Notes under the pieces: generated by a model
Seen by the model: the letters and a program-made list of their open reading frames with translations, nothing else
Database searches by the model: none
What the model was told of the DNA's origin: nothing
Source of the DNA: an uncultured Leptospirales bacterium
Lineage (GTDB): Bacteria; Spirochaetota; UBA4802; UBA5550
Direction of reading: 5' to 3'
Assembly: GCA_964514165.1 (NCBI GenBank)
Contig: CAZEPS010000001.1
Coordinates: 1,800 to 65,799, forward strand
Length of the DNA stretch: 64,000 nucleotides
Part shown: piece after piece, positions 1-64,000 of the stretch
Layout: each line of letters opens with the position of its first letter
Position numbering within the stretch: position 1 is the first letter of the stretch
Made by a program: the position numbers and the translations under genes

Positions 1-480
1 CTGGAAAATTTCCGCGAGGACCTGCCCCCCGCTCTCGTCCTGCATGAAAGACTGGAATGTCATCATCATCTGGTCGAAACTCGCCGGATCCATCCCGTAG
101 ACCTTGTCCCCGTCTTTCAGAAACTTCTCGACGTCTGCGGTGGGCGGCACGAAAACATTTATGTATTTTTCGCCTATAAGGCCGGACGTGAATATGGCGA
201 AGGTTGAGGACTTAATCAGGGTATATTCCTTGTTAATCCACACCTTAACCTCGGTCTTTTCCCCGGACTGCTTTATAGCGTCCACGTATCCGATCTTGAT
301 CCCCCCGGCGATTTTAACCGGTGCCCCCACGCGAAGATCATTGAGAAAACCGAAATATATCCTGAGATTATACCCTGACCGTGCAACGTTTATTTGGGCC
401 AGAAGGGCGATTAAAAGGATAAATACCGTAAAACTGACAGTTATCATCAAACCTACCTTCGCTTCTTTATTCAGCTTCAT
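1..480 (-). CDS. MCE/MlaD-family protein (N-terminal part; C-terminus runs off the window edge)
   Basis: My translation of the minus strand gives MKLNKEAKVGLMITVSFTVFILLIALLAQINVARSGYNLRIYFGFLNDLRVGAPVKIAGGIKIGYVD... This is a single N-terminal TM helix followed by an MCE-domain-like segment. A GGAGG Shine-Dalgarno sits 6 nt upstream of the ATG (complement of 478-480). The + strand track ORF 104..520 is its antisense shadow. Confidence 0.6.
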   Translation of the reverse strand, partial: MKLNKEAKVGLMITVSFTVFILLIALLAQINVARSGYNLRIYFGFLNDLRVGAPVKIAGGIKIGYVDAIKQSGEKTEVKVWINKEYTLIKSSTFAIFTSGLIGEKYINVFVPPTADVEKFLKDGDKVYGMDPASFDQMMMTFQSFMQDESGGQVLAEIFQ

Positions 481-583
481 CGGTTACCTCCTGCGATATT
501 ATCGCAATAAACTGGTTTAGCATTATCGATTATAGTGAAGACCACGGTGCACGTAAATAAAAAAACTGACAGGAAGTGACCGG

Positions 584-3502
584 TCAGCCACCTGACGACA
601 CTATAGTTTTTTTAATAACTTCATCCTTAAGAATAATGTAACCGTCAGTTCCTTCAAGCCCGGCATCCACCGTGCCGCAGGGGAACTGGACACTTGAATA
701 ATCAAGCCAGATACCCCTACTGATATCTATGGGGACATATACCAGGAGATGGGAAAACCGTTCATGGGACATGTAATTTTCGTCCCGCTTGAATGAAGAT
801 TTCAGCGCGAATACCGGGTAGGACTTTATCTCAAGCCTTTCGAGAATTGCCCTGGTGAGGATGACCTTGTCTTCCGGGGAGCCCTTCTTTTTATATAACA
901 CATCTTCCGCCGGGGAAGGCCGGTAAAGAATATTATCTTCCAGTTCCAGTCCCCTCGACACGAAATCGTAAACCTTCGCAACAGTTGATGCGGCGCTTTC
1001 GCCCCTGAGTTTTTCAATGTTCCCGGTCATCGGGATATGTATTTTCCCTGATAGAAGGCCCCGGTACCAGGCGGCTATATCCTCAATGGTCCCCATGGTG
1101 CTGAATGAAAACAGGGGGAGCCTTTCGTTTTTGCTGCCCTCATCCCGGCTGGCAACCGAAAGGTTCTCGGCTGATATCGAGTACTCCCTGCTGCCGTTGA
1201 CTGTATGCTCTGTCAGTTTCCATCCTTCCGGCAAGGACAAATCAACCTGTTCCTTCTCACGGCAGATAACCTTTATGTTTAAATGACGAACCTGTTCCCC
1301 GTAATCCAGGACAGGGATAGCGGGAAGTGAAAACATGGCAGACCGGGCCGGATGTTTTACAGGATTTTCGACAACATAGGAAAGATGAAGGAGCGAACCT
1401 GTTTCGAGGCTGTTTACCTGTATGTATTGATTGCCGGCCTCATTTCTGATTCGGTAGCCTGAAACAGCGGATCCGTCACTTTTGATTGTTTTTATAATCA
1501 CCGGTGTTACGTCGCCGCCATAGGGAACCCTCACCTCTTCCCATTTCTTCACGCCCTCCCTGTCATGGACATGGACAATGTCCTCCCCATAGAGCCTGCT
1601 CCTCTTCCCCTCCCAGAGAAAAAAGACCCGGTTCCTGTATATAACAGTTGAATGATGATCTGCGGGTCCGGTTTCCGTGAGGGAACGGTCAGCGGTTACC
1701 GGCCCAGCGATGTGTTCCCTGATCACATTGAATCGGCTGCCCCCTTCAATGTGATCCAGGTAGCCGGTAACCGGGGCCCTCGACGGATCGATGTCCGTCA
1801 TCTTCTTCCAGTACATTGCCGGATCGTTGTTCTGGAGCCGGTCTATGAGGCCGAGATACCAGTAGTTCCGGGGGTTGTCGCTAACGAGGATCTCCCTGAA
1901 GAGAATCTTCTTCGCCTTGTCGTACTCCTTCATTAGAACATAGGTATGAACGAAATGTTCCGTGTAATCTCCCCTGTCCCTGTAAAAGACCAGGAGCCCC
2001 AGGAGCTTATCGTATTCACCCTTCTTCTGGTAAAGGTCAACAAGCCCCATGAGTGTTTCTTCGTGAAATCCCTTCCTGAGTATTTCCGTACAGGTATCGA
2101 TGCATCCGGCGCCGATTTTCTCCCGGCAGTAAGCCTCTTCCTCCACCAGTGGATAGAACGAATCAGGGAAGTTCTTTTTATAGAGATCGAGAATCCCGTG
2201 GAACTCACTGTCATAATTTCTCATCGCCGCAAGGCGGAGCATGTCCCGGTATATCGGAGGATAAAATCGCGCCCCGGACAGGATGGACTTTCCCATGCGG
2301 AAGGCACGGGCGTATTCCTTTTTTTCAACGAGTCCCAGGAAATGCTTGTGTCTCACCGGGACAAAGTCCGGCCGGCTTTCATATAGCGACGACAGAATTT
2401 TCCATCCTTCCAGGTACTTTGCCGAGTCTGTATCCCCTTCGCTGAAACGAATGAGAGCCGAAGCAAGAAGATACTCGCCCATGGGGGAGCGGTTTCTTTC
2501 GAGATAGTTCCGGTAGAAAGAAATTGCGTCTTCACTTCCCCGGTTGACGTGATACCATGCGCGATAGAGATCCCGCCGGCCGGGAGACATGCGGTCTATA
2601 TCATCGTAAAAAAATTCCCTGGCCTTCTCGACGCTCTTCACTACAAGACTATCCCCCCTGGTTACCGAGTACCGTGCCGGGGAGTCATCGAGTCCGGTAA
2701 TCAGCACCCGGAGTTTCCATGTATCGCACCGGATTATTTTAACCATGATAGTCAGTTCCCCGACACCCCGTACCACCAGGGCCCGGGGTTCGGCATGGCT
2801 GGATTTGTCGTTCACAAGGGCTTCTTTTCCATTAATGAACACCTTGTACCTGGATGGGGAGTAAAAGCGGATCTTGACCGGTCCGCCGACTTTCACCGTT
2901 GACCACACGTAGGCTGTCCCCTTTCTGGGGAAGAGGTACCGGTCCAGGTCCAGGGTACCCGTGGCTGAGTCAGCGTACATCCTCCTGATCTTCCTGCCGG
3001 AAATCCCCCCGGCGGCAACCAGTTCAGGGGTAAACTGGTAATTCAAATCACCGGGGCCGTATCTTTCATAGGGCCCGGAACCGTACCACAACCGTACCGG
3101 ATTGAGCTTCCCCGTCAGTTCCCTTCCTTTTTTGGGATCGTGCATGTAGTAAAGTCGTTCCAGGGCGAGGTTAATCTGATACAGGGTCCCGTTTATGACG
3201 GGCAGGCTTTCCTTTGAATTGCGGACATTGTCAATTGCAGCCAGGAGATACTTTGCAGCGGCTTCATACCCGCAGTAATGTGCAAGATGAACCAGTTCCG
3301 GAAGAGAGAGGAGGGACAAAGGATGAGTCGGATATTCCTGGATCAGTTCGCCGGTATATTTCAGTGTATCACGGTAATCTCCCCGGTAGCGGCTCTCCAA
3401 TATTCTCTTTTCGAGAACCGGAATGATGAGGGATTCATTCCTGGCTGTATTCGGGACAGCCAGTGACAGAAGGATTAGTATCGGCGTGATATGCCGCATC
3501 AA
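584..3502 (-). CDS. Large secreted TPR-repeat protein (972 aa), function unknown
   Basis: N-terminal signal peptide (MMRHITPILILLSLAVPNTA) and an N-terminal third rich in helical TPR-like repeats (Y/L/A periodicity). I recognised no catalytic motif. Confidence 0.5.
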   Translation of the reverse strand: MMRHITPILILLSLAVPNTARNESLIIPVLEKRILESRYRGDYRDTLKYTGELIQEYPTHPLSLLSLPELVHLAHYCGYEAAAKYLLAAIDNVRNSKESLPVINGTLYQINLALERLYYMHDPKKGRELTGKLNPVRLWYGSGPYERYGPGDLNYQFTPELVAAGGISGRKIRRMYADSATGTLDLDRYLFPRKGTAYVWSTVKVGGPVKIRFYSPSRYKVFINGKEALVNDKSSHAEPRALVVRGVGELTIMVKIIRCDTWKLRVLITGLDDSPARYSVTRGDSLVVKSVEKAREFFYDDIDRMSPGRRDLYRAWYHVNRGSEDAISFYRNYLERNRSPMGEYLLASALIRFSEGDTDSAKYLEGWKILSSLYESRPDFVPVRHKHFLGLVEKKEYARAFRMGKSILSGARFYPPIYRDMLRLAAMRNYDSEFHGILDLYKKNFPDSFYPLVEEEAYCREKIGAGCIDTCTEILRKGFHEETLMGLVDLYQKKGEYDKLLGLLVFYRDRGDYTEHFVHTYVLMKEYDKAKKILFREILVSDNPRNYWYLGLIDRLQNNDPAMYWKKMTDIDPSRAPVTGYLDHIEGGSRFNVIREHIAGPVTADRSLTETGPADHHSTVIYRNRVFFLWEGKRSRLYGEDIVHVHDREGVKKWEEVRVPYGGDVTPVIIKTIKSDGSAVSGYRIRNEAGNQYIQVNSLETGSLLHLSYVVENPVKHPARSAMFSLPAIPVLDYGEQVRHLNIKVICREKEQVDLSLPEGWKLTEHTVNGSREYSISAENLSVASRDEGSKNERLPLFSFSTMGTIEDIAAWYRGLLSGKIHIPMTGNIEKLRGESAASTVAKVYDFVSRGLELEDNILYRPSPAEDVLYKKKGSPEDKVILTRAILERLEIKSYPVFALKSSFKRDENYMSHERFSHLLVYVPIDISRGIWLDYSSVQFPCGTVDAGLEGTDGYIILKDEVIKKTIVSSGG

Positions 3503-3508
3503 AACAAT

Positions 3509-3844
3509 TTACCTGCCCCGATAGGTGATGATATTCACCTTCTCCATGGTAACGAGCCCGGACGTTACTGTTTCATCCAGAAAATCGATAATGGTTTTGA
3601 TTTTCTCTTCAGTATCGACGATTTCAACTACCAGGGGAAGATCTTCTGACAGGGTCAGAATTTTAGAGGTATGGATTCTCCTGGTAGATCCGCCATAACC
3701 CATGATGCCCCGCAGTACAGTCGCCCCTGCCAGGTTGAGTTCCCGGGCCTTGAGTACTATCTGTTCATACAGGGGTTTCCCGTCGTGTTTGTCGAGTTCA
3801 CTGATGTGTATTCGGAGCAGAACCCCGGTATCAGGCAGTTTCAT
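3509..3844 (-). CDS. DUF190 / COG1993 PII-like small protein
   Basis: 111 aa. The GIMGYGGS...IHTSKIL and EIVDTEEKI pattern is typical of the PII-like DUF190 family that often sits beside crcB. No crcB is present here. Confidence 0.55.
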   Translation of the reverse strand: MKLPDTGVLLRIHISELDKHDGKPLYEQIVLKARELNLAGATVLRGIMGYGGSTRRIHTSKILTLSEDLPLVVEIVDTEEKIKTIIDFLDETVTSGLVTMEKVNIITYRGR

Positions 3845-3907
3845 CTTTCGGTACCGTCATAATAATACTCATTAATTGCGACAAGATGCAACAATTTAAA
3901 AGTCAGC

Positions 3908-4366
3908 TCACTCCAGGACAACGGCTCCCTTCTCGAATATGATATCAAGAATATAGGAATCACCCGAAACACTCGTCGGCGTGTAGGCCGCCAGCTGGCC
4001 CGTAAACTCAAACACCGCCTGTTCCTCCAGGAGTGAAATTGATTTCCTGCTGTCAATAAAAACATAATAGGTGATATTCAGTTCCAGTTTTTTCGCGTCG
4101 ATATCGTCAACTATTATCCTGTACTTCTTCTTGTACCTGTGTGCCGTGTCGATATTCTTCACCGTTCCGCGGCAGATGACAATGCTGTTAAGCCTGCTGC
4201 GGAAAAAGTCATCCCGCATGATAGGTGGAACAACAAGAAGATTCAGGTAAAATTCCTTGTTCAATTCAAGGGGGTTCCCGCTGCCGGGACGCAGGTATAG
4301 CGGGATGATAACCGCAGCAGCGCAAAGGGATATTACAACCGTAGTGATTCTTTTTTTAAACCGCAT
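3908..4366 (-). CDS. Hypothetical membrane-anchored or secreted protein
   Basis: 152 aa with an N-terminal hydrophobic segment. It is 5 nt downstream of the htrA-like gene on the same strand, so probably co-transcribed. Confidence 0.4.
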   Translation of the reverse strand: MRFKKRITTVVISLCAAAVIIPLYLRPGSGNPLELNKEFYLNLLVVPPIMRDDFFRSRLNSIVICRGTVKNIDTAHRYKKKYRIIVDDIDAKKLELNITYYVFIDSRKSISLLEEQAVFEFTGQLAAYTPTSVSGDSYILDIIFEKGAVVLE

Positions 4367-4371
4367 GGTAA

Positions 4372-5661
4372 TTATTTTTTCTCAAATTCAACTGTAATAA
4401 TACGTGAATCCCGTTCAATATCTATGGAAAAAATTCTGCTCCCGGAGTTTTTATAAACCCGGGTAAAATCATCAAGGGTCAGAACCTTTTTCCCGTTCAG
4501 GGTGATCACTGTATCACCCCTCCTGATACCCGCCCCAATGGTTTTCGGTGAAACATAGGTAACAATCAGTTCATTGTTAACGGAATTCTCGTCTATTTCA
4601 AGCCCGTAGGTGCGGAAAAGTTCATCCAGGATATTCTGCATGGTGATATAGTCGCCCTTTTCCCTCAGGATGAATGAATAAAACCGCCGGTTTCCACTCC
4701 GTAGTATGGAAATGGACACCCGGGAACCGATATCCATGATGCCGACGCTGCTTACGAGTTCCCCAAGCCGTTTTATTCTCCTTCCGTTTACCGACGTAAT
4801 GATGTCACCTGTTTGCAGACCGGCAATTTCGGCAGGGGAATTCCTGAGGACGGTAACGACCTCAATTGAGTAAACGTCATTCTTATCAGGGGACTGCCGT
4901 TCCCTGACCAGGAAGCCGAGCCATCCCCTTCGCACCCTGCCGTACTTAATGAGATCAGTGGCAACCTTCCAGACCGTGTTTGATGGTATGGCGAAACTGA
5001 TTCCCTGGTATCCGCCGGACAGCGTCCTGATTGCGGTATTGATCCCTATCAGCTCTCCCTTGAGATTAATAAGGGGTCCCCCTGAGTTTCCCGGATTGAT
5101 CGGTACGTCGGTCTGTATGAAGTTTTCGATGTCAGTGAAGCCGATGTTATCCCTACCCTTGTACGAAACAATCCCGCTGGTGATAGACTGGTTCAGGCCG
5201 TAGGGATTCCCGATGGCGAGGACCCACTCCCCGGGGGAAAGGAGGGCGGAATCACCGAATCTCGCGTTCTTAACCGGCATGGCGTCAGGAATTTTCATTT
5301 TCATGAGTGCGAGATCGGTTTTCTGGTCCGAGAGGAAATAGTTCCCGTTGAGCTTTTCAAGATCGAGTATTCTGCCGTCATGGAGGGCCTGGTAAAAATT
5401 TCCTTTTTTAACGACATGATAATTCGTTATTATATATCCATTCTTCATTATTACCGTGCCTGAACCGTGGGCGACCTTTTTTAGGCGGATTTTCCCGTTA
5501 GTGGTGATCCTTTCATATATCAGGATACTGACCACCGAGGGACGGGCGGTTTTTACCGCATCGACGAAGGCCCGGTTGATATCATCCGGTGTGATTCCCC
5601 CGGCCGTGGAAACAAATGAGAAGAGTAAAATAACAAGAATGGGTTTTCCGAGATGCTTCAT
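4372..5661 (-). CDS. HtrA/DegP-family periplasmic serine endoprotease with PDZ domains
   Basis: Signal peptide. Trypsin-fold catalytic triad context: TNYHVV (His), DLALMKM (Asp), GNSGGPLIN (Ser). Two C-terminal PDZ-like segments follow. Confidence 0.85.
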   Translation of the reverse strand: MKHLGKPILVILLFSFVSTAGGITPDDINRAFVDAVKTARPSVVSILIYERITTNGKIRLKKVAHGSGTVIMKNGYIITNYHVVKKGNFYQALHDGRILDLEKLNGNYFLSDQKTDLALMKMKIPDAMPVKNARFGDSALLSPGEWVLAIGNPYGLNQSITSGIVSYKGRDNIGFTDIENFIQTDVPINPGNSGGPLINLKGELIGINTAIRTLSGGYQGISFAIPSNTVWKVATDLIKYGRVRRGWLGFLVRERQSPDKNDVYSIEVVTVLRNSPAEIAGLQTGDIITSVNGRRIKRLGELVSSVGIMDIGSRVSISILRSGNRRFYSFILREKGDYITMQNILDELFRTYGLEIDENSVNNELIVTYVSPKTIGAGIRRGDTVITLNGKKVLTLDDFTRVYKNSGSRIFSIDIERDSRIITVEFEKK

Positions 5662-7004
5662 TCAACGTTTACCAGATCAAAATAGCTCTTATCACCTGAA
5701 ATGGTATACTTTTCAAGGTCAATCCTTTTTCCCCTGGGGGTGTATTTGAATTTTTCCGATTTTTTTATTTCAAGACCGGCAAGAAGGGAATAGATACCAA
5801 CTGCAATACCCTCAGCAATTTTTTCCTGCCGCTTCGTCAGGAGAAACCTGTCCCGTTTTCGCAGGAAATAGCCGAGTTCTATGAAGGGATTGATAGCGTT
5901 CAGGTGCATCGGCATGATCCAGATATTAACGTAACCCTTTCCCGGGACCTGGCTTTTATGGTCATTACCGGTAAGATGAAGGGAATAGAGTATGTAACGG
6001 ATAATTTCGTATGACGCGTATGCGTTGTCCCCGCCAAACCCTTCGTAACCCCCGTTTCTCCGGTACTCCTCGTACTTAGACATCTCCCTTTTCCAGAACC
6101 TGCCGGAAGGTTGAAAATCAAAATAATTTCGCGAATACCTGGTACCGTGATAGTGATTACGTGCCAGATAAATCCATCCCGGGAAATCCCTGTATTTCCA
6201 TGACACCATGTTGTACCGGTAGCCGCGAAAATTATCCAACTTGATCGCATGATCCCTGTTCAGTGGGTACCCGGTAAAATAGAGGGAGGTATCGCTGAGA
6301 AACCATTCAAACTCGCTGCGGCTCGTTGACTCACAGAACCAGTCATTGTATCCGCTGTTATAAAAGAACCCCCGGGATTTTATCTCACCCCGAAGATATT
6401 TCAATCCGTCGTGAAGCAGGCTGTGAGGCGCGGCCAGGACCGGGTTCATCCCCCGGTATTCCCGGGGAGCGGCCCTTGCGCAGTGGAGCGAGAGAACCAG
6501 GTGCGGCTTCTGTTCATTTATCTTTGAGATCCGTCCTTTTTTCATGAAACCGGCTCTTGAAGGAAAGTCGAACATGCGGTAGTTCGCGTTCGGATCTTTC
6601 ATGTTTTCCGCATCACCTTCCTTCAGGGACTCCTCCCTGCTCATGACGGTGATGATCTGTATCCTGACCGGCATTGTGGAGGTGTATTTTTCAAGGATGG
6701 CTGCAAACCGTGAAAAGTCCCCGCCGGGAGCGCAGTTGAGAAGAATCTGTTCGGCTTTTTTCGCGATTTCATAGACTATGACCCTCTCTTCCAGGTCACG
6801 GTATTTGGCGCCGAACCTGAAAAGATCGAGGTAGTCCCTCGACAGGGAATCATACCGGTCCCCATGGACAGATTTAGGTTTCAATGGCAAACCCCCGTGG
6901 CCGGGATCGAGCACTACCCGGTACGTGGTAAATTCAGATTCCGAAAATGAAACCGGTGAAAAGAACAACAGAAGTATTACAAAAAACGACGTTATACGCT
7001 TCAT
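5658..7004 (-). CDS. N-acetylmuramoyl-L-alanine amidase (Amidase_3)-like secreted protein with a large insertion
   Basis: Signal peptide, then the VVLDPGHGG motif. The C-terminal end (...RQEKIAEGIAVGIYSLL) resembles the last helix of AmiC-type amidases. The Trp/Tyr-rich middle region is unusual. Confidence 0.5.
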   Translation of the reverse strand: MKRITSFFVILLLFFSPVSFSESEFTTYRVVLDPGHGGLPLKPKSVHGDRYDSLSRDYLDLFRFGAKYRDLEERVIVYEIAKKAEQILLNCAPGGDFSRFAAILEKYTSTMPVRIQIITVMSREESLKEGDAENMKDPNANYRMFDFPSRAGFMKKGRISKINEQKPHLVLSLHCARAAPREYRGMNPVLAAPHSLLHDGLKYLRGEIKSRGFFYNSGYNDWFCESTSRSEFEWFLSDTSLYFTGYPLNRDHAIKLDNFRGYRYNMVSWKYRDFPGWIYLARNHYHGTRYSRNYFDFQPSGRFWKREMSKYEEYRRNGGYEGFGGDNAYASYEIIRYILYSLHLTGNDHKSQVPGKGYVNIWIMPMHLNAINPFIELGYFLRKRDRFLLTKRQEKIAEGIAVGIYSLLAGLEIKKSEKFKYTPRGKRIDLEKYTISGDKSYFDLVNVE

Positions 7005-7065
7005 AGGGACACTGAAATCGCGGCTGTATTTCTCTATAATAATTCTTTACTCTACCTGAATTTAT

Positions 7066-7096
7066 AAAAAAAGGGGGAAATAATCCCCCCTTTTTT
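7066..7096. terminator. Bidirectional rho-independent terminator
   Basis: AAAAAAAGGGGGaaataatCCCCCCTTTTTT. This is a GC stem of 5-6 bp and a 7-nt loop, flanked by an A-run on one side and a T-run on the other. It lies just downstream of the stop of the 7119..7916 minus-strand gene. Confidence 0.75.
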
Positions 7097-7118
7097 CTGT
7101 GTTCATGAATGAAATCCG

Positions 7119-7916
7119 CTACTGGGTTTCAGTGGGTTGTCCGCCCTGCTTGCTGGTATCATAGATACGATTCATGTTATCAGCCTTAATGGTCTTATAG
7201 GACTCACTGATTTTCTTTCTCTCTTCTTCATTCTTGGCCAGGTGTTCAAGAATACTGATACCGTATGACTTGGCTACCCTGAGGTGGAAAACAGCACCAG
7301 TGAAATAATGCTCTATTTCAGCACTGGCAGCGTCATCATACTGGCCGTAGGCAATTCTCAGCCTGCTGTGATTTGAATGAAGGGCGTCAAGCTTGTTTGG
7401 ATCGGTCCTGGTAGTGGCGTCGAGATGAAGTTTCAAAACCTCTTCCGCGCATTTTGAGAGCAGATCCTCGGTTTCCTTTCTGTATTCATCGATTATCTTT
7501 TTAAGCAGATCGTTAATCTGCTTTTCGTTTTCCTCGAGCTTCACCCGGGCATAAATAATGTTCCTCTTATAATAGAGGTTCATGGCTTCCTTGTACTTGT
7601 CATAGATGGCCTTATATTCATTTTCCCATCCCTTTCCCGGGAAGTTGGTAACGATGACTTTCAGAAGATAAATCTCATCGAGATTTTTCTTCATAAGTTT
7701 GTTTACAACTTCTATGGCATGGAACTTGGCCAGATAAGAATCATCGGGCCTGTTTGCTTCATCGTAATCAGCACTTCGATATGAACCGTCCGGCATCTTT
7801 ACCGGTTCATTTGTTTTCTTGTCTTCTGCTGTTTCCTGGGCAAACGCGAAAGTGGAAAAAATAAATGTTATCGCTATGAACGTAACAATTCCTCTGGATA
7901 TTTTAGACAATTTCAT
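7119..7916 (-). CDS. Hypothetical secreted protein (Lys/Glu-rich, coiled-coil-like)
   Basis: The track ORF is 7119..7976. The internal ATG at 7916 is preceded by AAGGAG and followed by a signal peptide (MKLSKISRGIVTFIAITFIFSTFAFAQE), so I prefer it as the start. Confidence 0.5.
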   Translation of the reverse strand: MKLSKISRGIVTFIAITFIFSTFAFAQETAEDKKTNEPVKMPDGSYRSADYDEANRPDDSYLAKFHAIEVVNKLMKKNLDEIYLLKVIVTNFPGKGWENEYKAIYDKYKEAMNLYYKRNIIYARVKLEENEKQINDLLKKIIDEYRKETEDLLSKCAEEVLKLHLDATTRTDPNKLDALHSNHSRLRIAYGQYDDAASAEIEHYFTGAVFHLRVAKSYGISILEHLAKNEEERKKISESYKTIKADNMNRIYDTSKQGGQPTETQ

Positions 7917-8183
7917 ATCTGATCTCCTTACTGTTTTTAAGTGATGCAAGACGAATGAGACATCCCTGTCTTCCAAAAATATCTTATTGATAGTATAAAT
8001 TATAATTTTAATTAAGGCAACAATTTTTTTATCTTTTCATATACAACCAGCATAAATAATTCAGAATTTTCAATCTCGACAAGAGTGGTTTGTTACCCTG
8101 ATCTTCACTCTGTCATCGGCCTGCAGGTGACATATTACAGAAGTTATGCTTTTTTCAGTATATTCAACATACTGGGAACGGGA

Positions 8184-9524
8184 CTACAGTTTAATGATGA
8201 TGAATCTCATATCCATCACGTTCGTATTCGTCGGACCGGTCACAACCAGGTCGCCGAGCTCCTTGAAAAAATTGTACGAGTCATTATTTTTTCTGTACGT
8301 TTCAATATCCACTCCCTTTTCACCAGCCCGTTCAACGGTTTGCCAGTCGGCAACAGCTCCGGCAGCGTCAGTCGGCCCGTCAGTGCCGTCGGTGCCGACG
8401 CTTGCCATGGTTACCCCTGCCGTCCCGGTGATATGCCGGGCGGACTGCAGTGCAAATTCCATGTTCCGTCCGCCGAGCCCGGTGCCGGTAACCCTGACCG
8501 TTGTTTCCCCGCCGCTAATCACGCATGCCGGGGCGGGTGTCGGGTTCGACGACATGAGTATTTCCCGCGCTATCCTGGAATGCCAGTCCGCGACGTCAGC
8601 CGTGTCCCCCTCAATCAGGGACGAGAGTATGATAGTGTTGTAACCCCTCTTTTCAGCCTCCGCTTTCGCAGCCGTAAGGGCGATAATGTTTGACGCGACA
8701 ATAAGATTAGTGACTTTTTCGAACAAAGGATCGTCCGCCCGGGGGTTCTCTCCTGTTGCCCCGTCAACCCCTGACCGGATGCGATCCAATACGTTACGCG
8801 GGACCTTGTCGGAAAGCCCGTACCTCTCGAGAATGTCCATTGCTGAATGAAAGGTTGAATCATCCGGGACAAAGGGGCCCGAGGCTATGACGTCCTTGTT
8901 GTCACCGACAACGTCGGATATCATCAGATTTATCACCGTGGCGGGACTGGCGGCCCTGGCCATGTTCCCTCCCTTGACCAGGGAGAGGTGTTTCCTGATG
9001 CTGTTAATCTCATGGATCGATGCCCCGCTCTTGAGAAGCAAATCCGTTGTTTTCCTCTTTTCATCCAGGGTAATCGGTTCCGGGGGCAGGGGCAGCAGGG
9101 CTGATCCCCCTCCGGAAATGAGGGATATGACCAGGTCGTCTTTCCCGGCCTTCTCCAGTATTGATAGAATACATGACGCCCCTTTCACCCCGTTTTCGTC
9201 AGGGATGGGATGTGAGGCTTCGCAAATCGAAATGGTTTTCAGGTCAACGGTATAGCCGTACTTGACGGAAATGCACCCATCGCTGATTCTCTTCCCCAGG
9301 AGTTCTTCGACAGCCTTCGCCATGGGCGCGGTGGCCTTGCCGCCACCGACGACATATATATTTTTAAAATCATCAAGGTTAAAGGTTTTGAGTTCCACGC
9401 CGCTTCTCATCAGGGTCAGCCTGTCGCCGCTGAGAACCAGATGGTTCTTAACGGCAGTCTCCGGGTTGACCGCCTCTATTCCCCTGAGATAGATCTCTTT
9501 TAAATCATCTCTTACCGAGCTCAT
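8184..9524 (-). CDS. Glycerate 2-kinase (MOFRL family, GckA/TtuD-like)
   Basis: 446 aa. YVVGGGKATAPMAKAVEELLGKRISDGCISVKYGYT matches the N-terminal DUF4147 region of MOFRL glycerate kinases. The C-terminal ...TGPTNTNVMD... is MOFRL-like. Confidence 0.75.
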   Translation of the reverse strand: MSSVRDDLKEIYLRGIEAVNPETAVKNHLVLSGDRLTLMRSGVELKTFNLDDFKNIYVVGGGKATAPMAKAVEELLGKRISDGCISVKYGYTVDLKTISICEASHPIPDENGVKGASCILSILEKAGKDDLVISLISGGGSALLPLPPEPITLDEKRKTTDLLLKSGASIHEINSIRKHLSLVKGGNMARAASPATVINLMISDVVGDNKDVIASGPFVPDDSTFHSAMDILERYGLSDKVPRNVLDRIRSGVDGATGENPRADDPLFEKVTNLIVASNIIALTAAKAEAEKRGYNTIILSSLIEGDTADVADWHSRIAREILMSSNPTPAPACVISGGETTVRVTGTGLGGRNMEFALQSARHITGTAGVTMASVGTDGTDGPTDAAGAVADWQTVERAGEKGVDIETYRKNNDSYNFFKELGDLVVTGPTNTNVMDMRFIIIKL

Positions 9525-9525
9525 T

Positions 9526-10593
9526 TTATCCCCCCTTCCGGATTATATCGACAATACTCCTCACGTCCTGGGAGGAGTCCTTGTCGATAACAAGGATCTC
9601 GTTTCCCGCTTCCACGACAACGATGTTTGAAAGACCCACGACAGAGATCCGCCTCTCCTCCGAAAATGTCGAACAGTCGCGAGAATTATAAAAGATGGCT
9701 TTTCCCGGTTCCGGGGCCCGATTCCCGTTTTCATCAGGATCGAGGATGTCGTCTATGGCTTTCCAGCTCCCGAGATCGGCCCATCCGAAATCAGCGGGAA
9801 CAACAACGCGGTTCTTCGCCTTTTCAAGAATCCCGTAATCGACAGATACGGACGCTATTTCGTCGAAGATTCTCTTTTTTATTTCCCAGGCATCAGTATC
9901 ATCACATGAAATACTTTTCGGGGAAAGTTCCCTGAGCGGCCTGAAAGAGTCCCACATCTCTGGCATATGCTCTTCAAATGCCCCGAGTATGGTTTTTGTC
10001 TTCCAGATGAAAATACCGCTGTTCCAGAAATAATTTCCCGCTTTGACGTATTCCCGGGCAGTGCCGGCGTCAGGCTTCTCAACAAAGGCTGACACGGCCC
10101 GAACCTCACCCGAGGTTTCTTCCGACCTGATATACCCGTAACCTGTCTCAGGATAGTCAGGGGTAATCCCGATAGTGACAAGACTGTCACTGTCTGCTTC
10201 ATCTACAGCTGTTTTTATGACCCTGGCAAAAACGTCTTTGGCCCGGATATAGTGATCCGCCGGACAGACTATCATCGCAGATTCAGGGTATGACTTTTCA
10301 AGGAAAAGCGCGGCGTAAAGAATGGCAGCCGCGGTGTTTCTCGGCCTCGGCTCACAGAGGACCGTTCCTTCAAGGCCGCATTTTTTGAGTTCCTCCCGGG
10401 ATATGTCCCGGTATTGGTCTGAGGTCACGATTACGATATTCTCCGGCTGAAGGGGGGACAGGCGGTTTATGGTCTCTTCCATCAGTGTTCCGTTCCCGGA
10501 AAGGTTATGAAACTGCTTCGGTTTTCCTTCACGGCTCAACGGCCACAGGCGGGTTCCCGCTCCACCGGCCATGATAACCGGGATTATTCCCAT
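9526..10593 (-). CDS. manC: Mannose-1-phosphate guanylyltransferase (GDP-mannose pyrophosphorylase)
   Basis: N-terminal IPVIMAGGAGTRLWPLSR nucleotidyltransferase motif. Size (355 aa) and overall pattern fit ManC/CpsB. Confidence 0.8.
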   Translation of the reverse strand: MGIIPVIMAGGAGTRLWPLSREGKPKQFHNLSGNGTLMEETINRLSPLQPENIVIVTSDQYRDISREELKKCGLEGTVLCEPRPRNTAAAILYAALFLEKSYPESAMIVCPADHYIRAKDVFARVIKTAVDEADSDSLVTIGITPDYPETGYGYIRSEETSGEVRAVSAFVEKPDAGTAREYVKAGNYFWNSGIFIWKTKTILGAFEEHMPEMWDSFRPLRELSPKSISCDDTDAWEIKKRIFDEIASVSVDYGILEKAKNRVVVPADFGWADLGSWKAIDDILDPDENGNRAPEPGKAIFYNSRDCSTFSEERRISVVGLSNIVVVEAGNEILVIDKDSSQDVRSIVDIIRKGG

Positions 10594-10770
10594 CTAATAA
10601 TGTCTCCTTGCAAGAAATTTGACCCTTATCTCTCCAGCGATCCTTTTTAATGTCAACCATTAATCAACCGGTTTCCTCTACAGGAAAATATTCTGCCAAC
10701 ATGGTTTTTTGTTGCAATACCACGAAATAATAAATATAGTGATTCATATTCAAACTCTGGACGTGCGGCT

Positions 10771-13700
10771 GTGGCTACGGAAAAAAACTTTTTACAGACA
10801 GTTAAACTAGAAATAAGTAAGAACTTTAAACTCCTCCCCTACGAAAGGATAATTTTTCACCGTATTCTTGGAATCGCCAAATCCGAGACGGGCTTCGGGA
10901 TCCTGGTGAAAGACCTCTCCAAGGGTTATGAAATCAGGAGGAGCGCCATTTCCGTCCTGGTGAAATATTACAAGCCGGAGGTGCTGGACCACCTTTTCCC
11001 CCTGCTGAATAAAAAAATCACCGAATCGGAAAAGATTGAAATCCTTGCCAGTGTGGAAAACCTTGCAGGGGAAGAGATTATTCCCCCTTTCCTGGAATTC
11101 CTGGAACAGCACCTGACGGAAGGAAGCCCCGAATTTGTCACGATCAAGACCTTTTCGGTTCTGAGCAGGATCGGTAAAGACTCCACGGACGTTCTGGAAT
11201 ACCTTCTTGGAAAAGCACGGACCGAAAATATCCCGATGCATATCCGCACCCTTGCAATTGAAGCGATGTCATCGTTTCAGCGGATCGGCATATTCGAGGA
11301 ACTGTTAAAATTTGATGACGATGAGATAAACTACGCTGTCTACAAGGCCCTCTACCGGATCATCAATTCAGAGATAGAGAAACTCCAGACCGTCAGATCC
11401 GGTGAAGACCGGTTGTTTACCTATTCGCCAGACAACGAAGACAGGGTGATACTGGAAGCGAGGGTCCTCCTCGGGAAAATGGCACACCGCTTCGACAGCC
11501 ATTCGAATAAGACAAAGGTCGCCTTTATCAACGCCACGCTCTCCTGCAACCACCGGGAATTCATCATCTACGCCATGAAGGCCCTGACGTCGGCTGATCC
11601 TGAGCTGATCAGCATGGTTCTCTTTTCCCTTCATACCAACGTCGACAGGCTCCGCGATCCGGACAAGCTGTTTCGCAACCTCATAGCCCTTTCAACGGAA
11701 CGGGAGCGTGATAATGAGCTTATTGTCGGAATCATCGTCAACTATTTCAAAACCGGTAAGGAGACCAGGCAGTTCCATATACTTCAAGACAAGCTTTACG
11801 GCTACATAACCGTGACCCTGGAGACCTACTTCGAAACATACCGGAAGGATTTCCTGATAACCGACGTTATTGAAAAGAGTTTTCCGGAAAGCTTTCAGAA
11901 GATCCGCAGTTTTATTTTGGAATATTGTACCCCTGACCTTAAAAAGGAAATAGTGAATTTCCTGGTCAACGAAGACGCTTCCCTCATCAACCACATACTC
12001 ATGACCCTTGGTAAATGGATAACACATATCGAAGAGAACAGCCAGGAGCACCTCGGTCTGCTCATTGAGATCATGAACGACACGGACAAAAAATCGAGGG
12101 AAAATTCCGCTTCCCGGATTGAAGACATTAATTTCGAAAAGCGGTATCTCAGAAACAGGATTGTCCGGCTGTGCAGAATCATCGAAGAGCTGAACATCAT
12201 TGAGGCCGCCTCACCCCTTGTGAACATATACAACTATTTGAAGAAGTATCCTGACGAAAAAATTCTGCTGCCGGTTATTCACACCCTGTCGGCGCTGAAC
12301 TATTCCTACATGCTCGGTGAGATAGAGATAATGCTGACGACCGGAACCGAACGGGAGCAAAAAAACGCCCTCTCCCTCATATCCCTGTTCACGGAGCAGC
12401 GTTCCCTGAATATCCTCCTGGAACTCATTAAAAACAGGCTTGCTGAAGACTCGAAACTGGTTGAATTTGCCGTTTCCATCCTGGTAGAGAGGGAGATCAA
12501 GGACAATGTTACCGCGAACCAGCTCTTCAAGGCAATCCTTGAATCAAACGAAAACCGGCAGATCCGCGCCATGGCGGTCCTCGGGATCGGGAAATGCGCC
12601 TTTGAGACTGACATTGAATACCTGAATTCAATATTCTTTAAGACCGATGTCGTTGATTCCAAGGATGTGGTAGTCCGCTCCATTGGATCAATCATATCAG
12701 CCGATTCGAACTACAACAGGCGTCAGCTGATAAAGAATCTCCAGGAATATTTGAAAGATCCGGGCATCACGGTGAGGATTTACTCCTGCCTGCTGCTGGT
12801 AAAACTCGGCCACCAGGATGCCATGCGGTACATACGGGAGATGCTCATCATAAAGAACAAATCGATTCAACGGGACATTTTGAGCATTCTTGGGAGTATA
12901 CAGAACCTGGAGTTCGCGTTCTTCCTGCTTACCCTCCTGACCGAGGAATACGGCATATCCCGGGACATTCTGCCTGTTCTGGAACGGCTCCCGGAGGAAG
13001 ACATCAGTGAAGTGGATGGTTTCGTCGTCAATCTCTTCCGAAAGTTTGAAGCCCCGGAAATGGCAGGGGTCACGACACAGCAGCCTGAAAGAGAAACACT
13101 TTCTGTGGAGGGCCTTCATGAAGATGAAAAAACGGTCATGAAAATTGACATTTTTCACCAGGAGGAAAGCAGGGAAGATTCCATATCAGAAACAATCCGG
13201 ATGAATTTAACTTTGAAAAAGCTTGTTTATGAAACCATTAACCAGAACAAGGGAATTATAACCAGGAAATCAAATACCGTGATACTTGCTTGTTTTCATG
13301 ATCCGGTAACAGCCGCGGAAACTGCCCTGCATATAGTTAAAAACATAAAAAATTTCAACAACACGAAAATTACCGATAAACGATACAATATCTTTCTTCA
13401 GCTTGCAACCACGCCGGTGAAAATGATAAACGAGGAGCTGATTGAATATCCCGAATACCAGGTACTCACCTTTGATAATCTCAGGCTGCACAATACCGCT
13501 CTCATGGACGAAAGAACACGGGAGCTTATCGAAAACAGGTATATCGCAAAAAAAATCCCCGAACTGGCCATTACAAGTGATCTCGATTACATAGACTACT
13601 ATGAAATAATCAGCCCGGTGAATTTCACGGCTGTGTCTGAAAGGATGCTGAAACTTGTCGAGGAGAAAAATGAACAGACCAGGGTAATGCAGTCTCAGCT

Positions 13701-13929
13701 TGAAGAAGAGCTGAAGAAAATGAAACGCCAGCACCGTTCAGCGTCATCCGCGGCAATCGCGCGGGAGCTTGACAATATCGGCAATAAAATCCAGGGCCAG
13801 CTGGATGAAATAGAGCGGTACGTCCAGCGCCGTTCCACCGACCGGGAACTGATAAAAAACGTAAGGAAGATGCTCTCGAACGTCCACAATCTCTACAAGG
13901 TCGAAATATCCCGCATTATCATCGATTAA
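10771..13929 (+). CDS. Very large (1052 aa) soluble helical-repeat (HEAT/ARM-like) protein with a coiled-coil C-terminus, function unknown
   Basis: The single long ORF apparently starts with GTG, since no in-frame ATG occurs for about 150 codons and an in-frame TAA lies at 10648. Leu/Ile/Glu-rich repeats throughout. The last ~80 aa are predicted coiled coil (QLEEELKKMKRQ...). Confidence 0.55.
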   Translation: MATEKNFLQTVKLEISKNFKLLPYERIIFHRILGIAKSETGFGILVKDLSKGYEIRRSAISVLVKYYKPEVLDHLFPLLNKKITESEKIEILASVENLAGEEIIPPFLEFLEQHLTEGSPEFVTIKTFSVLSRIGKDSTDVLEYLLGKARTENIPMHIRTLAIEAMSSFQRIGIFEELLKFDDDEINYAVYKALYRIINSEIEKLQTVRSGEDRLFTYSPDNEDRVILEARVLLGKMAHRFDSHSNKTKVAFINATLSCNHREFIIYAMKALTSADPELISMVLFSLHTNVDRLRDPDKLFRNLIALSTERERDNELIVGIIVNYFKTGKETRQFHILQDKLYGYITVTLETYFETYRKDFLITDVIEKSFPESFQKIRSFILEYCTPDLKKEIVNFLVNEDASLINHILMTLGKWITHIEENSQEHLGLLIEIMNDTDKKSRENSASRIEDINFEKRYLRNRIVRLCRIIEELNIIEAASPLVNIYNYLKKYPDEKILLPVIHTLSALNYSYMLGEIEIMLTTGTEREQKNALSLISLFTEQRSLNILLELIKNRLAEDSKLVEFAVSILVEREIKDNVTANQLFKAILESNENRQIRAMAVLGIGKCAFETDIEYLNSIFFKTDVVDSKDVVVRSIGSIISADSNYNRRQLIKNLQEYLKDPGITVRIYSCLLLVKLGHQDAMRYIREMLIIKNKSIQRDILSILGSIQNLEFAFFLLTLLTEEYGISRDILPVLERLPEEDISEVDGFVVNLFRKFEAPEMAGVTTQQPERETLSVEGLHEDEKTVMKIDIFHQEESREDSISETIRMNLTLKKLVYETINQNKGIITRKSNTVILACFHDPVTAAETALHIVKNIKNFNNTKITDKRYNIFLQLATTPVKMINEELIEYPEYQVLTFDNLRLHNTALMDERTRELIENRYIAKKIPELAITSDLDYIDYYEIISPVNFTAVSERMLKLVEEKNEQTRVMQSQLEEELKKMKRQHRSASSAAIARELDNIGNKIQGQLDEIERYVQRRSTDRELIKNVRKMLSNVHNLYKVEISRIIID

Positions 13930-15410
13930 AAATTCACCGTAACCCCGAGCATTAATTCAATAAGTATACTCCGGGAAGAATGGAATGTTCCGTTTTGTTT
14001 GTCCAGGTACCCCAAATAGGAGGCCATGAGGGGATCCGTCTGATCATAGGAATTGGCAACATTGACGTATCGTGCCAAATCTGATGGATCATTCAGGGCC
14101 TTTACGTCCACCGTCGCGCTGTATCCCCTCTGGGGCAGGAACCCGGCAGCGGTGAAATATACCGACAGCAGATCGCCCTGTTTGTACTCAAGCCGAAGGT
14201 TGCATTCATCCCCGAACCAGGTACCCCCTTTACCCTTCCAGTGAAGCTCTTTCAGGGTCCTGAAATGGGCGTACTTGATTTCCAGTATTATGGTATCAAA
14301 GAGAGTATGCTCAAACTTAAGGCCCCCGCTGTACAGGCCATACCAGCTCGATTCACCGCTTCCACGAATTGCAATCCCCCCGGTATTGTCAACAGCAATG
14401 TCCGTATAGCCGTGGGATGCCTTGATATCCTGGAAGGAGGTTCCGGAATTCTGATTGGTGGGATCCCCGGTTGCTCCCTCACACAGCAATCCGAACAGTA
14501 CTTTCTTAAATGAATAGGATGCCTCAAACTCCCACAAAGCCGCGCTGACATCATGTTTTCGGTAATAAAAGAATAAAACGGAATTATAATCAACAAACAG
14601 GTTCCTGATATTTATTTTTCCATGGTTGTAGATGCCGCCCAGCTTGAAGAACCATTTGCCGAAGACAATCTTGTTATGGAACCCCGCCCAGTGAAGGTTC
14701 GCCTTTCTCACGTCATCGGTGCTGGTTGGGCCGGAAACAAAACGGTCATCTTCATACACGTAATAGAGATTGGCCATGTACTCGGACACCGGTTGAAACT
14801 CAAGTCCGAAAATGAAGATATAGTCCCAGACGTAATCAGGCTGGTCCGACCCCTGGCCGAAACTGTCGTCCGCGTCGTCAAAGGCCATGATAAAGGACGA
14901 ATCAATCAAAAGTTTCTGTTTAAACACCCGGTGCCTGTAGTTTATCCCTGTCGCGTCCCTGGCGAGGATATACCCGCCGGGGAGGCTGAATGGGCGAAGC
15001 CCGGCTGATATCTCCATGTTTTTTACCGGGCGGAAAAGGGCGTAAATGTCCCTGGTGATGAGATTCGTGCTGCCGCTCCCGATGGCAAAATCACCCTTTC
15101 CAAATTTCGCGCTGATGTCAAACACCGTCTGTATCTGGATCTCGGGAATGAGTGTCAGGCCCATCCTGCTCCGAAAAAAAAGGTCCGCAAAAAACACGTG
15201 CTTATAGGCGTCCCGTGAAATGAAGAAATCCGGCACCTTCGTTCTTCCTGAATCATTCCATCCCCGCATCCGCAGAAAACCGGAGATGGACAGTTTTTCC
15301 AAAACAGGATCCAGTTTCGATGTTTCCGCTGAAGCGCCTGTTGCCGATACCGCCAGCAAAACCGCAATAACAGCATATTTGAACAATTTCATATCACGCA
15401 GCTTATTCAA
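13926..15410 (-). CDS. Putative outer-membrane beta-barrel protein (porin-like)
   Basis: Signal peptide (MKLFKYAVIAVLLAVSATGASA), alternating hydrophobic/aromatic beta-strand pattern, and a C-terminal ...GVTVNF ending in Phe, as in OMP barrels. Confidence 0.5.
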   Translation of the reverse strand: MNKLRDMKLFKYAVIAVLLAVSATGASAETSKLDPVLEKLSISGFLRMRGWNDSGRTKVPDFFISRDAYKHVFFADLFFRSRMGLTLIPEIQIQTVFDISAKFGKGDFAIGSGSTNLITRDIYALFRPVKNMEISAGLRPFSLPGGYILARDATGINYRHRVFKQKLLIDSSFIMAFDDADDSFGQGSDQPDYVWDYIFIFGLEFQPVSEYMANLYYVYEDDRFVSGPTSTDDVRKANLHWAGFHNKIVFGKWFFKLGGIYNHGKINIRNLFVDYNSVLFFYYRKHDVSAALWEFEASYSFKKVLFGLLCEGATGDPTNQNSGTSFQDIKASHGYTDIAVDNTGGIAIRGSGESSWYGLYSGGLKFEHTLFDTIILEIKYAHFRTLKELHWKGKGGTWFGDECNLRLEYKQGDLLSVYFTAAGFLPQRGYSATVDVKALNDPSDLARYVNVANSYDQTDPLMASYLGYLDKQNGTFHSSRSILIELMLGVTVNF

Positions 15411-16221
15411 CGTTGTATTTCTTCAGCCAGATGTCTATGATTCCGAGCCTTTTCAGTTCAAAAATGAAGAGGTTTATCTGGTTTTTCATGATTGAATCGC
15501 CAAAGGGGAGCCCCACGCATAACTGGCCAGCCAGCCTCCCCCCTTTCAAAAGCTTGTAGGAATTCCTCAACCGGGCATTGTTGGAATAAAGATATTCCAG
15601 ATACAGGGAATCATGGACAAAACCCTGTACGTCACCCCTGTCCAGGAGTTCCAGTCCCTCGTCATTGGTATTAATCTCTTTCCTCGGCATGTTCGGGAAC
15701 CAGCGTATCAAAACCTGCTCATAGGCGCTTCCCGATTTTACCGCGAAGGTGAATCGATTGATTCTTTTTAAATCCCATATGGTTTGCAGGGGGGATTTTT
15801 CGAATTCCTCGCCGAAATCAGTCTGGGGAAGGACCTGCCTGTTCACCAGGACACCGGGGGTTATGGTGATATAGGGCTCGGAAAACCAGATTTTCTTACC
15901 CCGGGCGAGGTTTCTCGACAGGCCGGCTATGACGATATCGACCGTCCCGTTCTCCAGTGAGGGAATGTACTGCTGCAGGTCCAGGGGAACCAGCCGGGCC
16001 TTGACGCCGAGAAAGGCCTCCAGTTCCCGTATCATCTCTATCTCGAGCCCTTCCTTCCCTGATTCAAAATTCAGGGGCGGATAATCCTTTGAAATGCCGA
16101 TCCGTATTTCCTGTTTATTTATGACTGACCGGTACACTTCCCCGTCGCTGAATATCTTCGCGTCGAGGGGAACGGATATAACCACAATAAACAGCAGTAT
16201 AAATAGTATATTCCTGGCCAT
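15403..16221 (-). CDS. ABC transporter substrate-binding protein, family 3 (amino-acid type)
   Basis: Start moved to the ATG at 16221, which is preceded by GAGGTG 5 nt upstream. Signal peptide, then an SBP_bac_3-like pattern (IRIGISKDYPPLNF...GTVDIVIAGLS...). Confidence 0.7.
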   Translation of the reverse strand: MARNILFILLFIVVISVPLDAKIFSDGEVYRSVINKQEIRIGISKDYPPLNFESGKEGLEIEMIRELEAFLGVKARLVPLDLQQYIPSLENGTVDIVIAGLSRNLARGKKIWFSEPYITITPGVLVNRQVLPQTDFGEEFEKSPLQTIWDLKRINRFTFAVKSGSAYEQVLIRWFPNMPRKEINTNDEGLELLDRGDVQGFVHDSLYLEYLYSNNARLRNSYKLLKGGRLAGQLCVGLPFGDSIMKNQINLFIFELKRLGIIDIWLKKYNVE

Positions 16222-16288
16222 GGGCACCTCGTTACTCTGGTAATATACATACCTTATCAAACAGGAACGATTGCATCAAGGGAATTTT

Positions 16289-17155
16289 TTATTTTTCGAT
16301 GAAACGCCTGCTGAGGTTGAGCTTATGCTCAATTAGCCTGATGGAATTGGTCAGAAAGAACCTGTCGTTTCGGTGCTTCAGGAGAATTGCGTAATGTTTG
16401 CTCGCCAGGGCGTAGTCCTTGAGCTTGAAAGACGTTTCGGCAAAATAGTAATGGAAGGACTTGTCGTAATGCTTCCTCGTGTCAATTGCCTTGAGTGTAT
16501 TCAGGGCCTTGATATACTCCCCCTGGATGAAGTGGATCTTCGCCCTGCCGAGGAGGCCGTTCGGGAACGACGGGTCTATGCTGAGACTGCTGTCATAATA
16601 CTTTTTAGCCAGTTCAACCTGATTCCGCTTGAGAAAGAGATCCCCTATGAGTATAAAGGTATTGAGCTCGCCCCGGTTCCGCTTCAGGGCCATACGGTAG
16701 TATTCGATGGCCTCGCTGTCCTGGTACCACCGCTGGTGGATGTTGCCCATGTGGAGATAGGTCTTCGGGTATTCCGGAACAACCGCCGCCGCCTTGCGAA
16801 AATTCAGGAGTGACTTCCTTAGTTCATCCACATGAAAATAGGCGAGCCCCAGGTTGTACCGGAACGGGAAGAAGAGGGCAACCTTTTCCAGTCCCTGTTC
16901 GAGCACCTGTATCCCCTCATCCCATTTCCCGTCGGCCATCAGATCCGCCGCCCTGTTGTTGACACCGGCGAGATCGCTCTCCCCGGTGCAGTAGAGAATT
17001 CCGCTCTTTTCGTAAATGCTGTGTTCCGGGTATTCCTCTTTCAGATCATCCCTGACCTTTTTCATCAGATAGAGGATCCTGTCATCCTCAGTCTCAAGTG
17101 CGAAAAGTGGCGCGCAGATCAATACTATCAACAGTGAAGAAAGTATCTTCATCAT
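16289..17155 (-). CDS. Secreted TPR-repeat protein
   Basis: Signal peptide plus repeated TPR-like A/Y/L motifs (..YYDSSLSIDPSFPNGLLGRAKIHFIQGEYIKAL..). Confidence 0.7.
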   Translation of the reverse strand: MMKILSSLLIVLICAPLFALETEDDRILYLMKKVRDDLKEEYPEHSIYEKSGILYCTGESDLAGVNNRAADLMADGKWDEGIQVLEQGLEKVALFFPFRYNLGLAYFHVDELRKSLLNFRKAAAVVPEYPKTYLHMGNIHQRWYQDSEAIEYYRMALKRNRGELNTFILIGDLFLKRNQVELAKKYYDSSLSIDPSFPNGLLGRAKIHFIQGEYIKALNTLKAIDTRKHYDKSFHYYFAETSFKLKDYALASKHYAILLKHRNDRFFLTNSIRLIEHKLNLSRRFIEK

Positions 17156-18216
17156 AGTTCCTTCATCACCTCGTGAATCCTGTTTTTTACAAGCAGTTCC
17201 ATGAACTCGTCCCCCATTCTTCTGCTCTCGTCGGCAACGGTTTTCCAGTAGACGATCCGATCCCGATCATGACCCTTGAAGAGAACGAAATCATTCCGGT
17301 CCGGGATCTTCTTCAGGGGAAGCCGCTCTATCATGCTTTTAGAAGGGGACACGATGAGAACATTCTCCATGTTGCGCCTGTCAGCCCTCCTCCACGGATA
17401 GGGCTTGTCAAACCAGCCGGGTATGACCGCGTCAGTGTAGTGGGGATAGAACACGACTGAATCCCCGTTAGTAGAATAGGGAAGATCCAGGTGATAGTCA
17501 ACCATGCCACCGTCGCGATAAACACCGGGCAGGGAACCCTGAATACCGGAAACACCCTTCATCACCAGGGGTATGGAGGCGGATGCCATGAGAGCATTCC
17601 TGAAATTGTCCGGCGTGAGCGTAACCGTATCGGTGGCGGCGTCCAGCATAAAGGGGGGATCGTGACGGCCGTCCTGGAACAGGGTCTGTCTAAAAAACAG
17701 GCGCACGAAGCCCCTGCTGACAAGGTTCGCGGAAGCGGCCAGGAGGAGACCACCAAGGAGGAGAAGTTTTTTGTCCGACTGGATGAATCCCCGGGACCTG
17801 ACAGCGAAAAACTGAAGTCTCATGAAGGGGTGAGAAAGAACTGATAGAATCCCCTGGTCGGTCAAAAACTCGTCCATCATCCGTTCAGTTTCACGGCTTA
17901 TCTCCGCAGAGTCCGGTTTTTCTGAATATCCCTGGCCGAGGTAAATCTCGAGAAAGCGGTTCATTGCCCCGGCCGGATTCTTCTGGGCGTAGGCGGCAAA
18001 ACGCCACGATCCGATCGACGATCCGATGAGAAACAGGGGATATTTCCTCTTCCCCGCAAGTGCGGAACAGAGTTCCCTGTCAAGGCCGCTCAGGATAAGC
18101 CACTTCGGACCGCCGGCCGCGCCGGCTATCACTGCAGCGTCGTCGAGAGAGAACCCCCTCTCCCGGATCCGGGCAAAGGCCTTTTTCCCCGCCCTGACGG
18201 TCATACTTGAATCCAT
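17152..18216 (-). CDS. Patatin-like phospholipase family protein
   Basis: GxSxG nucleophile motif (LIGSSIGSW) and a downstream DGG motif (YRDGGMVDYH) in patatin-like order. Confidence 0.65.
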   Translation of the reverse strand: MDSSMTVRAGKKAFARIRERGFSLDDAAVIAGAAGGPKWLILSGLDRELCSALAGKRKYPLFLIGSSIGSWRFAAYAQKNPAGAMNRFLEIYLGQGYSEKPDSAEISRETERMMDEFLTDQGILSVLSHPFMRLQFFAVRSRGFIQSDKKLLLLGGLLLAASANLVSRGFVRLFFRQTLFQDGRHDPPFMLDAATDTVTLTPDNFRNALMASASIPLVMKGVSGIQGSLPGVYRDGGMVDYHLDLPYSTNGDSVVFYPHYTDAVIPGWFDKPYPWRRADRRNMENVLIVSPSKSMIERLPLKKIPDRNDFVLFKGHDRDRIVYWKTVADESRRMGDEFMELLVKNRIHEVMKEL

Positions 18217-18328
18217 GCTCCGACACTACCCCGAATAAAAACTCATTGCAATAAAATTTTATTGCAGCACAGTTGTAAAAGTTACAGAATATCAGTTTTC
18301 AATCTCATGTTAAGGAACGGCATAACCG

Positions 18329-19051
18329 GTGAAGTTTCACAACAATAAATTCGCTGAGGAATATGACCGCCGCCTTCAGATGGAGGGATATCCGGGCGTG
18401 CTTGTTGATCATGTGAAGAATGAACTATCAGGCTCCACGACCGTTCTCGATATCGGGGCCGGGAGCGGATTCTTCTCCATTCCCCTGGCTGAGCACGGCT
18501 ACCGGGTCACGGCCGTAGAACCGGCCCTGCCGATGATTCGCCTGATGAAAAAAAAGTTATCGGGAAGGGACAACCTCGACCTGACTATCGAGAAGAGCGA
18601 ATGGCTCCAGTGGTCGGGACCAGTCTTTGACAGCGCCATCTGCATTCATGCCATCTATCCGATGGAAGACAAGGAAACGTCGATTCAGAAAATGAAGGAG
18701 TACGCCGGAAAAACCGTGCTCCTGGTCCGTTCAAAGAGGAAGACCAGGTCCATGTCAGATATTTTGCGAAAAGAACTCGGTTTTAGTGACAGCCGGGGGG
18801 ATCAGGACGATGATACCATCAGGAATATACTCAGAACAATAGAGGTCCCATTTCAACAGAGGGAAATAACGGTAAATCGTGAAATACGGTTTAACGATCT
18901 TCATTCCGAGTGGGAGCATTACCGGTTTCATCTCGACTTGAAGGATACAGCCGAAATGAGGGTCAAGGAAATCATCCAGAACTATTCAACACGGGCCAAG
19001 GAGGGATGGATCTTCACCGCAGATCACTGCGATATACTTTTCATATTATAA
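18329..19051 (+). CDS. Class I SAM-dependent methyltransferase
   Basis: Motif I VLDIGAGSGFFSIPLA, followed by an acidic residue after beta-2 (VTAVEP). The first codon is GTG. Confidence 0.7.
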   Translation: MKFHNNKFAEEYDRRLQMEGYPGVLVDHVKNELSGSTTVLDIGAGSGFFSIPLAEHGYRVTAVEPALPMIRLMKKKLSGRDNLDLTIEKSEWLQWSGPVFDSAICIHAIYPMEDKETSIQKMKEYAGKTVLLVRSKRKTRSMSDILRKELGFSDSRGDQDDDTIRNILRTIEVPFQQREITVNREIRFNDLHSEWEHYRFHLDLKDTAEMRVKEIIQNYSTRAKEGWIFTADHCDILFIL

Positions 19052-19221
19052 ACTTTCCAGGGAGTTATTCAAGCACCCGCTAGATTTAACAGCAATTCAT
19101 TCAGCCGATATCAAAACATTCTATACAGTGTACTGTAAGTGTAATTTGATTGCAAAAAAAAGTAATGCTCCTAATATAAATTTACAGAAGAAAGGTGTTC
19201 ATCCTTCAGGAGGGTTGTGTT

Positions 19222-19578
19222 ATGAAAATCGAAGATATCGTTAATCGCACGGAACTGCGCGACCGGCTTGACGGGGACTTCGAACTGTTCATGGAACTGG
19301 CCGATATATTTTTCAAGGATTCAGAGAAGCTTTTGGAGAGGATTTCCGATGCGATCAAAGGCGGGAATCCAGAGCAGCTGAAAAAAGCCGCCCATACCCT
19401 GAAAGGGGCGGTGTCTAACTTTTCCTCGATCGGGGCCTATAAATCGGCAATGGCACTGGAAAACATGGGAAAGGAAGGGGATTTCTCCCGGACCGACGAA
19501 GAATACCAGAGCCTCGTCAAGGATATTGAAAACCTCAAAACGGCTATGACCGCCATACTTGAAGAGAAAAAGATCTAG
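19222..19578 (+). CDS. Hpt (histidine phosphotransfer) domain protein
   Basis: EQLKKAAHTLKGAVSNFSS contains the conserved phospho-His HxxKG motif of Hpt domains. The ATG at 19222 is preceded by GGAGGG. The track ORF begins 27 nt earlier. Confidence 0.7.
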   Translation: MKIEDIVNRTELRDRLDGDFELFMELADIFFKDSEKLLERISDAIKGGNPEQLKKAAHTLKGAVSNFSSIGAYKSAMALENMGKEGDFSRTDEEYQSLVKDIENLKTAMTAILEEKKI

Positions 19579-21743
19579 GTTCTTCCCTTCCTGCTTATAA
19601 AGAAGGCGGCGATTCCCCCGGTACTGATCAAAAGAGCCCCGAGCCAGACCAGCCATATCAACCGCTTGAATGAAATCTCCACCAGAACCCGATCTGGGGG
19701 CACTTCCGTTTTATTGTCCGGTGATATGTTAATCACGATTGCCTTTTCGCCGACGCTCATCTGCACGAGGGAAACGGTTCTCCCGGTTCCCGGTATCCGA
19801 TCTTCGATCTGAAGAGAACTCCCTCCCGCTATCTTCAATCCGGGCCTCACTTTCATGCTGTTGACGAGAAGATTGGCGTATATGGTCGGCTCTCCCTTTC
19901 CCATGCCCGTCGTATCAAATCCGGTGAAAGAAATATCCAGGTTGCCGATACTCTTCTCCTCTCCCTTGCGGATGACAGCCATGGTAACCGTTTCCAGGCC
20001 GGAACGGTAGTTGTCCGGGGCAAGGTAGAGATCCTCGGTAAACCCCTTTAATATAAAGGGCTCGCGGTACACCGAGTTCATGCGTTCATTGAATGTATAT
20101 TCGGTTTCCGCCTCATAGGTCCGGTCCCCTTTCCTGACGGTGAAAGAGAGGGCCGAGGTTTTTTCTCTCTTCAACCCGTTAAAGACTACCGTGTAGGGCC
20201 CGAATGTTTTCCCCTCTCCCTGGAGGAGTTCGTCCTGCATCGATATGGAATGAATATTGGAGGAAATAATACCGAGGACCATTACCGCGACCCCTATATG
20301 GGCCAGGCGGGAAGGCAGGGACCCGGGGGATTTCAGACGGTAGAGATCAATAATTGCGTTAATAACCAGAAAAAGGGCCAGCACTGAAAAGATATAGGCA
20401 GCGGGATTTTTCGTGTACATGATGTTGAATAACACCCCGAGGATAGCCGCGAAAATCATGGCGATGATATTCGAGGCACTGAAAAATTTTCTCCCTGAAA
20501 GGATAATAGTGGCCAGTGTTATGGTAATTAGAATGAGTATTCCGAAGGGTACCGAAAAGTTATTGTAGAAATTGACCGTTACCGCGGTCGGGTTCTTCGA
20601 GAATATGCCGGAGAGGATCGGCATGGAGGTACCCACCAGGATGACCGCGTCCCATGCCATAAGTATCAGAATTCCGTACACCAGGAGGTTGTCCCAGCGC
20701 CAGAGGCGATCCTCCAGGCTTTTCCCATCCATGCTTTTCCAGTTTCGAACCATGAGAAAAACCGTGATGATGATATAAAACACAATGAAGGATACCAGGT
20801 ACAATGAGAGGCCGTGGGCAGCGAAGGAGTGGACAGAAAAGTCAGCCAGTATGCCGCTCCTGGTGAGGAAAGTGCTGTAAAAAACCAGTATGAAACAGGC
20901 CATTGCCATGGCAAGATTGCTTTTAACCAGGGCCCCCCGCCGCTTCTGGATTATTATCCCGTGCATCAGGGCCACTGACACGAGCCACGGAATAAGGGAG
21001 GAGTTTTCCACCGGGTCCCACCCCCAGTATCCGCCCCACCCGAGGACCTTGTAGGCCCAGTACCCGCCGAGGAAAATGCCGACACCGAGGCTGGTCATGC
21101 TGAAGATGATCCACCCCCTGCACTTTTCAGCCCACGAGGAATAGTTTTTCCGTAAAAGGGCGGCTACCGCATACCCGAAGGGAATCGTCGCAGAGGCGTA
21201 TCCGAGAAAGAGGACCGGGGGATGGAACACCATCCATGGATCTATGAGGAGAGGATTAAGCCCGGCCCCGTCGCCCGGAATCTGGTTTTGCTGAAAGACA
21301 TCCGGGTGGGCGTCCCAGACGTGTCTGAAGGGGCTCTGGATGACCAGGACGACGAGCATGAAAATCTGGGTAATGGCAACGATGCTGAGGATAATGTTTT
21401 CATACTCATCCTCGGTCCTCATGACGATGATGCCCATGATGTTCAAGATAAAGAGCCAGAGGAGAAAACTCCCCTCTTTACCGGCCCAGAAGGCCGCTAT
21501 GACGTATTCCAGGGGAAGGTCATTGGAGCTGTTTTCGTACACGTACATGAACCGGTAATCGTGGCTGACGAGGTAAAAAAAGAGCAGAATCACCGCGAAG
21601 GTTATGGTTATGCTCGTCAGGAGGTAGAGCTGGCGCGATGTTACCAGAGCGAACCGGTTTCCCGAAGCGCTCCGGGCGAGAAAAAAAAGCATCAGAAAAG
21701 ATACTATGAGAGAGGTTAATAATAAAACATTGCCAATATTCAT
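19575..21743 (-). CDS. ccmF: Cytochrome c-type biogenesis protein CcmF (heme lyase component)
   Basis: W-rich heme-handling motif WGGYWGWDPVENSSLIPWL. A multi-TM protein of about 720 aa. The N-terminus MNIGNVLLLTSL aligns with the E. coli CcmF start MMPEIGNGLLCL, so I use the ATG at 21743. Confidence 0.8.
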   Translation of the reverse strand: MNIGNVLLLTSLIVSFLMLFFLARSASGNRFALVTSRQLYLLTSITITFAVILLFFYLVSHDYRFMYVYENSSNDLPLEYVIAAFWAGKEGSFLLWLFILNIMGIIVMRTEDEYENIILSIVAITQIFMLVVLVIQSPFRHVWDAHPDVFQQNQIPGDGAGLNPLLIDPWMVFHPPVLFLGYASATIPFGYAVAALLRKNYSSWAEKCRGWIIFSMTSLGVGIFLGGYWAYKVLGWGGYWGWDPVENSSLIPWLVSVALMHGIIIQKRRGALVKSNLAMAMACFILVFYSTFLTRSGILADFSVHSFAAHGLSLYLVSFIVFYIIITVFLMVRNWKSMDGKSLEDRLWRWDNLLVYGILILMAWDAVILVGTSMPILSGIFSKNPTAVTVNFYNNFSVPFGILILITITLATIILSGRKFFSASNIIAMIFAAILGVLFNIMYTKNPAAYIFSVLALFLVINAIIDLYRLKSPGSLPSRLAHIGVAVMVLGIISSNIHSISMQDELLQGEGKTFGPYTVVFNGLKREKTSALSFTVRKGDRTYEAETEYTFNERMNSVYREPFILKGFTEDLYLAPDNYRSGLETVTMAVIRKGEEKSIGNLDISFTGFDTTGMGKGEPTIYANLLVNSMKVRPGLKIAGGSSLQIEDRIPGTGRTVSLVQMSVGEKAIVINISPDNKTEVPPDRVLVEISFKRLIWLVWLGALLISTGGIAAFFISRKGRT

Positions 21744-22129
21744 TGTCGCGTATCCTGAATCTTTTTTTCGTATTTGGAGGGGCACTTCACCAAAAGTTTA
21801 TCCGCTTTGAAGACCCTGCTTGCGCTGTCATACCTCCCCAGCAGTACGACCTTGTCCGCATGTTCAAAATTCACCGGTTTACTCCCCTCGTAATCAATCG
21901 GGATGCTGGTTTTCTCTTCATTAGAAATAGTGAAAAAAAGGTGACCATCCCGGATGTCAATGGATTCATTCTTATCGAGGGTACCGATTATCTGCACGTA
22001 TTTCCCGCTCTTCTCCATTGCCTCGGCGAACGAGACATAGGGGCTGAAAAGATCGTCACTGAAAAACAGGATGGCGATGATGATCAGCACCACCGCTGAT
22101 ATAAAAACGAGTATTTTCTTACTCTTCAT
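21740..22129 (-). CDS. ccmE: Cytochrome c maturation heme chaperone CcmE, CxxxY variant
   Basis: Single N-terminal TM followed by an OB-fold-like domain. The C-terminal KCPSKYEKK places Cys where canonical CcmE has the heme-binding His (HxxxY). The start is taken at MKSKKILVF. Confidence 0.65.
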   Translation of the reverse strand: MKSKKILVFISAVVLIIIAILFFSDDLFSPYVSFAEAMEKSGKYVQIIGTLDKNESIDIRDGHLFFTISNEEKTSIPIDYEGSKPVNFEHADKVVLLGRYDSASRVFKADKLLVKCPSKYEKKIQDTRQ

Positions 22130-22418
22130 GGAGTTCTCTCTCAATTCTTGAAAGTTTTCTATCAATGATGTACAGGTAGATACTGATCCCGAACCAGATT
22201 ATCAGGACAATCGCGAGTACCGTGTAGAGCATATCTTGATCCTGTGCGCTGGTATCAGCGGTTTCGGTCACCCTGTCTTCGGATGGGAGGGTATCTGCCA
22301 TCAGGAACCGGCCTTTTGACATCGTCATGGCCGGATCTTTTTTCGTAAATTGCGGCACCAGTGTCATTATCATAAGCAGGATTAACACGCCGAATCTGGT
22401 CACTTTTGTCCTATTCAT
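22119..22418 (-). CDS. Small membrane protein in the CcmD position (possible CcmD-like)
   Basis: 99 aa with two hydrophobic helices, located between ccmC and ccmE where ccmD normally lies. No sequence motif was recognised. Confidence 0.35.
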   Translation of the reverse strand: MNRTKVTRFGVLILLMIMTLVPQFTKKDPAMTMSKGRFLMADTLPSEDRVTETADTSAQDQDMLYTVLAIVLIIWFGISIYLYIIDRKLSRIERELHEE

Positions 22419-23061
22419 ACATCCTTTCCTCTAAGACGATTTCCACCCGGGAGATCCTGTTAGTCAACGCGAAAAGATACAGGTAGAGCAGGGTAAAGCA
22501 GACCACCATGAACAGGAGTGTTAATCTCATGACGGAATCGAGGCTCATGGATCCGGGATGAAGGGATTCGTTCAGCCGGGGCACGATAAAATAAAAGAAA
22601 GGAACCGACACCATCGCAACAATCAGGTAGGCGGAACAGATTTTGCCCCTGTTCCTGTTCCTGTTCCCCGCCAGGGCGCTGAAAAGGGCGAGGTAGGCGG
22701 TATAGATCAGAAGAATCATGACAACGGAAGTCTGCCTCGGGTCCCAGTTCCAGTAGCTCCCCCAGCTCTCCTTCGCCCAGAGAGACCCGGTAATCACAGC
22801 GCAGATTGTAAACGCGAGCCCCAGGACAGCCGCGTTGCGGGACCTGGCTTCGATGACGGCCGGTTTACTTTCAGGGCGAAGCAGATAACGTATGGAATAG
22901 ATCCCGGCCAGGATGAATGAGAGTACGCTGACCCAGGCCACCGGCACATGGAAAAAGAGAATTCGACCGAGATCTCCATGATGCTCAGCCGGCGGGGCCC
23001 AGAGAAAAGCGGTGAGTATGCCAGCGGGCATCAGTATATAGACACTTCTGAGAATTATCAT
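22411..23061 (-). CDS. ccmC: Heme exporter protein CcmC
   Basis: W-rich motif WAKESWGSYWNWDPRQTS and about 6 TM helices. The start ATG overlaps the ccmB stop in TAATG. Confidence 0.8.
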   Translation of the reverse strand: MIILRSVYILMPAGILTAFLWAPPAEHHGDLGRILFFHVPVAWVSVLSFILAGIYSIRYLLRPESKPAVIEARSRNAAVLGLAFTICAVITGSLWAKESWGSYWNWDPRQTSVVMILLIYTAYLALFSALAGNRNRNRGKICSAYLIVAMVSVPFFYFIVPRLNESLHPGSMSLDSVMRLTLLFMVVCFTLLYLYLFALTNRISRVEIVLEERMYE

Positions 23062-23771
23062 TATTCAAGCCAGATTACTGGAAACAGTAGAAACGATATA
23101 GCCACGACCGCGCCGGAAAATGCAAGTAAAAAAATGAGGTTATCCCAGGGGACCCCGGCTCCCGCCTCAAGTGTTTTCTCCGTAACGGAAATAAGCACAG
23201 AGAGTACCGGAATCAACACCGGGAACGAGATAACAGTGAAGAGGGACCCCTTTCCCCCCGCCCTTGCAATCATTGAGGCGAGAATGGTTGTAACCGAAGC
23301 AATTGCGAAACCACCTGCCGCTACGGCACCCGCGAACACGGGGACATCGTACACTGTTACCTGGATGAAAATAATAAAAAGCGGCGTGATAACAGCCTGG
23401 GTAATAAGGAAAAACCCCAGGTTGAATATGAGCTTTGAGATAAAAATCGACTCCGGGGAAACATGAAGCCTGAGGAAGAGATCAGTCCCCTGTTCGACCT
23501 CGCGGACGAAAATAAACGAGAGGCCGCTCATGGCGCTGAAGAACATGACGAGCCACAGGAGCATCGCCTGGACCCGGGGAGAAAAGGGAACCCCTGCCGC
23601 CACAAGGCCGAGGGATATGGTCGTGATAACCGCAAAGGAGAGGGTTAGGTTCAGGGCAATCCTGTTTCTCGCCTCGATGATTACATCCTTTTTCAGGTTC
23701 CGGATCACGTCCCTAAGCAAGACCAATCTCCCGGGAACAGAGTTTTCCCTCTTCCTTCTCGTTGGTGGCAA
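23061..23771 (-). CDS. ccmB: Heme exporter ABC permease CcmB
   Basis: A polytopic protein of about 220 aa directly between ccmA and ccmC. The start may be later than in the track, since it overlaps ccmA by 59 nt. Confidence 0.65.
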   Translation of the reverse strand: MPPTRRKRENSVPGRLVLLRDVIRNLKKDVIIEARNRIALNLTLSFAVITTISLGLVAAGVPFSPRVQAMLLWLVMFFSAMSGLSFIFVREVEQGTDLFLRLHVSPESIFISKLIFNLGFFLITQAVITPLFIIFIQVTVYDVPVFAGAVAAGGFAIASVTTILASMIARAGGKGSLFTVISFPVLIPVLSVLISVTEKTLEAGAGVPWDNLIFLLAFSGAVVAISFLLFPVIWLE

Positions 23772-24324
23772 TGATCAGAATCCGGTGTTCCCTGATTGAT
23801 GTAATAAACGAATAGAGCCGGTCTCGGCCGTCGCGGTCCAGGCTGGTTCCCGGTTCATCGAGTGCCAGCACCGGTGGATCGTTCACCAGGGCGGTTATCA
23901 GCTTCAGGCGCTGTTTCATTCCGGAGGAATAGTGCTGAACCGCCTTGTTCCCGTGACCGTGAAGGTTGAAGTACTCAAGAAGGTACCTGATTTTTTCAGT
24001 GTCATTTGTCCTGCAGGCAAACTGGATATTCTCAAGGCCGGTCATGGCGTCGTAAAGATTGAGGGAGGGTCCCACGTACCCGATCGACCGGGGAATATCG
24101 CCGTATTCGAGGGAATTCCCGTTGACATGGAATTCAACAGTTCCCCGGGAGGGCTTTTTCAGTCCTGAAATGATATTGAGAAGGGTGGTTTTACCGGAAC
24201 CGTTCGGTCCCCTGATGGCGAGAGATGAACCGGCCTCCAGTTCAATATCAATGTTGGAAAACAAGAGGCCCCTCCCAAAACCCATGGCGAGTCCCCGGGC
24301 TTTGATGACCGCGGTACTATTCAT
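23713..24324 (-). CDS. ccmA: Cytochrome c biogenesis ABC ATPase CcmA
   Basis: Walker A GPNGSGKTT, the ABC signature YSSGMKQRL and Walker B ALDEP, at about 200 aa, the typical CcmA size. Confidence 0.8.
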   Translation of the reverse strand: MNSTAVIKARGLAMGFGRGLLFSNIDIELEAGSSLAIRGPNGSGKTTLLNIISGLKKPSRGTVEFHVNGNSLEYGDIPRSIGYVGPSLNLYDAMTGLENIQFACRTNDTEKIRYLLEYFNLHGHGNKAVQHYSSGMKQRLKLITALVNDPPVLALDEPGTSLDRDGRDRLYSFITSIREHRILIIATNEKEEGKLCSREIGLA

Positions 24325-25207
24325 CGCTGTCCAGTATCCAGTTGAGGGTGTCCCGCAGGGAACAGGCCGGTTCCCAGTTCAGGTGTTCCTTTACCTTTTT
24401 GTTATCCCCGATAATGGTCCGTATCTCATTCTTCCGCAACAATTCAGGGCTCTGCTTCAGCTCCATGGTGTAGCCGCAGATATCTTCCAGTATGTTGAAG
24501 ATATCTCGTATTTTTACCCCCCGGCTGGTGCAGATATTGAATGTTTCACCGGACGGAAAGGTGTTCAGGAGGTCAGCGTAAAGCCGCACGGCGTCCCGCA
24601 CATCGAGAAAATCCCGTACCGTTTCCGTATCCCCGAGTTCCAGCTCAGATTTTCTGTTTTTAAAGGCATTGACTATCTTCGGCACAACAAAGTGGGGATT
24701 CTGGCCCAGGCCGATATGATTAAAGGGGCGGAGTACAACGTATTCCAGGTCGTGTTCCCTGTTAAAGGCCTTCAGAATGTCTTCAACAGCAGCCTTGCTC
24801 GCACCGTAATGGTTAACCGGGTTGACCGGGCACTCTTCAGATATGGGGAGCTGGTCCGGGTCAACGTTTCCGTAAACCTGGGCTGAACTGGCGAACACAA
24901 AGCGGGGATTACGGGTGAACTGAACAGCGGCGGACAGAACATTGTAGGAACCTGAAACATTTATTGCGTATATTTCGTCCGGATTTTTGTAATCGGGCCT
25001 TGATATTGCGGCAAGGTGATAGATATAATCCGGCTTAAGGTCGGCGAATATTTTATTTACTGCCCCGAGATCGGTTATGTCAGCTTCAATTACCCTGCTG
25101 TCAGAACTATTTTTGTCTATTCCGCAGACATCATGCCCCTCATCTTCAAGGGTTTTTCTGAGATTGTTTCCTACAAATCCATTGATGCCGGTTATACAAA
25201 TCTTCAT
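24317..25207 (-). CDS. rmd: GDP-4-dehydro-6-deoxy-D-mannose reductase (Rmd-like, GDP-D-rhamnose forming), NAD-dependent epimerase/dehydratase fold
   Basis: N-terminal Rossmann motif ITGINGFVGNNL. RPFNHIGLGQ and VRDFLDVRDA match the Pseudomonas Rmd motifs RPFNHIGPGQ and SRDFLDVQDV. It lies immediately downstream of gmd. Confidence 0.65.
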   Translation of the reverse strand: MKICITGINGFVGNNLRKTLEDEGHDVCGIDKNSSDSRVIEADITDLGAVNKIFADLKPDYIYHLAAISRPDYKNPDEIYAINVSGSYNVLSAAVQFTRNPRFVFASSAQVYGNVDPDQLPISEECPVNPVNHYGASKAAVEDILKAFNREHDLEYVVLRPFNHIGLGQNPHFVVPKIVNAFKNRKSELELGDTETVRDFLDVRDAVRLYADLLNTFPSGETFNICTSRGVKIRDIFNILEDICGYTMELKQSPELLRKNEIRTIIGDNKKVKEHLNWEPACSLRDTLNWILDSDE

Positions 25208-25230
25208 TACATGGGGTTGGTTACACGAAA

Positions 25231-26247
25231 TTACCTGTTCCTTTCGAGGTCCTTCTGAACCATCATGTCAACAAGTTCATTAAACGTTGTTTTCGGTTCC
25301 CAGTCGAGTTTTTCTTTCGCCTTGCTGCAGTCACCGACCAGCTGGTCCACTTCAGCCGGCCTGAAGAACTTCTGGTTCACCTTGACGAGGGTTTTCCCGG
25401 TTTTTCGGTCAACGGCCGTTTCATCAACGCCTTCACCTTTCCAGCCGATTTCCATGTCTGCGGATTTAAAGGCGCTGTCAATAAAATCCCTGACCGAATG
25501 CATTTCTCCGGTGGCAATGACAAAGTCGTCCGGCTCATCCAACTGCAGCATCATCCACATCGCCTCGACGAATTCCCCGGCGTACCCCCAGTCCCTCCTG
25601 GCGTTCACGTTGCCGACCTCGAAAAAGTCCTGCTTTCCGAGCTTTATTTTCGCGACCGCGTCGCTCACCTTGCGGGTAACGAACTCGATTCCCCTGAGGG
25701 GCGATTCATGGTTAAAAAGTATGCCGGAACACCCGTAAATGTCAAACGACTCCCGGTAGTTTATCGTAAGCCAGTGGCCGTATAGTTTCGCTACCGCGTA
25801 GGGACTGCGGGGATAAAATATGGTGGTCTCTTTCTGGGGGACCTCCTGGACCTTGCCGAACATCTCAGAGCTTGACGCCTGGTAAAAGCGTATCCCCGGG
25901 TTGACGATTCGCACGGCCTCAAGCATACGGGTCACCCCGATGGCGGTGGTCTCCCCGGTAAGGACCGGTTTCTCAAAAGAGACAGCGACGAAGCTCTGGG
26001 CGGCGAGGTTGTATATTTCATCTGGCTTGTGTTTTTCCATGACCCGTATCAGATTGCCGGTATCGAGGATGTCGACCTCCAGGAGTTCAACATCCTTTTT
26101 TACGCCCAGCTCCTCCAGGCGCCAGAAATTCGGCGATGAGGTTCTCCTGTATCCCCCGAAGACCCTGTAACCCTTTTTCAGTAAAAACTCGGAAAGGTAG
26201 GCCCCATCCTGTCCTGTTATGCCGGTTATGAAAGCGACTTTACTCAT
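25231..26247 (-). CDS. gmd: GDP-mannose 4,6-dehydratase
   Basis: MSKVAFITGITGQDGAYLSEFLLKKGY is the canonical Gmd N-terminus. I use the ATG at 26247, 69 nt inside the track ORF. Confidence 0.9.
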   Translation of the reverse strand: MSKVAFITGITGQDGAYLSEFLLKKGYRVFGGYRRTSSPNFWRLEELGVKKDVELLEVDILDTGNLIRVMEKHKPDEIYNLAAQSFVAVSFEKPVLTGETTAIGVTRMLEAVRIVNPGIRFYQASSSEMFGKVQEVPQKETTIFYPRSPYAVAKLYGHWLTINYRESFDIYGCSGILFNHESPLRGIEFVTRKVSDAVAKIKLGKQDFFEVGNVNARRDWGYAGEFVEAMWMMLQLDEPDDFVIATGEMHSVRDFIDSAFKSADMEIGWKGEGVDETAVDRKTGKTLVKVNQKFFRPAEVDQLVGDCSKAKEKLDWEPKTTFNELVDMMVQKDLERNR

Positions 26248-26265
26248 TATTACCCCTGTTTTACA

Positions 26266-26295
26266 TTGACATTCTGATTCAAACTGTTTTATATA
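26266..26295 (+). promoter_or_regulatory. Putative sigma70-type promoter for the GT4 glycosyltransferase gene
   Basis: TTGACA at 26266-26271, then TATATA with an 18-nt spacer (or TTATAT with 17), about 50 nt upstream of the 26342 ORF start, in the divergent gmd/GT4 intergenic region. Confidence 0.4.
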
Positions 26296-26419
26296 CGCAC
26301 CGGGCAGTGTCAACAATAATTGTTTTCAATTTTCACGAGACATGGCTGATGTCAAAACCGGACATCAGATTCCGGTAATCCTGAAACAGATCGCGAATAA
26401 ATTCATGGAGAAGCAACCA

Positions 26420-27538
26420 ATGAATATCGCCTTTAACGCCCGGGTGCTCAATGAACGGAAGGGTGGTCCCGCCCGGTATACACACGAGATACTGAGAGTA
26501 CTCGCGGGCAAGGATTTTATTAACACCTATTATATTTTCTGTTACGACGAACCGGAACTCGATTTTACCCTCCCCGGTAATTTCAGGATCAGGATACTCA
26601 AGCCCCGTTCCCGCATGATTTTTGACTACATACTACTCCCGGTTTACTCGTACCTTTACCGGATAGACCTTTTTTTCTTTCCGAAAAACACCTTCTCGCC
26701 CCTCATCAGGGGAAAAAAGGTTCCCTTTTTCAATGACATCGTCTATTTCGAGAAACTCGGTTTCCGGGAGTTTAAGTTCTTCGACAACCTCCACCATACC
26801 CTCATGGTGCCGGTGGCGGCCCGTTTTTCCTATATTAACCTATCCATCTCTGAATTCACCGCCTCCCGCATGACGGAACTCCTCGGAATTGACAGGGAGA
26901 TGATCAGGGTGATCCACCTCGGCATCGAGAAGCGGTTTCGAAAGATTACTGATATTTCCCTGCTCTCGGACACGGCGGAAAAATTCGGCATACATAAACC
27001 CTTTCTCTTTTACGCCGGTTCCCTGAGCCCGAGAAAAAACATGGCAAACATAATAAAGGCCTTCAGCCTCATCAAAAACCAGATCCCTCACTGTATATAC
27101 GTAACCGGCGGATATTCATGGCGCGACGACAGGGTCTTCGCCCTTATCAAAGAGAACAGGCTCGAGGATCGAATAATAAAACTCGGATTTCTCAGCGACG
27201 AAGAACTCATAGCCCTCTACAACATGGCGGACTGCTATCTCTATCCATCCATTTATGAAGGATTCGGCCTTCCGATCCTGGAATCCCAGGCCTGCGGCTG
27301 TCCTGTCATCACCAGCACCGTTTCGAGCTGCCCGGAAGTGGCAGGGGACGGGGCCTTTCTCGTCGACCCCTACGACGTAAGGGGGCTGGCCGACGCAATT
27401 GTACGGATCACCACTGACAGGAACTATCGGGAAGAACTCGTTGGCCGGGGATTCAAAAACGCATCCCGGTTTTCATGGGACCAGTCGGCCCGGGTCCTTC
27501 TCGATCTCATTGATGAGATTGAATCGGAGGAGAGGTAA
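26420..27538 (+). CDS. Glycosyltransferase family 4 (GT4)
   Basis: The C-terminal GT4 EX7E-type region YPSIYEGFGLPILESQACGCPVITS. The likely start is MNIAFNARVL at 26420. The track ORF begins at 26342. Confidence 0.8.
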   Translation: MNIAFNARVLNERKGGPARYTHEILRVLAGKDFINTYYIFCYDEPELDFTLPGNFRIRILKPRSRMIFDYILLPVYSYLYRIDLFFFPKNTFSPLIRGKKVPFFNDIVYFEKLGFREFKFFDNLHHTLMVPVAARFSYINLSISEFTASRMTELLGIDREMIRVIHLGIEKRFRKITDISLLSDTAEKFGIHKPFLFYAGSLSPRKNMANIIKAFSLIKNQIPHCIYVTGGYSWRDDRVFALIKENRLEDRIIKLGFLSDEELIALYNMADCYLYPSIYEGFGLPILESQACGCPVITSTVSSCPEVAGDGAFLVDPYDVRGLADAIVRITTDRNYREELVGRGFKNASRFSWDQSARVLLDLIDEIESEER

Positions 27539-28645
27539 TCAGGATTTTCCGCCGTATTTCCCCCGCCATTTTGCCGGATCAATCCTCTTCCCCATACGGC
27601 TGAAAACCCCGTCGAACAGGGCCCTGGTAAGAAGGTACAGACGCGCCGACTTGTGGTCATCGTTGAAAAGAAATACAGAAAGTGTTTTTACCGCGTATTT
27701 TTTCGGCAGCACGAATATCAGATACAGAAAAAATTTACGGGGGTAGTTTTTTTTGACAAAGTATATTTCGTTCCTGAAACCGTAATATCCCCATATGAGA
27801 AAATCATTGATGGTGGTGCGGCTCACCTTCCTGCCGAAAAAGGACTTTTCGATTCTCTTCCTCTCCGTGCTGGCCCCCTCCTTGTGGAGAACAACGCTTC
27901 CTGAGTTGACAAGGAGCCGGTACCCGGACTTCCTCGCCCTGTCGCACCAGTCGCTTTCCTCGTGATACATGAAATAGGTCTCGTCCATGAGGCCAATTTT
28001 CTCAATGACCTCCCGCTTTACCAGCATCGAGGCTCCAATGATTGAACGGGCCTCAAAAATGCCGGGGAGTTCGTCCGAATCCCTGATGCCGTCATACCTG
28101 CCGGTGCCGATCCCCTTCCAGCCGACTTTCTCGTTTCCCAGGGTCTGGACAAACCCCGGCTTATGGTAAAAGATGAGCTTGGATCCGATGATGCCGTTTG
28201 TTTTATCCGCCTCCCCGAGGAGGACCAGTTCACCAAGGGTATCTTCCCTCACGACAGTATCGTTGTTGAGAACCCAGCAGTAGTCCATGTCCCCCTTTGC
28301 AAGGGCGTACCGTATCCCGGTGTTGTTGCCGGCGGGAAACCCGCTGTTTTCACCGGCCTGGATGAACACCAGCGGAGCAATCATTGCATCAGTAAAGGTT
28401 CGTTCCTTTTCGGCAACAACCGAACTGTTCTCGGATTCGGATTTCTGATAGAAGACAAACGGGTATTCCCGTTCTTCGCAGAACGATATCATCTGTTCCA
28501 TAGAATCGTTCGGCGACAGGTTGTCAACGACCACAATCTGTAAATTATAATAAGAGTTCACCTTCTGCAGGCTCTCGATGCATTCCACCGTATCCTTCCA
28601 GCCCATGTAATTCAGGAGGATAATGTATACCTTCGAATCAGCCAC
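27539..28645 (-). CDS. Glycosyltransferase family 2 (GT2)
   Basis: N-terminal VYIILLNYMGWKDTVECIESL and a DxD-region pattern of GT-A fold GT2 enzymes. Confidence 0.7.
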   Translation of the reverse strand: MADSKVYIILLNYMGWKDTVECIESLQKVNSYYNLQIVVVDNLSPNDSMEQMISFCEEREYPFVFYQKSESENSSVVAEKERTFTDAMIAPLVFIQAGENSGFPAGNNTGIRYALAKGDMDYCWVLNNDTVVREDTLGELVLLGEADKTNGIIGSKLIFYHKPGFVQTLGNEKVGWKGIGTGRYDGIRDSDELPGIFEARSIIGASMLVKREVIEKIGLMDETYFMYHEESDWCDRARKSGYRLLVNSGSVVLHKEGASTERKRIEKSFFGRKVSRTTINDFLIWGYYGFRNEIYFVKKNYPRKFFLYLIFVLPKKYAVKTLSVFLFNDDHKSARLYLLTRALFDGVFSRMGKRIDPAKWRGKYGGKS

Positions 28646-28650
28646 CGGAC

Positions 28651-29580
28651 CTACCGTACCATGGTTCCGAGGTAAAATGCGAGGCGGTAGAGAAAACCCC
28701 TGCCGGCGAGGAGGTACTTCCGGTGTTTCAGGGCCGTCCCCAGGGCCCGGAGGTGAAGAATCCCACCTGTAAGGTCTTCGTAGAAGTCAAGGCGGTCTTC
28801 GATTATTTCCCGCTGTTCGGGGGTGAATCCGCCGTAGTTCAGCATACCCCTGGCGCTGTAGATCTCCCGGGTGAAACCCTCCCGTTTTTTGCGCCGGTAG
28901 TCGCCGATTTTTTTCATGATTGTCATCCTGGTTCCGGCGCCGGTGTCCTGTTCCGTGTGCTGACGGTACTTTATGAGTTTCTGGTCAAGGTATTTGACCC
29001 CCTCCAAAGAAGAAGCGATAAGGGCGAACCACCAGTCGTGGTACAGAAGCCCCGGAGGAACGGGCAGAGATGCTTCGGCCACCTCCCTGGTCATGAGGGA
29101 CGTGCAGCCCGTTACGAAATTTCTGAACACGAAGAACCTGAACTGGTCATCGGTGTCGGCGTAACTGCCCGATTTTTCCTGGAGAGATAGGGGAAGGATG
29201 TCACCATGCTCATCGATGAGTTCGGCGTCGGAACAGATAAGGGAACAGCCGTTGATTCCCTCCAGGAGGGTTTCAATTTTATGGGGCAGCCAGATGTCGT
29301 CCTGATCGGCCAGAGCGATAAAATCACCGGTGCACCGTGCCACAGCCGCCTCGAAGTTTTTGACAAACCCGAGATTTTTTTCATTAACTGCGAATTTCAG
29401 TTTGCGGGTTTTCCGGTATTCCTCGAGAATCTCGACCGTATCGTCATAGGAACCGTCGTCGTTGACGACCACCTCGAGGTTCCGGTATGTCTGGCCGTAA
29501 ATGGAATCGAGCTGTTTTCGTAAAAACCTGCCCCCGTTGTAGGTGGCCATGGCCACGGAAACGAGTGTATCCCCCTCCAT
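28651..29580 (-). CDS. Glycosyltransferase family 2 (rhamnosyltransferase-like)
   Basis: VSVAMATYNGGRFLRKQLDSIYGQTYRNLEVVVNDDGS is the classic GT2 N-terminus with a DDGS motif. Confidence 0.8.
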   Translation of the reverse strand: MEGDTLVSVAMATYNGGRFLRKQLDSIYGQTYRNLEVVVNDDGSYDDTVEILEEYRKTRKLKFAVNEKNLGFVKNFEAAVARCTGDFIALADQDDIWLPHKIETLLEGINGCSLICSDAELIDEHGDILPLSLQEKSGSYADTDDQFRFFVFRNFVTGCTSLMTREVAEASLPVPPGLLYHDWWFALIASSLEGVKYLDQKLIKYRQHTEQDTGAGTRMTIMKKIGDYRRKKREGFTREIYSARGMLNYGGFTPEQREIIEDRLDFYEDLTGGILHLRALGTALKHRKYLLAGRGFLYRLAFYLGTMVR

Positions 29581-29582
29581 TT

Positions 29583-30653
29583 TTAACGCTTCCCGTAATT
29601 CTTTTCAATCCATTCCCGGTATTCGCCGCTTCTGAGCCGCTCGACCCACTCCTCGTTTTCCATGTACCAGCGGATTGTCTCGTCAAGGCCCCGGGAAAAA
29701 TCATAATCCTGCTTCCACTGGAGTTCATTCTTTATCTTATCGCAGTTGATGGCGTATCTCCGGTCATGGCCGGGCCTGTCAGTGACATAGGTGATGAGCT
29801 TTATGTAATAGTCTTTTTCTTTTCCCTGGAAGTCTGCCATTTTCTCGCAGAGGACATTCACCAGTTTTATGTTCTCCCACTCGTTCTCGCCGCCGATATT
29901 GTAGGTTTCCCCGTTTCTACCACGCTGTAAAATCATCCACACCCCGGAATTGTGGTCATCCACGTAGAGCCAGTCCCGTATGTTCCGCCCGTCGCCGTAC
30001 ACCGGCAGGGGCTTCTCCTCTTTCATGTTCAGTATCATCAGGGGAATAAGCTTTTCCGGGAACTGGTAGGGGCCGTAATTGTTCGTGCAGTTCGATATGG
30101 TTACCGACAGGCCGTAGGTGTGATTATAGGCCATGACCAGGTGATCAGAAGAGGCCTTTGACGCTGAATAGGGGCTCCTGGGGTCGTAGGCTGTGTCTTC
30201 GTAAAAGTAACCGGTTTCGCCGAGGGAACCGTACACCTCATCAGTGCTGACGTGATGGAAATGGGTATCCTTTCGGTCCTTCCAGAGCTCCCGGACAATT
30301 TCCAGGAGGGTAAAGGTGCCGATTATATTGGTCTGGATGAATTCCCGGGGGCCGAATATTGACCGGTCAACGTGTGATTCCGCCGCAAAGTGAACAATCG
30401 TGTCAATATCATGTTTTATGAAGATGTCTCTCATCGTTTCATATTCCACGATATCTGCGTGTTCAAAAACATAGCGTTCTCCGCCGTATTCCTCTTCGAT
30501 CCCGGAGAGGTTCTCCGGGTTACCGGCGTAAGTAAGCTTGTCCACGTTGACAATTTTTCCCGCAAAATCCGTCTTTTTGAAAAGATAGTGTATGAAATTT
30601 GAACCGATAAAACCGGAGCCGCCGGTTACCAGCAGATTCTCGAGTTTTCTCAC
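29583..30653 (-). CDS. rfbB: dTDP-glucose 4,6-dehydratase
   Basis: LVTGGSGFIGSNF Rossmann motif and YSASKASSDHLV catalytic YxxxK region, at 356 aa. Confidence 0.9.
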   Translation of the reverse strand: MRKLENLLVTGGSGFIGSNFIHYLFKKTDFAGKIVNVDKLTYAGNPENLSGIEEEYGGERYVFEHADIVEYETMRDIFIKHDIDTIVHFAAESHVDRSIFGPREFIQTNIIGTFTLLEIVRELWKDRKDTHFHHVSTDEVYGSLGETGYFYEDTAYDPRSPYSASKASSDHLVMAYNHTYGLSVTISNCTNNYGPYQFPEKLIPLMILNMKEEKPLPVYGDGRNIRDWLYVDDHNSGVWMILQRGRNGETYNIGGENEWENIKLVNVLCEKMADFQGKEKDYYIKLITYVTDRPGHDRRYAINCDKIKNELQWKQDYDFSRGLDETIRWYMENEEWVERLRSGEYREWIEKNYGKR

Positions 30654-30684
30654 GATACCCCTCCACTCTGTTGTTTCTTTAGGG

Positions 30685-30809
30685 AACCTCTATTTATTAA
30701 ATATGAGGTTACCGTTTGGGTACGCAATATGGTTTAAATGTTACAGAGCCTTGATTAATCAAGGCCCTATAACTTTGTTAGATGTACCCTTTAATTGCAC
30801 AATTAATTC
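30685..30809. repeat. Copy of the composite intergenic repeat between rfbB and rfbD, overlapping the rfbD stop
   Basis: It contains an AACCTC-14 nt-GAGGTT hairpin, TTTGGGTACGCAATATGG, an 18-bp perfect palindrome GCCTTGATTAATCAAGGC that includes the rfbD stop codon, and TTAGATGTACCCTTTAATTGCACAATTAA. The last block encodes the final 11 aa of RfbD. Confidence 0.65.
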
Positions 30810-31646
30810 TTCAAGGGCCTCCTGCCAGGGCCTGATAGTTATTCCCAGGGATTCCCTTATTTTATCTTTGGACATGTACGAGTTTTTCGGCCGTGCCGCT
30901 CTGGTCGGATAGTCATCGGTCGTTATCGGAACAAGATTCACCTTACGGGAAACCAGACCGTGTTTCCGCGCCAGGGAATAAATCTCCCGTGCGAACTCGT
31001 ACCAGTTCGTTCTCCCCGCGTTGGTGAAATGATAAATCCCGTACCGGTTGAAATCTCTTTTAATGATATCGAGTATCGTTGCCGAAACATCCGCCGCGCA
31101 GGTCGGGCTTCCCCACTGGTCGCTCACGACCCGTACATCGTCCCGTTCGTTAAAAAGCCGGATCATGGTATACACGAAATTATTGCCATGAATGCCGAAA
31201 AACCAGGATATCCGAAAAATAAAAAAGTCTGTTAGTAATTCACGAACCTGTTCCTCTCCCCGGAGTTTGCTCAGCCCGTAAACCCCTTTCGGCCCGGTCT
31301 CATCGGTCTCGACATAGGCCCCTTCCTTCTCCCCTGAAAATACATAATCGGTAGAGACATGTACCAATTTCGTATTTTTCTCTTTCGCGATTTTCGCGAT
31401 ATTTTTTACCCCGTGTTCATTTATTTGAAAAGCGGCTTCCGGTTCATCTTCCGCTTTGTCAACCGCGGTGTAGGCCGAACAGTTTACTATCCAGGAAATG
31501 CTTTTATCCGAACTGAAGTTCATTAATTCATCATAATCGGTTATGTCAACCTCCCTGTCCGATGAAACATGTTTTAGTCCCGCCTCTTTAAGGCCAAGTT
31601 CCACCTCAGTTCCGAGCATCCCCCTGCTGCCGATGAGCCATATCAT
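30759..31646 (-). CDS. rfbD: dTDP-4-dehydrorhamnose reductase
   Basis: MIWLIGSRGMLGTEV N-terminus, about 295 aa, RmlD pattern. The last ~11 codons and the stop overlap a copy of the intergenic repeat family. Confidence 0.85.
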   Translation of the reverse strand: MIWLIGSRGMLGTEVELGLKEAGLKHVSSDREVDITDYDELMNFSSDKSISWIVNCSAYTAVDKAEDEPEAAFQINEHGVKNIAKIAKEKNTKLVHVSTDYVFSGEKEGAYVETDETGPKGVYGLSKLRGEEQVRELLTDFFIFRISWFFGIHGNNFVYTMIRLFNERDDVRVVSDQWGSPTCAADVSATILDIIKRDFNRYGIYHFTNAGRTNWYEFAREIYSLARKHGLVSRKVNLVPITTDDYPTRAARPKNSYMSKDKIRESLGITIRPWQEALEELIVQLKGTSNKVIGP

Positions 31647-32191
31647 TGAAACACCTCAGCATTCGCCAGAAACGGGAGCTTCCCGTCTTTTTCTGAGACC
31701 AGTGGATTTTCAATCTCCCAGTCCACGTTGATATCGGGATCATCCCACCTGATTCCCCGTTCCAGGTCCGGAGCGTATTCGTCTGTGCACTTGTAGAGTA
31801 AATGCACGTCGTCAGTGAGGGTCAGAAACCCATGGGCGAATCCCGGAGGGACATACATCATCAGGCTGTTCTCTGCAGTCAGCCTTTCACTGACCCACTG
31901 AAGAAAGGTGGGAGAGTTTTTCCTGATATCCACCGCCACGTCGAGCACGGCACCTTTTATCACGCGTACCAGTTTCCCCTGGGCCATTGGAGGCAGCTGA
32001 TAGTGGAGTCCCCTGAGAACGTTTTTTTGAGAGTAGGAGTGATTGTCCTGGACAAAGGCGGCATCGATGCCGTTCTTCGCGAAATCGCTCTTCTTGTATG
32101 ATTCGAGAAAGAACCCTCTCCCGTCAGGGAACACACGGGGTTCGATAAGAATCACGTCCTCTAACGCAAAGCTCCTGAAGGTAAAGGGCAT
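31643..32191 (-). CDS. rfbC: dTDP-4-dehydrorhamnose 3,5-epimerase
   Basis: 182 aa cupin. RGLHYQ...KLVRVIKGAVLDVAVD matches RmlC. Confidence 0.9.
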   Translation of the reverse strand: MPFTFRSFALEDVILIEPRVFPDGRGFFLESYKKSDFAKNGIDAAFVQDNHSYSQKNVLRGLHYQLPPMAQGKLVRVIKGAVLDVAVDIRKNSPTFLQWVSERLTAENSLMMYVPPGFAHGFLTLTDDVHLLYKCTDEYAPDLERGIRWDDPDINVDWEIENPLVSEKDGKLPFLANAEVFQ

Positions 32192-32192
32192 G

Positions 32193-33071
32193 TTATCCCT
32201 CCATCTCCATTACTTTCAACAGGTACTCGCCATAGCCGGACTTGAGCAGGGGGTCGGCAAGGTCCCGCAGTTCATCAGCGTTAATGTATCCCATCTTATA
32301 GGCTATCTCTTCAATACACGAGATCTTCAAGCCCTGCCGGTCCTCGATTGCCTTGACAAAACTAGAGGCTTCATGCATGGAAGCGTGGGTCCCGGTGTCG
32401 AGCCAGGCGAACCCCCTTCCCATGAGTTTGACCCGAAGCCGGTTTTTCTCCATGTAGGTCGTGTTGATGTCGGTAATCTCAATCTCCCCCCGGGGCGACG
32501 GTTTCAAGGATTTCGCTATTTGAACCACGTCGTTGTCGTAAAAATACAGACCGACCACGGCATAGTTTGATTTCGGCTTTTCCGGCTTCTCTTCAATGGA
32601 TGTTACACTGCCGTTTTTATCGAACGCCACGACACCGTACCGCTCAGGGTCTTTCACGAAGTAGCCGAACACAGTTGCCCCTTCCTTCTGTGAAGCAGCT
32701 TCCCGGAGCAGTTCCGGAAGCCCGTGGCCGTAAAACAGGTTGTCACCGAGTATCATGCACACTGAATCATTTCCGATGAATTCATCGCCGATTATAAAGG
32801 CGTCCGCCAGACCCCTCGGGTATTCCTGTACCCGGTATGTCAGGCTGATACCGAATTTGTTTCCGTTACCAAGAAGATTTTCGATACGCGGGGTGTCCTC
32901 AGGTGTAGAGATAATGAGAATATCCCTGATCCCCGCCAGCATAAGTGTCGAAAGGGGATAATAGATTGTTGGTTTATCGTACACCGGAAGCAGCTGTTTG
33001 CATACAACCTGCGTCAGGGGATAGAGCCTTGTGCCGGACCCGCCGGCGAGAATTATTCCTTTCATGTGCAC
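32193..33071 (-). CDS. rfbA: Glucose-1-phosphate thymidylyltransferase
   Basis: [18 protein letters not shown] at the N-terminus. The exact start codon is uncertain: the first codon of the track ORF or the ATG two codons in. Confidence 0.9.
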
Positions 33072-33123
33072 TCCTTCGCAACAGTATTAGTTATTAAAGT
33101 TTTTCTACAACTCAATTACATTT

Positions 33124-34413
33124 TTAAATAGATACGGCATTGCTGTTTTTATTTTTGTTATTTAAAACCAAAGGAGCATAAAGTACAAAAAGAAAAAACA
33201 AATCCTCAATCCAAAAAAAAGTAAAAAAAAGCATATCTTCAAAGAAACTGTAAACTAAAAATGATAAAACAATTCCTGCAAGTATTCTATAATGCTTATT
33301 CTTAAAACCTAAGACCATAATATATGTTATAACTGAAATAAATACGATTGATGCAATTATACCATAACGGCCCCATGTTTCCAGGATTACATTATGTAAA
33401 GAAGTTAACTTCAGTACCAGGATATTTGTTTTTGCAGCGTAACCCTTTCCAAATAAAAATTTTATTATATCAAAATTATTAAACTGATCCTTCAAAAAGA
33501 TTATCCAGATATCAATTCTTTTCGAGCTACCGGTCTTGAGTGTTTTTTCAATTATTATATCCAGTAATCCAGTACGGATAATACCAGCTATAAAAATCAG
33601 GAATATAGCTGATAATAGGATGAAAAACCATTTCTTATTGAAAATTTCTTTTATATCGTTAAATAATATGAATAAAACAACAATTGAAAAAATAAAACTT
33701 GAAAGAATACAATTACGGCAACGGGACACCAGAATAAAAATAATAAAAATACAGGAATGAAGAAAAAACAAAATCGATATCATGTACCCTTTTTTAATTT
33801 TATAATACATGAATAAAGATGTAGAAGACAAAAAACCAATTAATAACGAATATCCAAATCTATTAGGATTTATAGGAATTCCAAAATTATTTTTATTATT
33901 TATCAGTACAATAAACTCATTAACGGATTTAGAAGCAGCCAAACTGTTTATATCAGGAATAATAATTAATAATATGTTTAAAATTGAAATTATAAATACC
34001 GTGTATAAGATAATGATTAAAAACTTTTTATCTTTATGTATAATCCAAAAAGAAGAAATACATAAATAAGAAAACCCAATTATTAATGGCTCTACAATAT
34101 TAACATATAACTGTTCCCCGCTCAATATTCCAGAAAAAATCATCAAGGTAATAAATACAAAGATCAGTTTTTCATCAATTCTAAATGTTAAACCATTCCC
34201 ATAAATTCTATGAACAAAGAATGATATCAATATTGCAAATATTGCAAGTTTAAAACCTTTATACAAAACATTGTTATTAATAATTGCAGGTAACGTGAAA
34301 AGATAGGAAATAAATAACAACGAAATCAGTAATGAAATAACAATTATATCATTATAGAATAGATTGAAGAGTTTATCTAAATAATTATACTTAATTTTTT
34401 TAATCATTGTCAT
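33124..34413 (-). CDS. Polytopic membrane protein, probable O-antigen polymerase/ligase (Wzy/O-antigen ligase-like)
   Basis: 429 aa with about 10-12 TM helices and a larger periplasmic loop, in a very AT-rich and evidently foreign-composition segment. No conserved motif, so the call rests on topology and locus context. Confidence 0.5.
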   Translation of the reverse strand: MTMIKKIKYNYLDKLFNLFYNDIIVISLLISLLFISYLFTLPAIINNNVLYKGFKLAIFAILISFFVHRIYGNGLTFRIDEKLIFVFITLMIFSGILSGEQLYVNIVEPLIIGFSYLCISSFWIIHKDKKFLIIILYTVFIISILNILLIIIPDINSLAASKSVNEFIVLINNKNNFGIPINPNRFGYSLLIGFLSSTSLFMYYKIKKGYMISILFFLHSCIFIIFILVSRCRNCILSSFIFSIVVLFILFNDIKEIFNKKWFFILLSAIFLIFIAGIIRTGLLDIIIEKTLKTGSSKRIDIWIIFLKDQFNNFDIIKFLFGKGYAAKTNILVLKLTSLHNVILETWGRYGIIASIVFISVITYIMVLGFKNKHYRILAGIVLSFLVYSFFEDMLFFTFFWIEDLFFLFVLYAPLVLNNKNKNSNAVSI

Positions 34414-34576
34414 AAACTTAATAATGCACTTATTTTGGTATCTACTCAGCTATTGCTGAATAGATGTACATTTTTATAAAAATTGGCTATATAACTCTTT
34501 TTCATGTAATGTGCACATAATTGCACATAGCTGAGTAATTACTTATTCTGTATATATCTAAATGTATCAGGATTAT

Positions 34577-35458
34577 TTACCTGTGAAGACCCTCGAACTT
34601 TCCAAATTTTCCCTTTTTGAAATCAATATAGCCCTGTATAATAGAACTGATTTTTTTTAATTTATCTTTTTCAAACAGAACAATCTTACTGAATTCATAG
34701 AAGAAAGCCTCAATTTGCTCTTTTTTATATTGCGGAAACTCATTTTGATATAATTTCGATACATGACATGCATTTCTCGTTATATAATATCTTCTTCTGG
34801 GTGAATGGTTAGTTGTTACCTGAGGTCTACAAAATAGATTGTGATGTGTGATATTACCGAGATTGTGATCCATAATCACTGCATTTACCCTGAGTACATG
34901 ATATCTATTACTATGTAGACGCAAACAATATTCATCATCAACTTTATCAATAAAAAGCTGATTACAATATCCTCCAACCTTTGAGTAAATATCCAGGTTT
35001 ACCAGATTACCGGACGTCAAGACGCAAAGCTGTTCTTCAACTTCCTTTTCTGGCACCTGTGTGTATGAGTTATCACTGGGGAATGGGGCCATTACTCCGA
35101 CATTATTTAGATTATAACTATATTTTTCTGTATAATAAACTAGATTATTAACCGTATTTTTCCTTAACCTGCTATCCTGATCCATAGTCAACATATAATT
35201 ATATCCCCTGTCAATGGCCAGTTGAGCTCCTGTATTCAAAGCAGCGGCGATACCAATATTCTCATTATTTCTATGTACGATTACTCTTTCATGTTCCGCT
35301 ATTGATAGTAACGATTCTGGAACAGGACCCTCAGTATTATCAATAACAATAAGCAGATCTATCTGATCAATATACGTATTAACAATATCAGGAAAATCAT
35401 CAGCAGGCTGAAAAGTTACCACTACACCACAGATTTTTTGTTTAGATACATTCATCAT
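34577..35458 (-). CDS. Glycosyltransferase family 2
   Basis: ICGVVVTFQPADDFPDIVNTYIDQIDLLIVIDN, with DxD downstream. GT-A fold. Confidence 0.75.
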   Translation of the reverse strand: MMNVSKQKICGVVVTFQPADDFPDIVNTYIDQIDLLIVIDNTEGPVPESLLSIAEHERVIVHRNNENIGIAAALNTGAQLAIDRGYNYMLTMDQDSRLRKNTVNNLVYYTEKYSYNLNNVGVMAPFPSDNSYTQVPEKEVEEQLCVLTSGNLVNLDIYSKVGGYCNQLFIDKVDDEYCLRLHSNRYHVLRVNAVIMDHNLGNITHHNLFCRPQVTTNHSPRRRYYITRNACHVSKLYQNEFPQYKKEQIEAFFYEFSKIVLFEKDKLKKISSIIQGYIDFKKGKFGKFEGLHR

Positions 35459-35643
35459 AGTACCAGTACATTTTTTTGTGCAAATTTTTACAAATGGTTC
35501 CTCTATATGATAGCGTCAAGAAAGATTTACAATGCATATTATAATTGACAATTACTGGTATCATGCGGGAAGGAAAAAATACTTGCATTTCATATGTTTA
35601 GGAAAATCCTATCCATTTAAATAAGAGAAACGGCAATTTTTCC

Positions 35644-37269
35644 ATGCTTTTTAATTCATTACAATTCATGCTTTTTTTCCCGGCAGTAGTAATTATTTAC
35701 TATCTGCTCCCGTACCGATGGCGGTATCTCCACCTGCTGTTCGCCAGCTATTTCTTTTACATGAGCTGGGAACCAGGCTATGCGATATTAATTTTTATTA
35801 CAACAGTTATTGTGTATACCACCGGCATCGCCATGCATGGAAAATCAAAAGCTGTCAAACGGCGACTGGTGGCCCTGAGTATCGTATCCAATCTCGGAAT
35901 CCTCTTTACTTTCAAGTATTTTAATTTTTTCAGCAGTAATTTTAACAACCTTTTCTCGTTTATGGACCTTAACCTGACATTTCCCTATCTCAAATTTCTC
36001 CTCCCAGTGGGGATTTCATTTTACACCCTTCAGGCACTGAGTTATACAATCGATTTATATCGCGGTGACAGGGAACCGGAACGCCATTTCGGTATATTCG
36101 CCCTGTATGTCAGTTTTTTTCCCCAGCTTGTGGCCGGTCCCATCGAGCGGTCAACTAGGCTGATGCCCCAGTTTCATGAGAAATTTGATTTTGACTATAA
36201 CAGGGTCGTAGACGGACTTAAAATAATGGCCTGGGGTTTCTTTAAGAAACTGGTTGTAGCCGACCGTTTGGCGCAATATGTCGATATCGTTTATAATAAT
36301 CCTCAGGCCCATGAAGGCGGTGTGCTGGTCATAGCCACCTATTTCTTCATATTTCAGGTCTATTGCGACTTTTCAGCCTATTCTGACATAGCTATCGGAG
36401 CAGCCCAGGTCATGGGTTACCGGCTCATGGACAATTTCAAACGGCCCTATCACTCGAAAAGTATAGCTGAACTGTGGCAGCGGTGGCATATCTCTCTGAC
36501 ATCATGGTTTAGAGATTACGTGTATATACCCCTCGGGGGAAACAGGGTATCCGAGTTACGGTGGAACATCAATATATTGATTGTATTCGTGCTCAGCGGC
36601 CTGTGGCATGGAGCTGAATGGACCTTTGTTGTGTGGGCCTCCCTGAACGGTATCTTTACCATTATCGGATTCTACACGGCCAAAAATCGAAAGGCATTAA
36701 AAGACCGGCTCTTCAATATTCTCATTACCGGAAACACGGTACTGGTAGCCGGGGTTGGTCTTGCTGCTGTATTATTTGGCGTCGTTACGAATGAAATCGG
36801 CCTCAGCGCGGATGTCGGTATTAATATAAAGAAGATATTCTTCCTGCTCATCGGATCCTTCATTATTTTTTCAACTATCGGAAAGTTTGTAAACAGAGAT
36901 TTCATCTCAGCTTCTATCGAAAATGTTAAAAAACTTATCAGTATCCTCATCACCTTCCATCTTTTTACCATAGCCGGTGTATTCTTCAGGGCTAAATCGA
37001 TACAGGACGGCTGGTATATAATAACCCATTCTTTCAGCAGGAACTGGGACAACCTTAGACTCGCCTTCAGCAAGACGGATTTTTTCTACATGTTTCTCTC
37101 AATAATCATAATGGAAGGATTTCATGTTATCCAGAGCCATGGAAGCATCCGCCAGATGCTCAGAAACAAGCCCCTGATCATTCGCTGGATATTTTATTAC
37201 CTCCTCATCCAGTCGATCATTCTCTACGGTGTATTTGAGGAGAAACAGTTTATCTATTTTCAGTTTTGA
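35644..37269 (+). CDS. MBOAT-family membrane O-acyltransferase (AlgI/DltB/PatA-like)
   Basis: Polytopic, with the conserved MBOAT His region WQRWHISLTSWFRDYVYIPLGGN and a second WHGAEW. Confidence 0.8.
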   Translation: MLFNSLQFMLFFPAVVIIYYLLPYRWRYLHLLFASYFFYMSWEPGYAILIFITTVIVYTTGIAMHGKSKAVKRRLVALSIVSNLGILFTFKYFNFFSSNFNNLFSFMDLNLTFPYLKFLLPVGISFYTLQALSYTIDLYRGDREPERHFGIFALYVSFFPQLVAGPIERSTRLMPQFHEKFDFDYNRVVDGLKIMAWGFFKKLVVADRLAQYVDIVYNNPQAHEGGVLVIATYFFIFQVYCDFSAYSDIAIGAAQVMGYRLMDNFKRPYHSKSIAELWQRWHISLTSWFRDYVYIPLGGNRVSELRWNINILIVFVLSGLWHGAEWTFVVWASLNGIFTIIGFYTAKNRKALKDRLFNILITGNTVLVAGVGLAAVLFGVVTNEIGLSADVGINIKKIFFLLIGSFIIFSTIGKFVNRDFISASIENVKKLISILITFHLFTIAGVFFRAKSIQDGWYIITHSFSRNWDNLRLAFSKTDFFYMFLSIIIMEGFHVIQSHGSIRQMLRNKPLIIRWIFYYLLIQSIILYGVFEEKQFIYFQF

Positions 37270-37276
37270 GGGAACT

Positions 37277-38305
37277 ATGGGCTTACGAAGATTTATTGTA
37301 AATGCTACTATTCTCGTGATAATTTCACTGGGCCCCCTGGCCATGTATAATTTATATATGGATACGTTTGTTGTGTTCCGTAAAGATTATTCAGGCCATA
37401 AGAACGTTGCTAACCAGCATTACCTGAAGATAAAACACCTGCTCGACAACAAAACAAAGTATGACTCATACCTGTTCGGATCATCAAAAGTCGGCAGAAC
37501 CGAATGCTGCATGGTCCCATACGGAGAATGGTATAACATGTCCTATTCCAAAGGAGTCCCCCTTGATCATTTAAATGACCTGAAACTTATGCTCAGAAAA
37601 GGGGTACATGTTAAAAACGTACTCATCGGAATAGACATGCTCTCATACAAAATCAATCCCTATGAAAATTATACCCAGGCACTATGGAAACCCTACCCTG
37701 AAACACTCTATGAAAAATTAGAGTTTTTTATCAGTTACCTGTTGCTGAAACCGGTTGGCAAACTATTCGTTCAGAAAAAAACTGAAATGGTGTTTTTCGA
37801 TCGGTACCAAACCGGTGTCCTGTTCAATCCCGAAATTGATGCTAATATCGAAAAAAATCTTGAAAAACACATAAACGCTGACTATTTCAATGAAGGCTGG
37901 ACAACCGCAGGAGACAGGGTTAAGAAAACTCTTAATGAAATCAGGGAAATCCTGGAACTATCCGAACAACATGGTATTACATGCAAGATCTTCCTGAATC
38001 CTGAACATCCAAAAACATACATAGATAACGGGGTAGATCAGTTCTATAAGTTCAAAAAAGGTCTCGCAATGCTGACAGATTACTGGGATTTCAGCGGTAT
38101 TGACAGTATCTCAACCAGCAATTATTATTTTTATGAAACACTCCACTACCGTCCCATGGTGGGTACAATGATGATGGAGATCATGTTTGATCTTGAAAAG
38201 AAAACCGCACCTGCTGACTTCGGGTCTTATGTAACCAGTGAAACCATTGATGAGCACATAAACCGGCAGAATTCAGATCTCAGCACATACCTTTCATCAC
38301 AATAG
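37277..38305 (+). CDS. Periplasmic partner of the MBOAT acyltransferase (DltD/AlgJ/AlgX-like), putative
   Basis: N-terminal TM anchor and FGSSKVG, a possible SGNH/DltD-like Ser motif. Position immediately after the MBOAT gene, overlapping its stop. Low sequence certainty. Confidence 0.4.
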   Translation: MGLRRFIVNATILVIISLGPLAMYNLYMDTFVVFRKDYSGHKNVANQHYLKIKHLLDNKTKYDSYLFGSSKVGRTECCMVPYGEWYNMSYSKGVPLDHLNDLKLMLRKGVHVKNVLIGIDMLSYKINPYENYTQALWKPYPETLYEKLEFFISYLLLKPVGKLFVQKKTEMVFFDRYQTGVLFNPEIDANIEKNLEKHINADYFNEGWTTAGDRVKKTLNEIREILELSEQHGITCKIFLNPEHPKTYIDNGVDQFYKFKKGLAMLTDYWDFSGIDSISTSNYYFYETLHYRPMVGTMMMEIMFDLEKKTAPADFGSYVTSETIDEHINRQNSDLSTYLSSQ

Positions 38306-38311
38306 AATTAC

Positions 38312-39772
38312 ATGAAAAACAAACAGCGACTTTTCATCAATTCCATCTTCATGACCTCTGCCACTCTGTTCGAAAAATTAATTTTTTTCATAGCAACAAT
38401 GATAATAGCACGGTATCTCAGTGCGGAACAATACGGTGAATATGCAACAGCCCTTGGAATAGCAACTTTTTTCGGACTCATTTCAAATCTCGGTATAGCC
38501 GGCACTGCGATTCGTGCAATAAACCTGAAACCGGAATTCGAGGACCAGTACTATTCAAGCATCCTCGTCCTGAAGACTTTCCTGTCACTGGTCATTTATG
38601 GAGGCCTCCTCGGCTATCTTGCTCTCGCTTCATTCATGCAGTTCTATAACACTGATCCGGTCAGGAATAAAAGCGTCATTATTCTCACCGTAATATTCGG
38701 GCTCGTCAGGCTGTCCACAGAATTTATCCAGACAACCTACTCCCTGTTTGAAGCAAAGGAAAAATTCAAACTTATATCCGGAGCGTTGGCCCTTTTTTCA
38801 ATATTGTATATAACAGGCACACTCATAGTGGTTCTCTACAGGGGCGATTACTTTGATATAGTTTCCGTAAGACTCGGTATTAATGTCATATTCATGCTCG
38901 GAATCCTTTATACACTGACTAAATTTTATACGTTCAACTTCAAGCTAAAGAACCTGAAAATATTTCTAATCGAGTCCATACCTTTCTCACTGACATTTAT
39001 TTTCGCCAATGTCATCATCAACACCAGTATATTTCTTTTACCGGTTATACATGAAACAGTGTATGCGGGATATTACCAGAATGCCTTTCTCTTCTATATA
39101 TCAATTTCTTTTATACCCATCAGCATGGCCAAGGTACTCCTCCCGTTCCTGTTTAAGTTCAAATTTGACGTTAATCCAGATAAGTTTCAATTCGCCTTCA
39201 AAATTTATTCCAAGTTTTTCAGTATCGTATCGTTTTTTTTCGTTATCATCTTCTTTATCTTTTCCCATGAACTAATCACCTACATTTTCGGCGATAAATA
39301 CAGTGAATCCATACCCGTACTGCAGGTCTTCGCCCTGGCTGTCCCCTTTTCCTCAAACCCGGCGCCGTGGATAATAACGACCCTTGACAAGCAGGAATAT
39401 AATTCCCTGATTAACGGGATTGCAGCAGTGATAAACATAATAGCCAATATATTACTTATCTGGTATTTCAAGGCTGAAGGAGCGGCAGCAGCAATGGTTA
39501 TAACCTTTGCCGTGATTTACCTCCTGTCCCACATCTATCTGGTCAAGAATGGATATGTCAGGTATACCCCTGTTTTTCTTATGCGCCTGAAGCTTTTAAT
39601 CACAGTTGTCTGTATCTACCTGGCCAACAGTTTTATTTTTCAAGATATGTTTTTCATCATCCCCCTGGCCGTTTCCGTACTGGTTTACCTTGCCGTTGTC
39701 TATGTATTCATAATGGAAAAGGATGATTTCAGAATTATACGGGAAACCCTTCCCCTGAACAGGGGTGAATGA
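38312..39772 (+). CDS. wzx: Polysaccharide biosynthesis protein / oligosaccharide flippase (Wzx, MOP superfamily)
   Basis: 486 aa with about 12-14 TM helices and the typical PST-family length and topology. Confidence 0.7.
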   Translation: MKNKQRLFINSIFMTSATLFEKLIFFIATMIIARYLSAEQYGEYATALGIATFFGLISNLGIAGTAIRAINLKPEFEDQYYSSILVLKTFLSLVIYGGLLGYLALASFMQFYNTDPVRNKSVIILTVIFGLVRLSTEFIQTTYSLFEAKEKFKLISGALALFSILYITGTLIVVLYRGDYFDIVSVRLGINVIFMLGILYTLTKFYTFNFKLKNLKIFLIESIPFSLTFIFANVIINTSIFLLPVIHETVYAGYYQNAFLFYISISFIPISMAKVLLPFLFKFKFDVNPDKFQFAFKIYSKFFSIVSFFFVIIFFIFSHELITYIFGDKYSESIPVLQVFALAVPFSSNPAPWIITTLDKQEYNSLINGIAAVINIIANILLIWYFKAEGAAAAMVITFAVIYLLSHIYLVKNGYVRYTPVFLMRLKLLITVVCIYLANSFIFQDMFFIIPLAVSVLVYLAVVYVFIMEKDDFRIIRETLPLNRGE

Positions 39773-39773
39773 C

Positions 39774-40460
39774 ATGGTTTACGGTGTTATATTGTCCGGT
39801 GGATCCGGCAGGAGAATGAACGCCCCCATGCCGAAACAGTTTCTCGACCTTGGTCACATGCCGGTTATCGGATGGTCGATAAAAGCATTCCGGGATCATC
39901 CTCTTATTGACGGCCTGGTTATCGTGAACCATCCGGAATACCGGGACACCCTGCAGCAGGTAATCGATAAACTGCATGTTTCCAATTACTGTGTTATCGT
40001 TGACGGCGGCCACACGAGACAGGACTCATCGTACAACGCAGTCACATCAAGGCAATTCCGTGAAGACGATATTCTTCTCATTCATGATGCCGCGCGTCCC
40101 TTCATCACTGACGAACTCATAACACGATGTATAGAAAAGACCAGGGCCAACGGTGCGGCAGGTGTATATGTATCTGCAATAGATACTATCGCACAGATAA
40201 ATAATGGGTTTGTCGAATCCATACCGGACAGGAACATACTTTACCATACTCAAACACCGCAGGGATTCGTGTATGCACCCTTACTGAAAGCCCACAGGAA
40301 CGCGAAGAAGAATAACCTGACCGGTATTTCCGATGATATCTCCCTCCTGTTGAATGACGGTCAGCGGGTCGCTACAATAGCCGGCGATTACCGGAATATT
40401 AAGATAACGAATGTACAAGACCTTGCCTATGCCAGATTTCTGATTACTCACCAGCAGTAA
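39774..40460 (+). CDS. IspD/TarI-family cytidylyltransferase (2-C-methyl-D-erythritol-4-P or ribitol-5-P cytidylyltransferase)
   Basis: VILSGGSGRRMNAPMPKQFLDLGHMPVIGWSIKAF N-terminus. By context (last gene of the polysaccharide locus) a CDP-alditol/CDP-sugar role is as likely as isoprenoid IspD. Confidence 0.7.
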   Translation: MVYGVILSGGSGRRMNAPMPKQFLDLGHMPVIGWSIKAFRDHPLIDGLVIVNHPEYRDTLQQVIDKLHVSNYCVIVDGGHTRQDSSYNAVTSRQFREDDILLIHDAARPFITDELITRCIEKTRANGAAGVYVSAIDTIAQINNGFVESIPDRNILYHTQTPQGFVYAPLLKAHRNAKKNNLTGISDDISLLLNDGQRVATIAGDYRNIKITNVQDLAYARFLITHQQ

Positions 40461-40947
40461 AACTGATCCACGTTTTTACCATGAATAGGAACCTTTTCTA
40501 TCAAAACTGAACACCGCTGTGAACACCGCTAATATTACCCGTAAGATGATATACATCGATTAATAAGCATCTTCCGGATGCAACCCCCTTAAAAAAACTT
40601 GACATTAAACTGACTGAAACTTTCCATTACGGAACACTTTTCCCAGAAGGAGCAAATAATGACTGGTTGCAGTTACAGTACATTATTTTATTTTGTCACT
40701 AACGGAGGAATCACGATCAGGCATAAGATCATGGCCAGTAGTGTCATTAATCCGACCAAAACAATCGCCAGCTCCAGCAAGATAATCGAAAATATATCAT
40801 GCGAAGACGGGGAACCTGCCTCAATCACGAGGATGTACCCTGTCAGTGTCTCTCGGATATGGCCTGTCGCCAAGCCTCTTTCATCAGTTATTTCACCGGA
40901 TCAAGCAGGACATCACGTATCAGGAACCCAGCAGTCAATATAGATAA

Positions 40948-41877
40948 ATGAAGATTTATAACGATATTCCTGAAAACAAGAATCTTTTTAACAATCCAGT
41001 CGTAACCATCGGAACCTTTGACGGAGTCCACATCGGCCATCAGAAAATACTGAAAAAACTGCGGGAATCTGCAGATGCCCTGAACGGCGAAGCTGTTGTA
41101 ATCACATTTTCCAACCATCCGAGAAAAGTCCTCTTTCCAGATCAATCAACAAGGATCCTGACTACCTCTGAGGAAAAGGTCAAAGCAATCTACGGATTCG
41201 GCGTGTTAAATATCATTCTTCTCGACTTTACCCCGGACATGGCGAACATGACAGCCCATGATTTCTATTCTGGAATTTTATTGAAGAAACTCGACCTCAA
41301 GGGCATAGTAATAGGATACGACCACGCCTTCGGAAGGGACCGGGAGGGGAATTACGATTACCTGAAAAAAATTACCGGAAATGCCGGAATCACTTTAACC
41401 AGGGTGGAAGAGGAAGACTTCCACACCTATCCCGTTTCATCCACCTGGATACGCAACGAAATTGAATATGGCAGAATCCGAAGGGCGAACACCCTTCTCG
41501 GAAGGCCCTATTCATTGAAGGGAAGGGTCACCAGGGGGGCCGGAAGGGGACGAAAACTTGGCTTTCCCACTGCCAACATCGTGCCAGAAAATCCGGATAA
41601 AATCATACCCGGTGACGGTGTATACGCGGTTACTGTTTTGCTGGATGACAGAACCGGGAAGAATGGCATGATGAATATCGGGATTAATCCCACCTTCCAG
41701 TATCGGGGAAGATCTCTTGAAGTGAATATTTTTGATTATGATAATACCCTTTATGACAGAGATATTGACGTCAGTTTTCACGCCAGAATAAGGGATGAAA
41801 TCCGGTTCAGCTCAATTGATGATCTTATTGCGCAGATGAATATTGATAAACAGAGTGCCTTGAAAGTACTTGGATAA
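40948..41877 (+). CDS. ribF: Bifunctional riboflavin kinase / FMN adenylyltransferase
   Basis: VVTIGTFDGVHIGHQKIL (the FAD synthetase HxGH motif) and the C-terminal riboflavin kinase PTANI...GVY region. Confidence 0.85.
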   Translation: MKIYNDIPENKNLFNNPVVTIGTFDGVHIGHQKILKKLRESADALNGEAVVITFSNHPRKVLFPDQSTRILTTSEEKVKAIYGFGVLNIILLDFTPDMANMTAHDFYSGILLKKLDLKGIVIGYDHAFGRDREGNYDYLKKITGNAGITLTRVEEEDFHTYPVSSTWIRNEIEYGRIRRANTLLGRPYSLKGRVTRGAGRGRKLGFPTANIVPENPDKIIPGDGVYAVTVLLDDRTGKNGMMNIGINPTFQYRGRSLEVNIFDYDNTLYDRDIDVSFHARIRDEIRFSSIDDLIAQMNIDKQSALKVLG

Positions 41878-41975
41878 AAAAAGATAAAACCGTTTTCAAC
41901 CAAATACGTACCTAAAAAGGATCCTCTCGTATAATTATTAGCGGTTCCCTGAAAATATTCCGTTAATGTAATTAA

Positions 41976-43121
41976 TTAATATCTGCAAGAAACACCAAAA
42001 CTCACCTTATATGCAGAGAAATCCCTTCCAATTGTTACAAGTCTCAATTTCGGATCCACGTGAACAACTATGTAACTGTAATTCGGATACCGAACCATTA
42101 TAAAGCGATTCATCCGCTCCATCCTGGAGAGGGAAGCACCGATATTATGTTCTATTCCATAATTAATATTGAGCTGCAGCCCATTAACCGGCTTTATAAT
42201 ACACCCGATATCCGGGCTGAGTATAAAAAAATTGATCGAATCCGTTCCGATTCCAAAATCCAGTGACAGGGAAAGGAATTTAAAAACCTCGTAATAGGCT
42301 GACAGGGATGTTATATATCGCCTGTAGGTATCATTATAGTAACTGTACCGTTCAACATAATAGTCAAAAGTAAGGTCAATGCCGGCTTTTTTATTTACGA
42401 AATAGCTCAATGAGATACCGGGATTGTCTTTCTTTATTTCAGTATCATATAGAGACAGCGTGTAAGCGGCCTTGGCAAAAGTATTAAATGAGTAGAGCGT
42501 CCATGTGTAGTTATAAACGATCTCAATCATGAAATCATTGAATATCCCGACTAAACCTGCATGGTAGTAAGACGATCTGTAATGATCAAACCAGCTTGAA
42601 TACTGATAATCTCCGTAAATTTCCATAAAGCTGAAGGGATAAATTGACAGGGAAACCTCCGGGCGGTGGAAATTGATCTCCCTGTATGTTTGAAACCCGT
42701 CTGTTATCTGGTAATCAATAAACCTCGAGTATCCGGCAGATATTCTAAAAAAGGTATGCTCAAGCGTAACCATGCCATAAGGCTGGTATGTCATGTTTTC
42801 AGGGCTGATCCCGAGGGAATAATAGCCCTTAAAACCAACATTAATTGAATACGAAAACTGCTTCTGTTTATCTTTTTCACTCTCTTTCTGGTATCCGGTT
42901 TCTTCTTTCTCGCCAACATGAGAATCTTTTATTCTTTCCTGCTCATGGGCCACATCATTACCTGATTCATTACCATTAGCATCCCCGTATTCCCGGTTTT
43001 CAATAGTATCAATTTCTTCACCATGTGCCGGTGTGATAACCCGCATCTTTCCATTATACAAAACTCCCCATAAACCCAGTATTGCAAGAAGAGTTATAAC
43101 ATTTTTTTGTAGCATAATCAT
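41976..43121 (-). CDS. Hypothetical secreted Tyr-rich protein, possible outer-membrane barrel
   Basis: Signal peptide, Glu/Lys-rich linker, then about 250 aa of alternating aromatic/polar strands. AT-rich DNA. Confidence 0.4.
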   Translation of the reverse strand: MIMLQKNVITLLAILGLWGVLYNGKMRVITPAHGEEIDTIENREYGDANGNESGNDVAHEQERIKDSHVGEKEETGYQKESEKDKQKQFSYSINVGFKGYYSLGISPENMTYQPYGMVTLEHTFFRISAGYSRFIDYQITDGFQTYREINFHRPEVSLSIYPFSFMEIYGDYQYSSWFDHYRSSYYHAGLVGIFNDFMIEIVYNYTWTLYSFNTFAKAAYTLSLYDTEIKKDNPGISLSYFVNKKAGIDLTFDYYVERYSYYNDTYRRYITSLSAYYEVFKFLSLSLDFGIGTDSINFFILSPDIGCIIKPVNGLQLNINYGIEHNIGASLSRMERMNRFIMVRYPNYSYIVVHVDPKLRLVTIGRDFSAYKVSFGVSCRY

Positions 43122-43557
43122 AATACCCGATCCTTTTTATGCATCGAAAACAGGTAATGTCTCAAAACCTGTATTTACTATTAAGCCTGAAATTTCACAA
43201 CTGGGTTTTAGTCAATTATACCCACGGACATAAATATAAGATGATGCGCATACAGAATCACCACATATCAAATACCTGTAATACATGTTTCAACCAGTTT
43301 TTAAGAATTATGAAAAATTTTACCTATATACTCGCGAAAATATTTAGGGAACATCTATTATTAAACAAGAGACACCCTTTACTTATCTGTTTCAATATTT
43401 TTCTTTCTCTGTTTTATCATATACATCTACTACTCTACAAATAGTATGGAAAAATTTAATGATAAAGAGTCGTATTGTATTAATAGTTCCAGCCGCTGTT
43501 TAGATTTACTTGTTCTTGACAAAACCGATTATGCAGCATTGAATACATCCTGAAATC

Positions 43558-44100
43558 ATGATAGAAAGAAAATTCATTGATGATTTATACACCAGTTACA
43601 GCAGGGAACTGGCAATTTATATTTACAGTTTCGTTAAATCCAGCGAAACGGCTGAAGATATTCTCCATGACCTTTTCGTAAAAATCATAAAATATTCCGA
43701 AAACCACTTTATTGACCCGGCCAGTGCCCGGGCGCTCCTGTACAAATCCGCCCGGAATCTCTGCATCCGTCACATACAAAAAAACAAGAAGATAACAACG
43801 AGCCAGCTTGAAGAGAACCTGAAATATGACTGCAGTGAATCCGTCGAAAAGAGTATTGAAGATCAGGAACTCATGGATCGTATTCACGACCTTGTCGATT
43901 CAAGGGACCCGAAAACCAGGTCCGTTTTCTACATGAGAACCGAACTGAACATGCAGTTCAAGGAAATCGCCGAAATAATGAAAATATCCGAGCGGACAGC
44001 CAAACGAAAAATGAGCCTTGTTCTGTCGTTTCTGTCTGAATCCCTTGAAAATGAAGGGTATTCAAAAAAAATTCTCATTTTTATGTCATTTTTACTATGA
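43558..44100 (+). CDS. ECF-subfamily RNA polymerase sigma-70 factor
   Basis: Region 2 (ILHDLFVKII) and the region 4 HTH (MQFKEIAEIMKISERTAKRKMS). Confidence 0.8.
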   Translation: MIERKFIDDLYTSYSRELAIYIYSFVKSSETAEDILHDLFVKIIKYSENHFIDPASARALLYKSARNLCIRHIQKNKKITTSQLEENLKYDCSESVEKSIEDQELMDRIHDLVDSRDPKTRSVFYMRTELNMQFKEIAEIMKISERTAKRKMSLVLSFLSESLENEGYSKKILIFMSFLL

Positions 44101-44134
44101 AACGTGCGTTGTATTAATAGAGCCTGTGGAAAGC

Positions 44135-45358
44135 ATGAAGAAACATTTGACCTATAATGAACTGGCTAACTTTATCGCTGAAGTATATGACGCAGTGAAA
44201 AATGCGGATATCAAGAATCACCTGCAGTCCTGCGATACATGTGCTCGAGCACATGAACGAATGCTCTCTTTTCAACGACCGTATTACCGTCAAAAGGTCC
44301 GTATCAGCGATAACGTACGAATAAGGATCCTCGAATCATACGATACGATAAGAAATCGTGAGGCTGAATCAGGGCCGTCCCTGTCTTTTTTAAGAAGAGT
44401 AATTACACCGCCGCGGATAGTTGCCGCTGGAATCGCCATGCTGGCCATCATTATCTCGGCACTTGTTATCAATACCTATTTCTTTGCTGATCCAGCGAAA
44501 CCGATGCTTTTTACCATCAGTGAGCATTACGGAAATGTAACTGTTAACGGAGCCCCTATTGGAACCGGTGATAGAATTGGTCCAGAAACGTCCATAGAAA
44601 CCTCCGCGGCTTCTTATGTTATACTTTCATTCGAAAAAACAATTACCGTCAAAATTCTCAGCAACAGCAGGTTACAAATAGACAAGAGTATGCTATCCGG
44701 TAAAGCAAAGGATGTTGAGTTAAAGTTTTACCTGGCCAGGGGGAGCCTGATATCGAATATTACCCATGAATCAACAGATTACCTCTACCGTACTCCCTTG
44801 GCTGTCATCGATTCCCGGGGAACCAGGTTCCTCGTCCACGCCTCCGGTGAGAAAACGACTGTTTACATGGAAGAGGGATCCGTGACAATCAAATCATCCC
44901 TGTCCGAAGCAGAAACCATCACGAGTGGAAAGAACAAGTACACGGTTTCCGAAACCATAACCTCCAAGCCCCTGACCGATTCAGAAAAGGTTGTGTACCA
45001 GGCGCTCCGCCGCATGAATAATAAAGAAATGAAAATCGAAGCCATGGACAGAGTCTTGAATTCATTCCAAAGGGATGAATCCCCTCCAATCGATGCCCTT
45101 ACCATACTTATACAAGATGCCAGGATCGGAAAAGAAAATATGGACACGTCAGAGAAAGAAGTAAAAAAGAAGGAAGCGGAAAGCATCCTTCCTGATACAT
45201 CAGACCAGGAGATAGAACCAGCCACTGAACAAGAAAAGGAAGTGGATTACAGCCCGTCCGAAGATGAAGCCGATGCCTCAAAGAAAAGGGAGATCCGCGA
45301 TAATATGAAGGAACTTCAGGAACTGAGGCGTTCACGGCGCGGGATACGGAGCAGGTAG
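44135..45358 (+). CDS. Anti-sigma factor with FecR-like periplasmic domain
   Basis: Start taken at MKKHLTYNEL. HLQSCDTCARAHERM is a zinc-binding anti-sigma N-domain-like motif. One TM helix, then a FecR-like beta region (GTRFLVHASGEKTTVYMEEGSVTIKS). Acidic/Lys-rich tail. Confidence 0.65.
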   Translation: MKKHLTYNELANFIAEVYDAVKNADIKNHLQSCDTCARAHERMLSFQRPYYRQKVRISDNVRIRILESYDTIRNREAESGPSLSFLRRVITPPRIVAAGIAMLAIIISALVINTYFFADPAKPMLFTISEHYGNVTVNGAPIGTGDRIGPETSIETSAASYVILSFEKTITVKILSNSRLQIDKSMLSGKAKDVELKFYLARGSLISNITHESTDYLYRTPLAVIDSRGTRFLVHASGEKTTVYMEEGSVTIKSSLSEAETITSGKNKYTVSETITSKPLTDSEKVVYQALRRMNNKEMKIEAMDRVLNSFQRDESPPIDALTILIQDARIGKENMDTSEKEVKKKEAESILPDTSDQEIEPATEQEKEVDYSPSEDEADASKKREIRDNMKELQELRRSRRGIRSR

Positions 45359-45360
45359 CC

Positions 45361-46926
45361 CTATTCCCACTCAATGGTACTCGGGGGCTTGGAGGAGATA
45401 TCATATACCACCCGGTTCACACCCTTAACCTCGTTGATAATCCTGTTTGAAATCCGCTGGAGCAGATTTTGTGGAAGGTAGGCCCAGTCCGCGGTCATGG
45501 CGTCAACGGAAGTCACGCCCCTGATGGCGATGACATTCTCGTAGGTCCGGTTGTCCCCCATCACCCCGACAGATCTTACCGGGAGGTACAGGGCGAAAAT
45601 CTGCCAGAGTTCATTGTAGAGTCCCGCCTCTTTAATCTCTTTTATGACAATATCATCGGCATCCTGAAGGACCTTTATCCGTGCCGGGGTAACTTCCCCA
45701 AGAATACGGATGGCAAGACCCGGACCGGGAAAGGGGTGACGGTAAATGAGTTCATCCGGCATTCCAAGATGCCGTCCCAGATCACGTACCTCGTCTTTGA
45801 AGAGTTCCTTAAGGGGCTCTATAACCTTCCCCGATTTTATCAGCTTCAGCACCTCCGGTACCCTGTTGTGGTGACTCTTGATGGTATCGGATGGCCCCTT
45901 GGTCGAAACCGATTCAATAACATCCGGGTAGAGGGTCCCCTGGGCGAGAAAATCAAAGGTCCCAATCTTTTTGGCCTCGCTGAGAAAGACCTTGATGAAC
46001 TCCCTGCCTATTATTCTCCGCTTCTTTTCCGGATCGGTCACACCTTTCAGCTTCCGTAAAAACCGGCTGGATGCGTCCACGTACCGGAGGTTCAATTTCA
46101 GGTGTTTTTCAAATCGTTCGATAACTTTGGTATGCTCGTCTTTTCTGAGAACGCCGTTATTGACGAATACGCAGGTCAGCCGGTCGCTGATCGCCTTCTG
46201 CAGAAGAACCGCCGTTACCGAAGAATCAACCCCGCCTGAAAGGCCAAGGAGAACGGTTCCCCTGCCGACTTCATTTTTAACAGATCGGACCGACGATTCG
46301 ATAAATGACTCCATGTTCCATGTCGGTTTCAGTCCGCATATTTCAAACAGGAAGTTGGCGAGTATCTCTTTCCCGTGTTCCGTATGGTACACTTCCGGGT
46401 GGAACTGTACCCCGTAGATTGCGTTTTCCCTGTTTTCGATTACGGCAAATTCCGCGTTATCGGAAGACGCGATATGATCAAAACCGGAGGGAATGCTGGT
46501 CACCTTGTCGCTGTGGCTCATCCAGACCTTTTGACGGCGGTCAAGATTTTTAAACAGGAGTGATTCCCCGGTTATGGAGATTTCTGCTGAGCCGTATTCC
46601 TTGAAATCAGACGCTTCAATTTCTCCGTCAAAGGCGTCAACGATAACGTAAAGGCCGTAGCATATACCGAGCACAGGAACGCCGAGGGTGAATATATCGG
46701 TGGTTATCCGCGGCGCTCCCTTGTCATAGAGGGATGACGGTCCCCCTGAGAGGACAATGGCGCCGGGATGCTCACGCTGTATTTCGTCGATTGGATGGAA
46801 ATAGGGAACTATTTCCGCGTACACGTTCAATTCGCGAATCTTTCTCGCAATAAGCTGAGTGTATTGAGATCCAAAATCGAGAATAACCACCCGGTCTACA
46901 GGCAGCTGTATGTCATGCTCTATCAC
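45361..46926 (-). CDS. guaA: GMP synthase (glutamine-hydrolysing)
   Basis: GATase-1 N-domain, the ATP-PPase SGGVDSSV motif, and a C-terminal dimerisation domain ending ...TIEWE. Confidence 0.9.
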
Positions 46927-46928
46927 AA

Positions 46929-47504
46929 TTACTCTTCCAGCTTTTCAATATATTTATGCAAACCCGTATCGTTTATCTCTTTGTTCTTCTTCTGGATAGA
47001 CTCCCTCATTTTTGTCCGATAGTTTGTGAGTTTTTCCGCGAGGCCCCTGTCTTCGACCGCAAGGATTGACAAGGCGAACAGGGCTGCATTCTTCCCCCCT
47101 GACTTGCCGGCGGGCATGGTCCCAACCGGGATTCCAGACGGCATCTGCAGAATGGACAGAATCGAATCCAGCCCACCTGCTATTCTCGTTTCAATCGGAA
47201 TACCGATTACCGGCAGGGTTGTGTGTGATGCCACAACACCGGGCAGGTGTGCCGCGCCCCCTGCTGCAGCGATTATCACCCCGACTCCCCGGTCCCGGGC
47301 TCCCTGGACCCACCGCTGGGTCTGTTCCGGCGTGCGGTGCGCCGACGAAACAATGACGTCGTAATTCACTTCAAATTCATCAAGCAGTGAGAAACAGTCC
47401 TTAATTTTTGGAAGATCTGAATCACTTCCACAGATTATTCCAATATTTTTCATGGCTGACTCCTGTAAAATAAGCTCTATTACGGACTTCATCCTATTTG
47501 TCAA
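46929..47504 (-). CDS. purE: 5-(carboxyamino)imidazole ribonucleotide mutase PurE
   Basis: [18 protein letters not shown]...SAHRTPE are PurE motifs. The start is probably the internal MKNIGII. Confidence 0.85.
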
Positions 47505-47595
47505 TAATGAATTTAAAATTCACAATATAATTTCCTTGACTAATAGATAATCCGCACTAATTTAATCAAACTATACCCTAAAGCACAGTATAATC

Positions 47596-48960
47596 ATGAT
47601 TCGATATATTATATTATTCATTTTTGGAATCATCGCGATAGCGCTTATATTTGTTCTCAGGTCCCTTTCATATCCCGTCAAGATTCGAAAAGCCGAAGAA
47701 TTTCTTGAGGATGAAGAATACGGCAAGAGCAGTGAAATAATAAAGGGGATTCTTGATAAAAAAAAGGATTATGTTCCCGCCAGGTATATACGGGCCCAGC
47801 TGCAGATGAAACAGGGCCAGTATCTCCTTGCGATTTCAGAACTGAACAGTATACTCTCCATCCCAGATTTCCAGAAATATGTAAAGGACCTCGATATTCA
47901 TTACCACCTTGCGACACTTTACAACCTGACAAAAAACTATCCCAAGGAGATCGAGGAATACCGTATCATTCTCACCTTCAATCCCGACGACCTGACGGCA
48001 AATCACCGAATCGGGCATGCCTATTACCGGAAAAAGGAATACCGCAAGGTAAAGGACCATCTGACCAAGTCGATAATTATTGATCCGGCACTGAAGGACT
48101 GCTATCTCCCGCTCGGGATATCCTGTTTCAAGATATCAGACTACAGCAAGTCGGAAGAATACCTGACCCAGGCGATGAAGGTCCCCGGGGACCATACCGA
48201 CGCCGAATTCTACCTCGGGCTCATCTACAAGATGAAAAAGGATTATGACAACGCTTTCCTCATGCTCGACAAGGCAAAAAAGAAAAGGGAGTATACGGCA
48301 AAGAGCCATTACGCAATCGGTGAAATCCATTATGACATGGGTCAGTATAAAGAGGCAATTGACGTGCTTGAAAAGGGACTTCCGACTGTGAAAGAGCGGA
48401 ACGACGAGGCTCACGCCTACCGGTATCTTCTAGCGGAATGCTACGAGCATGAGAACAAGATAAAAGAGGCGGTCCATCACTGGGAAAAAATTGCAGCTGA
48501 AAATCCGGATTTCCGCAGTACAATAATTAAAATCGATTCGTATAAACAGATCCTGGAAGACAGCAACCTCATGACCCTGTTCAATACTTCCCTGGAAGAA
48601 CTGCAGCCGATGATAATCGAGATAATAAGCAGCCTCAATTACAACATAATTTCAAAAGAGCGGATCACATCGAATGAATACCAGTATAAGGCATATAACA
48701 TCAAACGGATTAATGATCCCCCCATTCTTATATACTTTAACCGAACAACCAGGGAGATTACCGAGGGACAGATCATCGAATTCCAGAAAAATATTAACAC
48801 TGAAAAATGCAAGAGCGGCATCTATATAACCACTTCACGGTTGAGTCTCAGGGCAAAATCAAGCGCCCAGACAAAAGGGATTGACTATTACGACTCGGAA
48901 TTCGTTAATAGATCAGTAGAAAAAATACTATCGAGAAAAAAACACTCGAAACCTGTTTAA
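47596..48960 (+). CDS. Membrane-anchored TPR-repeat protein with C-terminal Mrr-like restriction-endonuclease fold (apparently lacking catalytic residues)
   Basis: N-terminal TM, about 300 aa of TPRs, then ...ILIYFNRT...GIYITTSRLSLRAKSSAQTKGIDYYDSEF. This aligns by eye to the Mrr_cat core (...QAKRY...GVFITTSTFSRAARDFA...IALIDG) but without the DGGID / QxK catalytic residues. Confidence 0.55.
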   Translation: MIRYIILFIFGIIAIALIFVLRSLSYPVKIRKAEEFLEDEEYGKSSEIIKGILDKKKDYVPARYIRAQLQMKQGQYLLAISELNSILSIPDFQKYVKDLDIHYHLATLYNLTKNYPKEIEEYRIILTFNPDDLTANHRIGHAYYRKKEYRKVKDHLTKSIIIDPALKDCYLPLGISCFKISDYSKSEEYLTQAMKVPGDHTDAEFYLGLIYKMKKDYDNAFLMLDKAKKKREYTAKSHYAIGEIHYDMGQYKEAIDVLEKGLPTVKERNDEAHAYRYLLAECYEHENKIKEAVHHWEKIAAENPDFRSTIIKIDSYKQILEDSNLMTLFNTSLEELQPMIIEIISSLNYNIISKERITSNEYQYKAYNIKRINDPPILIYFNRTTREITEGQIIEFQKNINTEKCKSGIYITTSRLSLRAKSSAQTKGIDYYDSEFVNRSVEKILSRKKHSKPV

Positions 48961-48998
48961 CTGTTTTCTGTATAAAACTTATTTCCGGATATTGATCG

Positions 48999-50030
48999 AT
49001 GAAAGAAAAATTACATCCGCACGGTATCACGATAGCATTATTGATTGTCATGCTTGCTTCAGCCGGCTGCAAAAAAGAACCGGTGGAAATTTTAACACGG
49101 AACATAGAAGAATATAAAAGCGGAGAGAAATCATCATTCATAAATATTGAAGAAAATGTCATCAGGTTTTCTTCTTTTGATTTAATGGAAAAAAGTTCTT
49201 TCTCCAGCAACGGGAGCCTTCTTTACCATATCAAAGGGAAAAAAATTAACATCGAATATCCCTTTGAAAAGAGATTACGGTTTCCCGAAGAGATTGAGAA
49301 CCCCCGGCTGAGCGTTAATAAGGAATATTCCGCGGTAAGCGACACCTCTCAGGTTATCGTTTATGACAAAAAAAACAGGAAAGTCCTTGATACAGTTTTA
49401 GGCGATGAAAAGGAGCCGGTGTACGCCCTCGCACTTCGCGATGATACCCTGTTTTACTATAAAAACCAGAAGCTGTATTACTACGACCTGGCACTCGAAA
49501 CCGGTAGCGAATATGTTTCCACGGTTTTCAAATCACCCTATGCCAAATTTTTCAACGCGAGTCTCTACCAGTGCGGTTCATACATGGGGATAATCGCTGG
49601 AATCGCCGGGTCCTATTACTTCAGCGTCGTTGATATCCCCGAAAAAGAGGTTGTTGTCCATAATATTGCAGTGTCCTCTTCAAAAATTCACATGAACTGC
49701 GACGGTCTCTACTATGTATTCGGCACCTCAGGAAAATGGGAACTGACCCGCTTTGATTTCAATTCAAAAAACAAAGACACAATAATGAACTTCAAAAGCC
49801 TCGTTGACATAGAAATTACCGGTGAGGGTGCAGTTTACCTCGATGACAAGGGACTGTTTATCATACTTCATGACGGGAAGAAAAGTTCCATTCCTTTTCA
49901 GTATGAGCTAATCGGGAAAGTGAATGATCATGTCATTCTCCTCTATGAGGATACCCTGTATTTCGTAGATCCCGGGAAGCTTTACACCATGCTTGCAACA
50001 GTTAAGGAACAACTCCCTGAAGTATTTTAG
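48999..50030 (+). CDS. Hypothetical lipoprotein
   Basis: Lipobox ...MLASAGC followed by a mostly beta-rich sequence. No recognisable domain. Confidence 0.5.
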   Translation: MKEKLHPHGITIALLIVMLASAGCKKEPVEILTRNIEEYKSGEKSSFINIEENVIRFSSFDLMEKSSFSSNGSLLYHIKGKKINIEYPFEKRLRFPEEIENPRLSVNKEYSAVSDTSQVIVYDKKNRKVLDTVLGDEKEPVYALALRDDTLFYYKNQKLYYYDLALETGSEYVSTVFKSPYAKFFNASLYQCGSYMGIIAGIAGSYYFSVVDIPEKEVVVHNIAVSSSKIHMNCDGLYYVFGTSGKWELTRFDFNSKNKDTIMNFKSLVDIEITGEGAVYLDDKGLFIILHDGKKSSIPFQYELIGKVNDHVILLYEDTLYFVDPGKLYTMLATVKEQLPEVF

Positions 50031-50101
50031 GATTATAACTGCTGATAGTATAAGAGTCTTGGTGATGTAACCTTTAAAACTGCAGACCTGTCTGCAAAAA
50101 A

Positions 50102-50959
50102 TCAAATCGTCACGACCATTCCTTCCCTGGCTCCAATAACCTCTAAATGTGGTTTTGAAGATTTTTTTACAGAACTGATCATCTTATCAATAAAGGAATC
50201 ATCATGGTAGGGATCATGGTGAAAGGTGTAGAGTTTTTTGACCTCGCTGTTCCTTGCAAGCCTGACGACCCCTTCAATGGTCGAATGACCCCATCCAGCC
50301 TTATTCGGATATTCCCTGTCAGTGTACTGGCACTCCGCCACCAGAATGTCAGCTCCCCGTATCAGGCCCTGTATGTTTTCAAGGTTGAATTCGGGTATTT
50401 CTTTATTAACTATTAATTCATTATCAGTGGCATATACGAAGACCTTGCCCCTGTATTCAAGCCTGAACCCGAGTGAAAGGGCGGGATGCATAAGATGGGT
50501 ATGATATATCTCTATGTCACCGATGGTCAGTGGATTATCGTACAGCTCGTGAAAAACCAGGTTCGATGACACCTCTTCAAGGATAACGGGAAAGTATTCC
50601 CGTTTCATCTGCCCGGCGAGAAGATCCTTGATGTCATGAAAATAATGCCCCCCGTAAACATGTATCTCCTTCTCTTTCATATACACATAACTGAAAAAGG
50701 GGAAACCCTGGATATGGTCCCAGTGGGTATGGGTGATAAGCAGGTGTACTGATGCCGGTTTATCTCCGAATTCATCAACAAGTGACCGCCCCAGATTTTT
50801 CAATCCTGTTCCCGCGTCAAAAATCAGAATCGTATCGCCGCATCTGACCTCAATGCACGGGGTATTTCCACCGTATTTCAGGAATTCCCTGCCAGGGGTC
50901 GGGATAGACCCCCGCACACCCCAGAACCGTATAAACAAATCTCCTCTTGTATCTTTCAT
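50102..50959 (-). CDS. MBL-fold metallo-hydrolase
   Basis: HLLITHTHWDHIQGFPFF contains the HxHxDH metal-binding motif. Confidence 0.75.
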   Translation of the reverse strand: MKDTRGDLFIRFWGVRGSIPTPGREFLKYGGNTPCIEVRCGDTILIFDAGTGLKNLGRSLVDEFGDKPASVHLLITHTHWDHIQGFPFFSYVYMKEKEIHVYGGHYFHDIKDLLAGQMKREYFPVILEEVSSNLVFHELYDNPLTIGDIEIYHTHLMHPALSLGFRLEYRGKVFVYATDNELIVNKEIPEFNLENIQGLIRGADILVAECQYTDREYPNKAGWGHSTIEGVVRLARNSEVKKLYTFHHDPYHDDSFIDKMISSVKKSSKPHLEVIGAREGMVVTI

Positions 50960-50980
50960 AATAACAATATCGGCTGATAC

Positions 50981-51137
50981 TAATGATAATTCTATCGAAT
51001 CGATAGAATTATCATTAGGGGACTTCTAAAACTATGTTTTTGAAGTCCCCTTGTGTGCACAAAGTTTGATAAAACCAGCATTTACAATTATAAGGATAAT
51101 TGTAAATGCTGGTTTTTAGATGTGCCCATTAAATGAG
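50981..51137. repeat. Composite intergenic repeat element (most complete copy)
   Basis: It contains a 37-bp perfect palindrome (50981-51017), a hairpin GGGGACTTCTAAAAC..GTTTTTGAAGTCCCC (51018-51050), TGTGCACA, an 18-bp perfect stem hairpin ACCAGCATTTACAATTAT-aagg-ATAATTGTAAATGCTGGT followed by TTTTT (51074-51118), and the block AGATGTGCCCATTAAAT. Confidence 0.7.
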
Positions 51138-51232
51138 AATAGTCAAAGAGTGAGTAAAATTAATCATTTCATAAACATTACCGTTATCTTTTTTTCATGG
51201 CAGTGTAAAACCCGATTAATCGTCTATTGCTC

Positions 51233-51261
51233 TTGACAAATCAGATCAATAAATATATAAT
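51233..51261 (+). promoter_or_regulatory. Consensus sigma70-type promoter (TTGACA-17-TATAAT) upstream of cheD
   Basis: TTGACA at 51233-51238, an exact 17-nt spacer, and TATAAT at 51256-51261, about 50 nt upstream of the cheD ATG. Confidence 0.6.
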
Positions 51262-51310
51262 ATGATATCCGTTATGCATCTGAAATAAGTGTAAGGACAA
51301 TAACAAAGGC

Positions 51311-51796
51311 ATGGAAAAGACACTACTAAACGTTGGGGTTGCCCAGATCAAAAGCGCCCAGAGTCCAACTATCTTAAGGACAATTCTTGGCAGCTGCGTC
51401 GGCATCTGCATCTACGACAGGATGAAGAAGATCGGAGGCATGGCGCACATACTCCTCCCCCATGATCAGAGCCAGGGCGCCAAACCGGAAAAATATGCTG
51501 ATTCGGCAATCCCGATGCTCTATAAACTGCTGATGAAAGAGGGGGCCAACAAGGAATTCCTGTCGGCGAAAATTGCCGGAGGCGCCTCCATGTTTAAATT
51601 CGACACCAACCTGGCCCTTGGCCAGATCGGTATTCGAAACGTTGAGGTCACCAGGGAGGTACTGGAAAAACTCGGCATTCCGGTTGTTGAAGAGGACGTG
51701 GGGGGAAATATGGGTCGAGTTATTGATTTTTTTCTCAATGATGGTCACTTAAAGATCAAGGCCGGCGGGCAAGAAAAAATGTACTATAAAGTCTAA
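51311..51796 (+). CDS. cheD: Chemoreceptor glutamine deamidase CheD
   Basis: The GSCVGICIYD catalytic Cys motif and the overall ~160-aa CheD pattern (HILLP...). Confidence 0.8.
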   Translation: MEKTLLNVGVAQIKSAQSPTILRTILGSCVGICIYDRMKKIGGMAHILLPHDQSQGAKPEKYADSAIPMLYKLLMKEGANKEFLSAKIAGGASMFKFDTNLALGQIGIRNVEVTREVLEKLGIPVVEEDVGGNMGRVIDFFLNDGHLKIKAGGQEKMYYKV

Positions 51797-51814
51797 ATAT
51801 TCCTGGAGATTTCG

Positions 51815-52675
51815 ATGAACGAACAGATAAAACAAAGAATTGATTCAGTGATAAACAATATTGATCAGCTTCCGTCCATTCCCGATGTTGCGAGTAAAAT
51901 CATAAACATGATCAATGACCCGGACGTATCATTTAAGCAGGTCGCCGATGAGATCTCCAAGGACCAGGCGATGACCACAAATATTCTGAAACTCGCGAAC
52001 TCCGCCTACTTCAGCAAGGGAAAGGAGATAACCTCTGTCGACCGTGCCATAGTCACCCTCGGCCTCAGGGAAGTTAAGGACATCATAATGGTCATCGTTA
52101 CCAAACCGGTTCTCGACAAACCGATAGCGGGATACGACCTGGCCAAGGGTGACCTCTGGAAGCAGGGACTGGTCGTCGCGGCCCTGTCAAAAAAACTGGC
52201 TTTGGCCAGGAAAAGAAAAGATATTTCCGATATCGTTTTCACCGGCGGAATACTTCACAACGTGGGGAAGGTGGTCATCTCGCTCTACGTTCATACCGCT
52301 TTCAAGGAAATAATGAGCGCTGTTGAAAACAATAACATTTCTTTTGATGAAGCCGAAAAAGAGGTAACCGGATACAACCACCACGAGGTCGGTGAAAAAA
52401 TACTTGCCAAGTGGAACTTTCCGGCAGTACTGAAATCGATAGTCCGTTATTACCAGAACCCCGCGCAGGCACCTGATGAGCACCACTACGAGGTGAGCAC
52501 CGTCCACATCGCCAATGCTGTCTGCCTGATGGCCGGTATCGGCGTCGGCAGCGACGGCCTGTACCATCAAATAGCAAAGTCAGCAATGGAAACAGTCGGC
52601 GTCAAGGACGCGGATATGCAGAGGCTGTATGAGCTTGTACCGGAGACGGTGAAACAGGTCCAGGTTTTAATGTAG
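51815..52675 (+). CDS. HDOD domain signalling protein
   Basis: LPSIPDVASKIINMINDPDVSFKQVADEISKDQAMTTNILKLANSAYF is the typical HDOD N-terminal region, with the degenerate HD-fold His/Asp pattern downstream (HHEVGEKIL). Confidence 0.8.
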   Translation: MNEQIKQRIDSVINNIDQLPSIPDVASKIINMINDPDVSFKQVADEISKDQAMTTNILKLANSAYFSKGKEITSVDRAIVTLGLREVKDIIMVIVTKPVLDKPIAGYDLAKGDLWKQGLVVAALSKKLALARKRKDISDIVFTGGILHNVGKVVISLYVHTAFKEIMSAVENNNISFDEAEKEVTGYNHHEVGEKILAKWNFPAVLKSIVRYYQNPAQAPDEHHYEVSTVHIANAVCLMAGIGVGSDGLYHQIAKSAMETVGVKDADMQRLYELVPETVKQVQVLM

Positions 52676-52680
52676 CATCG

Positions 52681-53088
52681 ATGCATATCATAAAAAACTG
52701 CGGTTCGTGCGGTAAAAAAATTCGATTCCCCATCGACAGGGGCAGGATTCAGGTATTTTGCAGGTGCGGCTTTTCATTTGAAGCTGATCCCGATGATCCC
52801 GAACTCTACAACAATGCCCGGTTTGACCTCATGGCCGGTGAAAAAACCCGGAAAAAAAAGCCTCACCAAAAGGGCCGCCATTTTGATATCCAACAGTTTA
52901 CTGATGAGTTGATTAACCGGTTTCTTCAGATTAAATACAAGGTACAGAATTTCCCCGTTCTCACGGCCAGGGACCAGAGAAAAATGGCGGCGGCCGCAGT
53001 ACTGATTATTCTGCTCCTCTCCCTTCTCATTTACCTGGCAATTGAGCTTTCGGGGCCGACTCCACGGCCCGGCAAGATTGTACTGTAG
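52681..53088 (+). CDS. Zinc-ribbon protein with C-terminal TM helix
   Basis: CGSCGKK...FCRCG, a four-Cys ribbon, a basic linker, and a C-terminal hydrophobic helix AAAAVLIILLLSLLIYLAI. It is translationally coupled to the next gene by a 2-nt gap. Confidence 0.5.
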   Translation: MHIIKNCGSCGKKIRFPIDRGRIQVFCRCGFSFEADPDDPELYNNARFDLMAGEKTRKKKPHQKGRHFDIQQFTDELINRFLQIKYKVQNFPVLTARDQRKMAAAAVLIILLLSLLIYLAIELSGPTPRPGKIVL

Positions 53089-53090
53089 CC

Positions 53091-54023
53091 ATGGGATTCT
53101 TTATCAACGACACAACCAGATATCATGAAACAGCCATTGATACCCTCGGCTGGGAGTTGACCGTACCCAATGCCCTGGAACAGCCAGGTACGGTTATACG
53201 GAAAATTCTCGGAAGGGAGACCACGTTTGGCTCACTTCTTGCTGATTATCTTTCGGGTACTATCCCCCTTCAGAGCATCAAAAATGTCGTGGAAATCGGC
53301 GGGGGCTATGGTTTCGTCATGAGGGATCTTCTTTCGCTGTATAAAAACCTTTCCGCAACGATGGTGGATATCTCCCCCCTGCTTTTGAAAAAACAGCGGG
53401 AGACCCTTGCCGACTTTCCCGTCAACTTTATAGAGAAGGATTTTTTTTTCATGGATTCAGGGTTGTTGAAAGATTGTGATTTCATCATGATGAATGAAAT
53501 TACAGGAGATTTCCCCACAGCCTGTTTTATCCCCCATCCTGAAAAGGAAACCGGAACGGGTGACAGCCCGGATCTTGCCGGGTTGTATTCCGTGATAGAA
53601 AAATACCGGCTCCCCTTTTCCGGTAATGGGAACTATTCACTGAATATCGGGGCTGTCCGCGCCCTGGAGAAGATCGGTGAAGCGGGAATTCCATTCGTGT
53701 ATGTCAGTGAACACAGCTCGGAGGCAATCCTGCCGGATTTCTATCACGATCGGGTCGATCCGGACGGCAATCCTGAACGGATCCGCCTCATGGGGCATGA
53801 CGAATACACCATCCGCTTCTCTGATCTCGTTACCGTGGGGCTTCATTACGGGTACCAGGTTACCAGGGGCCGTTACGCCGATTTCATAGAAATACCTGAC
53901 ATGGACAGATTGCGCTATATCCTTTCAACTGACACCTGCAGTGATGATCACGAGATCATCAGGCACTTCGTGTATGATCTCTACAAATACGAATATCTGG
54001 TTCTGAAGAAAGAGATACGGTGA
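53091..54023 (+). CDS. Putative class I SAM-dependent methyltransferase (DUF185/MidA-like?)
   Basis: Motif I VVEIGGGYGFVMRDLL and post-I ATMVDISP. About 310 aa. Family assignment is tentative. Confidence 0.5.
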   Translation: MGFFINDTTRYHETAIDTLGWELTVPNALEQPGTVIRKILGRETTFGSLLADYLSGTIPLQSIKNVVEIGGGYGFVMRDLLSLYKNLSATMVDISPLLLKKQRETLADFPVNFIEKDFFFMDSGLLKDCDFIMMNEITGDFPTACFIPHPEKETGTGDSPDLAGLYSVIEKYRLPFSGNGNYSLNIGAVRALEKIGEAGIPFVYVSEHSSEAILPDFYHDRVDPDGNPERIRLMGHDEYTIRFSDLVTVGLHYGYQVTRGRYADFIEIPDMDRLRYILSTDTCSDDHEIIRHFVYDLYKYEYLVLKKEIR

Positions 54024-54044
54024 CAGAATAACGGGCTGAAACTG

Positions 54045-54341
54045 CTACCCTGCAGCCTCGATTTCCTTTTTGCGATCAAGGAGGTGCTTGTAGTAGAGAG
54101 CCTGGGCCTGGTTCTTGTTTTCAAGATCTTCGATTTTCGTGTTCAGTTCTTCAAGGGTAAGCCTGTTTATCTTTTTCTTTTTCTGGGACGCAGGCTGGGC
54201 TGTTTCACCGCCTTCCGGAGCAGCGGGCTGTTCCGCCGTTTCATGGCTGCCGGCACCACCGGCGGTCTCCTGAACATCCTGAGTCTCTTCAGACTCCTGG
54301 ACTTCCTGTTTTTCCTGTTTTTCCTGTGCTTCTTCTGACAT
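54045..54341 (-). CDS. Small acidic Glu/Gln-rich protein
   Basis: 98 aa. The N-terminal 45 aa are EQ-rich low complexity and the C-terminus is a predicted coiled coil. Confidence 0.4.
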   Translation of the reverse strand: MSEEAQEKQEKQEVQESEETQDVQETAGGAGSHETAEQPAAPEGGETAQPASQKKKKINRLTLEELNTKIEDLENKNQAQALYYKHLLDRKKEIEAAG

Positions 54342-54527
54342 GTAATAATCCTCGCCTGTAAATTATATGGGTACATCCGAACCGAATAATCACTACATAA
54401 CTGGCAAACCGGTTTTTCTGAAACTTTGTTCTGATTTTCTGTTACAGAAGTACCCTGTTAGTGTTTGTATAAGTGCTTAAACTATTTTAAGCCTGGTCAC
54501 AGCATGTCAAGCCAAATCCGGAGTTAT

Positions 54528-54986
54528 TCATTGATAATTTTTCAGTTCCCTCTGCACGTCGCGGTCCATGTCCCGTTTCTGTATGGCTTTTCTCTTATCA
54601 TATTTGGCCTTCCCCTTTCCGAGCCCGAGCTCGACCTTTACCTTTCCGTTTTTCATGTAGAGTCTCAATGGAACCAGGGTGAGCCCCTTTTCCTGGAGCT
54701 TGCCGGTCAGGCGCTTAATCTCGTGCTTGTGCAGGAGGAGTTTTCTCTCCCTGAGGGGATCATGGTTGAAACGGTTTCCCATGTCGTATTCGGATATGTT
54801 CATACCCACCAGGTATGCCTCTCCGCTCTTAATCCGGGCGTAGGCCTCCTGGATGCTGACCTTCTTCTGGCGGATTGACTTGACCTCCGTGCCGTGAAGT
54901 ACGATTCCCGCCTCAAAGCGATCGAGGATCTCGTATTCGAAACGGGCCTTCTTGTTTTTAACGATGTCAACGGTATTGTTCATCAC
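54528..54986 (-). CDS. smpB: SsrA-binding protein
   Basis: KKARFEYEILDRFEAGIVLHGTEVKS is the conserved SmpB core, with a C-terminal basic tail. Confidence 0.9.
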   Translation of the reverse strand: MMNNTVDIVKNKKARFEYEILDRFEAGIVLHGTEVKSIRQKKVSIQEAYARIKSGEAYLVGMNISEYDMGNRFNHDPLRERKLLLHKHEIKRLTGKLQEKGLTLVPLRLYMKNGKVKVELGLGKGKAKYDKRKAIQKRDMDRDVQRELKNYQ

Positions 54987-55001
54987 CGGCCATCAGGATC
55001 A

Positions 55002-55532
55002 TCAGTCAATCTGCTCCATCTCTTCACGCATCTTTTTGCGGACCTCCTTGATTATCTCCTCGTCGGACAGCTTTTTCTGGAGGGTTACCCGGTAACGGAC
55101 CTCAAGTTTCCTCGGAGATACCACTCCCCGGGGAAACTCGAATGACCAGCGCTGTATGTCCTCCATCAGGAGCTCCTGGATCTCCCTGAGGTGAATGATC
55201 TTGTGGGGACGTATCTTCATGATGTTTCCCGAATCGGGATAGAGCCATACCCTGAGTACCCCTTCCTGGGTTTCGTCAATCTTGTCGTATCTTCGAATTT
55301 CATCACGGATATATTCATCACCTGCCGGGTCATGGACCCTCTTTATGTCTCCGTGGTGATTCATCTGGGATACCCGGTAAACATCCGACGTCATGAACAC
55401 CCTGAAGGTCTCCCGGGCTTCCGGATCCACCCTGAGGAACTTCTTATCCTCCGGGGTCATGGTTGTCGAGCAAGACAAAACCGCGAACAGGGCCAGTAGT
55501 ATACCAGGGACCGCTTTCCTTATAAACAGCAT
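55002..55532 (-). CDS. Hypothetical lipoprotein
   Basis: Start taken at the ATG at 55532, preceded by GGAGAG. Lipobox LFAVLSC. The track ORF extends to 55652. Confidence 0.5.
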   Translation of the reverse strand: MLFIRKAVPGILLALFAVLSCSTTMTPEDKKFLRVDPEARETFRVFMTSDVYRVSQMNHHGDIKRVHDPAGDEYIRDEIRRYDKIDETQEGVLRVWLYPDSGNIMKIRPHKIIHLREIQELLMEDIQRWSFEFPRGVVSPRKLEVRYRVTLQKKLSDEEIIKEVRKKMREEMEQID

Positions 55533-55563
55533 TTTATTTCTCTCCAGCTTTGGTAATATATTT

Positions 55564-55610
55564 GAGACTTCCGAAAACAATAAATTTTTGAAGTCCCCCC
55601 GTATTGCACC
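55564..55610. repeat. Copy of the GGGGGGACTTC-AAAA...TTTTCGGAAGTC hairpin repeat (minus orientation)
   Basis: The reverse complement reads GGTGCAATACGGGGGGACTTCAAAAATTTATTGTTTTCGGAAGTCTC. It is the same core as 51018-51050 and 63875-63910. Confidence 0.6.
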
Positions 55611-55724
55611 ATTCAGTATACTGTTTATTTTAAGTTTCTTCAATACTGACAAGTATTTTTTTGAGTATTCGCTTGACTTTCCGTGAGTTCTGTCTTTTTA
55701 ATGAAGTAACCATAACTAACAAAG

Positions 55725-56285
55725 GTGATACCCATCATGATGAAATGCAAAGCATGCTCTTTCGTAATGGATGAAAACAAGATTAAGGACGTCTGCCCCG
55801 CCTGCGGGCTGCCGAAGAGCGTGTTTGAACCCTATGACGACAAGCTCTCCCCGAGGAGAAGGCTCATAATGAACCTCGACCTTCACGCAATCGTTGTCCA
55901 CTTTCCCCAGGCTTTCGCGGTATTCATCCCTCCCTGTATTATTGCCGCCCTTTTCGTGCCGGAGCCGTACAGGAGCGATCTCTTCTCCACGGTAACCATT
56001 CTCGCCTTTGTGCTTCCCCTGTCAGTCCTCGCTTCCCTGACGACCGGCATGTTCGACGGGAAAAACAGGTTCAAAAAGCTGAACACACCGGCCCAGGTCT
56101 ACAAGATGACCCTCGGGTCTATCCTGTTCCTGTTGACCGTGGGCATCTTCTTCGTGGTCATAACCGTGGGATACTCAGTGACCGGCCAGGTCCTGATTGT
56201 CGCCCTGAGCGCCCTGTGCGTTACCTGCCAGGTGCTGCTCGCCCGGATAGGCGTCAAGCTGATGTTTTCCCATCTCAAAGGGTAA
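55725..56285 (+). CDS. Polytopic membrane protein with N-terminal zinc ribbon
   Basis: CKACSF...CPACG ribbon, then about 4 TM helices. Confidence 0.5.
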   Translation: MIPIMMKCKACSFVMDENKIKDVCPACGLPKSVFEPYDDKLSPRRRLIMNLDLHAIVVHFPQAFAVFIPPCIIAALFVPEPYRSDLFSTVTILAFVLPLSVLASLTTGMFDGKNRFKKLNTPAQVYKMTLGSILFLLTVGIFFVVITVGYSVTGQVLIVALSALCVTCQVLLARIGVKLMFSHLKG

Positions 56286-56294
56286 CCGCTTACC

Positions 56295-56588
56295 TTGAGT
56301 TTTTTACTAATAGCGTTCGCGGTTGCCGTTATCATTATCTCTCTACGCAAGTACCGCCGCTGGTACACGGCAGGCGCGGTAATACTCTTCCTTTTCACCG
56401 CCACCACGACCGCGTTAATCTACGGTCTGATTTATTTCCGTACCGAAGAACTTATCCGCTTTTTCAACCTGACTATTCCAAAAAAAGGTTTCATCCACGC
56501 AGTTATACTCTGGTACGGCGTTGATATCTTCTGCGCGGCAGTGATTATCAGAAACTACCGGGAGTACCTGTCGGTAAATAAGGGGTGA
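56295..56588 (+). CDS. Small hydrophobic membrane protein
   Basis: 97 aa with 3 predicted TM helices, 10 nt after the preceding gene. Confidence 0.35.
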   Translation: MSFLLIAFAVAVIIISLRKYRRWYTAGAVILFLFTATTTALIYGLIYFRTEELIRFFNLTIPKKGFIHAVILWYGVDIFCAAVIIRNYREYLSVNKG

Positions 56589-56615
56589 TTTTCCTTATAA
56601 GCAGGCGATCCTGGA

Positions 56616-57536
56616 TCACAGTATTTTAACCGGCACCGGAATGAAGGTTGCCAGGAGTATTGCCATGCAGACCCACCCGGCTACCTTTTCACCGGTGGTG
56701 AGTTCACGTTTTTCCGGTATGTAGGGATGGGCCACCATGAGCACAACCAGTGTCATGATTATCCATAGTATCCATCCGTAAAAGAAAAAGGAGAGCACTA
56801 CCAGCGCCGCCAGGGCCCCCCATCCGAAATAGCGCTGTTTTTCCCCGATCATGGCATAAAGGATATGTCCCCCGTCGAGCTGGCCTATGGGCATGAGGTT
56901 CAGGCTGGTGACGAGAAACCCTATCCATCCGGCCCACATGTAGGGGGTAAGGAGAATATCATGACCGGCAGGCAACGGTCCGTGAACCAGGTAAATTATC
57001 AGTTTCAGGAGCAGGGAATCGCCGAATATCCAGACCTCCCCCGGGTTTTCCGGCACCGACAGGGGGATCACCTCAGCGAAATAGATTCCGACAACAACCG
57101 CTGCGAGGCTCAGAATAAATCCCGCAATGGGACCGGCAGCCCCGATATAAAAAAGCGCCCGCCGGTCCGGAATCGGTGACTTTACCCTGATGACCGCCCC
57201 CATGGTGCCGACAATCGTCGGCAGGGGAATAAAATAAGGGAGCGTAGACTTCACCCCGAAACGCCTGGCGGCCAGGTAATGGCCGAATTCGTGGCTCGTC
57301 AGGATCGCCATCAGGGTCAGGGAATAGGGGATCCCGAAAGTTACAATCGACTCTCCGAGGAAAAATGCCGAAAAGGTCGTCGTAACAATGGTTGCCATGA
57401 AGAGGAGTATATTGACGAAAGGCCTGTTCCCTGCCGCGGGAAGTTCAGGTATTTTTTCCGGATCATGGACGGTGGCGACTTTTCCGGAATTGAGGCGCCT
57501 CAGGTACGCACGGAAGGCGCGTATAAATCTGTCCAT
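56616..57536 (-). CDS. Site-2 protease family metalloprotease (peptidase M50)
   Basis: HEFGHYLAARRFGV (HExxH embedded in a TM helix), a second metal-ligand region LDGGHILYA, and multi-TM topology. Confidence 0.75.
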   Translation of the reverse strand: MDRFIRAFRAYLRRLNSGKVATVHDPEKIPELPAAGNRPFVNILLFMATIVTTTFSAFFLGESIVTFGIPYSLTLMAILTSHEFGHYLAARRFGVKSTLPYFIPLPTIVGTMGAVIRVKSPIPDRRALFYIGAAGPIAGFILSLAAVVVGIYFAEVIPLSVPENPGEVWIFGDSLLLKLIIYLVHGPLPAGHDILLTPYMWAGWIGFLVTSLNLMPIGQLDGGHILYAMIGEKQRYFGWGALAALVVLSFFFYGWILWIIMTLVVLMVAHPYIPEKRELTTGEKVAGWVCMAILLATFIPVPVKIL

Positions 57537-57541
57537 ACTAT

Positions 57542-57712
57542 TCAGTTAAAGCAGCCGAGCTGACATCCCTTGATTTTTATCCCGAGGCGGTTGATTTCTT
57601 CACCAACCTTTCTCGGTGACATATCCAGCTGGTCAGCTATTTCAAGGGCTGACTTGCACTGTATGGCGTTTTCCCTGGTCTTTTGTTTTATTAAATCAGT
57701 CAAATCTTCCAT
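57542..57712 (-). CDS. Small (56 aa) putative helix-turn-helix protein
   Basis: Start taken at MEDLTDLIKQ with GAGG 5 nt upstream. ...SALEIADQLDMSPRKVGEEINRLGIKIKGCQLGCFN is HTH-like with a C-terminal CxxGCF. It is 6 nt upstream of the M50 gene. Confidence 0.4.
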   Translation of the reverse strand: MEDLTDLIKQKTRENAIQCKSALEIADQLDMSPRKVGEEINRLGIKIKGCQLGCFN

Positions 57713-57757
57713 GAAACCTCGTTTTACATTTGCGTGATATGCAATGAATTTTAAGGT

Positions 57758-57870
57758 AACCTCTATCAAGCAAATACGAGGTTCCCCTTTGGGTACGTAA
57801 TATGAACCAGCACAATTTTCATGAAAACGGTGCTGGTCAAATTGCCATCTGCACCCTTAATTATTGACAA
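57758..57870. repeat. Copy of the composite intergenic repeat (AACCTC..GAGGTT / TTTGGGTACGTAATATG / CCAGCAC..GTGCTGG / GCACCCTTAATT blocks)
   Basis: Block-by-block similarity to 30685-30809 and to the 3' half of 63875-63980. Confidence 0.65.
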
Positions 57871-57906
57871 CAGTGAAGGATGGGGGATTGAATTTCCAGA
57901 AGATTT

Positions 57907-59106
57907 TTACTCCCTCCCTGATATCCTGTTGTAGAGATTGAGTTTCCTCTTCAAATAAAAGTGGGAATATTCATTGAGCCAGTATTTTTTCTGGCTGAGC
58001 AGTTCCCTGTAGAGCCTTCCTATATCACCGGCCCTGTTCTTCAAAGCCTGTTCTTTCTTCAATACCGTTGCGATACTGCTCAGAATGAGCCGCTTCCTGT
58101 AAATGGAGGTGAACCGGCTCCCGTCATGGGAAAACAGGACATCATCACCCTCCAGGGCGGTCCGGTACAATGTTCCGGTTCTGACATTATAGAAATGAAT
58201 AAGCTGGTCCTTCTGGAAACTGAGCATCTTCGGAAAGGGCGAATAGTTAATCCCGGTATTCATTGACTGAGTTGCGAGCACCCGGAGCTTCCCCGTGGAG
58301 ACGTCAAAGAGACAGACGGAAAAGTAGCCCGGGCTTCCCTTTCTAAAAAACACTGTCTTATTGTCCAGCCACCCGATTTCAGATACCGAGGTGATGCCGC
58401 TGACATACAACGGCTTCCCGGTGGTCAGGATCTTTCCCCGATACATCCCGCCGCTCCCGTTCACGCAGAGGAGTTTTTTCCTGTTCGGGGAGAGGATAGC
58501 CACTGTCGGGTTTTCTCCCCGAACTACATCGACATAGCGGCTCAATTCAGCGATAACCCGTGATACCCCCGATTCGGGAAAGAACTCAACTATCCCCCGC
58601 CTGTTCTCGTAGAGGACCGCGTTCCCTGACGGGGTAATGGAAAAATCGAGGAAAGGGCTTCGGGAGGGGATGGATCTCTTCCTCCTCGAAGAAAGGTTCA
58701 CAAACAGGGTTTCCCCTTCCGGTATGTTCTCGGCAGAGACCAAAAGCCGCTTGATGAAAAGGTATTTCCCGTGGGAACTCAGGCGGGAGGATATGACGGT
58801 CCCCGGGAACCTTCCTATCTCTCGGCGCTTCAGGTTGGTCCTGTTATAGGTGTAGATGATATTCACTCCCGGGGTTTCCTTGATATAAACAACGGAAAAC
58901 CCATCCACCCAGTGGGAAAAAATCACGTTCCTGTCTATGACCACTGAACCGGTCTCTTCGTACATGCCGATTTTTTTCGTGACCAGCCTGCTGTAATCCG
59001 GGCTCTCGCGGGACACGTAGATGGAATCAAGATTAATGTCTCTCGCGTACAGCGAAGAGAGTATCGCAGCAAACGCTGCTATGAAGATTATTACCGCGGG
59101 TCTCAC
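57907..59106 (-). CDS. Hypothetical secreted protein, beta-rich (possible beta-propeller)
   Basis: Signal peptide, then repeated beta-strand-like segments of about 40 aa. No catalytic motif. Confidence 0.45.
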   Translation of the reverse strand: MRPAVIIFIAAFAAILSSLYARDINLDSIYVSRESPDYSRLVTKKIGMYEETGSVVIDRNVIFSHWVDGFSVVYIKETPGVNIIYTYNRTNLKRREIGRFPGTVISSRLSSHGKYLFIKRLLVSAENIPEGETLFVNLSSRRKRSIPSRSPFLDFSITPSGNAVLYENRRGIVEFFPESGVSRVIAELSRYVDVVRGENPTVAILSPNRKKLLCVNGSGGMYRGKILTTGKPLYVSGITSVSEIGWLDNKTVFFRKGSPGYFSVCLFDVSTGKLRVLATQSMNTGINYSPFPKMLSFQKDQLIHFYNVRTGTLYRTALEGDDVLFSHDGSRFTSIYRKRLILSSIATVLKKEQALKNRAGDIGRLYRELLSQKKYWLNEYSHFYLKRKLNLYNRISGRE

Positions 59107-59127
59107 AGGAAACGATGTTCTTTATTG

Positions 59128-60561
59128 TCAGATATTCTCTTCAGTCTCTTTTGCGGTCTTTTCAGCCCCCTTTCCAATATCAGGGATCTTAAAACGCTGT
59201 CCCGGGAATATAAGATCGGGATCCTTTATCTGGTCCTTGTTGGCCATGTAGATGTGCGGCCACATACGGGCGTTCCGGTATATCTTCTGGGCAATCTTCC
59301 AGAGGCAGTCCCTGTCCTTCCTGTTCAGCTGTACAATATACATCAGGGCACCGGTCTTCTCCTCTTCTATGAGACCCGGGATCTCGGTATCTGCGATGTA
59401 GTCCTTCTCCCGTGACACGCTGAGGGAATTGAGGAGGGCTTCTGCTTCCCCGGCAAGCTGGATTGATTCCTCGTATTCAGAATCATCGTAGCTGTTCCTG
59501 CTCTTCTCTAAAATGCCGGACGCTATGTCTGTCTGTTCTTCGAACTCGTTCCCGGTGTCCATCTCTTTTACGCCGGAGAGGAGCTTCTCCACTGACTCTA
59601 TCTTCTCTCGGGCTATTCCCCTCATGGTTTTCTTTTTCGCGTCTTTCAGAAGGTTTTCCGCCTCTTCCACCTTTGTTTCAGCCGCTTCAACCTTTTCCTG
59701 CTCGAGGGCCGCTTCAGACTCGTTCAGGGAAGCCATCACGTTCTCGATATCCTCCCCGGCGAAATCAACTTCCCTCTTTTCTTTCAGAAGATTTGCCTCT
59801 TTCCTCACTACTGCAATCCTCTGCCTGAGGCCGGCCTTCTTCATGGCTATCTTGACATTGTTTACGGTTTCTTTCACCTCTTCGATGGCGTTGTACGCCT
59901 CACGAATCTTTTTCTCCTCCAGGTCTTTTTCGGCTATTTCGAGCATGCTTTTTGACCGGTTCAGGTCTGAGAGAAGGTTCTCGGAAATATTTCCCGTTGA
60001 GAGTTCGGTTATCTCTGTACGAAGGGTATCGATATCGTCTTTCAGCATCGGGATATGTTTCTCGGCGATTTCCTTTGCCGTAGTGGCCTCTTCTATCGCC
60101 TTCTGCGAGGCAAGATACGACTCCCAGAATTTTTTTTCAGTGTTCAGGGTGTCCGCTTCCTTTATGGCGCTGTCTGCCTGTGACAGGTGATCGGCGGCGA
60201 ATTTTTCCGCGTACAGGTCCTCGGCCTCCTGGTATATTGCCATCGCCTCGAACATGGTATCCTTCGCCAGGAGGGGAAGGGACGTCTCGATCGCCTTGTT
60301 CGCCAGCCACAATGATTCCAAAGCCTCTTTTTTTGATTTACTTTCGTCATTCTCATCCAGGGACTTGTGCGATTTGAACAGCTCCCGGACCGCCTGATCA
60401 AGGGTTTCCCTGTCATATTTATCAGCCTTCACTTCATTGGCCCGGCGCAGGGCATACCTCGCGTCTACCATCTCTTTTATCGGCACCTTGAGCCGGCATG
60501 ACGGAATAATAAAAATGACCGCCAGGATTACAATCGGCAGGGTTTTCTGTGTAAGTTTCAT
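59128..60561 (-). CDS. LysM domain-containing secreted coiled-coil protein
   Basis: Signal peptide and a long Glu/Lys/Ala-rich coiled coil. The C-terminal LysM is DCLWKIAQKIYRNARMWPHIYMANKDQIKDPDLIFPGQRFKIP. Confidence 0.65.
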   Translation of the reverse strand: MKLTQKTLPIVILAVIFIIPSCRLKVPIKEMVDARYALRRANEVKADKYDRETLDQAVRELFKSHKSLDENDESKSKKEALESLWLANKAIETSLPLLAKDTMFEAMAIYQEAEDLYAEKFAADHLSQADSAIKEADTLNTEKKFWESYLASQKAIEEATTAKEIAEKHIPMLKDDIDTLRTEITELSTGNISENLLSDLNRSKSMLEIAEKDLEEKKIREAYNAIEEVKETVNNVKIAMKKAGLRQRIAVVRKEANLLKEKREVDFAGEDIENVMASLNESEAALEQEKVEAAETKVEEAENLLKDAKKKTMRGIAREKIESVEKLLSGVKEMDTGNEFEEQTDIASGILEKSRNSYDDSEYEESIQLAGEAEALLNSLSVSREKDYIADTEIPGLIEEEKTGALMYIVQLNRKDRDCLWKIAQKIYRNARMWPHIYMANKDQIKDPDLIFPGQRFKIPDIGKGAEKTAKETEENI

Positions 60562-60802
60562 TCTTCCCTCGATTTTTATATGATACTAAAAATATACCTG
60601 TAAAACGACATACTTGTCAATGTTTTTACCGTGTTCTTTGTTGATTTATCCTCTAAACTCTTTTCTTTCCTGTTCAATCCAGAAATAATTATATAGAGGA
60701 CCAGAGCGGGGACGTATTAACAGCCTGTCAGTGAATATTGCAGAATAATCCCATCTTGGAAGGGGGAACCCCCTTGAGAGTACCCCCTTGAAAAAATCTG
60801 TT

Positions 60803-62086
60803 TTAATCTCCCAGGCGGGTCGCCTGGAGGATTACCTTGTTCGGCCAGGTTCTCACGACCTTGATGTCAAACTTCATCTTGTCAGCCTTGGCCGTCAGCC
60901 TGTCAAGGAACGCCTCGGTCTTCCCTGAGAAATAAATCTCGAGCTTCGCGGCGGTGCCCGACTGTCCCTTGAGCTGGACCTCCTTCACGCCCCTGACCCT
61001 GAATTCCAGATTGCTTCTGAATTTCTTGAGATTCGCGTAATCGAGGCCGGTAACGGTAACGTTGATCTGACGGTGCGTCGCTGCGCGGACAAATTTCCTG
61101 ATGATGTTGTTGATAAACGTCCCCGGCTCAAATTCATTGGTCATTTCATTGGTCCTGCCGAGAAGCCGGGACATACCAAGGGTCTTCTCCACCGCCTGCC
61201 TCATGGCCTCCTCGGGATTAATGTGAATCCCCTTGCCGGCGGTCGGAACCGTTGCCGTGGCAAGGATATTCCCGGTGTAAACGTCGATGGCCTTGAGGTC
61301 GACATTCGCCTGGATATACCTGGACCTGGATGTCGCGCCGTACCCCTGGCTGAGGAGCTGCCGCGCCTGAGCGGTGATGTCGGTGAACCTGGTCCGCCCC
61401 ACAATAACAACATCGGCCCCCACATCCTCGAGGAGAAGTTCCATGACGTCATCCCTCATCTGTCCCTGTATGGCGGACATCATCTTGGCCCGTTCGTTCT
61501 TCATAAGCTGCCGTGTCCTGCCCGGATCAACGAATTTAAATCCGGATTTGCCAAGTTCATTCATGAACTTGTTCTCGATGAACCAGTCGGTAATCGTGTC
61601 TCCGGGATATTTCCGGCTCCCCTGGAATTCCTCAACGACCAGAGCCATGAAGGTCGGATTCCCGTACCGGTTCAGGGCGTCACCGATGGCGTCCTTGACT
61701 ACCGCAGGTTCAACGGTGCCCTCGATGACAACATAGTAAAGATTACCCTCGCTCCCCTCACTTTTAATCTTCTCCTTTTTTACCAGCCCGTAGCTCTCTT
61801 CGGTGACCTCGGATTCCACGAGACGGAAATCCTCCATTATCTGCCGTCCTTCGATCGTTGCCCCCAGAACCTTCTGGACCAGTTTGTTCCTGGCGTCGTC
61901 AATGGCCCGGTCCCTGGCGAGTGAAATATCATCGTCGAAGATGGTGGCAGTCCCCTTTGCCTCATCCCGCATCGATTCTCCCGATTTTGATTTCGACCGT
62001 TTAGCCTCAACATTCGTCGAGCTGACACATGATAATATGCTGATAAGAATAAGGACTGTTATCGACAGGTTAATCTTATGATTCAT
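60803..62086 (-). CDS. Hypothetical lipoprotein (possible CsgG/LpoB-like fold)
   Basis: Start taken at the ATG at 62086, preceded by AAGGAG. Lipobox ILSC. No confident family assignment. Confidence 0.45.
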   Translation of the reverse strand: MNHKINLSITVLILISILSCVSSTNVEAKRSKSKSGESMRDEAKGTATIFDDDISLARDRAIDDARNKLVQKVLGATIEGRQIMEDFRLVESEVTEESYGLVKKEKIKSEGSEGNLYYVVIEGTVEPAVVKDAIGDALNRYGNPTFMALVVEEFQGSRKYPGDTITDWFIENKFMNELGKSGFKFVDPGRTRQLMKNERAKMMSAIQGQMRDDVMELLLEDVGADVVIVGRTRFTDITAQARQLLSQGYGATSRSRYIQANVDLKAIDVYTGNILATATVPTAGKGIHINPEEAMRQAVEKTLGMSRLLGRTNEMTNEFEPGTFINNIIRKFVRAATHRQINVTVTGLDYANLKKFRSNLEFRVRGVKEVQLKGQSGTAAKLEIYFSGKTEAFLDRLTAKADKMKFDIKVVRTWPNKVILQATRLGD

Positions 62087-62314
62087 CGTTAATCTCCTTG
62101 CTGTTATGGTCTCTCGCAACCTGTAACATTATTACCCTTTATACTATTAGTCAAATTTTTTTCCGGCCGGTTCCGTTAAAAATTCATCGCTCTTTTGATT
62201 AATATTTATGATTAATAATATTTTTATTGACACAAAAACCGGTATTTATAAATTAAACACTTACAAAATCAAAAATTTTACTTTAATATAAATATTATTC
62301 TGGAGACGACAGAG

Positions 62315-62755
62315 ATGAATCCGATACAGAGGACATTTTCTATTAAACCGTCTGAGATTGATAAAAAGTGGTATCTCGTTGACGCTAAAGGGAAGGTTCT
62401 TGGACGCCTAGCCACTGAAATAGCCATGATCCTGCGGGGTAAGAACAAGCCAGGTTTCACCCCCCACATGGATATGGGCGACAACGTCATCGTAATCAAC
62501 GCTGAAAAGGTTGTGCTGACAGGGATGAAATCCGAGGACAAGGAATACTTTCGACATTCTCAATATCCCGGCGGGATTAAATTCGTCAATATCAAGAAAA
62601 TCATGAAAGAGAAGCACGATTTTGTCATTCACCACGCGGTAAAGGGTATGCTTCCAAAGAACAGGCTTGGAAGAAGTATCATCAAAAATCTGAAAATATA
62701 TGCAGGCAGCGAGCATCCCCATGAGGCCCAGAAGCCTGAAGCGCTTGTAATTTAA
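62315..62755 (+). CDS. rplM: 50S ribosomal protein L13
   Basis: [33 protein letters not shown] is canonical L13. Confidence 0.95.
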
Positions 62756-62767
62756 CGAGGATTAGTA

Positions 62768-63157
62768 ATGGCAGAACGATATTACGCAACGGGACGAAGA
62801 AAAACATCGGTAGCACGGGTATGGATTTCACCGGGTTCCGGCACCATATCAGTAAACGGCCAGCCAATTCACGAATATTTCCGGAGGAAAACCCTGGAAC
62901 TGATTGTCAGGCAGCCCCTGGAACATATCGGTAAGCTGAATGACTACGACATCAAAACCACGGTACTCGGCGGTGGCTGGTCAGGGCAGGCCGGCGCTAT
63001 AAAGATGGGCATAGCCCGATGCCTTCTTCAGGCCGATAATTCAACCAGGAAACAACTCAAGGACGGGGGCTTCCTCACAAGGGACTCCCGGGCTGTGGAA
63101 CGGAAAAAATACGGCCAGAAAAAGGCCAGGAAAAGATTCCAGTTCTCAAAACGATAA
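62768..63157 (+). CDS. rpsI: 30S ribosomal protein S9
   Basis: [20 protein letters not shown] and the C-terminal [18 protein letters not shown] are canonical S9. Confidence 0.95.
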
Positions 63158-63236
63158 TTCATCATCAACCAGAATACTGTATACTGCAAGGGGCGGCTTT
63201 CTGGAGTCGTCCCTTTTTAGTTTTATTCTCAGTCGC

Positions 63237-63872
63237 TTGTTACACGGTTATATGATTACAATCGTTAAAGTGAAATACAGTGACCGCTGTGTAACCCTCC
63301 ACCTTGACAGCGGTGAGACCCTCAGGCTGCCGCTGAACCTTTCCGGATTATACAACATCCAGCCTAAACAGGAGATAGATACCACCGAATACCGACAGCT
63401 CAAGGATGAATCGATGAGGTTCGAATGCAGGCAGAAGGCCCTGAATTATCTTGCCATGCGCTCGAGATCCACGAAGGAGATAACCGCATATCTTCAAAGA
63501 AAAAATTTCGACAGCGATATCATTGATGAATGCATCCAGCGCCTTAAAGGCGGAAAATACCTCGACGATCTTGAATACGCGAGACAGTACGTGAGAAACA
63601 AGACCGGCAGAAAATCCGTTGGAAAAAACCTCCTGATTCGTGATCTAATACAGAAGGGTATTCCAAAAAAAATTATAAACAGGGTCGTAAAAGAGAGCAT
63701 ACCTGAAACGGACATGAGCGCCCTCAAAGAACTGGCTGAAAAAAAATACCGGAGCCTGGAAGGCAAAAAGAACAGGGCCTACAAATTAAGCTATTTCCTT
63801 CACCAGCGGGGATTCGACAGCGAGGACATCCGGACCGTTATTGACATGATCGACGTTGACGACCTGGATTAA
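63237..63872 (+). CDS. recX: Regulatory protein RecX
   Basis: ALNYLAMRSRSTKEITAYLQRKNF...YLDDLEYARQYVRNK...KSVGKNLLIRDLIQKGI shows the three-repeat RecX helical pattern. Confidence 0.65.
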   Translation: MLHGYMITIVKVKYSDRCVTLHLDSGETLRLPLNLSGLYNIQPKQEIDTTEYRQLKDESMRFECRQKALNYLAMRSRSTKEITAYLQRKNFDSDIIDECIQRLKGGKYLDDLEYARQYVRNKTGRKSVGKNLLIRDLIQKGIPKKIINRVVKESIPETDMSALKELAEKKYRSLEGKKNRAYKLSYFLHQRGFDSEDIRTVIDMIDVDDLD

Positions 63873-63874
63873 TT

Positions 63875-63980
63875 GGGGGGACTTCTAAAAACTCATTTTT
63901 AGTCCTTTTTTGTGCATCCAGCACAATTTTTTGAAAAAAATGGTGCCGGGCTGATTATTTGATGTGCCCTTTAAATAAAA
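63875..63980. repeat. Copy of the composite intergenic repeat (GGGGGGACTTCTAAAAA hairpin / TGTGCATCCAGCACAATTTT / GATGTGCCCTTTAAAT blocks), possibly continuing past the window end
   Basis: Its 5' block matches 51018-51050. Its 3' blocks match 57806-57870 and 51118-51137. Confidence 0.65.
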
Positions 63981-64000
63981 CTTTTTTCAATTCCCGTTGT

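Follow-up and report, generated by a model that had tools for sequence, protein, structure and literature searches.

A putative Wzx/Wzy surface-polysaccharide locus in an uncultured spirochaete with a strongly AT-rich core and a central segment that probably recombined between species

The 64-kb stretch of DNA analysed here (the window) carried a set of polysaccharide genes at about 24.3-40.5 kb. An fcl-like epimerase gene, gmd, a GT1 gene and two GT2 genes (24317..29580) were located next to the dTDP-rhamnose pathway genes rmlB, rmlD, rmlC and rmlA, which lay on the minus strand (29583..33071). On the same strand were a gene for a 429-aa polytopic enzyme of the Wzy_C superfamily, a candidate repeat-unit polymerase (33124..34413), and the AT-rich GT2a gene encoding a rhamnosyltransferase-like GT2 protein (34577..35458). 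A divergent intergenic region with a GC content of 0.30 (35459..35643) parted this GT2a-wzy-rml transcription unit from a plus-strand unit that encoded an MBOAT acyltransferase (35644..37269), its membrane-anchored partner (37277..38305), a Wzx-type flippase (38312..39772) and an IspD-family cytidylyltransferase (39774..40460). The ispD gene started 1 nt past the wzx stop codon; with the GTG at 39,765 as start codon, the two genes would overlap by 8 nt. The right flank was ribF (40948..41877, plus strand). Genes for Wzz/PCP, an initiating phosphoglycosyl transferase or polysaccharide export were not seen in the 64-kb window.

The gene identities proposed in the initial annotation were borne out. 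GT2a matched PF00535 with 38.4 bits and reached 125.5 against TIGR01556, under the cutoff of 200.55. The flippase belonged to the Polysacc_synt/MOP family (PF01943, 58.4 bits; PF13440, 49.2 bits). The product of ispD scored 190.6 against TIGR00453 (cutoff 181.3) and 167.1 against the ribitol-5-phosphate cytidylyltransferase family NF001183 (cutoff 166). The 541-aa MBOAT protein (PF03062, 84.5 bits) was of the PatA/AlgI type, with catalytic His322 in a WHG motif and a C-terminal end, FIYFQF, that fits the FXYXXF acyl-shuttle motif as defined previously (PMC12148441). Its partner of 342 aa had an N-terminal transmembrane helix and an SGNH fold, with the invariant residues S70 (in FGSS), H290 (in SHYR), D29, N46 and Y86. 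An FXYXXF-type MBOAT gene preceded the partner homologue in 43 of 47 metagenomic loci.

This pair resembled PatA/PatB, AlgI/AlgJ/AlgX and WssH/WssI (PMC12148441) in the catalytic His, the extra C-terminal helices and the terminal FXYXXF of the MBOAT protein, as well as in the neighbouring membrane-anchored SGNH-fold protein and the position of the pair within a polysaccharide locus. However, the partner family had no sequence match in Pfam, NCBIfam or PDB, including to PatB, AlgJ/AlgX or DltD, and carried its own conserved motifs FGSSR, YNMSY, DFSG and SHYR. There was also a likeness to DltB/DltD of teichoic acid D-alanylation, since DltB was the best PDB sequence match of the MBOAT protein (E = 8e-24) and the partners were N-terminally anchored in both systems. 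On the other hand, no DltA, DltC or DltX genes accompanied the pair among the central locus genes examined, the dltB model TIGR04091 gave a score of 132 (cutoff 375), and the shuttle motif was fused to the MBOAT protein, as in acyl-CoA-using systems.

The initial annotation had described the whole interval from 33.1 to 39.8 kb as a five-gene island of about 30% GC. We did observe a sharp fall in GC at ~33.07 kb, within the rmlA/wzy intergenic region, but this level held only for a core of 2,572 bp (33072..35643; about 28% GC, 0.284; 300-nt windows 0.22-0.39) made up of GT2a and the wzy-like gene together with three intergenic regions that were also AT-rich. The GC content was 0.412 for 35,644-39,772, and the mean over 33,100-39,800 was 0.364 versus 0.481 in the remaining window. 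Against 52 background ORFs of the window (GC3 0.598 +/- 0.067, minimum 0.416), the wzy-like gene (GC 0.247, GC3 0.237, z = -5.4) and GT2a (GC 0.340, GC3 0.282, z = -4.7) were clear outliers, and a CAI-like index with the window as reference agreed (z = -5.8 and -5.4). In contrast, the MBOAT, partner and wzx genes had 39-43% GC, all less than 2.5 SD off the background, with GC3 z values of -1.1, -2.2 and -1.5 (-1.1 for ispD) and CAI-like z values, ispD included, of -0.8 to -1.8. Thus, the island shrank to wzy and GT2a, 2.6 kb in all, and the other three genes were compositionally near ispD and ribF. Normal composition of the flanks was confirmed for rmlABCD, whereas ispD and ribF were slightly low (GC3 0.50-0.52). 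The proposed Ile/Lys/Asn/Phe bias appeared as an Ile/Phe/Leu/Asn bias of the wzy-like protein (I 18.6%, F 11.9%), but this did not account for the low GC3: the polytopic membrane proteins CcmF, CcmC and CcmB of the same window retained GC3 of 0.62-0.68. Elsewhere in the 64 kb, no ORF of at least 100 aa had a GC content below 0.39 except one short ORF (43,139-43,444), which was probably non-coding.

A different boundary emerged from the comparison with the sister species (GCA_054919795.1), based on sliding nucleotide identity and per-gene synonymous divergence. A block of 7.6 kb (33050..40700) showed 84-94% nucleotide identity versus ~73% in both flanks, with steps at 33.05 kb and ~40.7 kb, and the synonymous divergence dropped about six-fold across exactly this interval. 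From wzy to ispD, the pooled pS was 0.301 and dS was 0.38 (0.35 for ispD), while ten flanking genes pooled from both sides were synonymously saturated (pS 0.724), the rml genes and ribF (pS 0.745) among them. Individual genes ranged within 0.27-0.36 in the block and 0.63-0.81 in the flanks. The baseline was ~11 kb of flank: ccmA/B, fcl, gmd, the glycosyltransferase genes and rmlBDCA to the left of the block, and ribF to its right. A 250-nt window covering most of the divergent intergenic region (35,500-35,749) was 90% identical. Within the block, GT2a was a mosaic: its C-terminal 143 codons had a pS of 0.34, and its N-terminal 150 codons, encoding the GT-A half, formed a divergent patch (35009..35458, minus strand; pS 0.73) with 66-71% nucleotide and 56-66% amino acid identity. 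The proposed swapped cassette was supported as a probably exchanged central segment, but its right end moved from 39.8 kb through ispD to ~40.7 kb.

No cassette replacement was seen between these two closest species, since both carried the same genes and the same GC dip. More distant spirochaete relatives kept rmlBDCA but had other genes between rmlA and ispD. A family-level relative (L009) had rmlBDCA, a GT2 gene, a methyltransferase, the MBOAT and partner genes, a second inverted partner-MBOAT pair and then ispD, with neither wzy nor wzx in this locus. In another relative (L012), the order was ispD, rmlBDCA, GT4, GT2, a Wzy_C gene, a methyltransferase and wzx; identities were 36% for Wzy_C and 44% for wzx, and the GC content of the centre was 0.33-0.44 versus 0.48-0.58 in its own flanks. 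Because L009 had both MBOAT and partner as well as a GT2a homologue at the same position, these genes were long-term residents of the locus rather than new cargo. Among GTDB species genomes, the nearest GT2a homologue (48% identity) came from a related spirochaete MAG, in syntenic position. The L009 orthologue had a host-like GC3 of 0.59, so low GC was not intrinsic to the GT2a family; with the nearest relative being a syntenic spirochaete gene of host-like GC, import from a distant low-GC phylum was not demonstrated. No donor was found, and beyond the sister species the nearest Wzy_C relative was 37% identical and belonged to a related spirochaete locus. Horizontal exchange was supported by the divergence step and the differing centres of the relatives, not by the base composition. 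Neither tRNA nor integrase genes nor meaningful flanking repeats were found at the locus, so homologous recombination was the likely route.

We therefore considered it probable that this is a Wzx/Wzy surface-polysaccharide locus whose central 7.6 kb recombined between species. The flanks, not the block, could be the outliers. Genes of the rml group are frequently exchanged and the flank comparison covered only ~11 kb, and thus the block might be vertical, with the two species differing genome-wide by a dS of ~0.35 and the rml, glycosyltransferase and ccm genes as well as ribF replaced in one lineage by DNA of a farther relative. Two separate imports, one on each side of the centre, would be required, because both flanks were saturated, including the housekeeping genes ccmA/B and ribF. 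Moreover, amino acid distances to the sister species, scaled to the L009 outgroup distance, were uniform over seven flank genes (0.58-0.86; rml and GT2b/c) versus 0.09-0.30 for MBOAT, partner and ispD, so gene-specific rates did not account for the step, and we regarded a vertical block as quite unlikely. A chimeric contig joining a centre and flanks from different populations was extremely improbable. Although the source was a metagenome-assembled genome and AT-rich, strain-variable regions mis-assemble easily, the block was not ~100% identical to the sister species and hence was not its sequence pasted in. One NCBI and four Logan assemblies of the sister species had the same gene order and GC step, its junctions were found in four independent assemblies, and the breakpoints lay in intergenic spacers with the reading frames intact.

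A further rival reading concerned the AT-richness of wzy and GT2a, which might not mark a donor. Both could be old residents in which it was maintained locally, for instance by selection for rare codons and low polymerase expression or for bound or silenced AT-rich DNA. The GT2a N-terminal patch was synonymously saturated and still AT-rich in each species (GC3 0.29 and 0.35), so its composition was perhaps maintained and not merely inherited from a donor. The syntenic spirochaete homologue of GT2a, the lowered GC of the L012 Wzy_C homologue and the wide occurrence of low GC among wzx and wzy genes (PMC3715488, PMC9736851) are consistent with this. However, the GT2a orthologue of L009 had host-like GC3, and Wzx and MBOAT, equally hydrophobic and encoded in the same locus, were not AT-rich. 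Gene content also varied among relatives, with wzy absent from L009, which indicated that gain or loss occurs. Local maintenance was thus unlikely. For the 429-aa protein, the topology check suggested in the initial annotation returned a WaaL/Wzy_C fold, and neither fold nor motif told Wzy from WaaL. The protein belonged to the Wzy_C family, although its Pfam score alone was below the gathering threshold. The secondary structure of the model had about twelve transmembrane helices and a large loop near the C-terminus bearing conserved Arg residues and the His of an HX10G motif (H340-X10-G351); R233, K290, R299, W303 and G322 were unchanged throughout the family. It was the sole candidate polymerase in this Wzx-bearing locus, and it is wzy rather than waaL that is typically AT-rich and extremely divergent in sequence. 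Wzy-beta, a proven inverting polymerase, also has a Wzy_C domain with an essential His in HX10G and essential Arg residues (PMC4815439). In contrast, R233, R299 and H340 were spaced similarly to R191, R265 and H313 of the solved ligase (PMC10920833), the Pfam family bears the name 'O-antigen ligase', and L012 had a second, Pfam-less ORF of 381 aa, hydrophobic judging by a few sequence fragments, that was possibly the true polymerase there. We therefore favoured a polymerase, and a WaaL-type ligase or PglL-type O-oligosaccharyltransferase that attaches the glycan, once flipped, to a protein, to lipid A-core or to a different lipid was a possible but doubtful alternative. The arrangement of helices and loop was shared with WaaL (7TPG/7TPJ, CAZy GT121) and Wzy-beta of Pseudomonas aeruginosa (clan GT-C1), but sequence similarity to the solved chains was not detectable, and unlike waaL the gene sat with wzx and specific glycosyltransferases, not with core-oligosaccharide genes.

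In the proposed pathway, GT2a and the flanking glycosyltransferases would assemble a lipid-linked repeat unit of a glycan probably containing rhamnose and a 6-deoxyhexose. Wzx would flip it across the membrane, and on the outer face the Wzy_C protein would link the units in an inverting reaction that depends on His and Arg. The acyl group would most likely be acetyl, taken from acetyl-CoA; the MBOAT protein would load it on the Tyr of its FIYFQF tail and hand it to the SGNH partner for O-acylation of the polymer. Long after their split, the two spirochaete species may have exchanged the region 33.05-40.7 kb, or each may have acquired it from a common pool. The route would be homologous recombination, with one breakpoint in the rmlA/wzy spacer and the other in the ispD/ribF spacer; the direction and the donor of such a transfer are presumptive. 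The foreign AT-rich composition, confined within the block to wzy and GT2a, would go back further, to low-GC alleles of a pool not yet sampled, and the N-terminal half of GT2a may be a separately diverged allele segment.

Low-GC-centred Wzx/Wzy rfb and cps clusters that recombine through conserved flanks are described for O-antigen loci of Salmonella and E. coli and for Leptospira rfb (PMC3715488, PMC9736851). As in O-antigen and capsule clusters, conserved rmlBDCA lay beside a variable centre of wzy, wzx and specific glycosyltransferases, wzy exceeded all other genes in AT-richness and divergence, mobility genes were absent, and divergence among relatives was mosaic. Unlike them, the host was an uncultured Spirochaetota lineage, strong AT bias was confined to two genes, the exchanged block included an ispD-family gene, and genes for Wzz, an initiating transferase or export were missing from the window. 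Exchange of an AT-rich centre is the textbook pattern for surface-sugar clusters, not a new kind of system.

The polysaccharide locus occupied approximately 24.3-40.5 kb by Pfam and NCBIfam, with the cytochrome-c maturation genes to its left. Its first half consisted of an fcl-like epimerase, Gmd, a GT1, two GT2 genes, rmlB, rmlD, rmlC and rmlA. The second half contained the gene for a 429-aa wzy-like protein (33,124-34,413, minus strand), another GT2 gene (GT2a; 34,577-35,458, minus strand), the MBOAT gene (35,644-37,269, plus strand), the gene for a 342-aa partner protein (37,277-38,305, plus strand), wzx and an IspD-family cytidylyltransferase gene, and was followed by ribF. The Wzx call of the initial annotation was borne out, because both PF01943 (58.4 bits, cutoff 28.2) and PF13440 (49.2 bits, cutoff 23) scored above their thresholds, indicating a flippase of the MOP superfamily/Polysacc_synt type. 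GT2a passed the threshold only for the generic GT2 model PF00535 (38.4 vs 23.3), and its assignment as a TIGR01556 rhamnosyltransferase was rejected since the score of 125.5 was below the curated cutoff of 200.55. The IspD-family gene (39,774-40,460) scored above the cutoffs of both ispD (190.6 vs 181.3) and ribitol-5-phosphate cytidylyltransferase (167.1 vs 166). A gene of this family also adjoined the polysaccharide loci of more distant spirochaete relatives, namely L009 (13,842-14,528) and L012 (3,091-3,767, both in their own coordinates); it started 1 nt past the wzx stop in the window, and the L012 copy was split into two ORFs. Its product may be a polysaccharide-pathway enzyme instead of, or besides, the MEP-pathway IspD or a hitch-hiking housekeeping gene.

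The initial annotation described 33.1-39.8 kb as an AT-rich (~30% GC), likely horizontally acquired core of this locus; its observation was confirmed in part and its interpretation was supported in part. Against a window background of ~0.48-0.50, GC in 1-kb windows was 0.277 and 0.271 at 33-35 kb, 0.363 at 35-36 kb and 0.40-0.45 up to ~45 kb. In 300-nt windows, the drop started at ~33.0-33.15 kb, and the values were 0.22-0.39 up to ~35.7 kb and 0.35-0.48 from there to 39.8 kb. The dip and its sharp left edge were real, but the 30% level spanned 2.6 kb and not 6.7 kb: GC was 28.4% at 33,072-35,643, 41.2% at 35,644-39,772, and 36.4% over the whole interval of the initial annotation. At the gene level, the only strong GC3 outliers relative to the 52 other ORFs of the window (0.598 +/- 0.067) were wzy (GC 0.247, GC3 0.237, z = -5.4) and GT2a (GC 0.340, GC3 0.282, z = -4.7). 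The GC and GC3 values were 0.431 and 0.526 for the MBOAT gene, 0.396 and 0.449 for the partner, 0.404 and 0.497 for wzx, 0.479 and 0.524 for ispD, and 0.445 and 0.497 for ribF. A window-referenced codon index gave the same split, with the other central genes much nearer to the background. Deviant composition and codon usage were found for 33,072-35,643 only (z = -4.7 to -5.8), and the deviation was weak at 35.6-39.8 kb (z = -0.8 to -2.5). Hydrophobic amino-acid content did not explain the dip since CcmF, CcmC and CcmB from the same window had GC3 of 0.62-0.68; with Wzx and MBOAT included, the range was 0.50-0.68, and the idea that low GC reflected membrane proteins was ruled out.

Low-GC stretches were also seen to the right of the locus. 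A 381-aa protein encoded at 41,976-43,121 (minus strand) had the lowest GC among the background genes (0.39), a hydrophobic N-terminal stretch by reading and no Pfam or NCBIfam match. It was followed by a 436-bp AT-rich intergenic region (43,122-43,557, GC 0.31) upstream of an ECF sigma factor gene (Sigma70_r2/r4_2), which together with a gene for a FecR-domain anti-sigma-like protein occupied 43,558-45,358. A second mildly low-GC stretch (47,596-50,030, GC 0.41-0.43) encoded a TPR protein with a C-terminal Mrr/NACHT-associated restriction-endonuclease-like domain and a 343-aa protein without a family match.

The sister species (GCA_054919795.1, together with Logan assemblies of runs SRR33304587-91) had an identical locus gene order and the same GC dip (wzy 0.261, GT2a 0.369, flanks about 0.50). 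Thus, the cassette replacement expected at this locus was not observed between the two species. Their nucleotide identity, on the other hand, changed in steps along the locus: it was ~73% at 23.0-33.0 kb, 86-90% from ~33.05 kb, 66-71% at 35.0-35.5 kb and 84-94% at 35.5-40.5 kb, and it returned to 73% in ribF. According to the Nei-Gojobori estimates, wzy, MBOAT, partner, wzx and ispD pooled had a pS of 0.301 (dS 0.38) vs a saturated 0.724 for ten flanking genes, a baseline from only ~11 kb of flank. Sub-gene windows located the breakpoints in two spacers, rmlA/wzy (52 bp) on the left and ispD/ribF on the right. The latter (40,461-40,947, 487 bp) contained a 94-aa ORF that was called as a 100-aa gene in the sister species, was poorly conserved and had no family match. 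GT2a itself was a mosaic, with a pS of 0.34 in the C-terminal 143 codons and 0.73 in the N-terminal 150 codons. Its N-terminal GT-A half (35,009-35,458) had 56-66% protein identity to the sister copy, and residues 150-250 had 94-96%; such an allele mosaic within the gene could change the donor-sugar specificity between the two species.

The most economical reading of this pattern was that the two lineages would have come to share a 7.6-kb segment, from wzy to ispD, long after their split. Window-sister amino-acid distances scaled to the outgroup L009 were 0.09-0.30 for MBOAT, partner and ispD and 0.58-0.86 for the rml genes and the two further GT2 genes; therefore, gene-specific rates did not explain the step. 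An assembly chimera was rejected as an explanation. It was quite improbable that the flanks rather than the block were imports, since this would need two bracketing events, although in its favor the baseline divergence was taken from those same ~11 kb. Homologous recombination was the proposed route of the segment sharing because we found no tRNA genes in the window, no integrase or transposase annotated among the ORFs examined in the locus, and only short, chance-level repeats at the block borders; promoter and terminator scans at these borders were uninformative. Horizontal acquisition of the core held up with respect to the divergence incongruent with the flanks and the patchy presence among relatives, where wzy and wzx were missing from L009. 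It also held up with respect to composition, at 33,072-35,643 only, but not with respect to mobility signatures, which were not found.

At greater depth, the gene content of the locus centre varied. The syntenic locus L009, from a Spirochaetes MAG, had the order GT2, GT2, rmlBDCA, GT2, methyltransferase, MBOAT, partner, a second inverted partner-MBOAT pair and ispD, and lacked wzy and wzx. Its homologues of GT2a (GC3 0.59), MBOAT and partner had 48%, 56% and 51% identity to those of the window, respectively. In L012, ispD was located beside rmlBDCA, followed by a GT4, a GT2, a Wzy_C gene (36%), a methyltransferase, wzx (44%) and a GT1 (61%), and GC was 0.33-0.44 in the centre vs 0.48-0.58 in the flanks.

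As for the origin of the AT-rich pair, a search for a low-GC donor through GT2a did not identify one: the best matches outside the lineage had 43% identity (a Fibrobacteria MAG) and then 36% or less. The best wzy relative outside the sister species had 37% identity and was found in L012. Moreover, the N-terminal patch of GT2a was saturated between the two species, yet AT-rich in both (GC3 0.29 and 0.35). Our preferred reading was that AT-rich alleles had been drawn repeatedly from a pool that has not been sampled. An argument from an amelioration clock was dropped since the dS of the block, at only 0.38, left it no power. The synonymous saturation of an AT-rich segment can also be taken to mean that the AT-richness of wzy and GT2a was actively maintained, for example for throttled translation or silencing of the polymerase operon, and was not a fading donor signature. 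Maintenance, which we nevertheless considered unlikely, would also fit with the normal GC of the closest GT2a relative, a syntenic gene in a related spirochaete, and with the host's own GC3 of ~0.6. If it were true, the classic reading of polysaccharide loci, in which low GC means foreign, would be wrong here.

Wzy polymerises Und-PP-linked repeat units and is encoded alongside wzx and unit-specific glycosyltransferases, while WaaL (GT121) attaches the glycan to lipid A-core and is usually encoded among core-oligosaccharide genes. The Wzy_C superfamily is placed in CAZy clan GT-C1, which takes in O-ligases, inverting polymerases and SEDS proteins. The 429-aa protein had a polytopic GT-C(B) fold resembling WaaL and SEDS proteins, but matched Wzy_C (PF04932) weakly, at 19.3 bits (E = 0.001) vs a gathering score of 31.7. 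A word-based homologue search returned only the protein itself and the sister copy, and it took an exhaustive HMMER search through 1.84 billion representative proteins to reach 41 relatives. Each of the 29 relatives that were aligned had a Wzy_C match with an E-value of 0.01 or lower (best 1.5e-13). In this family, R233 and R299 were invariant and H340 and G351 were at least 90% conserved, the latter two forming an HX10G motif (H340-NVILETWGRY-G351); these residues were located in or beside a large loop (residues 283-350) near the C-terminus. The Arg/His motifs were defined according to Wzy-beta of P. aeruginosa, a proven inverting polymerase (HX10G/Arg; PMC4815439), and WaaL (Arg191, Arg265 and His313; PMC10920833). 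The conserved Arg and the HX10G His were common to both enzymes when compared by motif rather than residue by residue: PDB sequence searches with the Wzy_C family profile and two other Wzy_C proteins gave no usable match, so that a residue-level alignment to WaaL was impossible. Fold and motif together suggested an enzyme that acts on an Und-PP-linked glycan by an inverting mechanism, and did not separate an inverting polymerase from a ligase. Since the locus encoded Wzx and four glycosyltransferases but no candidate polymerase other than the 429-aa protein, context favored a polymerase, which we predicted as the probable function, with a ligase as the less likely alternative. Within the 64-kb window, there was neither a Wzz nor any lipid A or core gene in view. 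The L012 locus, in addition to its Wzy_C gene, had a Pfam-less 381-aa ORF (15,112-16,257, GC 0.325) in which a few sequence fragments looked hydrophobic. This ORF may be a putative membrane protein and could be the true polymerase of that locus, which bears on the question of ligase or polymerase; on comparison, it had no homology to the window's 381-aa ORF at 41,976-43,121.

The 541-aa MBOAT protein was well supported by PF03062 (84.5 bits, cutoff 27), and its best PDB sequence match was DltB (E = 8e-24). The catalytic His, which is conserved in all MBOATs, was His322 within LSGLWHGAEW, and the C-terminus read FIYFQF, conforming to the FXYXXF acyl-shuttle motif as defined for PatA, where the motif Tyr is auto-acetylated from acetyl-CoA and the acetyl is handed to the SGNH protein PatB (PMC12148441). 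The same C-terminal motif was present in the MBOATs of the sister species, L009 (both copies) and Muricauda. The adjacent partner was an extracytoplasmic SGNH-fold protein whose start was likely the ATG at 37,277, 8 nt past the MBOAT stop; the sister-species gene also encoded 342 aa. Neither Pfam nor NCBIfam returned a model for it at E up to 0.01, it had no PDB sequence match, and a PDB search with the family profile gave no usable hit. The 43 proteins of its family, all annotated as 'hypothetical', came from Spirochaetes, Flavobacteriia and Lachnospiraceae. Candidate residues for a Ser-His-Asp catalytic triad were S70 (FGSS), H290 (SHYR) and D29, all invariant, and the nearly invariant D271, as read from the alignment rather than from the geometry of a model. 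Forty-seven metagenomic loci extended far enough upstream of the partner homologue; in 43 of them, the ORF directly before it was on the same strand and had an FxYFxF-type motif at its end, and WH[G] was also present in 42 of these ORFs. The sister species and a Muricauda genome likewise had the MBOAT-then-partner arrangement, and L009 had it twice. The two L009 pairs (8,367-13,562) were oriented tail to tail. The plus-strand pair measured 541 and 354 aa, and the minus-strand pair, which occupied the place of the window's wzx, measured 485 and 345 aa; both MBOATs ended in FxYFxF.

The partner was previously described as DltD/AlgJ-like. An MBOAT-SGNH pair was indeed present, but membership of the DltD family was rejected: there was no DltD profile match, and the likeness was at the fold level only. 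Similar to the PatA/PatB type, the pair combined an MBOAT domain with its catalytic His, a fused FXYXXF motif and an adjacent SGNH-fold protein. In contrast to the Dlt system, the locus genes examined gave no Dlt-family matches in Pfam or NCBIfam, so that no Dlt-type genes accompanied the pair, and the shuttle motif was fused to the MBOAT. Because of these two differences, the pair was predicted to be of the acyl-CoA-using type.

Taken as a whole, this was an ordinary, if nicely resolved, case of a recombining polysaccharide locus. It extended to an uncultured spirochaete lineage the known pattern of surface-polysaccharide evolution, in which conserved sugar-nucleotide genes surround a recombining AT-rich centre with mosaic alleles. 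Base composition alone misplaced the boundaries, since the exchanged unit was three times the length of the AT-rich part. Additionally, a previously unannotated, Pfam-less SGNH-fold family was defined in Spirochaetota, Bacteroidota and Bacillota, encoded almost always directly after a PatA-type MBOAT. In annotation, members of this family could usefully be named as the transferase component of a protein pair for polysaccharide O-acylation.

Follow-up and report, generated by a model that had tools for sequence, protein, structure and literature searches.

Hairpin-rich intergenic blocks in an uncultured Leptospirales bacterium are probably decayed copies of a miniature mobile repeat family

The intergenic region between a gene for an MBL-fold protein (50102-50959, minus strand) and cheD (plus strand) is crowded with hairpins, and parts of these hairpins recur at other places in the window, by which we mean the whole 64-kb stretch of DNA analysed here. 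An earlier note on this DNA had offered three candidate explanations for such blocks: a repeat family resembling REPs or MITEs, a family of small structured RNAs, or the binding sites of a regulator. The question is which of these, if any, accounts for what is seen. We conclude, with a probability of roughly 0.7, that the blocks belong, as variously decayed copies, to a single family of insertion elements that are short, carry no coding sequence and are of the kind known as MITEs or REPs/BIMEs. The window has a GC content of 47% (34% in its intergenic DNA), contains no tRNA genes, and carries genes for housekeeping functions and polysaccharide synthesis, namely the ccm and rmlACDB operons, glycosyltransferases, ispD, ribF, an ECF sigma/FecR pair, guaA, purE, cheD with an HDOD gene, smpB, rubrerythrin, an M50 peptidase, rplM-rpsI, recX and the MBL-fold gene itself. 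The MBL-fold protein is identical to an NCBI entry from a Spirochaetota MAG contig, and its further named relatives likewise come from MAGs of that phylum; short Logan contigs of the same strain were found, and the read sets SRR7048223 and SRR7048224 contain it.

The blocks had been described as shared by five loci and were lettered a to e. They are indeed present at all five, above chance by shuffle controls, and the repeats are real; the family itself is larger, with eight loci in 64 kb (about one per 8 kb), the additions being 41902-41954, 43343-43377 and 54369-54455. Blocks a, b and d reduce to a single 9-nt motif, M (GGGNACNTC), or to its inverse form (GANGTNCCC); block e does so loosely, and hairpin c is the exception. 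The 5' arms of a (GGGGACTTC) and b (GGGAACCTC) fit M exactly, the 3' arms of both and the first half of d (GATGTRCCC) are M on the opposite strand, and the tail of b (GGGTACGYA) departs from M at one or two positions. In the whole window M occurs 20 times against 8.7 expected, a number that none of 100 shuffles reached. Intergenic DNA, which makes up 4,239 nt (6.6%) of the window, holds 11 copies against 0.13 expected (maximum of 2 in 2000 composition-matched shuffles; binomial 1e-8), and a twelfth lies within the tail of rmlD. Coding DNA is not enriched for M, with 9 copies observed, one of them in the element-encoded rmlD tail, and about 8 expected.

The individual blocks were examined in the same manner. 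Block a (GGGGACTTCWAAAA) is represented by four arms at three sites (51018+, 51037-, 55585- and 63877+), where 0.26 would be expected, and was matched in none of 100 shuffles. Block b has its two main copies at 30678-30731 and 57751-57804, which share 81% identity across 54 nt (blastn E 1e-11). Block c (CCAGCACAATTTT) is found at 57807 and 63918, and the hairpin at 51071-51116 has the same skeleton. Exact copies of block d stand at 51119 and 63961, and one with a single mismatch at 30781; this last copy lies inside the tail of the rmlD open reading frame. The TGTGCA(CA) cores that form block e are also present, and are too short for significance alone. An all-against-all blastn of the intergenic DNA gave five matches of at least 28 bits, whereas 100 dinucleotide shuffles yielded 0.33 on average and never more than 2, and the blocks are colinear from site to site.

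These figures bear on the simplest alternative, that the likeness of the blocks is a chance one between common intrinsic terminators and low-complexity, A/T-rich sequence. Some of what was found outside the window is in keeping with it. When the b core (CCNTTTGGGTACGYAATATG) was searched in 185,579 species genomes, a single match was obtained, to the 20-mer of the b tail in a Caldilineaceae MAG, which is about the chance rate. The full a palindrome matched one Bacteroidota-like contig in the JGI metagenomes, as a lone hairpin, and a scan of viral contigs for a looser a hairpin returned 10 heterogeneous hairpins where about 6 were expected; both results were judged coincidental. In such unrelated contigs, viral or Bacteroidota-like, palindromes of the form GGGGACTTC…GAAGTCCCC are about as frequent as generic hairpins should be. 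Hairpin c of the cheD locus also has A- and T-runs like those of a bidirectional terminator. Against chance stand the shuffle controls, which reject it for a, b and M, and the colinearity of the blocks. Three of the sites, moreover, separate divergent genes, which have no need of a terminator there, and T-tracts are confined to the site after recX and to hairpin c of the cheD locus, so that the blocks as a set lack the make-up of intrinsic terminators. Coincidence is scarcely credible as an explanation.

What recurs is an element of 52–111 nt, without an open reading frame or transposase gene, which in its full form consists of two modules. The first is a palindrome of 32-33 nt in which two inverted M boxes surround an A/T-rich loop (types a and b). 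The second begins with an M-like box or TGTGCA, continues with hairpin c (32-46 nt), and closes with a terminal inverted M, which is the first half of block d. The feet of the hairpins read GGGN…NCCC in a and b and ACCAGC…GCTGGT in c, the second palindrome being of a different sequence class. The M boxes of a pair are spaced 14-15 nt apart in hairpins a and b, and 57 to 69 nt apart in the second pair. Short forms consist of the first hairpin alone, or of two M ends enclosing other sequence. The second half of block d (WTTAAAT) is, from the alignments, flank and not element, because at recX it aligns with the uninterrupted sequence of a related genome and at rmlD it corresponds to ancestral codons.

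Four loci carry the full form, and we number the sites for reference. Site 1 (30682..30789, plus strand) is of b-type; it occupies the 3' end of rmlD and precedes rmlB. It has the hairpin GGGAACCTC-N14-GAGGTTACC (30682-30713), an M-like tail TTTGGGTACGCAATATG (30715-30731), a palindrome GCCTTGATTAATCAAGGC (30748-30765) that contains the new rmlD stop, and an inverted M in block d, GATGTACCC (30781-30789). Site 2 (51018..51127, plus strand), the locus singled out in the earlier note, is of a-type and lies between the MBL-fold gene and cheD; hairpin a (51018-51050) is followed by TGTGTGCACA (51052-61), a perfect hairpin c with 21-bp arms (51071-51116) and the inverted M GATGTGCCC (51119-27). Site 4 (57755..57856, plus strand), of b-type, lies between genes for proteins of 399 and 56 amino acids, both on the minus strand, and comprises the hairpin GGTAACCTC-N14-GAGGTTCCC (57755-86), the tail TTTGGGTACGTAATATG (57788-804), hairpin c (57806-37) and a diverged end, TCTGCACCC (57848-56). 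A small gene at 57542-57712 had been labelled 'HTH', which finds no support in Pfam. Site 5 (63875..63969, plus strand), of a-type, begins 2 nt past the recX stop; the 3' arm of its hairpin a (63875-63911) has decayed and is followed by T6, which makes it terminator-like, and block e, hairpin c (63918-49) and the inverted M GATGTGCCC (63961-69) complete it. The terminal inverted repeats (GGGNACNTC / GANGTNCCC) are short, at 9 nt with 7 fixed bases; they bound sites 1, 2, 5 and 7 and are diverged at site 4. At sites 1, 2 and 4 the M boxes alternate in direction (> < > … <).

The remaining four copies are reduced or degenerate. Site 3 (55560..55611, plus strand), between a lipoprotein gene on the minus strand and rubrerythrin on the plus strand, is a short form with a degenerate a hairpin, TGAGACTTC…GAAGTCCCC (55563-55598), and an end resembling d or e, GTATTGCACCA (55601-11). 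It had been placed in the opposite orientation to the others, and being palindromic it fits the plus strand as well as the minus. Site 6 (41902..41954, minus strand), between the convergent ribF (plus) and a gene for 381 amino acids (minus), is a degenerate b copy with a broken hairpin and the tail TTTAGGTACGTATTTGG; it matches sites 1 and 4 with E-values of 2e-5 to 9e-5. Site 7 (54369..54455, unoriented), between smpB and a gene for 98 amino acids, both on the minus strand, is bounded by GGGTACATC … GAAGTACCC and has an unrelated interior. Site 8 (43343..43377, plus strand) is a degenerate b hairpin, TTTAGGGAACATCTATTATTAAACAAGAGACACCC, in a divergent region of 436 nt upstream of the ECF sigma gene, with E-values of 0.007 and 0.003 and a decayed c-like stretch at 43164-43211. 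Apart from the overlap with the tail of rmlD, all the copies are intergenic. They were said to occupy promoter-proximal positions, and this is not true of them consistently: five follow the 3' end of a gene and three lie between divergent genes.

Hairpins a and b are homologous, to judge by their sequences. When a covariance model was built from b-type hairpins only, its best non-training match was the a hairpin at 51014-51054 (27 bits, E 2e-4). A profile of block d, in its matches below threshold, recovered five elements by their inverted left ends. Neither the nhmmer profiles (M-hairpin, c and d) nor the covariance model R1, which includes the site 8 copy among its training sequences, found copies in the window besides those described here.

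The earlier note had proposed that copies be sought at orthologous loci in related genomes. The closest homologs of RecX (68% identity), of the MBL-fold protein (a fragment, 69%) and of RmlD (72%) all come from one assembly, GCA_054919795.1, which is the nearest relative and the only one available for this comparison, yet a distant one, its proteins showing about 68–72% identity. Synteny with the window is found on three of its contigs, which correspond to window positions of about 21-35.5 kb, 40.9-54.0 kb and 54.0-63.9 kb. For each orthologous spacer, we determined the single deletion from the window that best restored the alignment to the relative. At sites 1, 2, 3, 4, 5 and 7 the element is missing in the relative, the flanking intergenic DNA can still be aligned, and in each case a single deletion of about the length of the element restores the alignment. 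The orthologous regions of sites 6 and 8 do not align well enough for a judgement. Another genome, GCA_050298055.1, whose MBL-fold protein is 66% identical, is not syntenic, and no member of the family was found in 20.8 kb of it.

The cleanest case is site 5, where the best deletion (63875-63969, 95 nt; compared with L017 of the relative) raises the alignment score from -29 to 43. This optimum runs exactly from M to M (GGGGGGACTTC…GATGTGCCC), and the rejoined flank, TTTTTAAATAAAAC…, equals the relative's TTTTTATAAAAAC… in length. At site 7, in the smpB spacer, the relative has 95 nt in L017 against 186 nt in the window, and removing 92 nt (54364/5-54455/6) raises the score from 22 to 100. At site 3 the spacers measure 149 and 201 nt (L017), the deletion is 55560-55611 (52 nt), and the score goes from 94 to 145; at site 4 they measure 87 and 194 nt (L017), the deletion is about 100-109 nt, and the score goes from -11 to 58-67. 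At site 2 the relative has 198 nt in L020 against 351 nt in the window, and a deletion of 147-154 nt brings the score from 44 to 164. None of the parts of site 2 is present in the orthologous L020 region, and P1, a perfect palindrome of 39 nt that adjoins hairpin a (50980..51018, unoriented), is missing from the relative as well; P1 occurs as a single copy in the window, and its membership of the family is uncertain. At site 1 the relative (L023) has a 4-nt overlap of the two genes (GTGA) in place of the window's spacer of 105 nt, and the deletion 30682-30789 (108 nt) raises the score from -27 to 56-60. For sites 2, 4 and 7 the ends of the element can be placed to within about 10 nt.

The relative has a copy of its own elsewhere. 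At L017:6356-6387 lies a b-type hairpin, GGAAACATC-N14 (TATTTATTGAATCA)-GATGTTTCC, followed by a b-like tail, which is 74% identical to the b block of site 1 over 43 nt (E 2e-4); the changes in its stem are compensatory, and there is no recognisable copy at the corresponding locus of the window. In 48 kb of the relative this is the one copy, compared with seven in the 64-kb window. We regard this pattern of presence and absence as the decisive evidence, since it would be the signature of a mobile element; with this one distant relative, insertion here is not formally separable from precise loss there. With it, the dispersal of the copies, their intergenic positions and inverted ends, the different loci occupied in the two genomes and the decay of individual copies together argue for mobile repeats that are non-autonomous and form a family which is new but ordinary in kind. 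The repeat-family candidate is thereby the one of the three that gains from the comparison.

The same comparison weighs on the proposal that pairs of M are operators for a global regulator or nucleoid protein that binds DNA upstream of a set of genes. M is short and well defined, its inverted pairs keep a spacing of 14-15 nt in a and b and are confined to intergenic DNA, and start codons follow several copies at a distance of 25-220 nt, all of which would suit such a protein. The promoters of the relative, however, do without the sites even where the neighbouring sequence is kept: the canonical cheD promoter (51233-51261), with its -35 and -10 boxes, is retained in both genomes, and the promoter region of rubrerythrin beside site 3 is well conserved. 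The flanking genes rmlB, recX, smpB, cheD, ribF and the lipoprotein gene have no common function, and the five sites downstream of genes, like the second-pair spacings of 57 to 69 nt, do not fit. In addition, the free N positions of M stay complementary within each hairpin, which a site bound by a dimer would not need. Operators are therefore a very unlikely account of the family.

Several more specific identities were considered and set aside. By eye, the spacing of the -24 and -12 positions is wrong for a sigma-54 site; block d as a sigma-32 -10 element lacks a consistent -35, and as a sigma-70 -10 box its orientation is inconsistent with the flanking genes; and the consensus sequences of IHF and CodY boxes are not matched. 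The core sites do not have the RYYYAAC/GTTRRRY form of integron attC sites, nor is there a cassette array. The segment of about 60 nt is too short for an invertible promoter and has no promoter in it, and an uptake-signal sequence does not agree with the lack of enrichment of M in coding DNA.

The rmlD-rmlB junction is a neat example of an operon junction remodelled by an insertion. The element of site 1 was inserted 11 codons before the old rmlD stop, RmlD now ends in an element-encoded tail (GTSNKVIGP*), and the old C-terminal codons of rmlD persist, with the Shine-Dalgarno sequence, as spacer. We infer that the insertion split a translationally coupled rmlD-rmlB pair and rewrote the C-terminus of RmlD. 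Once in place, the hairpins may act incidentally on neighbouring genes. At recX, site 5 would supply a terminator-like stem and T-tract, and it is the sole terminator-like hairpin after that gene; at rmlD-rmlB the effects would be the loss of translational coupling and the new RmlD tail; further hairpins would form stem-loops in 5' or 3' UTRs. Elements lie in the promoters or UTRs of a chemotaxis gene, of the lipoprotein gene and of genes beside smpB.

Could the hairpins instead be maintained as RNA, either as sRNAs or as cis-acting UTR elements? The predicted folds are strong at some sites, with z-scores of -9.9/-10.9 at site 2, -4.1/-6.2 at site 1 and -3.0/-4.0 at site 4, and at these three sites a long-range helix, formed by the M-like box or e with block d, is predicted to enclose hairpin c. 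The stems also differ by paired changes. Between palindromes a and b and the relative's copy, these are found at positions 3 (G:C/A:T), 4 (G:C/A:T/T:A) and 7 (T:A/C:G/A:T), and hairpin c of site 2 differs from those of sites 4 and 5 by a symmetric 4-nt insertion (ATTT/AAAT) and a T:A to A:T swap. The resemblance of site 5 to a recX terminator would also agree with a role in RNA. At sites 3, 5 and 6, on the other hand, fold z-scores are near background, stems are broken in the a variants of sites 3 and 5, in the b variant of site 6 and at site 8, and RNAalifold reported 0 compensatory pairs for a and 0 for b. Selection on secondary structure had been claimed from point mutations said to preserve pairing, and the examples cited for it fail: the C/T difference in block b lies outside the hairpin, and the stem variants of block a at sites 3 and 5 break pairs. 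The paired changes listed above do stand. In the b-type alignment, with its few independent hairpin types, 60 of 500 shuffles contain as many double changes as the real sequences, so the covariation is not significant in this control, and the paired palindrome changes are suggestive only of a maintained structure.

Other observations also disfavour RNA. Rfam gave no match in the window at gathering score, and at E-values up to 5 the only matches were generic ones of hairpin c to miRNA precursor models, which scored about half of what gathering requires. No pair of promoter and terminator frames the elements on either strand, and their orientation is inconsistent with respect to transcription, which would yield the reverse complement at sites 1 and 4 but the forward strand at site 5. 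The orthologous loci of the relative, finally, are without the elements. A structured RNA family is thus quite unlikely, and the range of copies from perfect to broken is as expected for decaying selfish repeats.

As mobile repeats, the elements invite comparison with two well-known groups. Bacterial MITEs, for example Correia/CREE in Neisseria, RUP in S. pneumoniae and ERIC in enterobacteria, are short (less than about 200-400 bp), have no transposase gene, and may become joined to an ORF at its 3' end or give terminator or UTR structure (reviewed in PMC3184786). Like them (PMC3184786), the elements described here are non-coding and shorter than 200 nt, have terminal inverted repeats and stem-loops, are mostly intergenic, differ in presence and absence between related genomes, and include an ORF 3'-end fusion and terminator or UTR structures; the combination of multiple dispersed copies with insertion polymorphism is also present (eight loci, six of them without the element in GCA_054919795.1). 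Unlike MITEs, they have a terminal repeat of just 9 nt and a modular, variable interior in place of one conserved core.

REP, BIME and REPIN elements are mobilised by RAYT transposases of the Y1/HUH type (PMC2817692, PMC3733652, PMC3116915); REPs number more than 100 per genome (PMC2817692), and a GTAG or CGTC tetranucleotide at the end of the palindrome defines two superfamilies (PMC3733652). The resemblance lies in imperfect extragenic palindromes of 32-33 nt, within the 20-40 nt of REP and BIME palindromes, with a common end motif and several types whose stems differ by paired changes; in a position mainly after genes; and in an orientation bias and the lack of an obvious duplication at the cleanest site. 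BIMEs are clusters of palindromes in alternating orientation with defined linkers; the M boxes of sites 1, 2 and 4 do alternate in this manner, although the second palindrome (c) belongs to another sequence class. The differences are that the conserved end here is GGGNAC, the stems are A/T-rich past the first 9 bp, and no RAYT, a gene that in REP systems is flanked by the same palindromes, is encoded in the window. Neither GTAG nor CGTC adjoins the feet of the hairpins, and for this reason we do not file the family among the REPs.

Two further likenesses are more distant. The PATEs derived from IS200/IS605 have hairpins near both ends, insert beside a short A/T-rich target with no duplication, and show a strand or orientation bias; they are without terminal inverted repeats and their end hairpins are alike, whereas here the a/b and c hairpins differ. 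BOX elements are likewise intergenic mosaics of short modules in varying numbers that form stable hairpins; they are not similar in sequence to the elements described here, whose modules are nested inverted pairs, whereas those of BOX are direct tandem units. The BOX elements of Streptococcus pneumoniae (modular boxA-boxB-boxC) are named in the MITE review (PMC3184786).

The elements entered A/T-rich, TTAA-like intergenic sites and, once, the last codons of rmlD. Direct repeats of 4 nt flank sites 1 (TTTA), 2 (ATTA) and 4 (TTAA), and none flank sites 5 and 7. When excision from M to M was scored against excision of M to M plus 4 nt, the values were 56/60 at site 1, 25/29 at site 2, 60/58 at site 4, 95/94 at site 7 and 43/31 at site 5. 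Six of the seven orientable copies point the same way, site 6 being the exception, and GC skew is uniformly negative across the window. The copying enzyme would be supplied in trans from elsewhere in the genome; Pfam scans of the ORFs found no transposase or RAYT encoded in the 64-kb window, and we know of no autonomous parent or IS with matching ends. That the cleanest site shows no duplication, that the palindromes are maintained and that the orientation is biased would hint, all in small numbers, at transposition through a single strand by an HUH/Y1-type enzyme that recognises hairpins, a speculative mechanism. Its furthest extension, in which these repeats would be a third, hitherto undescribed superfamily of REP-like hairpins in an uncultured Spirochaetota lineage, tagged by GGGNAC and moved as single-stranded DNA by an HUH/Y1-type enzyme, with the unit of M-palindrome and hairpin c as the REPIN-like mobile form, we consider unlikely.

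The family, confined to this lineage as far as our searches reach, adds a new group of miniature mobile repeats in a poorly known lineage of uncultured spirochetes; it would represent no new kind of biology unless the mobilising enzyme proves unusual. For annotators, it explains hairpin-rich intergenic blocks that could otherwise be mistaken for sRNAs or regulatory motifs, and pairs of GGGNACNTC together with the covariance model can be used to mask or count copies. A possible solitary end resembling block d, GATGTAACCTTTAAAA (50064..50079, plus strand), whose membership of the family is weak, lies between convergent genes, in a spacer for which the relative has 7 nt.

The spacer between the MBL-fold gene and cheD, which carries a full a-type element of the repeat family, also contains a perfect palindrome of 39 nt (window 50980–51018) with 19-bp arms, CTAATGATAATTCTATCGA A TCGATAGAATTATCATTAG. 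It occurs only once in the window, immediately adjoining the a hairpin, and is absent from the relative GCA_054919795.1; an insertion distinct from the element and an operator are both possible identities for it. Closer to cheD lies a sigma-70 promoter matching the consensus TTGACA-17-TATAAT (51233–51261), of which the relative keeps the −35 box and the spacing (contig L020, about 2790–2820, minus strand). A short-read Logan contig from the same strain, SRR7048223_86720 (L002 1–40), breaks within the c hairpin with 21-bp arms; such a break is expected where a de Bruijn assembly meets a long perfect palindrome.

A GTGA overlap joins rmlD and rmlB in the relative (L023 5100–5145), whereas in the window (30759–30797) the two genes are uncoupled by the element, and the C-terminus of RmlD changes from EQNTGGKQ* to GTSNKVIGP*. 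Also in the relative, the MBL-fold gene is called in two pieces of 86 and 192 aa (L020 2933–3826) and ribosomal protein L13 in two of 94 and 50 aa (L017 8241–8681); each split reflects a frameshift, an in-frame stop or an error in the assembly of that MAG.

The motif ATTAATCA is present six times in the window, every copy being intergenic (10659, 30752–30761, 51159, 62196, and 62209), and two copies form a near-tandem pair upstream of rplM. Its total count in the window is no higher than in shuffled sequences. Two textbook intrinsic terminators are unrelated to the repeat family: a bidirectional one at 7067–7096 (AAAAAAGGGGG…CCCCCCTTTTTT) and one 3' of rpsI at 63188–63215.

The 20-nt pattern of the b-tail, the sequence 3' of the b hairpin, has one match in a Caldilineaceae MAG (L003 227–259), 5' of a GT2 glycosyltransferase gene and shortly after a TATAAT; the match count is about that expected by chance for 596 Gb. 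The perfect palindrome GGGGACTTCTAAAAA…TTTTTAGAAGTCCCC, located where a DUF4494-like ORF ends on the Bacteroidota-like metagenome contig Ga0209628_10192419 (L006 877–911), was judged a coincidence among terminator hairpins.

The mechanically called ORF of 101 aa at 43139–43444, A/T-rich and lacking a Pfam match, is probably spurious, which would make 43122–43557 a single divergent spacer of 436 nt, with an ECF sigma gene (43558–44100) and a FecR-like gene (44018–45358) downstream. Regarding base composition, GC falls to 0.39 at 32001–40000, against a window mean of 0.47, inside a polysaccharide locus with MBOAT, flippase-like, and GT2 genes, and this stretch may be a horizontally acquired segment. 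GC skew on the plus strand is negative in seven of the eight bins.

Follow-up and report, generated by a model that had tools for sequence, protein, structure and literature searches.

The cheD/MBL intergenic region and its palindrome

The window, meaning the whole 64-kb stretch of DNA analysed here, encodes proteins whose nearest counterparts belong to uncultured Spirochaetota. Within it, a gene for an MBL-fold hydrolase and cheD, the first gene of a cheD-HDOD-135aa-methyltransferase series, diverge from an intergenic region that carries three consecutive hairpins, IR1, IR2 and IR3, the latter two lying inside a MITE (Table 1). IR1, with the sequence TAATGATAATTCTATCGA-A-TCGATAGAATTATCATTA, is a palindrome of 37 bp with perfect 18+1+18 pairing, and both its sequence and its coordinates agree with the original prediction. 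Its symmetry axis falls on A50999, flanked by TATCGA and TCGATA. The stem is AT-rich, as had been described, and the ATCGAT taken for its central core (50999-51004) lies off-centre. Pairing reaches 19+1+19 (50980-51018) when one more pair is counted; because this 19th pair borrows G51018, the first base of the MITE, the native palindrome is 18+1+18. Each arm contains an internal quasi-dyad, GATA-N4-TATC, which gives two sub-sites 17 bp apart from centre to centre.

IR1 is non-random, far beyond chance. Perfect hairpin stems of at least 12 occur only twice in the window, in IR1 (19) and in IR3 (21), against a longest perfect stem that averaged 9.25 and never exceeded 11 in 40 block shuffles. 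As single-stranded DNA, IR1 has a predicted fold of -16.2 kcal/mol (z = -10), and the three-hairpin stretch is predicted to fold on either strand at about -74 kcal/mol, with z from -12 to -13. The IR2 hairpin, which directly abuts IR1 and extends to 16+3+16 with one mismatch when a flanking base is counted (51017-51051), and the perfect IR3 had both been overlooked, as had their membership in a dispersed repeat element.

A search for the half-site, proposed earlier as a check, returned no second copy of IR1 or of its half-site in the window, and an exact scan of the genome, metagenome and viral contig collections gave no copy of the full palindrome; further copies may lie elsewhere in the genome, beyond the 64 kb. 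The 18-mer half-site matched 54 metagenome and 2 viral positions, all without palindromic context and hence chance matches. Comparison of the intergenic region with plasmid and phage records by blastn yielded only noise with E of about 1, Rfam searches at gathering and permissive thresholds yielded only sub-threshold matches to generic hairpins of the miRNA type, and the cheD/MBL intergenic region contains no credible small ORF. No terminator-like site was found in 50700-51500; IR1 differs from an intrinsic terminator in its AT-rich stem, its flanks (GATAC and GGGG) and its divergent neighbour genes. Over 14 nt, TAATGATAATTCTA of the IR1 arm (50981-50994 / 51004-51017) resembles the inner IR3 arm TAAGGATAATTGTA (51091-51104), with 12 of 14 positions alike. 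This likeness is probably meaningless and about at chance level in an AT-rich region, where about four such matches are expected by the authors' estimate, and it was not used.

The MBL start codon, an ATG at 50959, lies 22 nt from IR1, as given originally. The distance of about 215 nt to the cheD promoter was also measured correctly, to the -35 element, and is inflated by a transposon insertion of 114 bp; about one third of what had been called a divergent control region is mobile DNA, namely the MITE. For the MBL gene itself, neither the window nor the closest relative, L153, offers a properly spaced hexamer pair or a good -35. With the MITE set aside, IR1 adjoins a hexamer that aligns with TATAAT in L153; this putative MBL -10 is now parted from the gene by the MITE. 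If it served as the -10, IR1 would span roughly -4 to +30, a plausible position for an operator. No regulator gene is adjacent to IR1, as had been stated. Among the window ORFs scanned with Pfam, the only helix-turn-helix-type matches are an ECF sigma factor (43558-44100), which sits 7 kb from IR1, and RecX (63237-63872), whose match is to three-helix HTH domains, and neither is a classical operator-binding regulator.

Table 1. Features of the region in the window, and the gene slot beside cheD in related contigs
Feature	Sequence	Coordinates	Strand	Remarks
IR1, perfect 18+1+18 palindrome	window	50981-51017	.	single copy, lineage-specific
MBL-fold hydrolase gene	window	50102-50959	-	285 aa
cheD	window	51311-51796	+	first gene of cheD-HDOD-135aa-methyltransferase
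cheD promoter-like site, TTGACA-17-TATAAT	window	51233-51261	+	12/12 sigma-70-like; -35 block conserved in relatives
TTTAAT, candidate ancestral MBL -10	window	51128-51133	-	aligns with TATAAT of L153
MITE copy A	window	51018-51127	+	110 bp, contains IR2 and IR3; nhmmer E = 3e-21
Left TSD copy, ATTA	window	51014-51017	.	last 4 nt of IR1
Right TSD copy, ATTA	window	51128-51131	.
IR2, MITE 5' hairpin module	window	51018-51050	+	15+3+15, one internal mismatch
IR3, MITE central hairpin	window	51071-51116	+	perfect 21+4+21 in copy A
MITE copy B	window	63877-63969	+	5 nt after recX stop codon; nhmmer E = 1e-21
MITE copy C	window	55566-55600	.	partial, 5' hairpin module only
MITE copy D	window	54369-54455	-	downstream of smpB; nhmmer E = 4e-11
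MITE copy E	window	30682-30789	+	TSD TTTA, overlaps end of rmlD ORF; nhmmer E = 2e-18
MITE copy G	window	57755-57856	+	TSD TTAA; nhmmer E = 3e-5
MITE copy H	window	41888-41952	-	partial or degenerate
Further MITE copy, probable	window	43164-43222		partial
Slot	L084	3417-3938		172-aa lipoprotein-like gene and MBL
Slot	L083	2457-3912		lipoprotein-like gene, MBL and DUF8295 gene
Slot	L163	3095-3619		lipoprotein-like gene only
Slot	L160	4387-4498		neither gene
Slot	L001	about 5400-5893		listed among variable slots
Slot	window and L153			MBL only
Split MBL frame	L153	2933-3826		86 + 192 aa; also in L154 and L155

A MITE family beside the palindrome

The terminal inverted repeats of copy A, GGGGACTTCTAAAA and, read on the reverse complement, GGGCACATCTAAAA, agree at 12 of 14 positions, and copies B, D, E and G have the same ends. 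The ends common to all copies read GGGnACnTC...GAnGTnCCC. All copies also share a 5' hairpin and a central hairpin closed by pairing with the right end. In contrast to the conserved ends, the central hairpin varies in sequence among copies and is shorter and imperfect outside copy A. The outer stem CCAGCA(C)/GTGCTGG persists in copies B and G, where it encloses short and imperfect inner hairpins, and IR3 in copy A is a longer, perfect form of this B/G-type hairpin. The predicted fold of copy A is -35.1 kcal/mol (z = -11.8).

Several searches bear on the dispersal of the family. The 15-mer GGGGACTTCWAAAAC has four sites in the window at 0-1 mismatch, and no site within that limit across 1.4 Mb of unrelated loci; an exact second copy of the 16-mer GATGTGCCCWTTAAAT lies at 63961; and collinear blast matches join 51018-51059 to 63877-63916 and 51108-51134 to 63950-63976. 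An nhmmer profile built from four copies finds five full copies (87-110 bp) in the 64 kb, with E from 1e-21 to 3e-5, and has no match in 1.4 Mb of other loci; the window also has three partial copies. The density is roughly one copy per 8-13 kb, most copies falling within the last 13 kb of the window. They are intergenic, in both orientations, and scattered among housekeeping genes (recX, smpB, rmlD, ribF). Perfect 4-bp TSDs flank three of the five full copies, ATTA for A, TTTA for E and TTAA for G, with none at B and D; given a background match rate of 0.5%, or 7% for AT-only 4-mers, the probability of at least three in five is no greater than 3e-3. No credible ORF lies inside the MITE block, and the scanned ORFs of the window include no transposase gene. 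In the viral contigs, the IR2 hairpin was not found, and 12 matches to the IR3 arm lack palindromic context and are read as chance.

Judged by its sequence features, namely the terminal inverted repeats, the TSD, the dispersed copies and an empty site in a relative, the block at 51018-51127 is a member of a non-autonomous MITE family. The family is previously undescribed, comes from an uncultured Spirochaetota lineage and adds to a class of mobile element that is already known. Bacterial MITEs include the Correia elements of Neisseria, ERIC, RUP and Nezha (surveyed in PMC3184786 and PMC11602168), and Spirochaete genomes are reported to be rich in MITEs (PMC11602168). The block resembles such elements in its size class of about 90-110 bp, its non-coding nature, its terminal inverted repeats and short AT-rich TSDs, its many intergenic copies in either orientation and its strong fold; like them, it can land in promoters or leaders. 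It differs in that the central hairpin varies between copies while the ends are conserved, and in that IR1 lies outside the element. No sequence similarity to named MITE families was found in phage or plasmid records.

Copy E reaches into the end of the rmlD ORF (30759-31646, minus strand), where it overlaps roughly the last 10 codons. The right TSD of this copy, TTTA, overlaps the first bases of the 7+2+7 palindrome TTAATTGCACAATTAA (30791-30806), so that copy E is a second case of a MITE landing at the edge of a palindrome, covering 3 nt of a 16-bp one.

The idea that IR1 belongs to the MITE was considered and rejected. The other copies have left flanks unrelated to IR1, the TSD places IR1 outside the element, and L153 has a stretch of the same length there. 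A related arrangement, with a second MITE in opposed orientation that shares IR2 and has IR1 as its central hairpin, was likewise set aside, as the flank of IR1 on the MBL side can be aligned to L153 and lacks a MITE end. The original prediction had named, as the finding that would count against it, membership of the palindrome in a longer repeat element present at many unrelated loci; IR1 stands outside the neighbouring repeat family, and no such membership was found.

Comparison with relatives

The closest syntenic relative, L153 (GCA_054919795.1), shares the divergent cheD/MBL arrangement, with an HDOD protein 87% identical and an MBL protein about 69% identical to those of the window. Once the MITE and one TSD are removed, the window's intergenic region measures 237 bp against 234 bp in L153, and the two can be aligned over the whole length between the start codons, with 170 identities in 271 columns (63%), the conserved parts being the cheD promoter block and several others. 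The site of copy A is empty in L153, which makes the MITE an insertion in the lineage of the window. A second assembly, L158 (Logan SRR7048224), is 100% identical to positions 51271-52809 over 1,539 bp, indicating that the same organism is present in that run; its contig breaks off 140 nt before the MITE is reached, which leaves IR1 uncovered.

At the position of IR1 itself, the stretch between the conserved anchors CAGsyCGATAyTGT...ATG and CATTAwAwGAGAATAG measures 36 nt in the window and 32 nt in L153, by hand count on the alignment, so that IR1 replaces sequence and adds none. The counterpart in L153 is non-palindromic, with only a small quasi-dyad, ATATgTCGAtATAT. Comparison of orthologous intergenic regions, which had also been proposed as a check, went against the original reading: no inverted repeat of at least 10 nt lies upstream of the MBL gene in L153, L081, L156, L157, L083 or L084. 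On this alignment, IR1 would be an in-place sequence change specific to the lineage of the window and not an inserted element; it is neither a part of the MITE, nor a member of a repeat family, nor a conserved operator. Since L153 is distant and the sole alignable relative, and since both IR1 arms are only about 50% identical to it (hand count), the change is not polarisable, and loss of a palindrome in L153 is equally possible.

The gene content of the slot between a conserved 343-aa gene and cheD varies among relatives, from both a lipoprotein-like gene (172-174 aa across relatives) and the MBL gene to neither (Table 1). No remnant of the lipoprotein-like gene was traced in the window by tblastn. 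The MBL frame of L153 is split, and the split recurs in three assemblies, one an NCBI MAG and two from Logan runs, which points to a real frameshift or to a pseudogene. Taken across relatives, the MBL/lipoprotein slot is unstable in evolution and would be undergoing loss or remodelling.

Origin of the palindrome and competing explanations

The best available explanation, with a probability of about 0.45, is that IR1 is a lineage-specific palindrome made in place by fold-back template switching, at whose edge the MITE later inserted. An intramolecular template switch during replication may have been primed at a short dyad already present around TCGA. It would have copied 18 nt, as their reverse complement, over about 18 nt next to them, altering the sequence in place and leaving its length unchanged. 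The 110-bp MITE then inserted into ATTA at the outer edge of IR1, duplicating ATTA and moving the upstream DNA, including the TATAAT-homologous hexamer, 114 bp away from the MBL gene. The order of the two events follows from the left TSD copy, which lies within the perfect arm and matches the right copy, so that IR1 predates the insertion. Today, IR1 would be DNA able to form a cruciform or an RNA hairpin, with no dedicated protein partner.

Template switching at quasi-palindromes is known to produce perfect palindromes, and perfect hairpins can arise in one step (PMC7202029, PMC7954356, PMC10710096). IR1 shows what such a process leaves behind, perfect arms (18/18) and replacement in place. 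It resembles the quasi-palindrome mutations described in E. coli and yeast (PMC7202029, PMC7954356, PMC10710096) in being a perfect inverted copy of adjacent sequence, in its in-place replacement with little change of length, and in the short dyad available as a primer, ATATgTCGAtATAT in L153; it differs in that the 18 nt copied stand at the long end of described events. The template-switch step is drawn from one distant comparison (63% identity in the intergenic region, 87% in HDOD) and is proposed on that footing. IR3, as a second long perfect hairpin, suggests a further product of a local process that homogenises arms. Conversely, the presence of two long perfect palindromes less than 100 bp apart, with none elsewhere in 64 kb, could mean selection for hairpins, and the site of IR1 just downstream of a -10-like hexamer would suit a repressor operator.

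That last point belongs to the reading closest to the original one, in which IR1 is the operator of a dimer-of-dimers repressor acting on the MBL gene, placed over its -10/+1 region, with the regulator encoded elsewhere in the genome. The position is plausible if the hexamer aligned to the TATAAT of L153 is the MBL -10; the distal end of IR1 overlapped that hexamer before the MITE arrived; the palindrome is single-copy and outside the MITE; and it has dyad symmetry, with a GATA-N4-TATC quasi-dyad in each arm. Among TetR-family repressors, palindromic operators can be as long as 28-40 bp; QacR is an example, with an IR1 operator of its own that measures 28 bp and takes two dimers. The 37-bp palindrome is like these operators in being a long dyad just downstream of a -10-like hexamer, with sub-dyads that could hold two dimers, and unlike them in having no nearby regulator gene, no conservation, no second site and a symmetry that is perfect throughout. 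The dyad is absent from L153 and from all other upstream regions of MBL orthologues examined, and neither GATAATTCTATC, TATCGAnTCGATA nor TGATAAT-N17-ATTATCA recurs in the window above shuffle expectation. No candidate regulator gene is adjacent or among the ORFs scanned in the 64 kb, the Fur-type 7-mers TGATAAT and ATTATCA stand 17 nt apart and not 1, and insertion of the MITE has since moved the promoter DNA upstream of IR1 away. Real long operators drift at uncontacted positions; arms that match at each of 18 positions go beyond the symmetry that protein contacts would preserve, which points to a recent mutational origin. An operator is therefore the weaker reading and unlikely, and a recent replication-error product in the leader of a decaying gene is more likely than a conserved regulator-binding site. 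Likeness to Fur, Zur, Cra, dif, DnaA-box and IHF sites was also judged by eye against their consensus sequences, and none fitted in spacing or sequence; for the Fur/Zur/PerR box (7-1-7, TGATAATnATTATCA), the 7-mers are 17 nt apart and a second half-site in each arm matches at 2 of 7 positions by hand count. The recombination site offered originally as the other option finds an echo in the insertion of the MITE into the last four bases of IR1.

Function at the RNA level, with IR1 and the MITE hairpins forming a 5' leader that stabilises or attenuates the MBL mRNA or marks it for RNase III, is improbable. Minus-strand RNA from 51135 to 50945 is predicted to form three strong consecutive hairpins (-73.6 kcal/mol, z = -11.9) that leave the start region free, with 21 nt between the end of IR1 and the AUG; on the minus strand, UUUUAU comes directly after IR3, so that IR3 could attenuate read-through. 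However, a transcript starting just after the TTTAAT/GATAAT hexamers would include IR1 only in part, no Rfam family is matched beyond the sub-threshold generic hairpins, and functional RNA hairpins tolerate G-U pairs or mismatches and are usually conserved, whereas IR1 is perfect and not conserved. Equally improbable is membership in a low-copy family of palindromic repeats, REP-like or minimal TIR-TIR elements, with its other copies outside the window. Nearly all other long intergenic hairpins in the window are mobile repeats, IR1 directly adjoins one of them, and the reported richness of Spirochaete genomes in MITEs (PMC11602168) fits such an origin. Yet the 64 kb contain no second IR1, against five full and three partial copies of the neighbouring MITE, and no copy exists in the genome, metagenome or viral collections. 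IR1 is like REP/BIME elements in being an extragenic palindrome beside other hairpin repeats, and unlike them in being single-copy and AT-rich, in lacking the GTAG head motif and a flanking direct repeat, and in adding no length to the relative's sequence (36 against 32 nt, hand count).

A mechanistic link between IR1 and the MITE has been considered as well, and it is a shade less probable than these two. The transposase could land on extruded palindromes, at the bases of cruciforms, an idea that derives from copy A sitting on the last 4 nt of the 37-bp IR1 and copy E covering the opening 3 nt of a palindrome of 16 bp. As another option, this genome could perfect its palindromes unusually actively, by a process that also reshapes the cores of the MITE hairpins. 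Either way, IR1 would be a target of structure-specific recombination and not an operator. An assembly artefact is very improbable. The source is an assembly of an uncultured organism, and the sole independent assembly found, the L158 contig, ends before IR1; on the other side, IR1 is internal to a long contig whose genes are intact and whose synteny is conserved to either side, its flanks align base for base with the relative, and 37 bp is too short for the usual fold-back chimeras.

The dimeric operator first envisaged thus retains a plausible position and a single-copy site, and lacks conservation, recurrence and a cognate gene in the 64 kb. On balance, IR1 looks like a young structural by-product in the leader of a decaying gene, beside a mobile element of known class. 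The main value of the analysis is a correction, in that an apparent regulatory dyad becomes a one-off palindrome beside a transposon scar, and the locus is an example of the operator-like patterns that mobile DNA rich in hairpins, together with replication errors of the fold-back kind, can leave in raw sequence. If IR1 did bind a protein, it would point to the regulator of an MBL-fold, possibly cyclic-nucleotide, phosphodiesterase near chemotaxis genes, for which the present data give no support.

Neighbouring features

Matches of the MBL protein to models of RNase Z, PhnP and "cyclic nucleotide-degrading phosphodiesterase" all stay below threshold; for its relatives, precomputed Pfam assignments give a weak match to Anti-Pycsar Apyc1. 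The MBL gene adjoins the cheD-HDOD signalling genes. On the cheD side, the -35 block at 51226-51245, CTCTTGACAAAT, which falls within ATTTGTCAAGAnCAnTAGA when the other strand is read, is better conserved than any other non-coding element of the intergenic region (L153 about 2800-2815; L083 and L084), as judged across relatives with 62-87% protein identity. Further along, smpB occupies 54528-54986 with MITE copy D just downstream, and neither tmRNA nor any other Rfam family was detected anywhere in the window. The stretch at 32000-44000 has a low GC content (0.32-0.44 against about 0.50) and encodes GT2, MBOAT and a Polysacc_synt flippase, and it looks like a surface-polysaccharide island.

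What the first reader, a model, noticed from the sequence alone, without database searches (positions are those of the whole stretch)
51233..54023. cheD - HDOD - zinc-ribbon/TM - methyltransferase operon: orphan chemotaxis-like modification module
Four tightly packed co-directional genes with gaps of 18, 5 and 2 nt follow a perfect TTGACA-17-TATAAT promoter. They encode CheD (an MCP glutamine deamidase, normally paired with cheC/cheR/cheB), an HDOD signalling protein, a small zinc-ribbon protein with a C-terminal membrane anchor, and a 310-aa SAM-methyltransferase-like protein that is not CheR. No MCP, CheA, CheW, CheC or CheR gene is in the window. A deamidase plus a non-CheR methyltransferase and an HDOD output domain could form a non-canonical protein-modification signalling unit.
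Basis: partly seen in the sequence, partly recalled or inferred. Interest (0 to 1): 0.5.

Follow-up and report, generated by a model that had tools for sequence, protein, structure and literature searches.

The report
CheD–HDOD chemotaxis pair with accessory genes
The four-gene operon is real, but only its first two genes, a chemoreceptor deamidase (CheD) and an HDOD protein, form a fixed pair that recurs in full chemotaxis operons and as fused proteins, whereas the methyltransferase is an optional add-on that sits next to acetate-activating genes in other microbes.

Summary
In detail: four co-directional ORFs with gaps of 18, 5 and 2 nt lie behind a 12/12 TTGACA-17-TATAAT promoter, and that promoter keeps its position in relatives.

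The genes encode:
- CheD, with its catalytic triad intact.
- A stand-alone HDOD protein whose metal-ligand positions are partly mutated.
- A four-cysteine zinc-ribbon protein with a C-terminal membrane helix.
- A class I SAM methyltransferase closest to COG1565/NDUFAF7, not to CheR.

The "four-protein unit" reading is only partly supported. In 80 HDOD-anchored metagenome loci, CheD is immediately upstream in 68/68 informative cases. The zinc-ribbon gene follows in about three quarters. The methyltransferase follows in 30/53 and is absent in 22/53.

Outside this Spirochaetota clade:
- CheD-HDOD occurs as single fused proteins followed by a canonical cheR.
- It also occurs as a split pair inside a cheW-mcp-cheR-cheD-HDOD-cheY-cheX-cheB operon.
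- The methyltransferase family sits next to acetate-CoA ligase in Desulfobacterota and Methanothrix.

Best reading: a dispersed CheD-HDOD chemoreceptor-modification sub-module, membrane-tethered in this clade, carrying an accessory methyltransferase. The open literature searched does not describe the CheD-HDOD partnership.

The parts
51233..51261 (+). Sigma-70-type promoter, TTGACA-17-TATAAT; the -10 hexamer ends 49 nt before the cheD start codon
   Evidence: 12/12 match. A TTGACA-16/17/18-TAnnAT site sits at about the same distance from cheD in most relatives; 55/95 loci score at least 10/12.
51311..51796 (+). cheD, a CheD-family chemoreceptor glutamine deamidase (161 aa)
   Evidence: PF03975 E=1.2e-30, 106 bits against a cut-off of 25. 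All NCBIfam CheD equivalog models hit but fall below their cut-offs (best 144.6 against 251). Aligns to T. maritima CheD 2F9Z at E=7e-30, and T24/C29/H46 align with the residues I take to be its catalytic Thr/Cys/His (the residue roles are from my memory of the 2F9Z paper). These residues are also kept in fused and outgroup CheDs.
51815..52675 (+). Stand-alone HDOD protein (286 aa), the invariant partner of cheD
   Evidence: PF08668 E=7.5e-55. The nearest solved structure is G. sulfurreducens HDOD 3HC1, E=1.4e-37. CheD is immediately upstream in 68/68 informative HDOD-anchored loci. CheD-HDOD fusions exist. The window protein has Q117, N149 and Y212-Q213 where 3HC1 and the fusions have H, D and HH.
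52681..53088 (+). Small zinc-ribbon protein (135 aa): N-terminal CxxC-16-CxC, a basic linker, and a C-terminal transmembrane helix at about residues 103-121
   Evidence: No Pfam or NCBIfam hit. An alignment of 21 orthologues has four invariant Cys, the motifs RFP.D.G, PD, FD and Y...NF..LP, then a hydrophobic helix. Mean Kyte-Doolittle score is 2.9 over residues 103-121. Present after HDOD in 41 of 53 metagenome loci.
53091..54023 (+). Class I SAM-dependent methyltransferase (310 aa), distantly COG1565/NDUFAF7-like; an accessory 3' gene of the operon
54045..54341 (-). Convergent small gene (98 aa: acidic low-complexity N-terminus, basic helical C-terminus). It is not part of the operon but usually travels with the methyltransferase.
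   Evidence: Detected by tblastn next to the methyltransferase in most loci that have it. It stays with the methyltransferase in L073, where CheD/HDOD are missing. It is usually absent where smpB directly follows the HDOD/zinc-ribbon genes. No family hit.

Best explanation
The locus is a sigma-70-driven operon whose evolutionary and functional core is a two-protein unit: a catalytically competent CheD deamidase and a stand-alone HDOD protein.

This unit belongs to the chemoreceptor-modification (adaptation) branch of chemotaxis. In this clade of uncultured Spirochaetota it has moved away from the other che genes.

The steps below are inferred, not shown:
- CheD deamidates glutamines, and perhaps demethylates glutamates, on MCPs encoded elsewhere in the genome.
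- HDOD binds CheD and controls its availability or activity. That is the role CheC plays for CheD in Bacillus and Thermotoga.
- In ancestral forms HDOD probably carried a di-metal pocket. In the window lineage several ligand positions are mutated, so here it most likely acts as a non-catalytic adaptor.
- The zinc-ribbon protein, added in most of the clade, probably tethers the pair to the cytoplasmic face of the membrane near the receptors.
- The 310-aa COG1565/NDUFAF7-like methyltransferase is a later and dispensable 3' addition. It is co-transcribed here, but its family has an independent life next to acetate-CoA ligase in other phyla. I consider it more likely a separate protein-methylating function than an obligate partner of CheD.
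For: Shown:
- CheD is immediately upstream of HDOD in 68/68 informative loci.
- Three separate 50%-identity clusters are CheD-HDOD fusions in the same domain order (P0279, P0319, P0366).
- Their loci read response regulator, CheD-HDOD, canonical CheR, HAMP-PAS-GAF hybrid kinase.
- An outgroup pair (HDOD 37-39% identical to the window's) lies inside cheW-mcp-cheR-cheD-HDOD-cheY-cheX-cheB-cheX-cheY, with a 4-nt cheD/HDOD overlap (L172).
- A second outgroup pair occurs in L169.
- The CheD triad is conserved throughout.
- Presence is nested. Of 53 loci, 29 have the zinc-ribbon gene and the methyltransferase, 10 have the zinc-ribbon gene only, 1 has the methyltransferase far downstream, 12 have neither, and 1 has the methyltransferase only.
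- Among CheD-anchored look-ups, L084 and L085 lack the methyltransferase. L083 has a 1169-aa gene inserted before it.
- The methyltransferase occurs without the pair in L072 and L073.
- Acetate-CoA ligase (TIGR02188, 952 bits against a cut-off of 725) lies within two genes of the methyltransferase in 25 of about 50 non-spirochaete loci. It is directly upstream on the same strand in 20.
- The promoter is conserved in position.
- HDOD ligand positions are lost in the window lineage but kept in the fusions, in L169 and in L033. The five-His-plus-one-Asp di-iron site of 3HC1 is described in PMC12075610.

Background: HDOD proteins are repeatedly linked to motility phenotypes without a known mechanism (PMC11004494).
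Against: - No physical interaction or enzyme activity has been tested.
- The CheC-like regulatory role for HDOD rests only on gene position and fusion.
- The MCP, CheA and CheW content of this genome is unknown, because only 64 kb is visible.
- All loci come from metagenome assemblies and several are near-duplicates, so the counts are not independent events.
- Not every close HDOD relative sits next to cheD (L170).
- In this window the methyltransferase abuts the zinc-ribbon gene with a 2-nt gap, and in some relatives the two overlap by 4 nt. The methyltransferase is adjacent almost only where the zinc-ribbon gene is present (29/30). Both facts would also fit a real functional tie to the module.
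Confidence: 0.65

Rival explanations
1. All four proteins form one non-canonical modification unit. CheD makes glutamates, the COG1565-like methyltransferase stands in for CheR and methylates the same substrate, and HDOD is the output or regulator.
For: - The genes are co-directional with gaps of 2 to -4 nt between the zinc-ribbon gene and the methyltransferase in several loci.
- The arrangement is kept in 26/28 methyltransferase-anchored and 30/53 HDOD-anchored loci.
- The methyltransferase is adjacent almost only when the zinc-ribbon gene is present (29/30).
- In the fusion lineages the slot after CheD-HDOD holds a genuine CheR, so a methyltransferase there is a recurring theme.
- The SAM motifs are invariant.
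- Spirochaetes are known to use methyltransferase-fold proteins unconventionally in chemotaxis arrays (CheWS, PMC10653840).
Against: - The methyltransferase is absent from 22/53 loci that keep CheD-HDOD.
- It is present without them in L072 and L073.
- Its family is widespread in Desulfobacterota, Methanothrix and Chloroflexia without any CheD, HDOD or zinc-ribbon neighbour, and often sits next to acetate-CoA ligase.
- Its fold is closest to a protein arginine methyltransferase family, not to a glutamate O-methyltransferase (PMC3829151).
Confidence: 0.2
2. CheD-HDOD here acts on a non-chemoreceptor target, so the unit is not part of chemotaxis in this clade. Possible targets are another signalling protein, the membrane zinc-ribbon protein, or a c-di-GMP-type pathway through HDOD.
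For: - No che genes are in the window.
- The fusion loci show CheD-HDOD and CheR beside a response regulator and a hybrid kinase, with no MCP, CheA or CheW in the visible flanks. This hints that CheD-type enzymes can serve non-MCP systems.
- HDOD proteins are usually discussed in c-di-GMP and biofilm contexts.
- L083 and L084 have an EAL protein and a 7TMR kinase a few kb upstream.
Against: - L172 places the pair squarely inside a canonical che operon.
- L085 has two MCP genes flanking the pair.
- The CheD triad and overall sequence are typical of MCP deamidases, with 41% identity to T. maritima CheD.
- SadB's HDOD domain did not bind c-di-GMP in the assay reported in PMC12075610.
Confidence: 0.12
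3. The arrangement is inherited gene order with no functional coupling; it is synteny within one clade.
For: Flanking housekeeping genes (the TPR protein, hyp343, smpB) are also syntenic in many of the same loci.
Against: - The flanks vary while CheD-HDOD never separates.
- The pair recurs at 32-39% HDOD identity in unrelated contexts and as gene fusions.
- Start and stop codons overlap in L172.
Confidence: 0.03

Closest known systems
CheC-CheD adaptation pair of Bacillus subtilis and Thermotoga maritima (complex structure 2F9Z)
   Same: Both have a CheD deamidase with the Thr/Cys/His triad encoded next to a dedicated partner gene. The pair sits among cheR, cheB and cheY genes in at least one lineage (L172).
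   Different: The partner here is an all-helical HDOD protein, not CheC. No CheC or CheX is in the window. L172 carries CheX rather than CheC. Fusion of CheD to its partner is seen here. Binding and regulation are untested.
Stand-alone and fused HDOD proteins: G. sulfurreducens 3HC1, C. jejuni Cj0248 (1VQR), Pseudomonas SadB, Xanthomonas GsmR
   Same: The same domain (E=1.4e-37 to 3HC1, 1.5e-22 to 1VQR). The family is repeatedly tied to motility phenotypes with no known mechanism (PMC11004494). SadB works as a ligand-independent adaptor (PMC12075610).
   Different: None of these is described with CheD. The window protein has lost several positions that align to His/Asp residues of 3HC1. SadB and GsmR carry other N-terminal domains.
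NDUFAF7/MidA, COG1565, Pfam Methyltransf_28 (protein arginine methyltransferase of complex I subunit NDUFS2)
   Different: The sequence match is marginal and covers only the N-terminal half of the Rossmann fold. The protein is about 80 residues shorter. It has its own invariant N-terminal NDT..YH...GWELT block and an SEHSCEA motif. The substrate is unknown. Genome neighbours are acetate-CoA ligase or CheD-HDOD, not complex I genes.
CheR, the MCP glutamate O-methyltransferase
   Same: It is a SAM methyltransferase encoded directly after CheD-HDOD in the fusion lineages, and before the pair in L172. In the fusion lineages this matches the position of the window methyltransferase.
   Different: The window protein has no CheR_N or CheR Pfam hit, and no CheR chain appears among the listed top structural matches. 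It is not a CheR.
Treponema denticola CheWS (CheW fused to a CheR-like SAM sensor)
   Same: A spirochaete precedent for a methyltransferase-fold protein with a non-standard role in chemotaxis (PMC10653840).
   Different: CheWS is CheR-like and fused to CheW. The window methyltransferase is COG1565-like, stand-alone, and keeps all the SAM and catalytic-loop motifs conserved in its family.

Membership tests
CheD (PF03975; chemoreceptor glutamine deamidase) | Domain match above the curated threshold | tested here: met
   Pfam 106.2 bits against a cut-off of 25. All nine NCBIfam CheD 'equivalog' models match but fall below their cut-offs (best 144.6 against 251). It is a family member, but not an equivalog by NCBI's rules.
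CheD (PF03975; chemoreceptor glutamine deamidase) | Catalytic Thr/Cys/His triad | tested here: met
   T24, C29 and H46 align to the corresponding residues of T. maritima CheD 2F9Z and are conserved in clade, outgroup and fused CheDs. Their catalytic role is from my memory of the published structure.
CheD (PF03975; chemoreceptor glutamine deamidase) | MCP substrates and other che genes present in the genome | not testable with these tools
   None in the 64-kb window. Relatives show MCPs within 6 kb (L085) and a full che operon around the pair (L172). Whole genomes could not be scanned.
HDOD (PF08668) | Domain match above threshold and similarity to solved HDOD structures | tested here: met
   185.9 bits against a cut-off of 22.9. 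3HC1 E=1.4e-37, 3M1T 2.9e-27, 1VQR 1.5e-22.
HDOD (PF08668) | Complete His/Asp metal-binding pocket as in 3HC1 | tested here: not met
   The window protein has Q117, N149 and Y212-Q213 at positions aligned to H, D and HH of 3HC1 and the fusions. Relatives L033, L015 and L068 keep them. Which residues are ligands was inferred from the description in PMC12075610, not from coordinates.
CheC-CheD-type adaptation module | CheD encoded with, and bound by, a CheC-family partner | tested here: not met
   No CheC or CheX domain in the window. The adjacent partner is HDOD. Binding was not tested. The resemblance is functional analogy only.
Class I (Rossmann) SAM-dependent methyltransferase | Rossmann methyltransferase fold with the glycine-rich motif I and acidic motif II | tested here: met
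COG1565 / Methyltransf_28 (NDUFAF7/MidA) | Full-length family match | tested here: inconclusive
   PF02636 27.3 bits against a cut-off of 23.3, but only HMM positions 21-114 of 249. The profile against PDB is weak: 5ZTZ E=0.007, 1ZKD E=0.08. Structurally these are the top hits with the longest alignments.
COG1565 / Methyltransf_28 (NDUFAF7/MidA) | Protein arginine methyltransferase activity | not testable with these tools
   Needs biochemistry. The known activity of NDUFAF7 is in PMC3829151.
CheR (PF01739 with PF03705) | CheR catalytic domain and N-terminal helical domain | tested here: not met
   No CheR or CheR_N hit at E of 0.01 or below. No CheR chain appears in the listed top matches of either fold search.
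MJ0042-type / generic zinc ribbon | Four-Cys ribbon matching a curated model | tested here: inconclusive
   The four Cys (CxxC-16-CxC) are invariant in 21 sequences, but there is no Pfam or NCBIfam match.
Operon (single transcription unit) | Co-directional genes, short gaps, one conserved promoter, no internal terminator | tested here: met
   Transcription itself was not measured.

The most novel reading that the evidence does not exclude
HDOD is a dedicated CheD-binding regulator, a functional replacement for CheC. That would give the HDOD domain its first defined biochemical partner. In this spirochaete clade the pair would have recruited a membrane zinc-ribbon tether and a COG1565-like methyltransferase that non-orthologously replaces CheR, or acts as a SAM-responsive element. 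Together these would form a new receptor-modification system.
Probability: 0.15. Interest if true: 0.8.

Novelty: new variant of a known kind. Interest (0 to 1): 0.55.

Why it matters
HDOD is a very large signalling domain family. One query found more than 36,000 clusters at 50% identity. HDOD proteins give repeated motility phenotypes, but no mechanism is known.

Three observations give a concrete, testable hypothesis that HDOD works with CheD in chemoreceptor adaptation:
- the invariant gene pair;
- independent gene fusions with CheD;
- placement between cheR and cheY/cheX/cheB.

The hypothesis also offers a candidate for what regulates CheD in bacteria that lack CheC. No paper in the searchable open literature mentions CheD and HDOD together.

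Separately, a conserved COG1565-like methyltransferase sits next to acetate-CoA ligase in syntrophs and in acetate-consuming Methanothrix. This is an unexplored lead for regulation of acetate activation. If the pair proves to be ordinary co-regulated neighbours, the locus is simply a dispersed chemotaxis accessory operon.

Tried and rejected
- Looking up the window methyltransferase in the contig index found nothing on record. A 48%-identical homologue was used instead.
- The zinc-ribbon protein search gave only 7 hits, all in the clade. It has no Pfam or NCBIfam family.
- The CheD homologue search returned only clade members at 67% identity or above, so it gave no outgroup context.
- Full-text searches for CheD with HDOD, and for CheD with Borrelia, CheX and deamidase, found nothing.
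- The afdb50 fold library was unavailable.
- Rfam on 50000-55200 gave only sub-threshold microRNA-hairpin matches to the 51071-51116 palindrome, which are meaningless here.
- Cluster look-ups gave no organism names for the fusion and outgroup loci, so their taxa are unknown.
- An AlphaFold model of a CheD-HDOD fusion (6-sequence alignment) gave pLDDT 76.5 and pTM 0.78 with a disordered linker at 153-167. The five models varied widely (52-76) and no inter-domain error map is returned, so it says little about a CheD-HDOD interface.
- I looked by eye for an MCP-like [AS]xx[EQ][EQ]xx[AST] mimic helix in HDOD and in the zinc-ribbon protein and found none. This is weak negative evidence only.
- Gene composition shows no sign of recent transfer. 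GC is 0.48-0.49 for all four genes against 0.47 for the window.
- 'Pure synteny' was rejected for CheD-HDOD because of the fusions.
Full report
**Observation**

All are on the + strand, separated by 18, 5 and 2 nt. A 12/12 TTGACA-17-TATAAT site lies at 51233-51261 and is the only full match in the region. No terminator-like site on the + strand interrupts the cluster; the three reported are on the - strand and at chance level.

The promoter is not a lucky match. In 95 related loci the best sigma-70-like site upstream of cheD scores at least 10/12 in 55. It is usually TTGACA-17-TAnnAT, starting about 78 nt before the start codon, as in the window. About 48 window ORFs were scanned with Pfam. 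None carries an MCP, CheA, CheW, CheR, CheB, CheC or CheX domain. The neighbourhood is housekeeping: purE, guaA, ribF, ispD, smpB, rplM, rpsI, recX, ccm genes and sugar-nucleotide genes.

**What the four proteins are**

- **Gene 1, CheD.** PF03975 at 1e-30. It is 41% identical to T. maritima CheD, and T24/C29/H46 align to that enzyme's Thr/Cys/His. It falls below every NCBIfam equivalog cut-off, so it is a divergent but probably active member.
- **Gene 2, a stand-alone HDOD protein.** PF08668 at 7.5e-55. The nearest structure is the di-iron HDOD protein 3HC1 of G. sulfurreducens (1.4e-37).
  - Where 3HC1, the fused proteins and some clade members have H, HD and HH, the window protein has Q117, N149 and Y212-Q213.
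  - 3HC1 binds two irons through five His and one Asp (PMC12075610). The window protein has therefore probably lost that site. This is an inference from alignment.
- **Gene 3, a zinc-ribbon membrane protein.** It has no family hit. Its 21 aligned orthologues share four invariant Cys (CxxC-16-CxC), several short motifs and a C-terminal hydrophobic helix.
- **Gene 4, a class I SAM methyltransferase.**
  - The model has pLDDT 88.9 and pTM 0.90.
  - The Pfam Methyltransf_28 hit just clears its threshold, and there is no CheR hit.
  - SAM-binding and catalytic-loop motifs are invariant in 16 homologues at 43-48% identity.

**Is it a four-gene unit?**

Three kinds of sampling give a consistent, nested picture.

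- **Anchored on the methyltransferase** (genome scan: 210 relatives, the best 80 fetched). In 26 of 28 informative Spirochaetota loci CheD, HDOD and usually the zinc-ribbon gene lie directly upstream, tightly packed. Two spirochaete loci (L072, L073) have the methyltransferase and the small convergent gene, with an M28-like peptidase upstream instead.
- **Anchored on HDOD** (metagenome scan, 80 loci at 53-69% identity).
  - CheD is immediately upstream in 68 of 68 loci with room to see it.
  - Among 53 loci with at least 1.8 kb downstream, 29 have the zinc-ribbon gene plus the methyltransferase. A further 10 have the zinc-ribbon gene only, 1 has the methyltransferase 7 kb away, 12 have neither, and 1 has the methyltransferase only.
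  - Where the methyltransferase is missing, smpB often follows directly. The methyltransferase and the small convergent gene therefore behave as one insertion or deletion block.
- **Anchored on CheD**. L084 and L085 have CheD, HDOD and the zinc-ribbon gene but no methyltransferase. L083 has a 1169-aa gene inserted before the methyltransferase. L085 has two dCache-MCP genes within 6 kb.

Several loci are near-duplicates, so these counts show tendencies, not independent events.

**The CheD-HDOD pair outside the clade**

A full HMMER search of 1.84 billion representatives with the HDOD protein collapses the clade to one full-length cluster at 59% identity. Identity then drops to 39% or less.

- Among the top 150 hits, three proteins of 448-451 aa are CheD-HDOD fusions, with CheD N-terminal as in the gene order here.
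- Their loci all read HTH_17-REC response regulator, CheD-HDOD, canonical CheR (CheR_N plus CheR, 288 aa), then a large HAMP-PAS-GAF hybrid histidine kinase (L166-L168).
- Stand-alone outgroups were also checked.
  - In L169, a 154-aa cheD lies 20 nt upstream of the HDOD gene.
  - In L172 the pair overlaps by 4 nt. It sits inside cheW-mcp-cheR-cheD-HDOD-cheY-cheX-cheB-cheX-cheY.
  - In L170 there is no cheD.
  - L171 is too short to tell.
- The CheDs involved are only 33-49% identical to the window's, no closer than T. maritima CheD. The partnership is therefore either old or recurrent.

Fusion, invariant adjacency and placement in a canonical che operon together make functional coupling of CheD and HDOD the best-supported statement in this report.

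**The methyltransferase has a separate life**

Outside Spirochaetota the family occurs in Syntrophorhabdia, Syntrophales, Desulfocapsaceae, Desulfobacula, Methanotrichaceae and one Chloroflexia bin. No CheD, HDOD or zinc-ribbon gene was detected in those fetched loci.

- In 25 of about 50 such loci, a 661-aa acetate-CoA ligase (TIGR02188, 952 bits, cut-off 725) lies within two genes. In 20 it is directly upstream on the same strand. In Methanothrix the methyltransferase is flanked by acs copies.
- Other recurrent neighbours are a butyryl-CoA:acetate CoA-transferase-like protein and small Cys-rich proteins.
- The paper on the M. thermophila acs cluster does not mention such a gene (PMC3426162).

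**Mechanism proposed**

Shown: there is one conserved promoter. CheD has an intact triad. HDOD is an obligate neighbour or fusion partner. The zinc-ribbon protein carries a membrane helix. The methyltransferase has intact SAM motifs.

Inferred:
- CheD modifies MCPs encoded elsewhere.
- HDOD binds CheD and sets its activity or availability, taking the place CheC has in Bacillus and Thermotoga.
- In the window lineage this no longer depends on the metal pocket.
- The zinc-ribbon protein holds the pair at the membrane.
- The methyltransferase is a co-transcribed accessory enzyme, most likely a protein methyltransferase with an unknown substrate.

I give this 0.65. It is favoured by the tight junction, by the near-exclusive co-occurrence of the methyltransferase with the zinc-ribbon gene, and by a true CheR occupying the same slot in the fusion lineages. 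A non-chemotaxis target gets 0.12 and pure synteny 0.03.

**Comparison with known systems**

- The locus works like a CheC-CheD pair but is not one, because no CheC is present.
- The HDOD protein is a member of PF08668 but fails the full metal-site test.
- The methyltransferase is a class I methyltransferase. It is only inconclusively a Methyltransf_28 member, and it is not CheR.
- T. denticola CheWS shows that spirochaetes already use methyltransferase-fold proteins unconventionally at chemotaxis arrays (PMC10653840), but that protein is CheR-like.
- No searchable paper mentions CheD and HDOD together. HDOD papers describe motility phenotypes (GsmR, Cj0248, SadB, PFL_0554 and PFL_5871) without a mechanism (PMC11004494, PMC12075610).

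**Verdict**

The interesting entity is smaller than proposed (CheD-HDOD) and also broader, since it recurs across lineages, in che operons and as fusions. The methyltransferase is real but accessory, and it points to a different, acetate-related association. I class the finding as a new variant of a known kind, with interest 0.55.

Main caveats:
- Everything rests on metagenome assemblies.
- The taxa of the outgroup loci are unknown.
- No interaction or activity was tested.
- Whole genomes could not be scanned for che genes.

Noticed in passing
L005, L007, L011, L016, L018, L023, L024, L026-L028, L038, L048, L054, L060, L061, L064, L067, L069-L071, L075-L078, L080 (methyltransferase at about 8001-8930 in most): The COG1565-like methyltransferase family lies next to acetate-CoA ligase in Syntrophorhabdia, Desulfocapsaceae and Desulfobacula. 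The ligase is directly upstream on the same strand in 20 loci. In Methanothrix the methyltransferase sits between acs copies. In Syntrophales it neighbours a CoA-transferase-like gene or small Cys-rich proteins. This may link it to regulation of acetate activation.
   Followed up: partly
L166:7433-13603, L167:5279-10726, L168:282-7068: CheD-HDOD fusion proteins are flanked by an HTH_17-REC response regulator, a canonical CheR and a large HAMP-PAS-GAF hybrid histidine kinase. No MCP, CheA or CheW is visible in the flanks. This looks like Che-type modification enzymes embedded in a two-component system.
   Followed up: partly
window 50980-51116: Three long palindromes or hairpins lie back to back in the divergent intergenic region upstream of the promoter. 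They are 19-nt arms (50980-51018), 16-nt arms (51017-51051) and 21-nt perfect arms with a 4-nt loop followed by a T-run (51071-51116). The middle one resembles a GGGGACTTC...GAAGTCCCC element just after recX at 63876. Rfam gives no real match.
   Followed up: partly
window 54045-54341 (-): A small conserved protein with an acidic low-complexity N-terminus and a basic helical C-terminus (…KKKKINRLTLEEL…YYKHLL.RKKE…). It is convergent with the methyltransferase, is usually present or absent together with it across the clade, and stays with it in L073. It has no family hit.
   Followed up: partly
window 47596-48960 (+) and 48999-50030 (+): A TPR protein with a C-terminal Mrr_cat / NACHT-associated inactive restriction-endonuclease-like domain, followed by a 343-aa protein with no family. 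This pair is a conserved upstream neighbour in many clade genomes, at variable distance from cheD.
   Followed up: no
window 43558-45358 (+): An ECF-type sigma factor (Sigma70_r2 and r4_2) whose ORF overlaps, as called, that of a FecR-domain anti-sigma-like protein.
   Followed up: no
window 60803-62119 (-): A 438-aa protein with a marginal FlgT_N hit (29.4 bits against a cut-off of 28.8). This is a hint that the organism is flagellated.
   Followed up: no
L033, L015, L068, L145 compared with window, L001, L085 (HDOD alignment A2): Within the clade, HDOD proteins split into forms that keep H / HD / HH at the 3HC1-aligned positions and forms with Q or H / HN / YQ. CheD adjacency is kept in both. 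This suggests the metal site is dispensable for the partnership.
   Followed up: partly
L145:8942-10915 and L072:6810-7805: In one sublineage, CheD-HDOD is followed by a class II fructose-bisphosphate-aldolase-like gene and an M28-like peptidase. A similar M28-like peptidase precedes the lone methyltransferase in L072 and L073. This hints at how the locus was rearranged.
   Followed up: no
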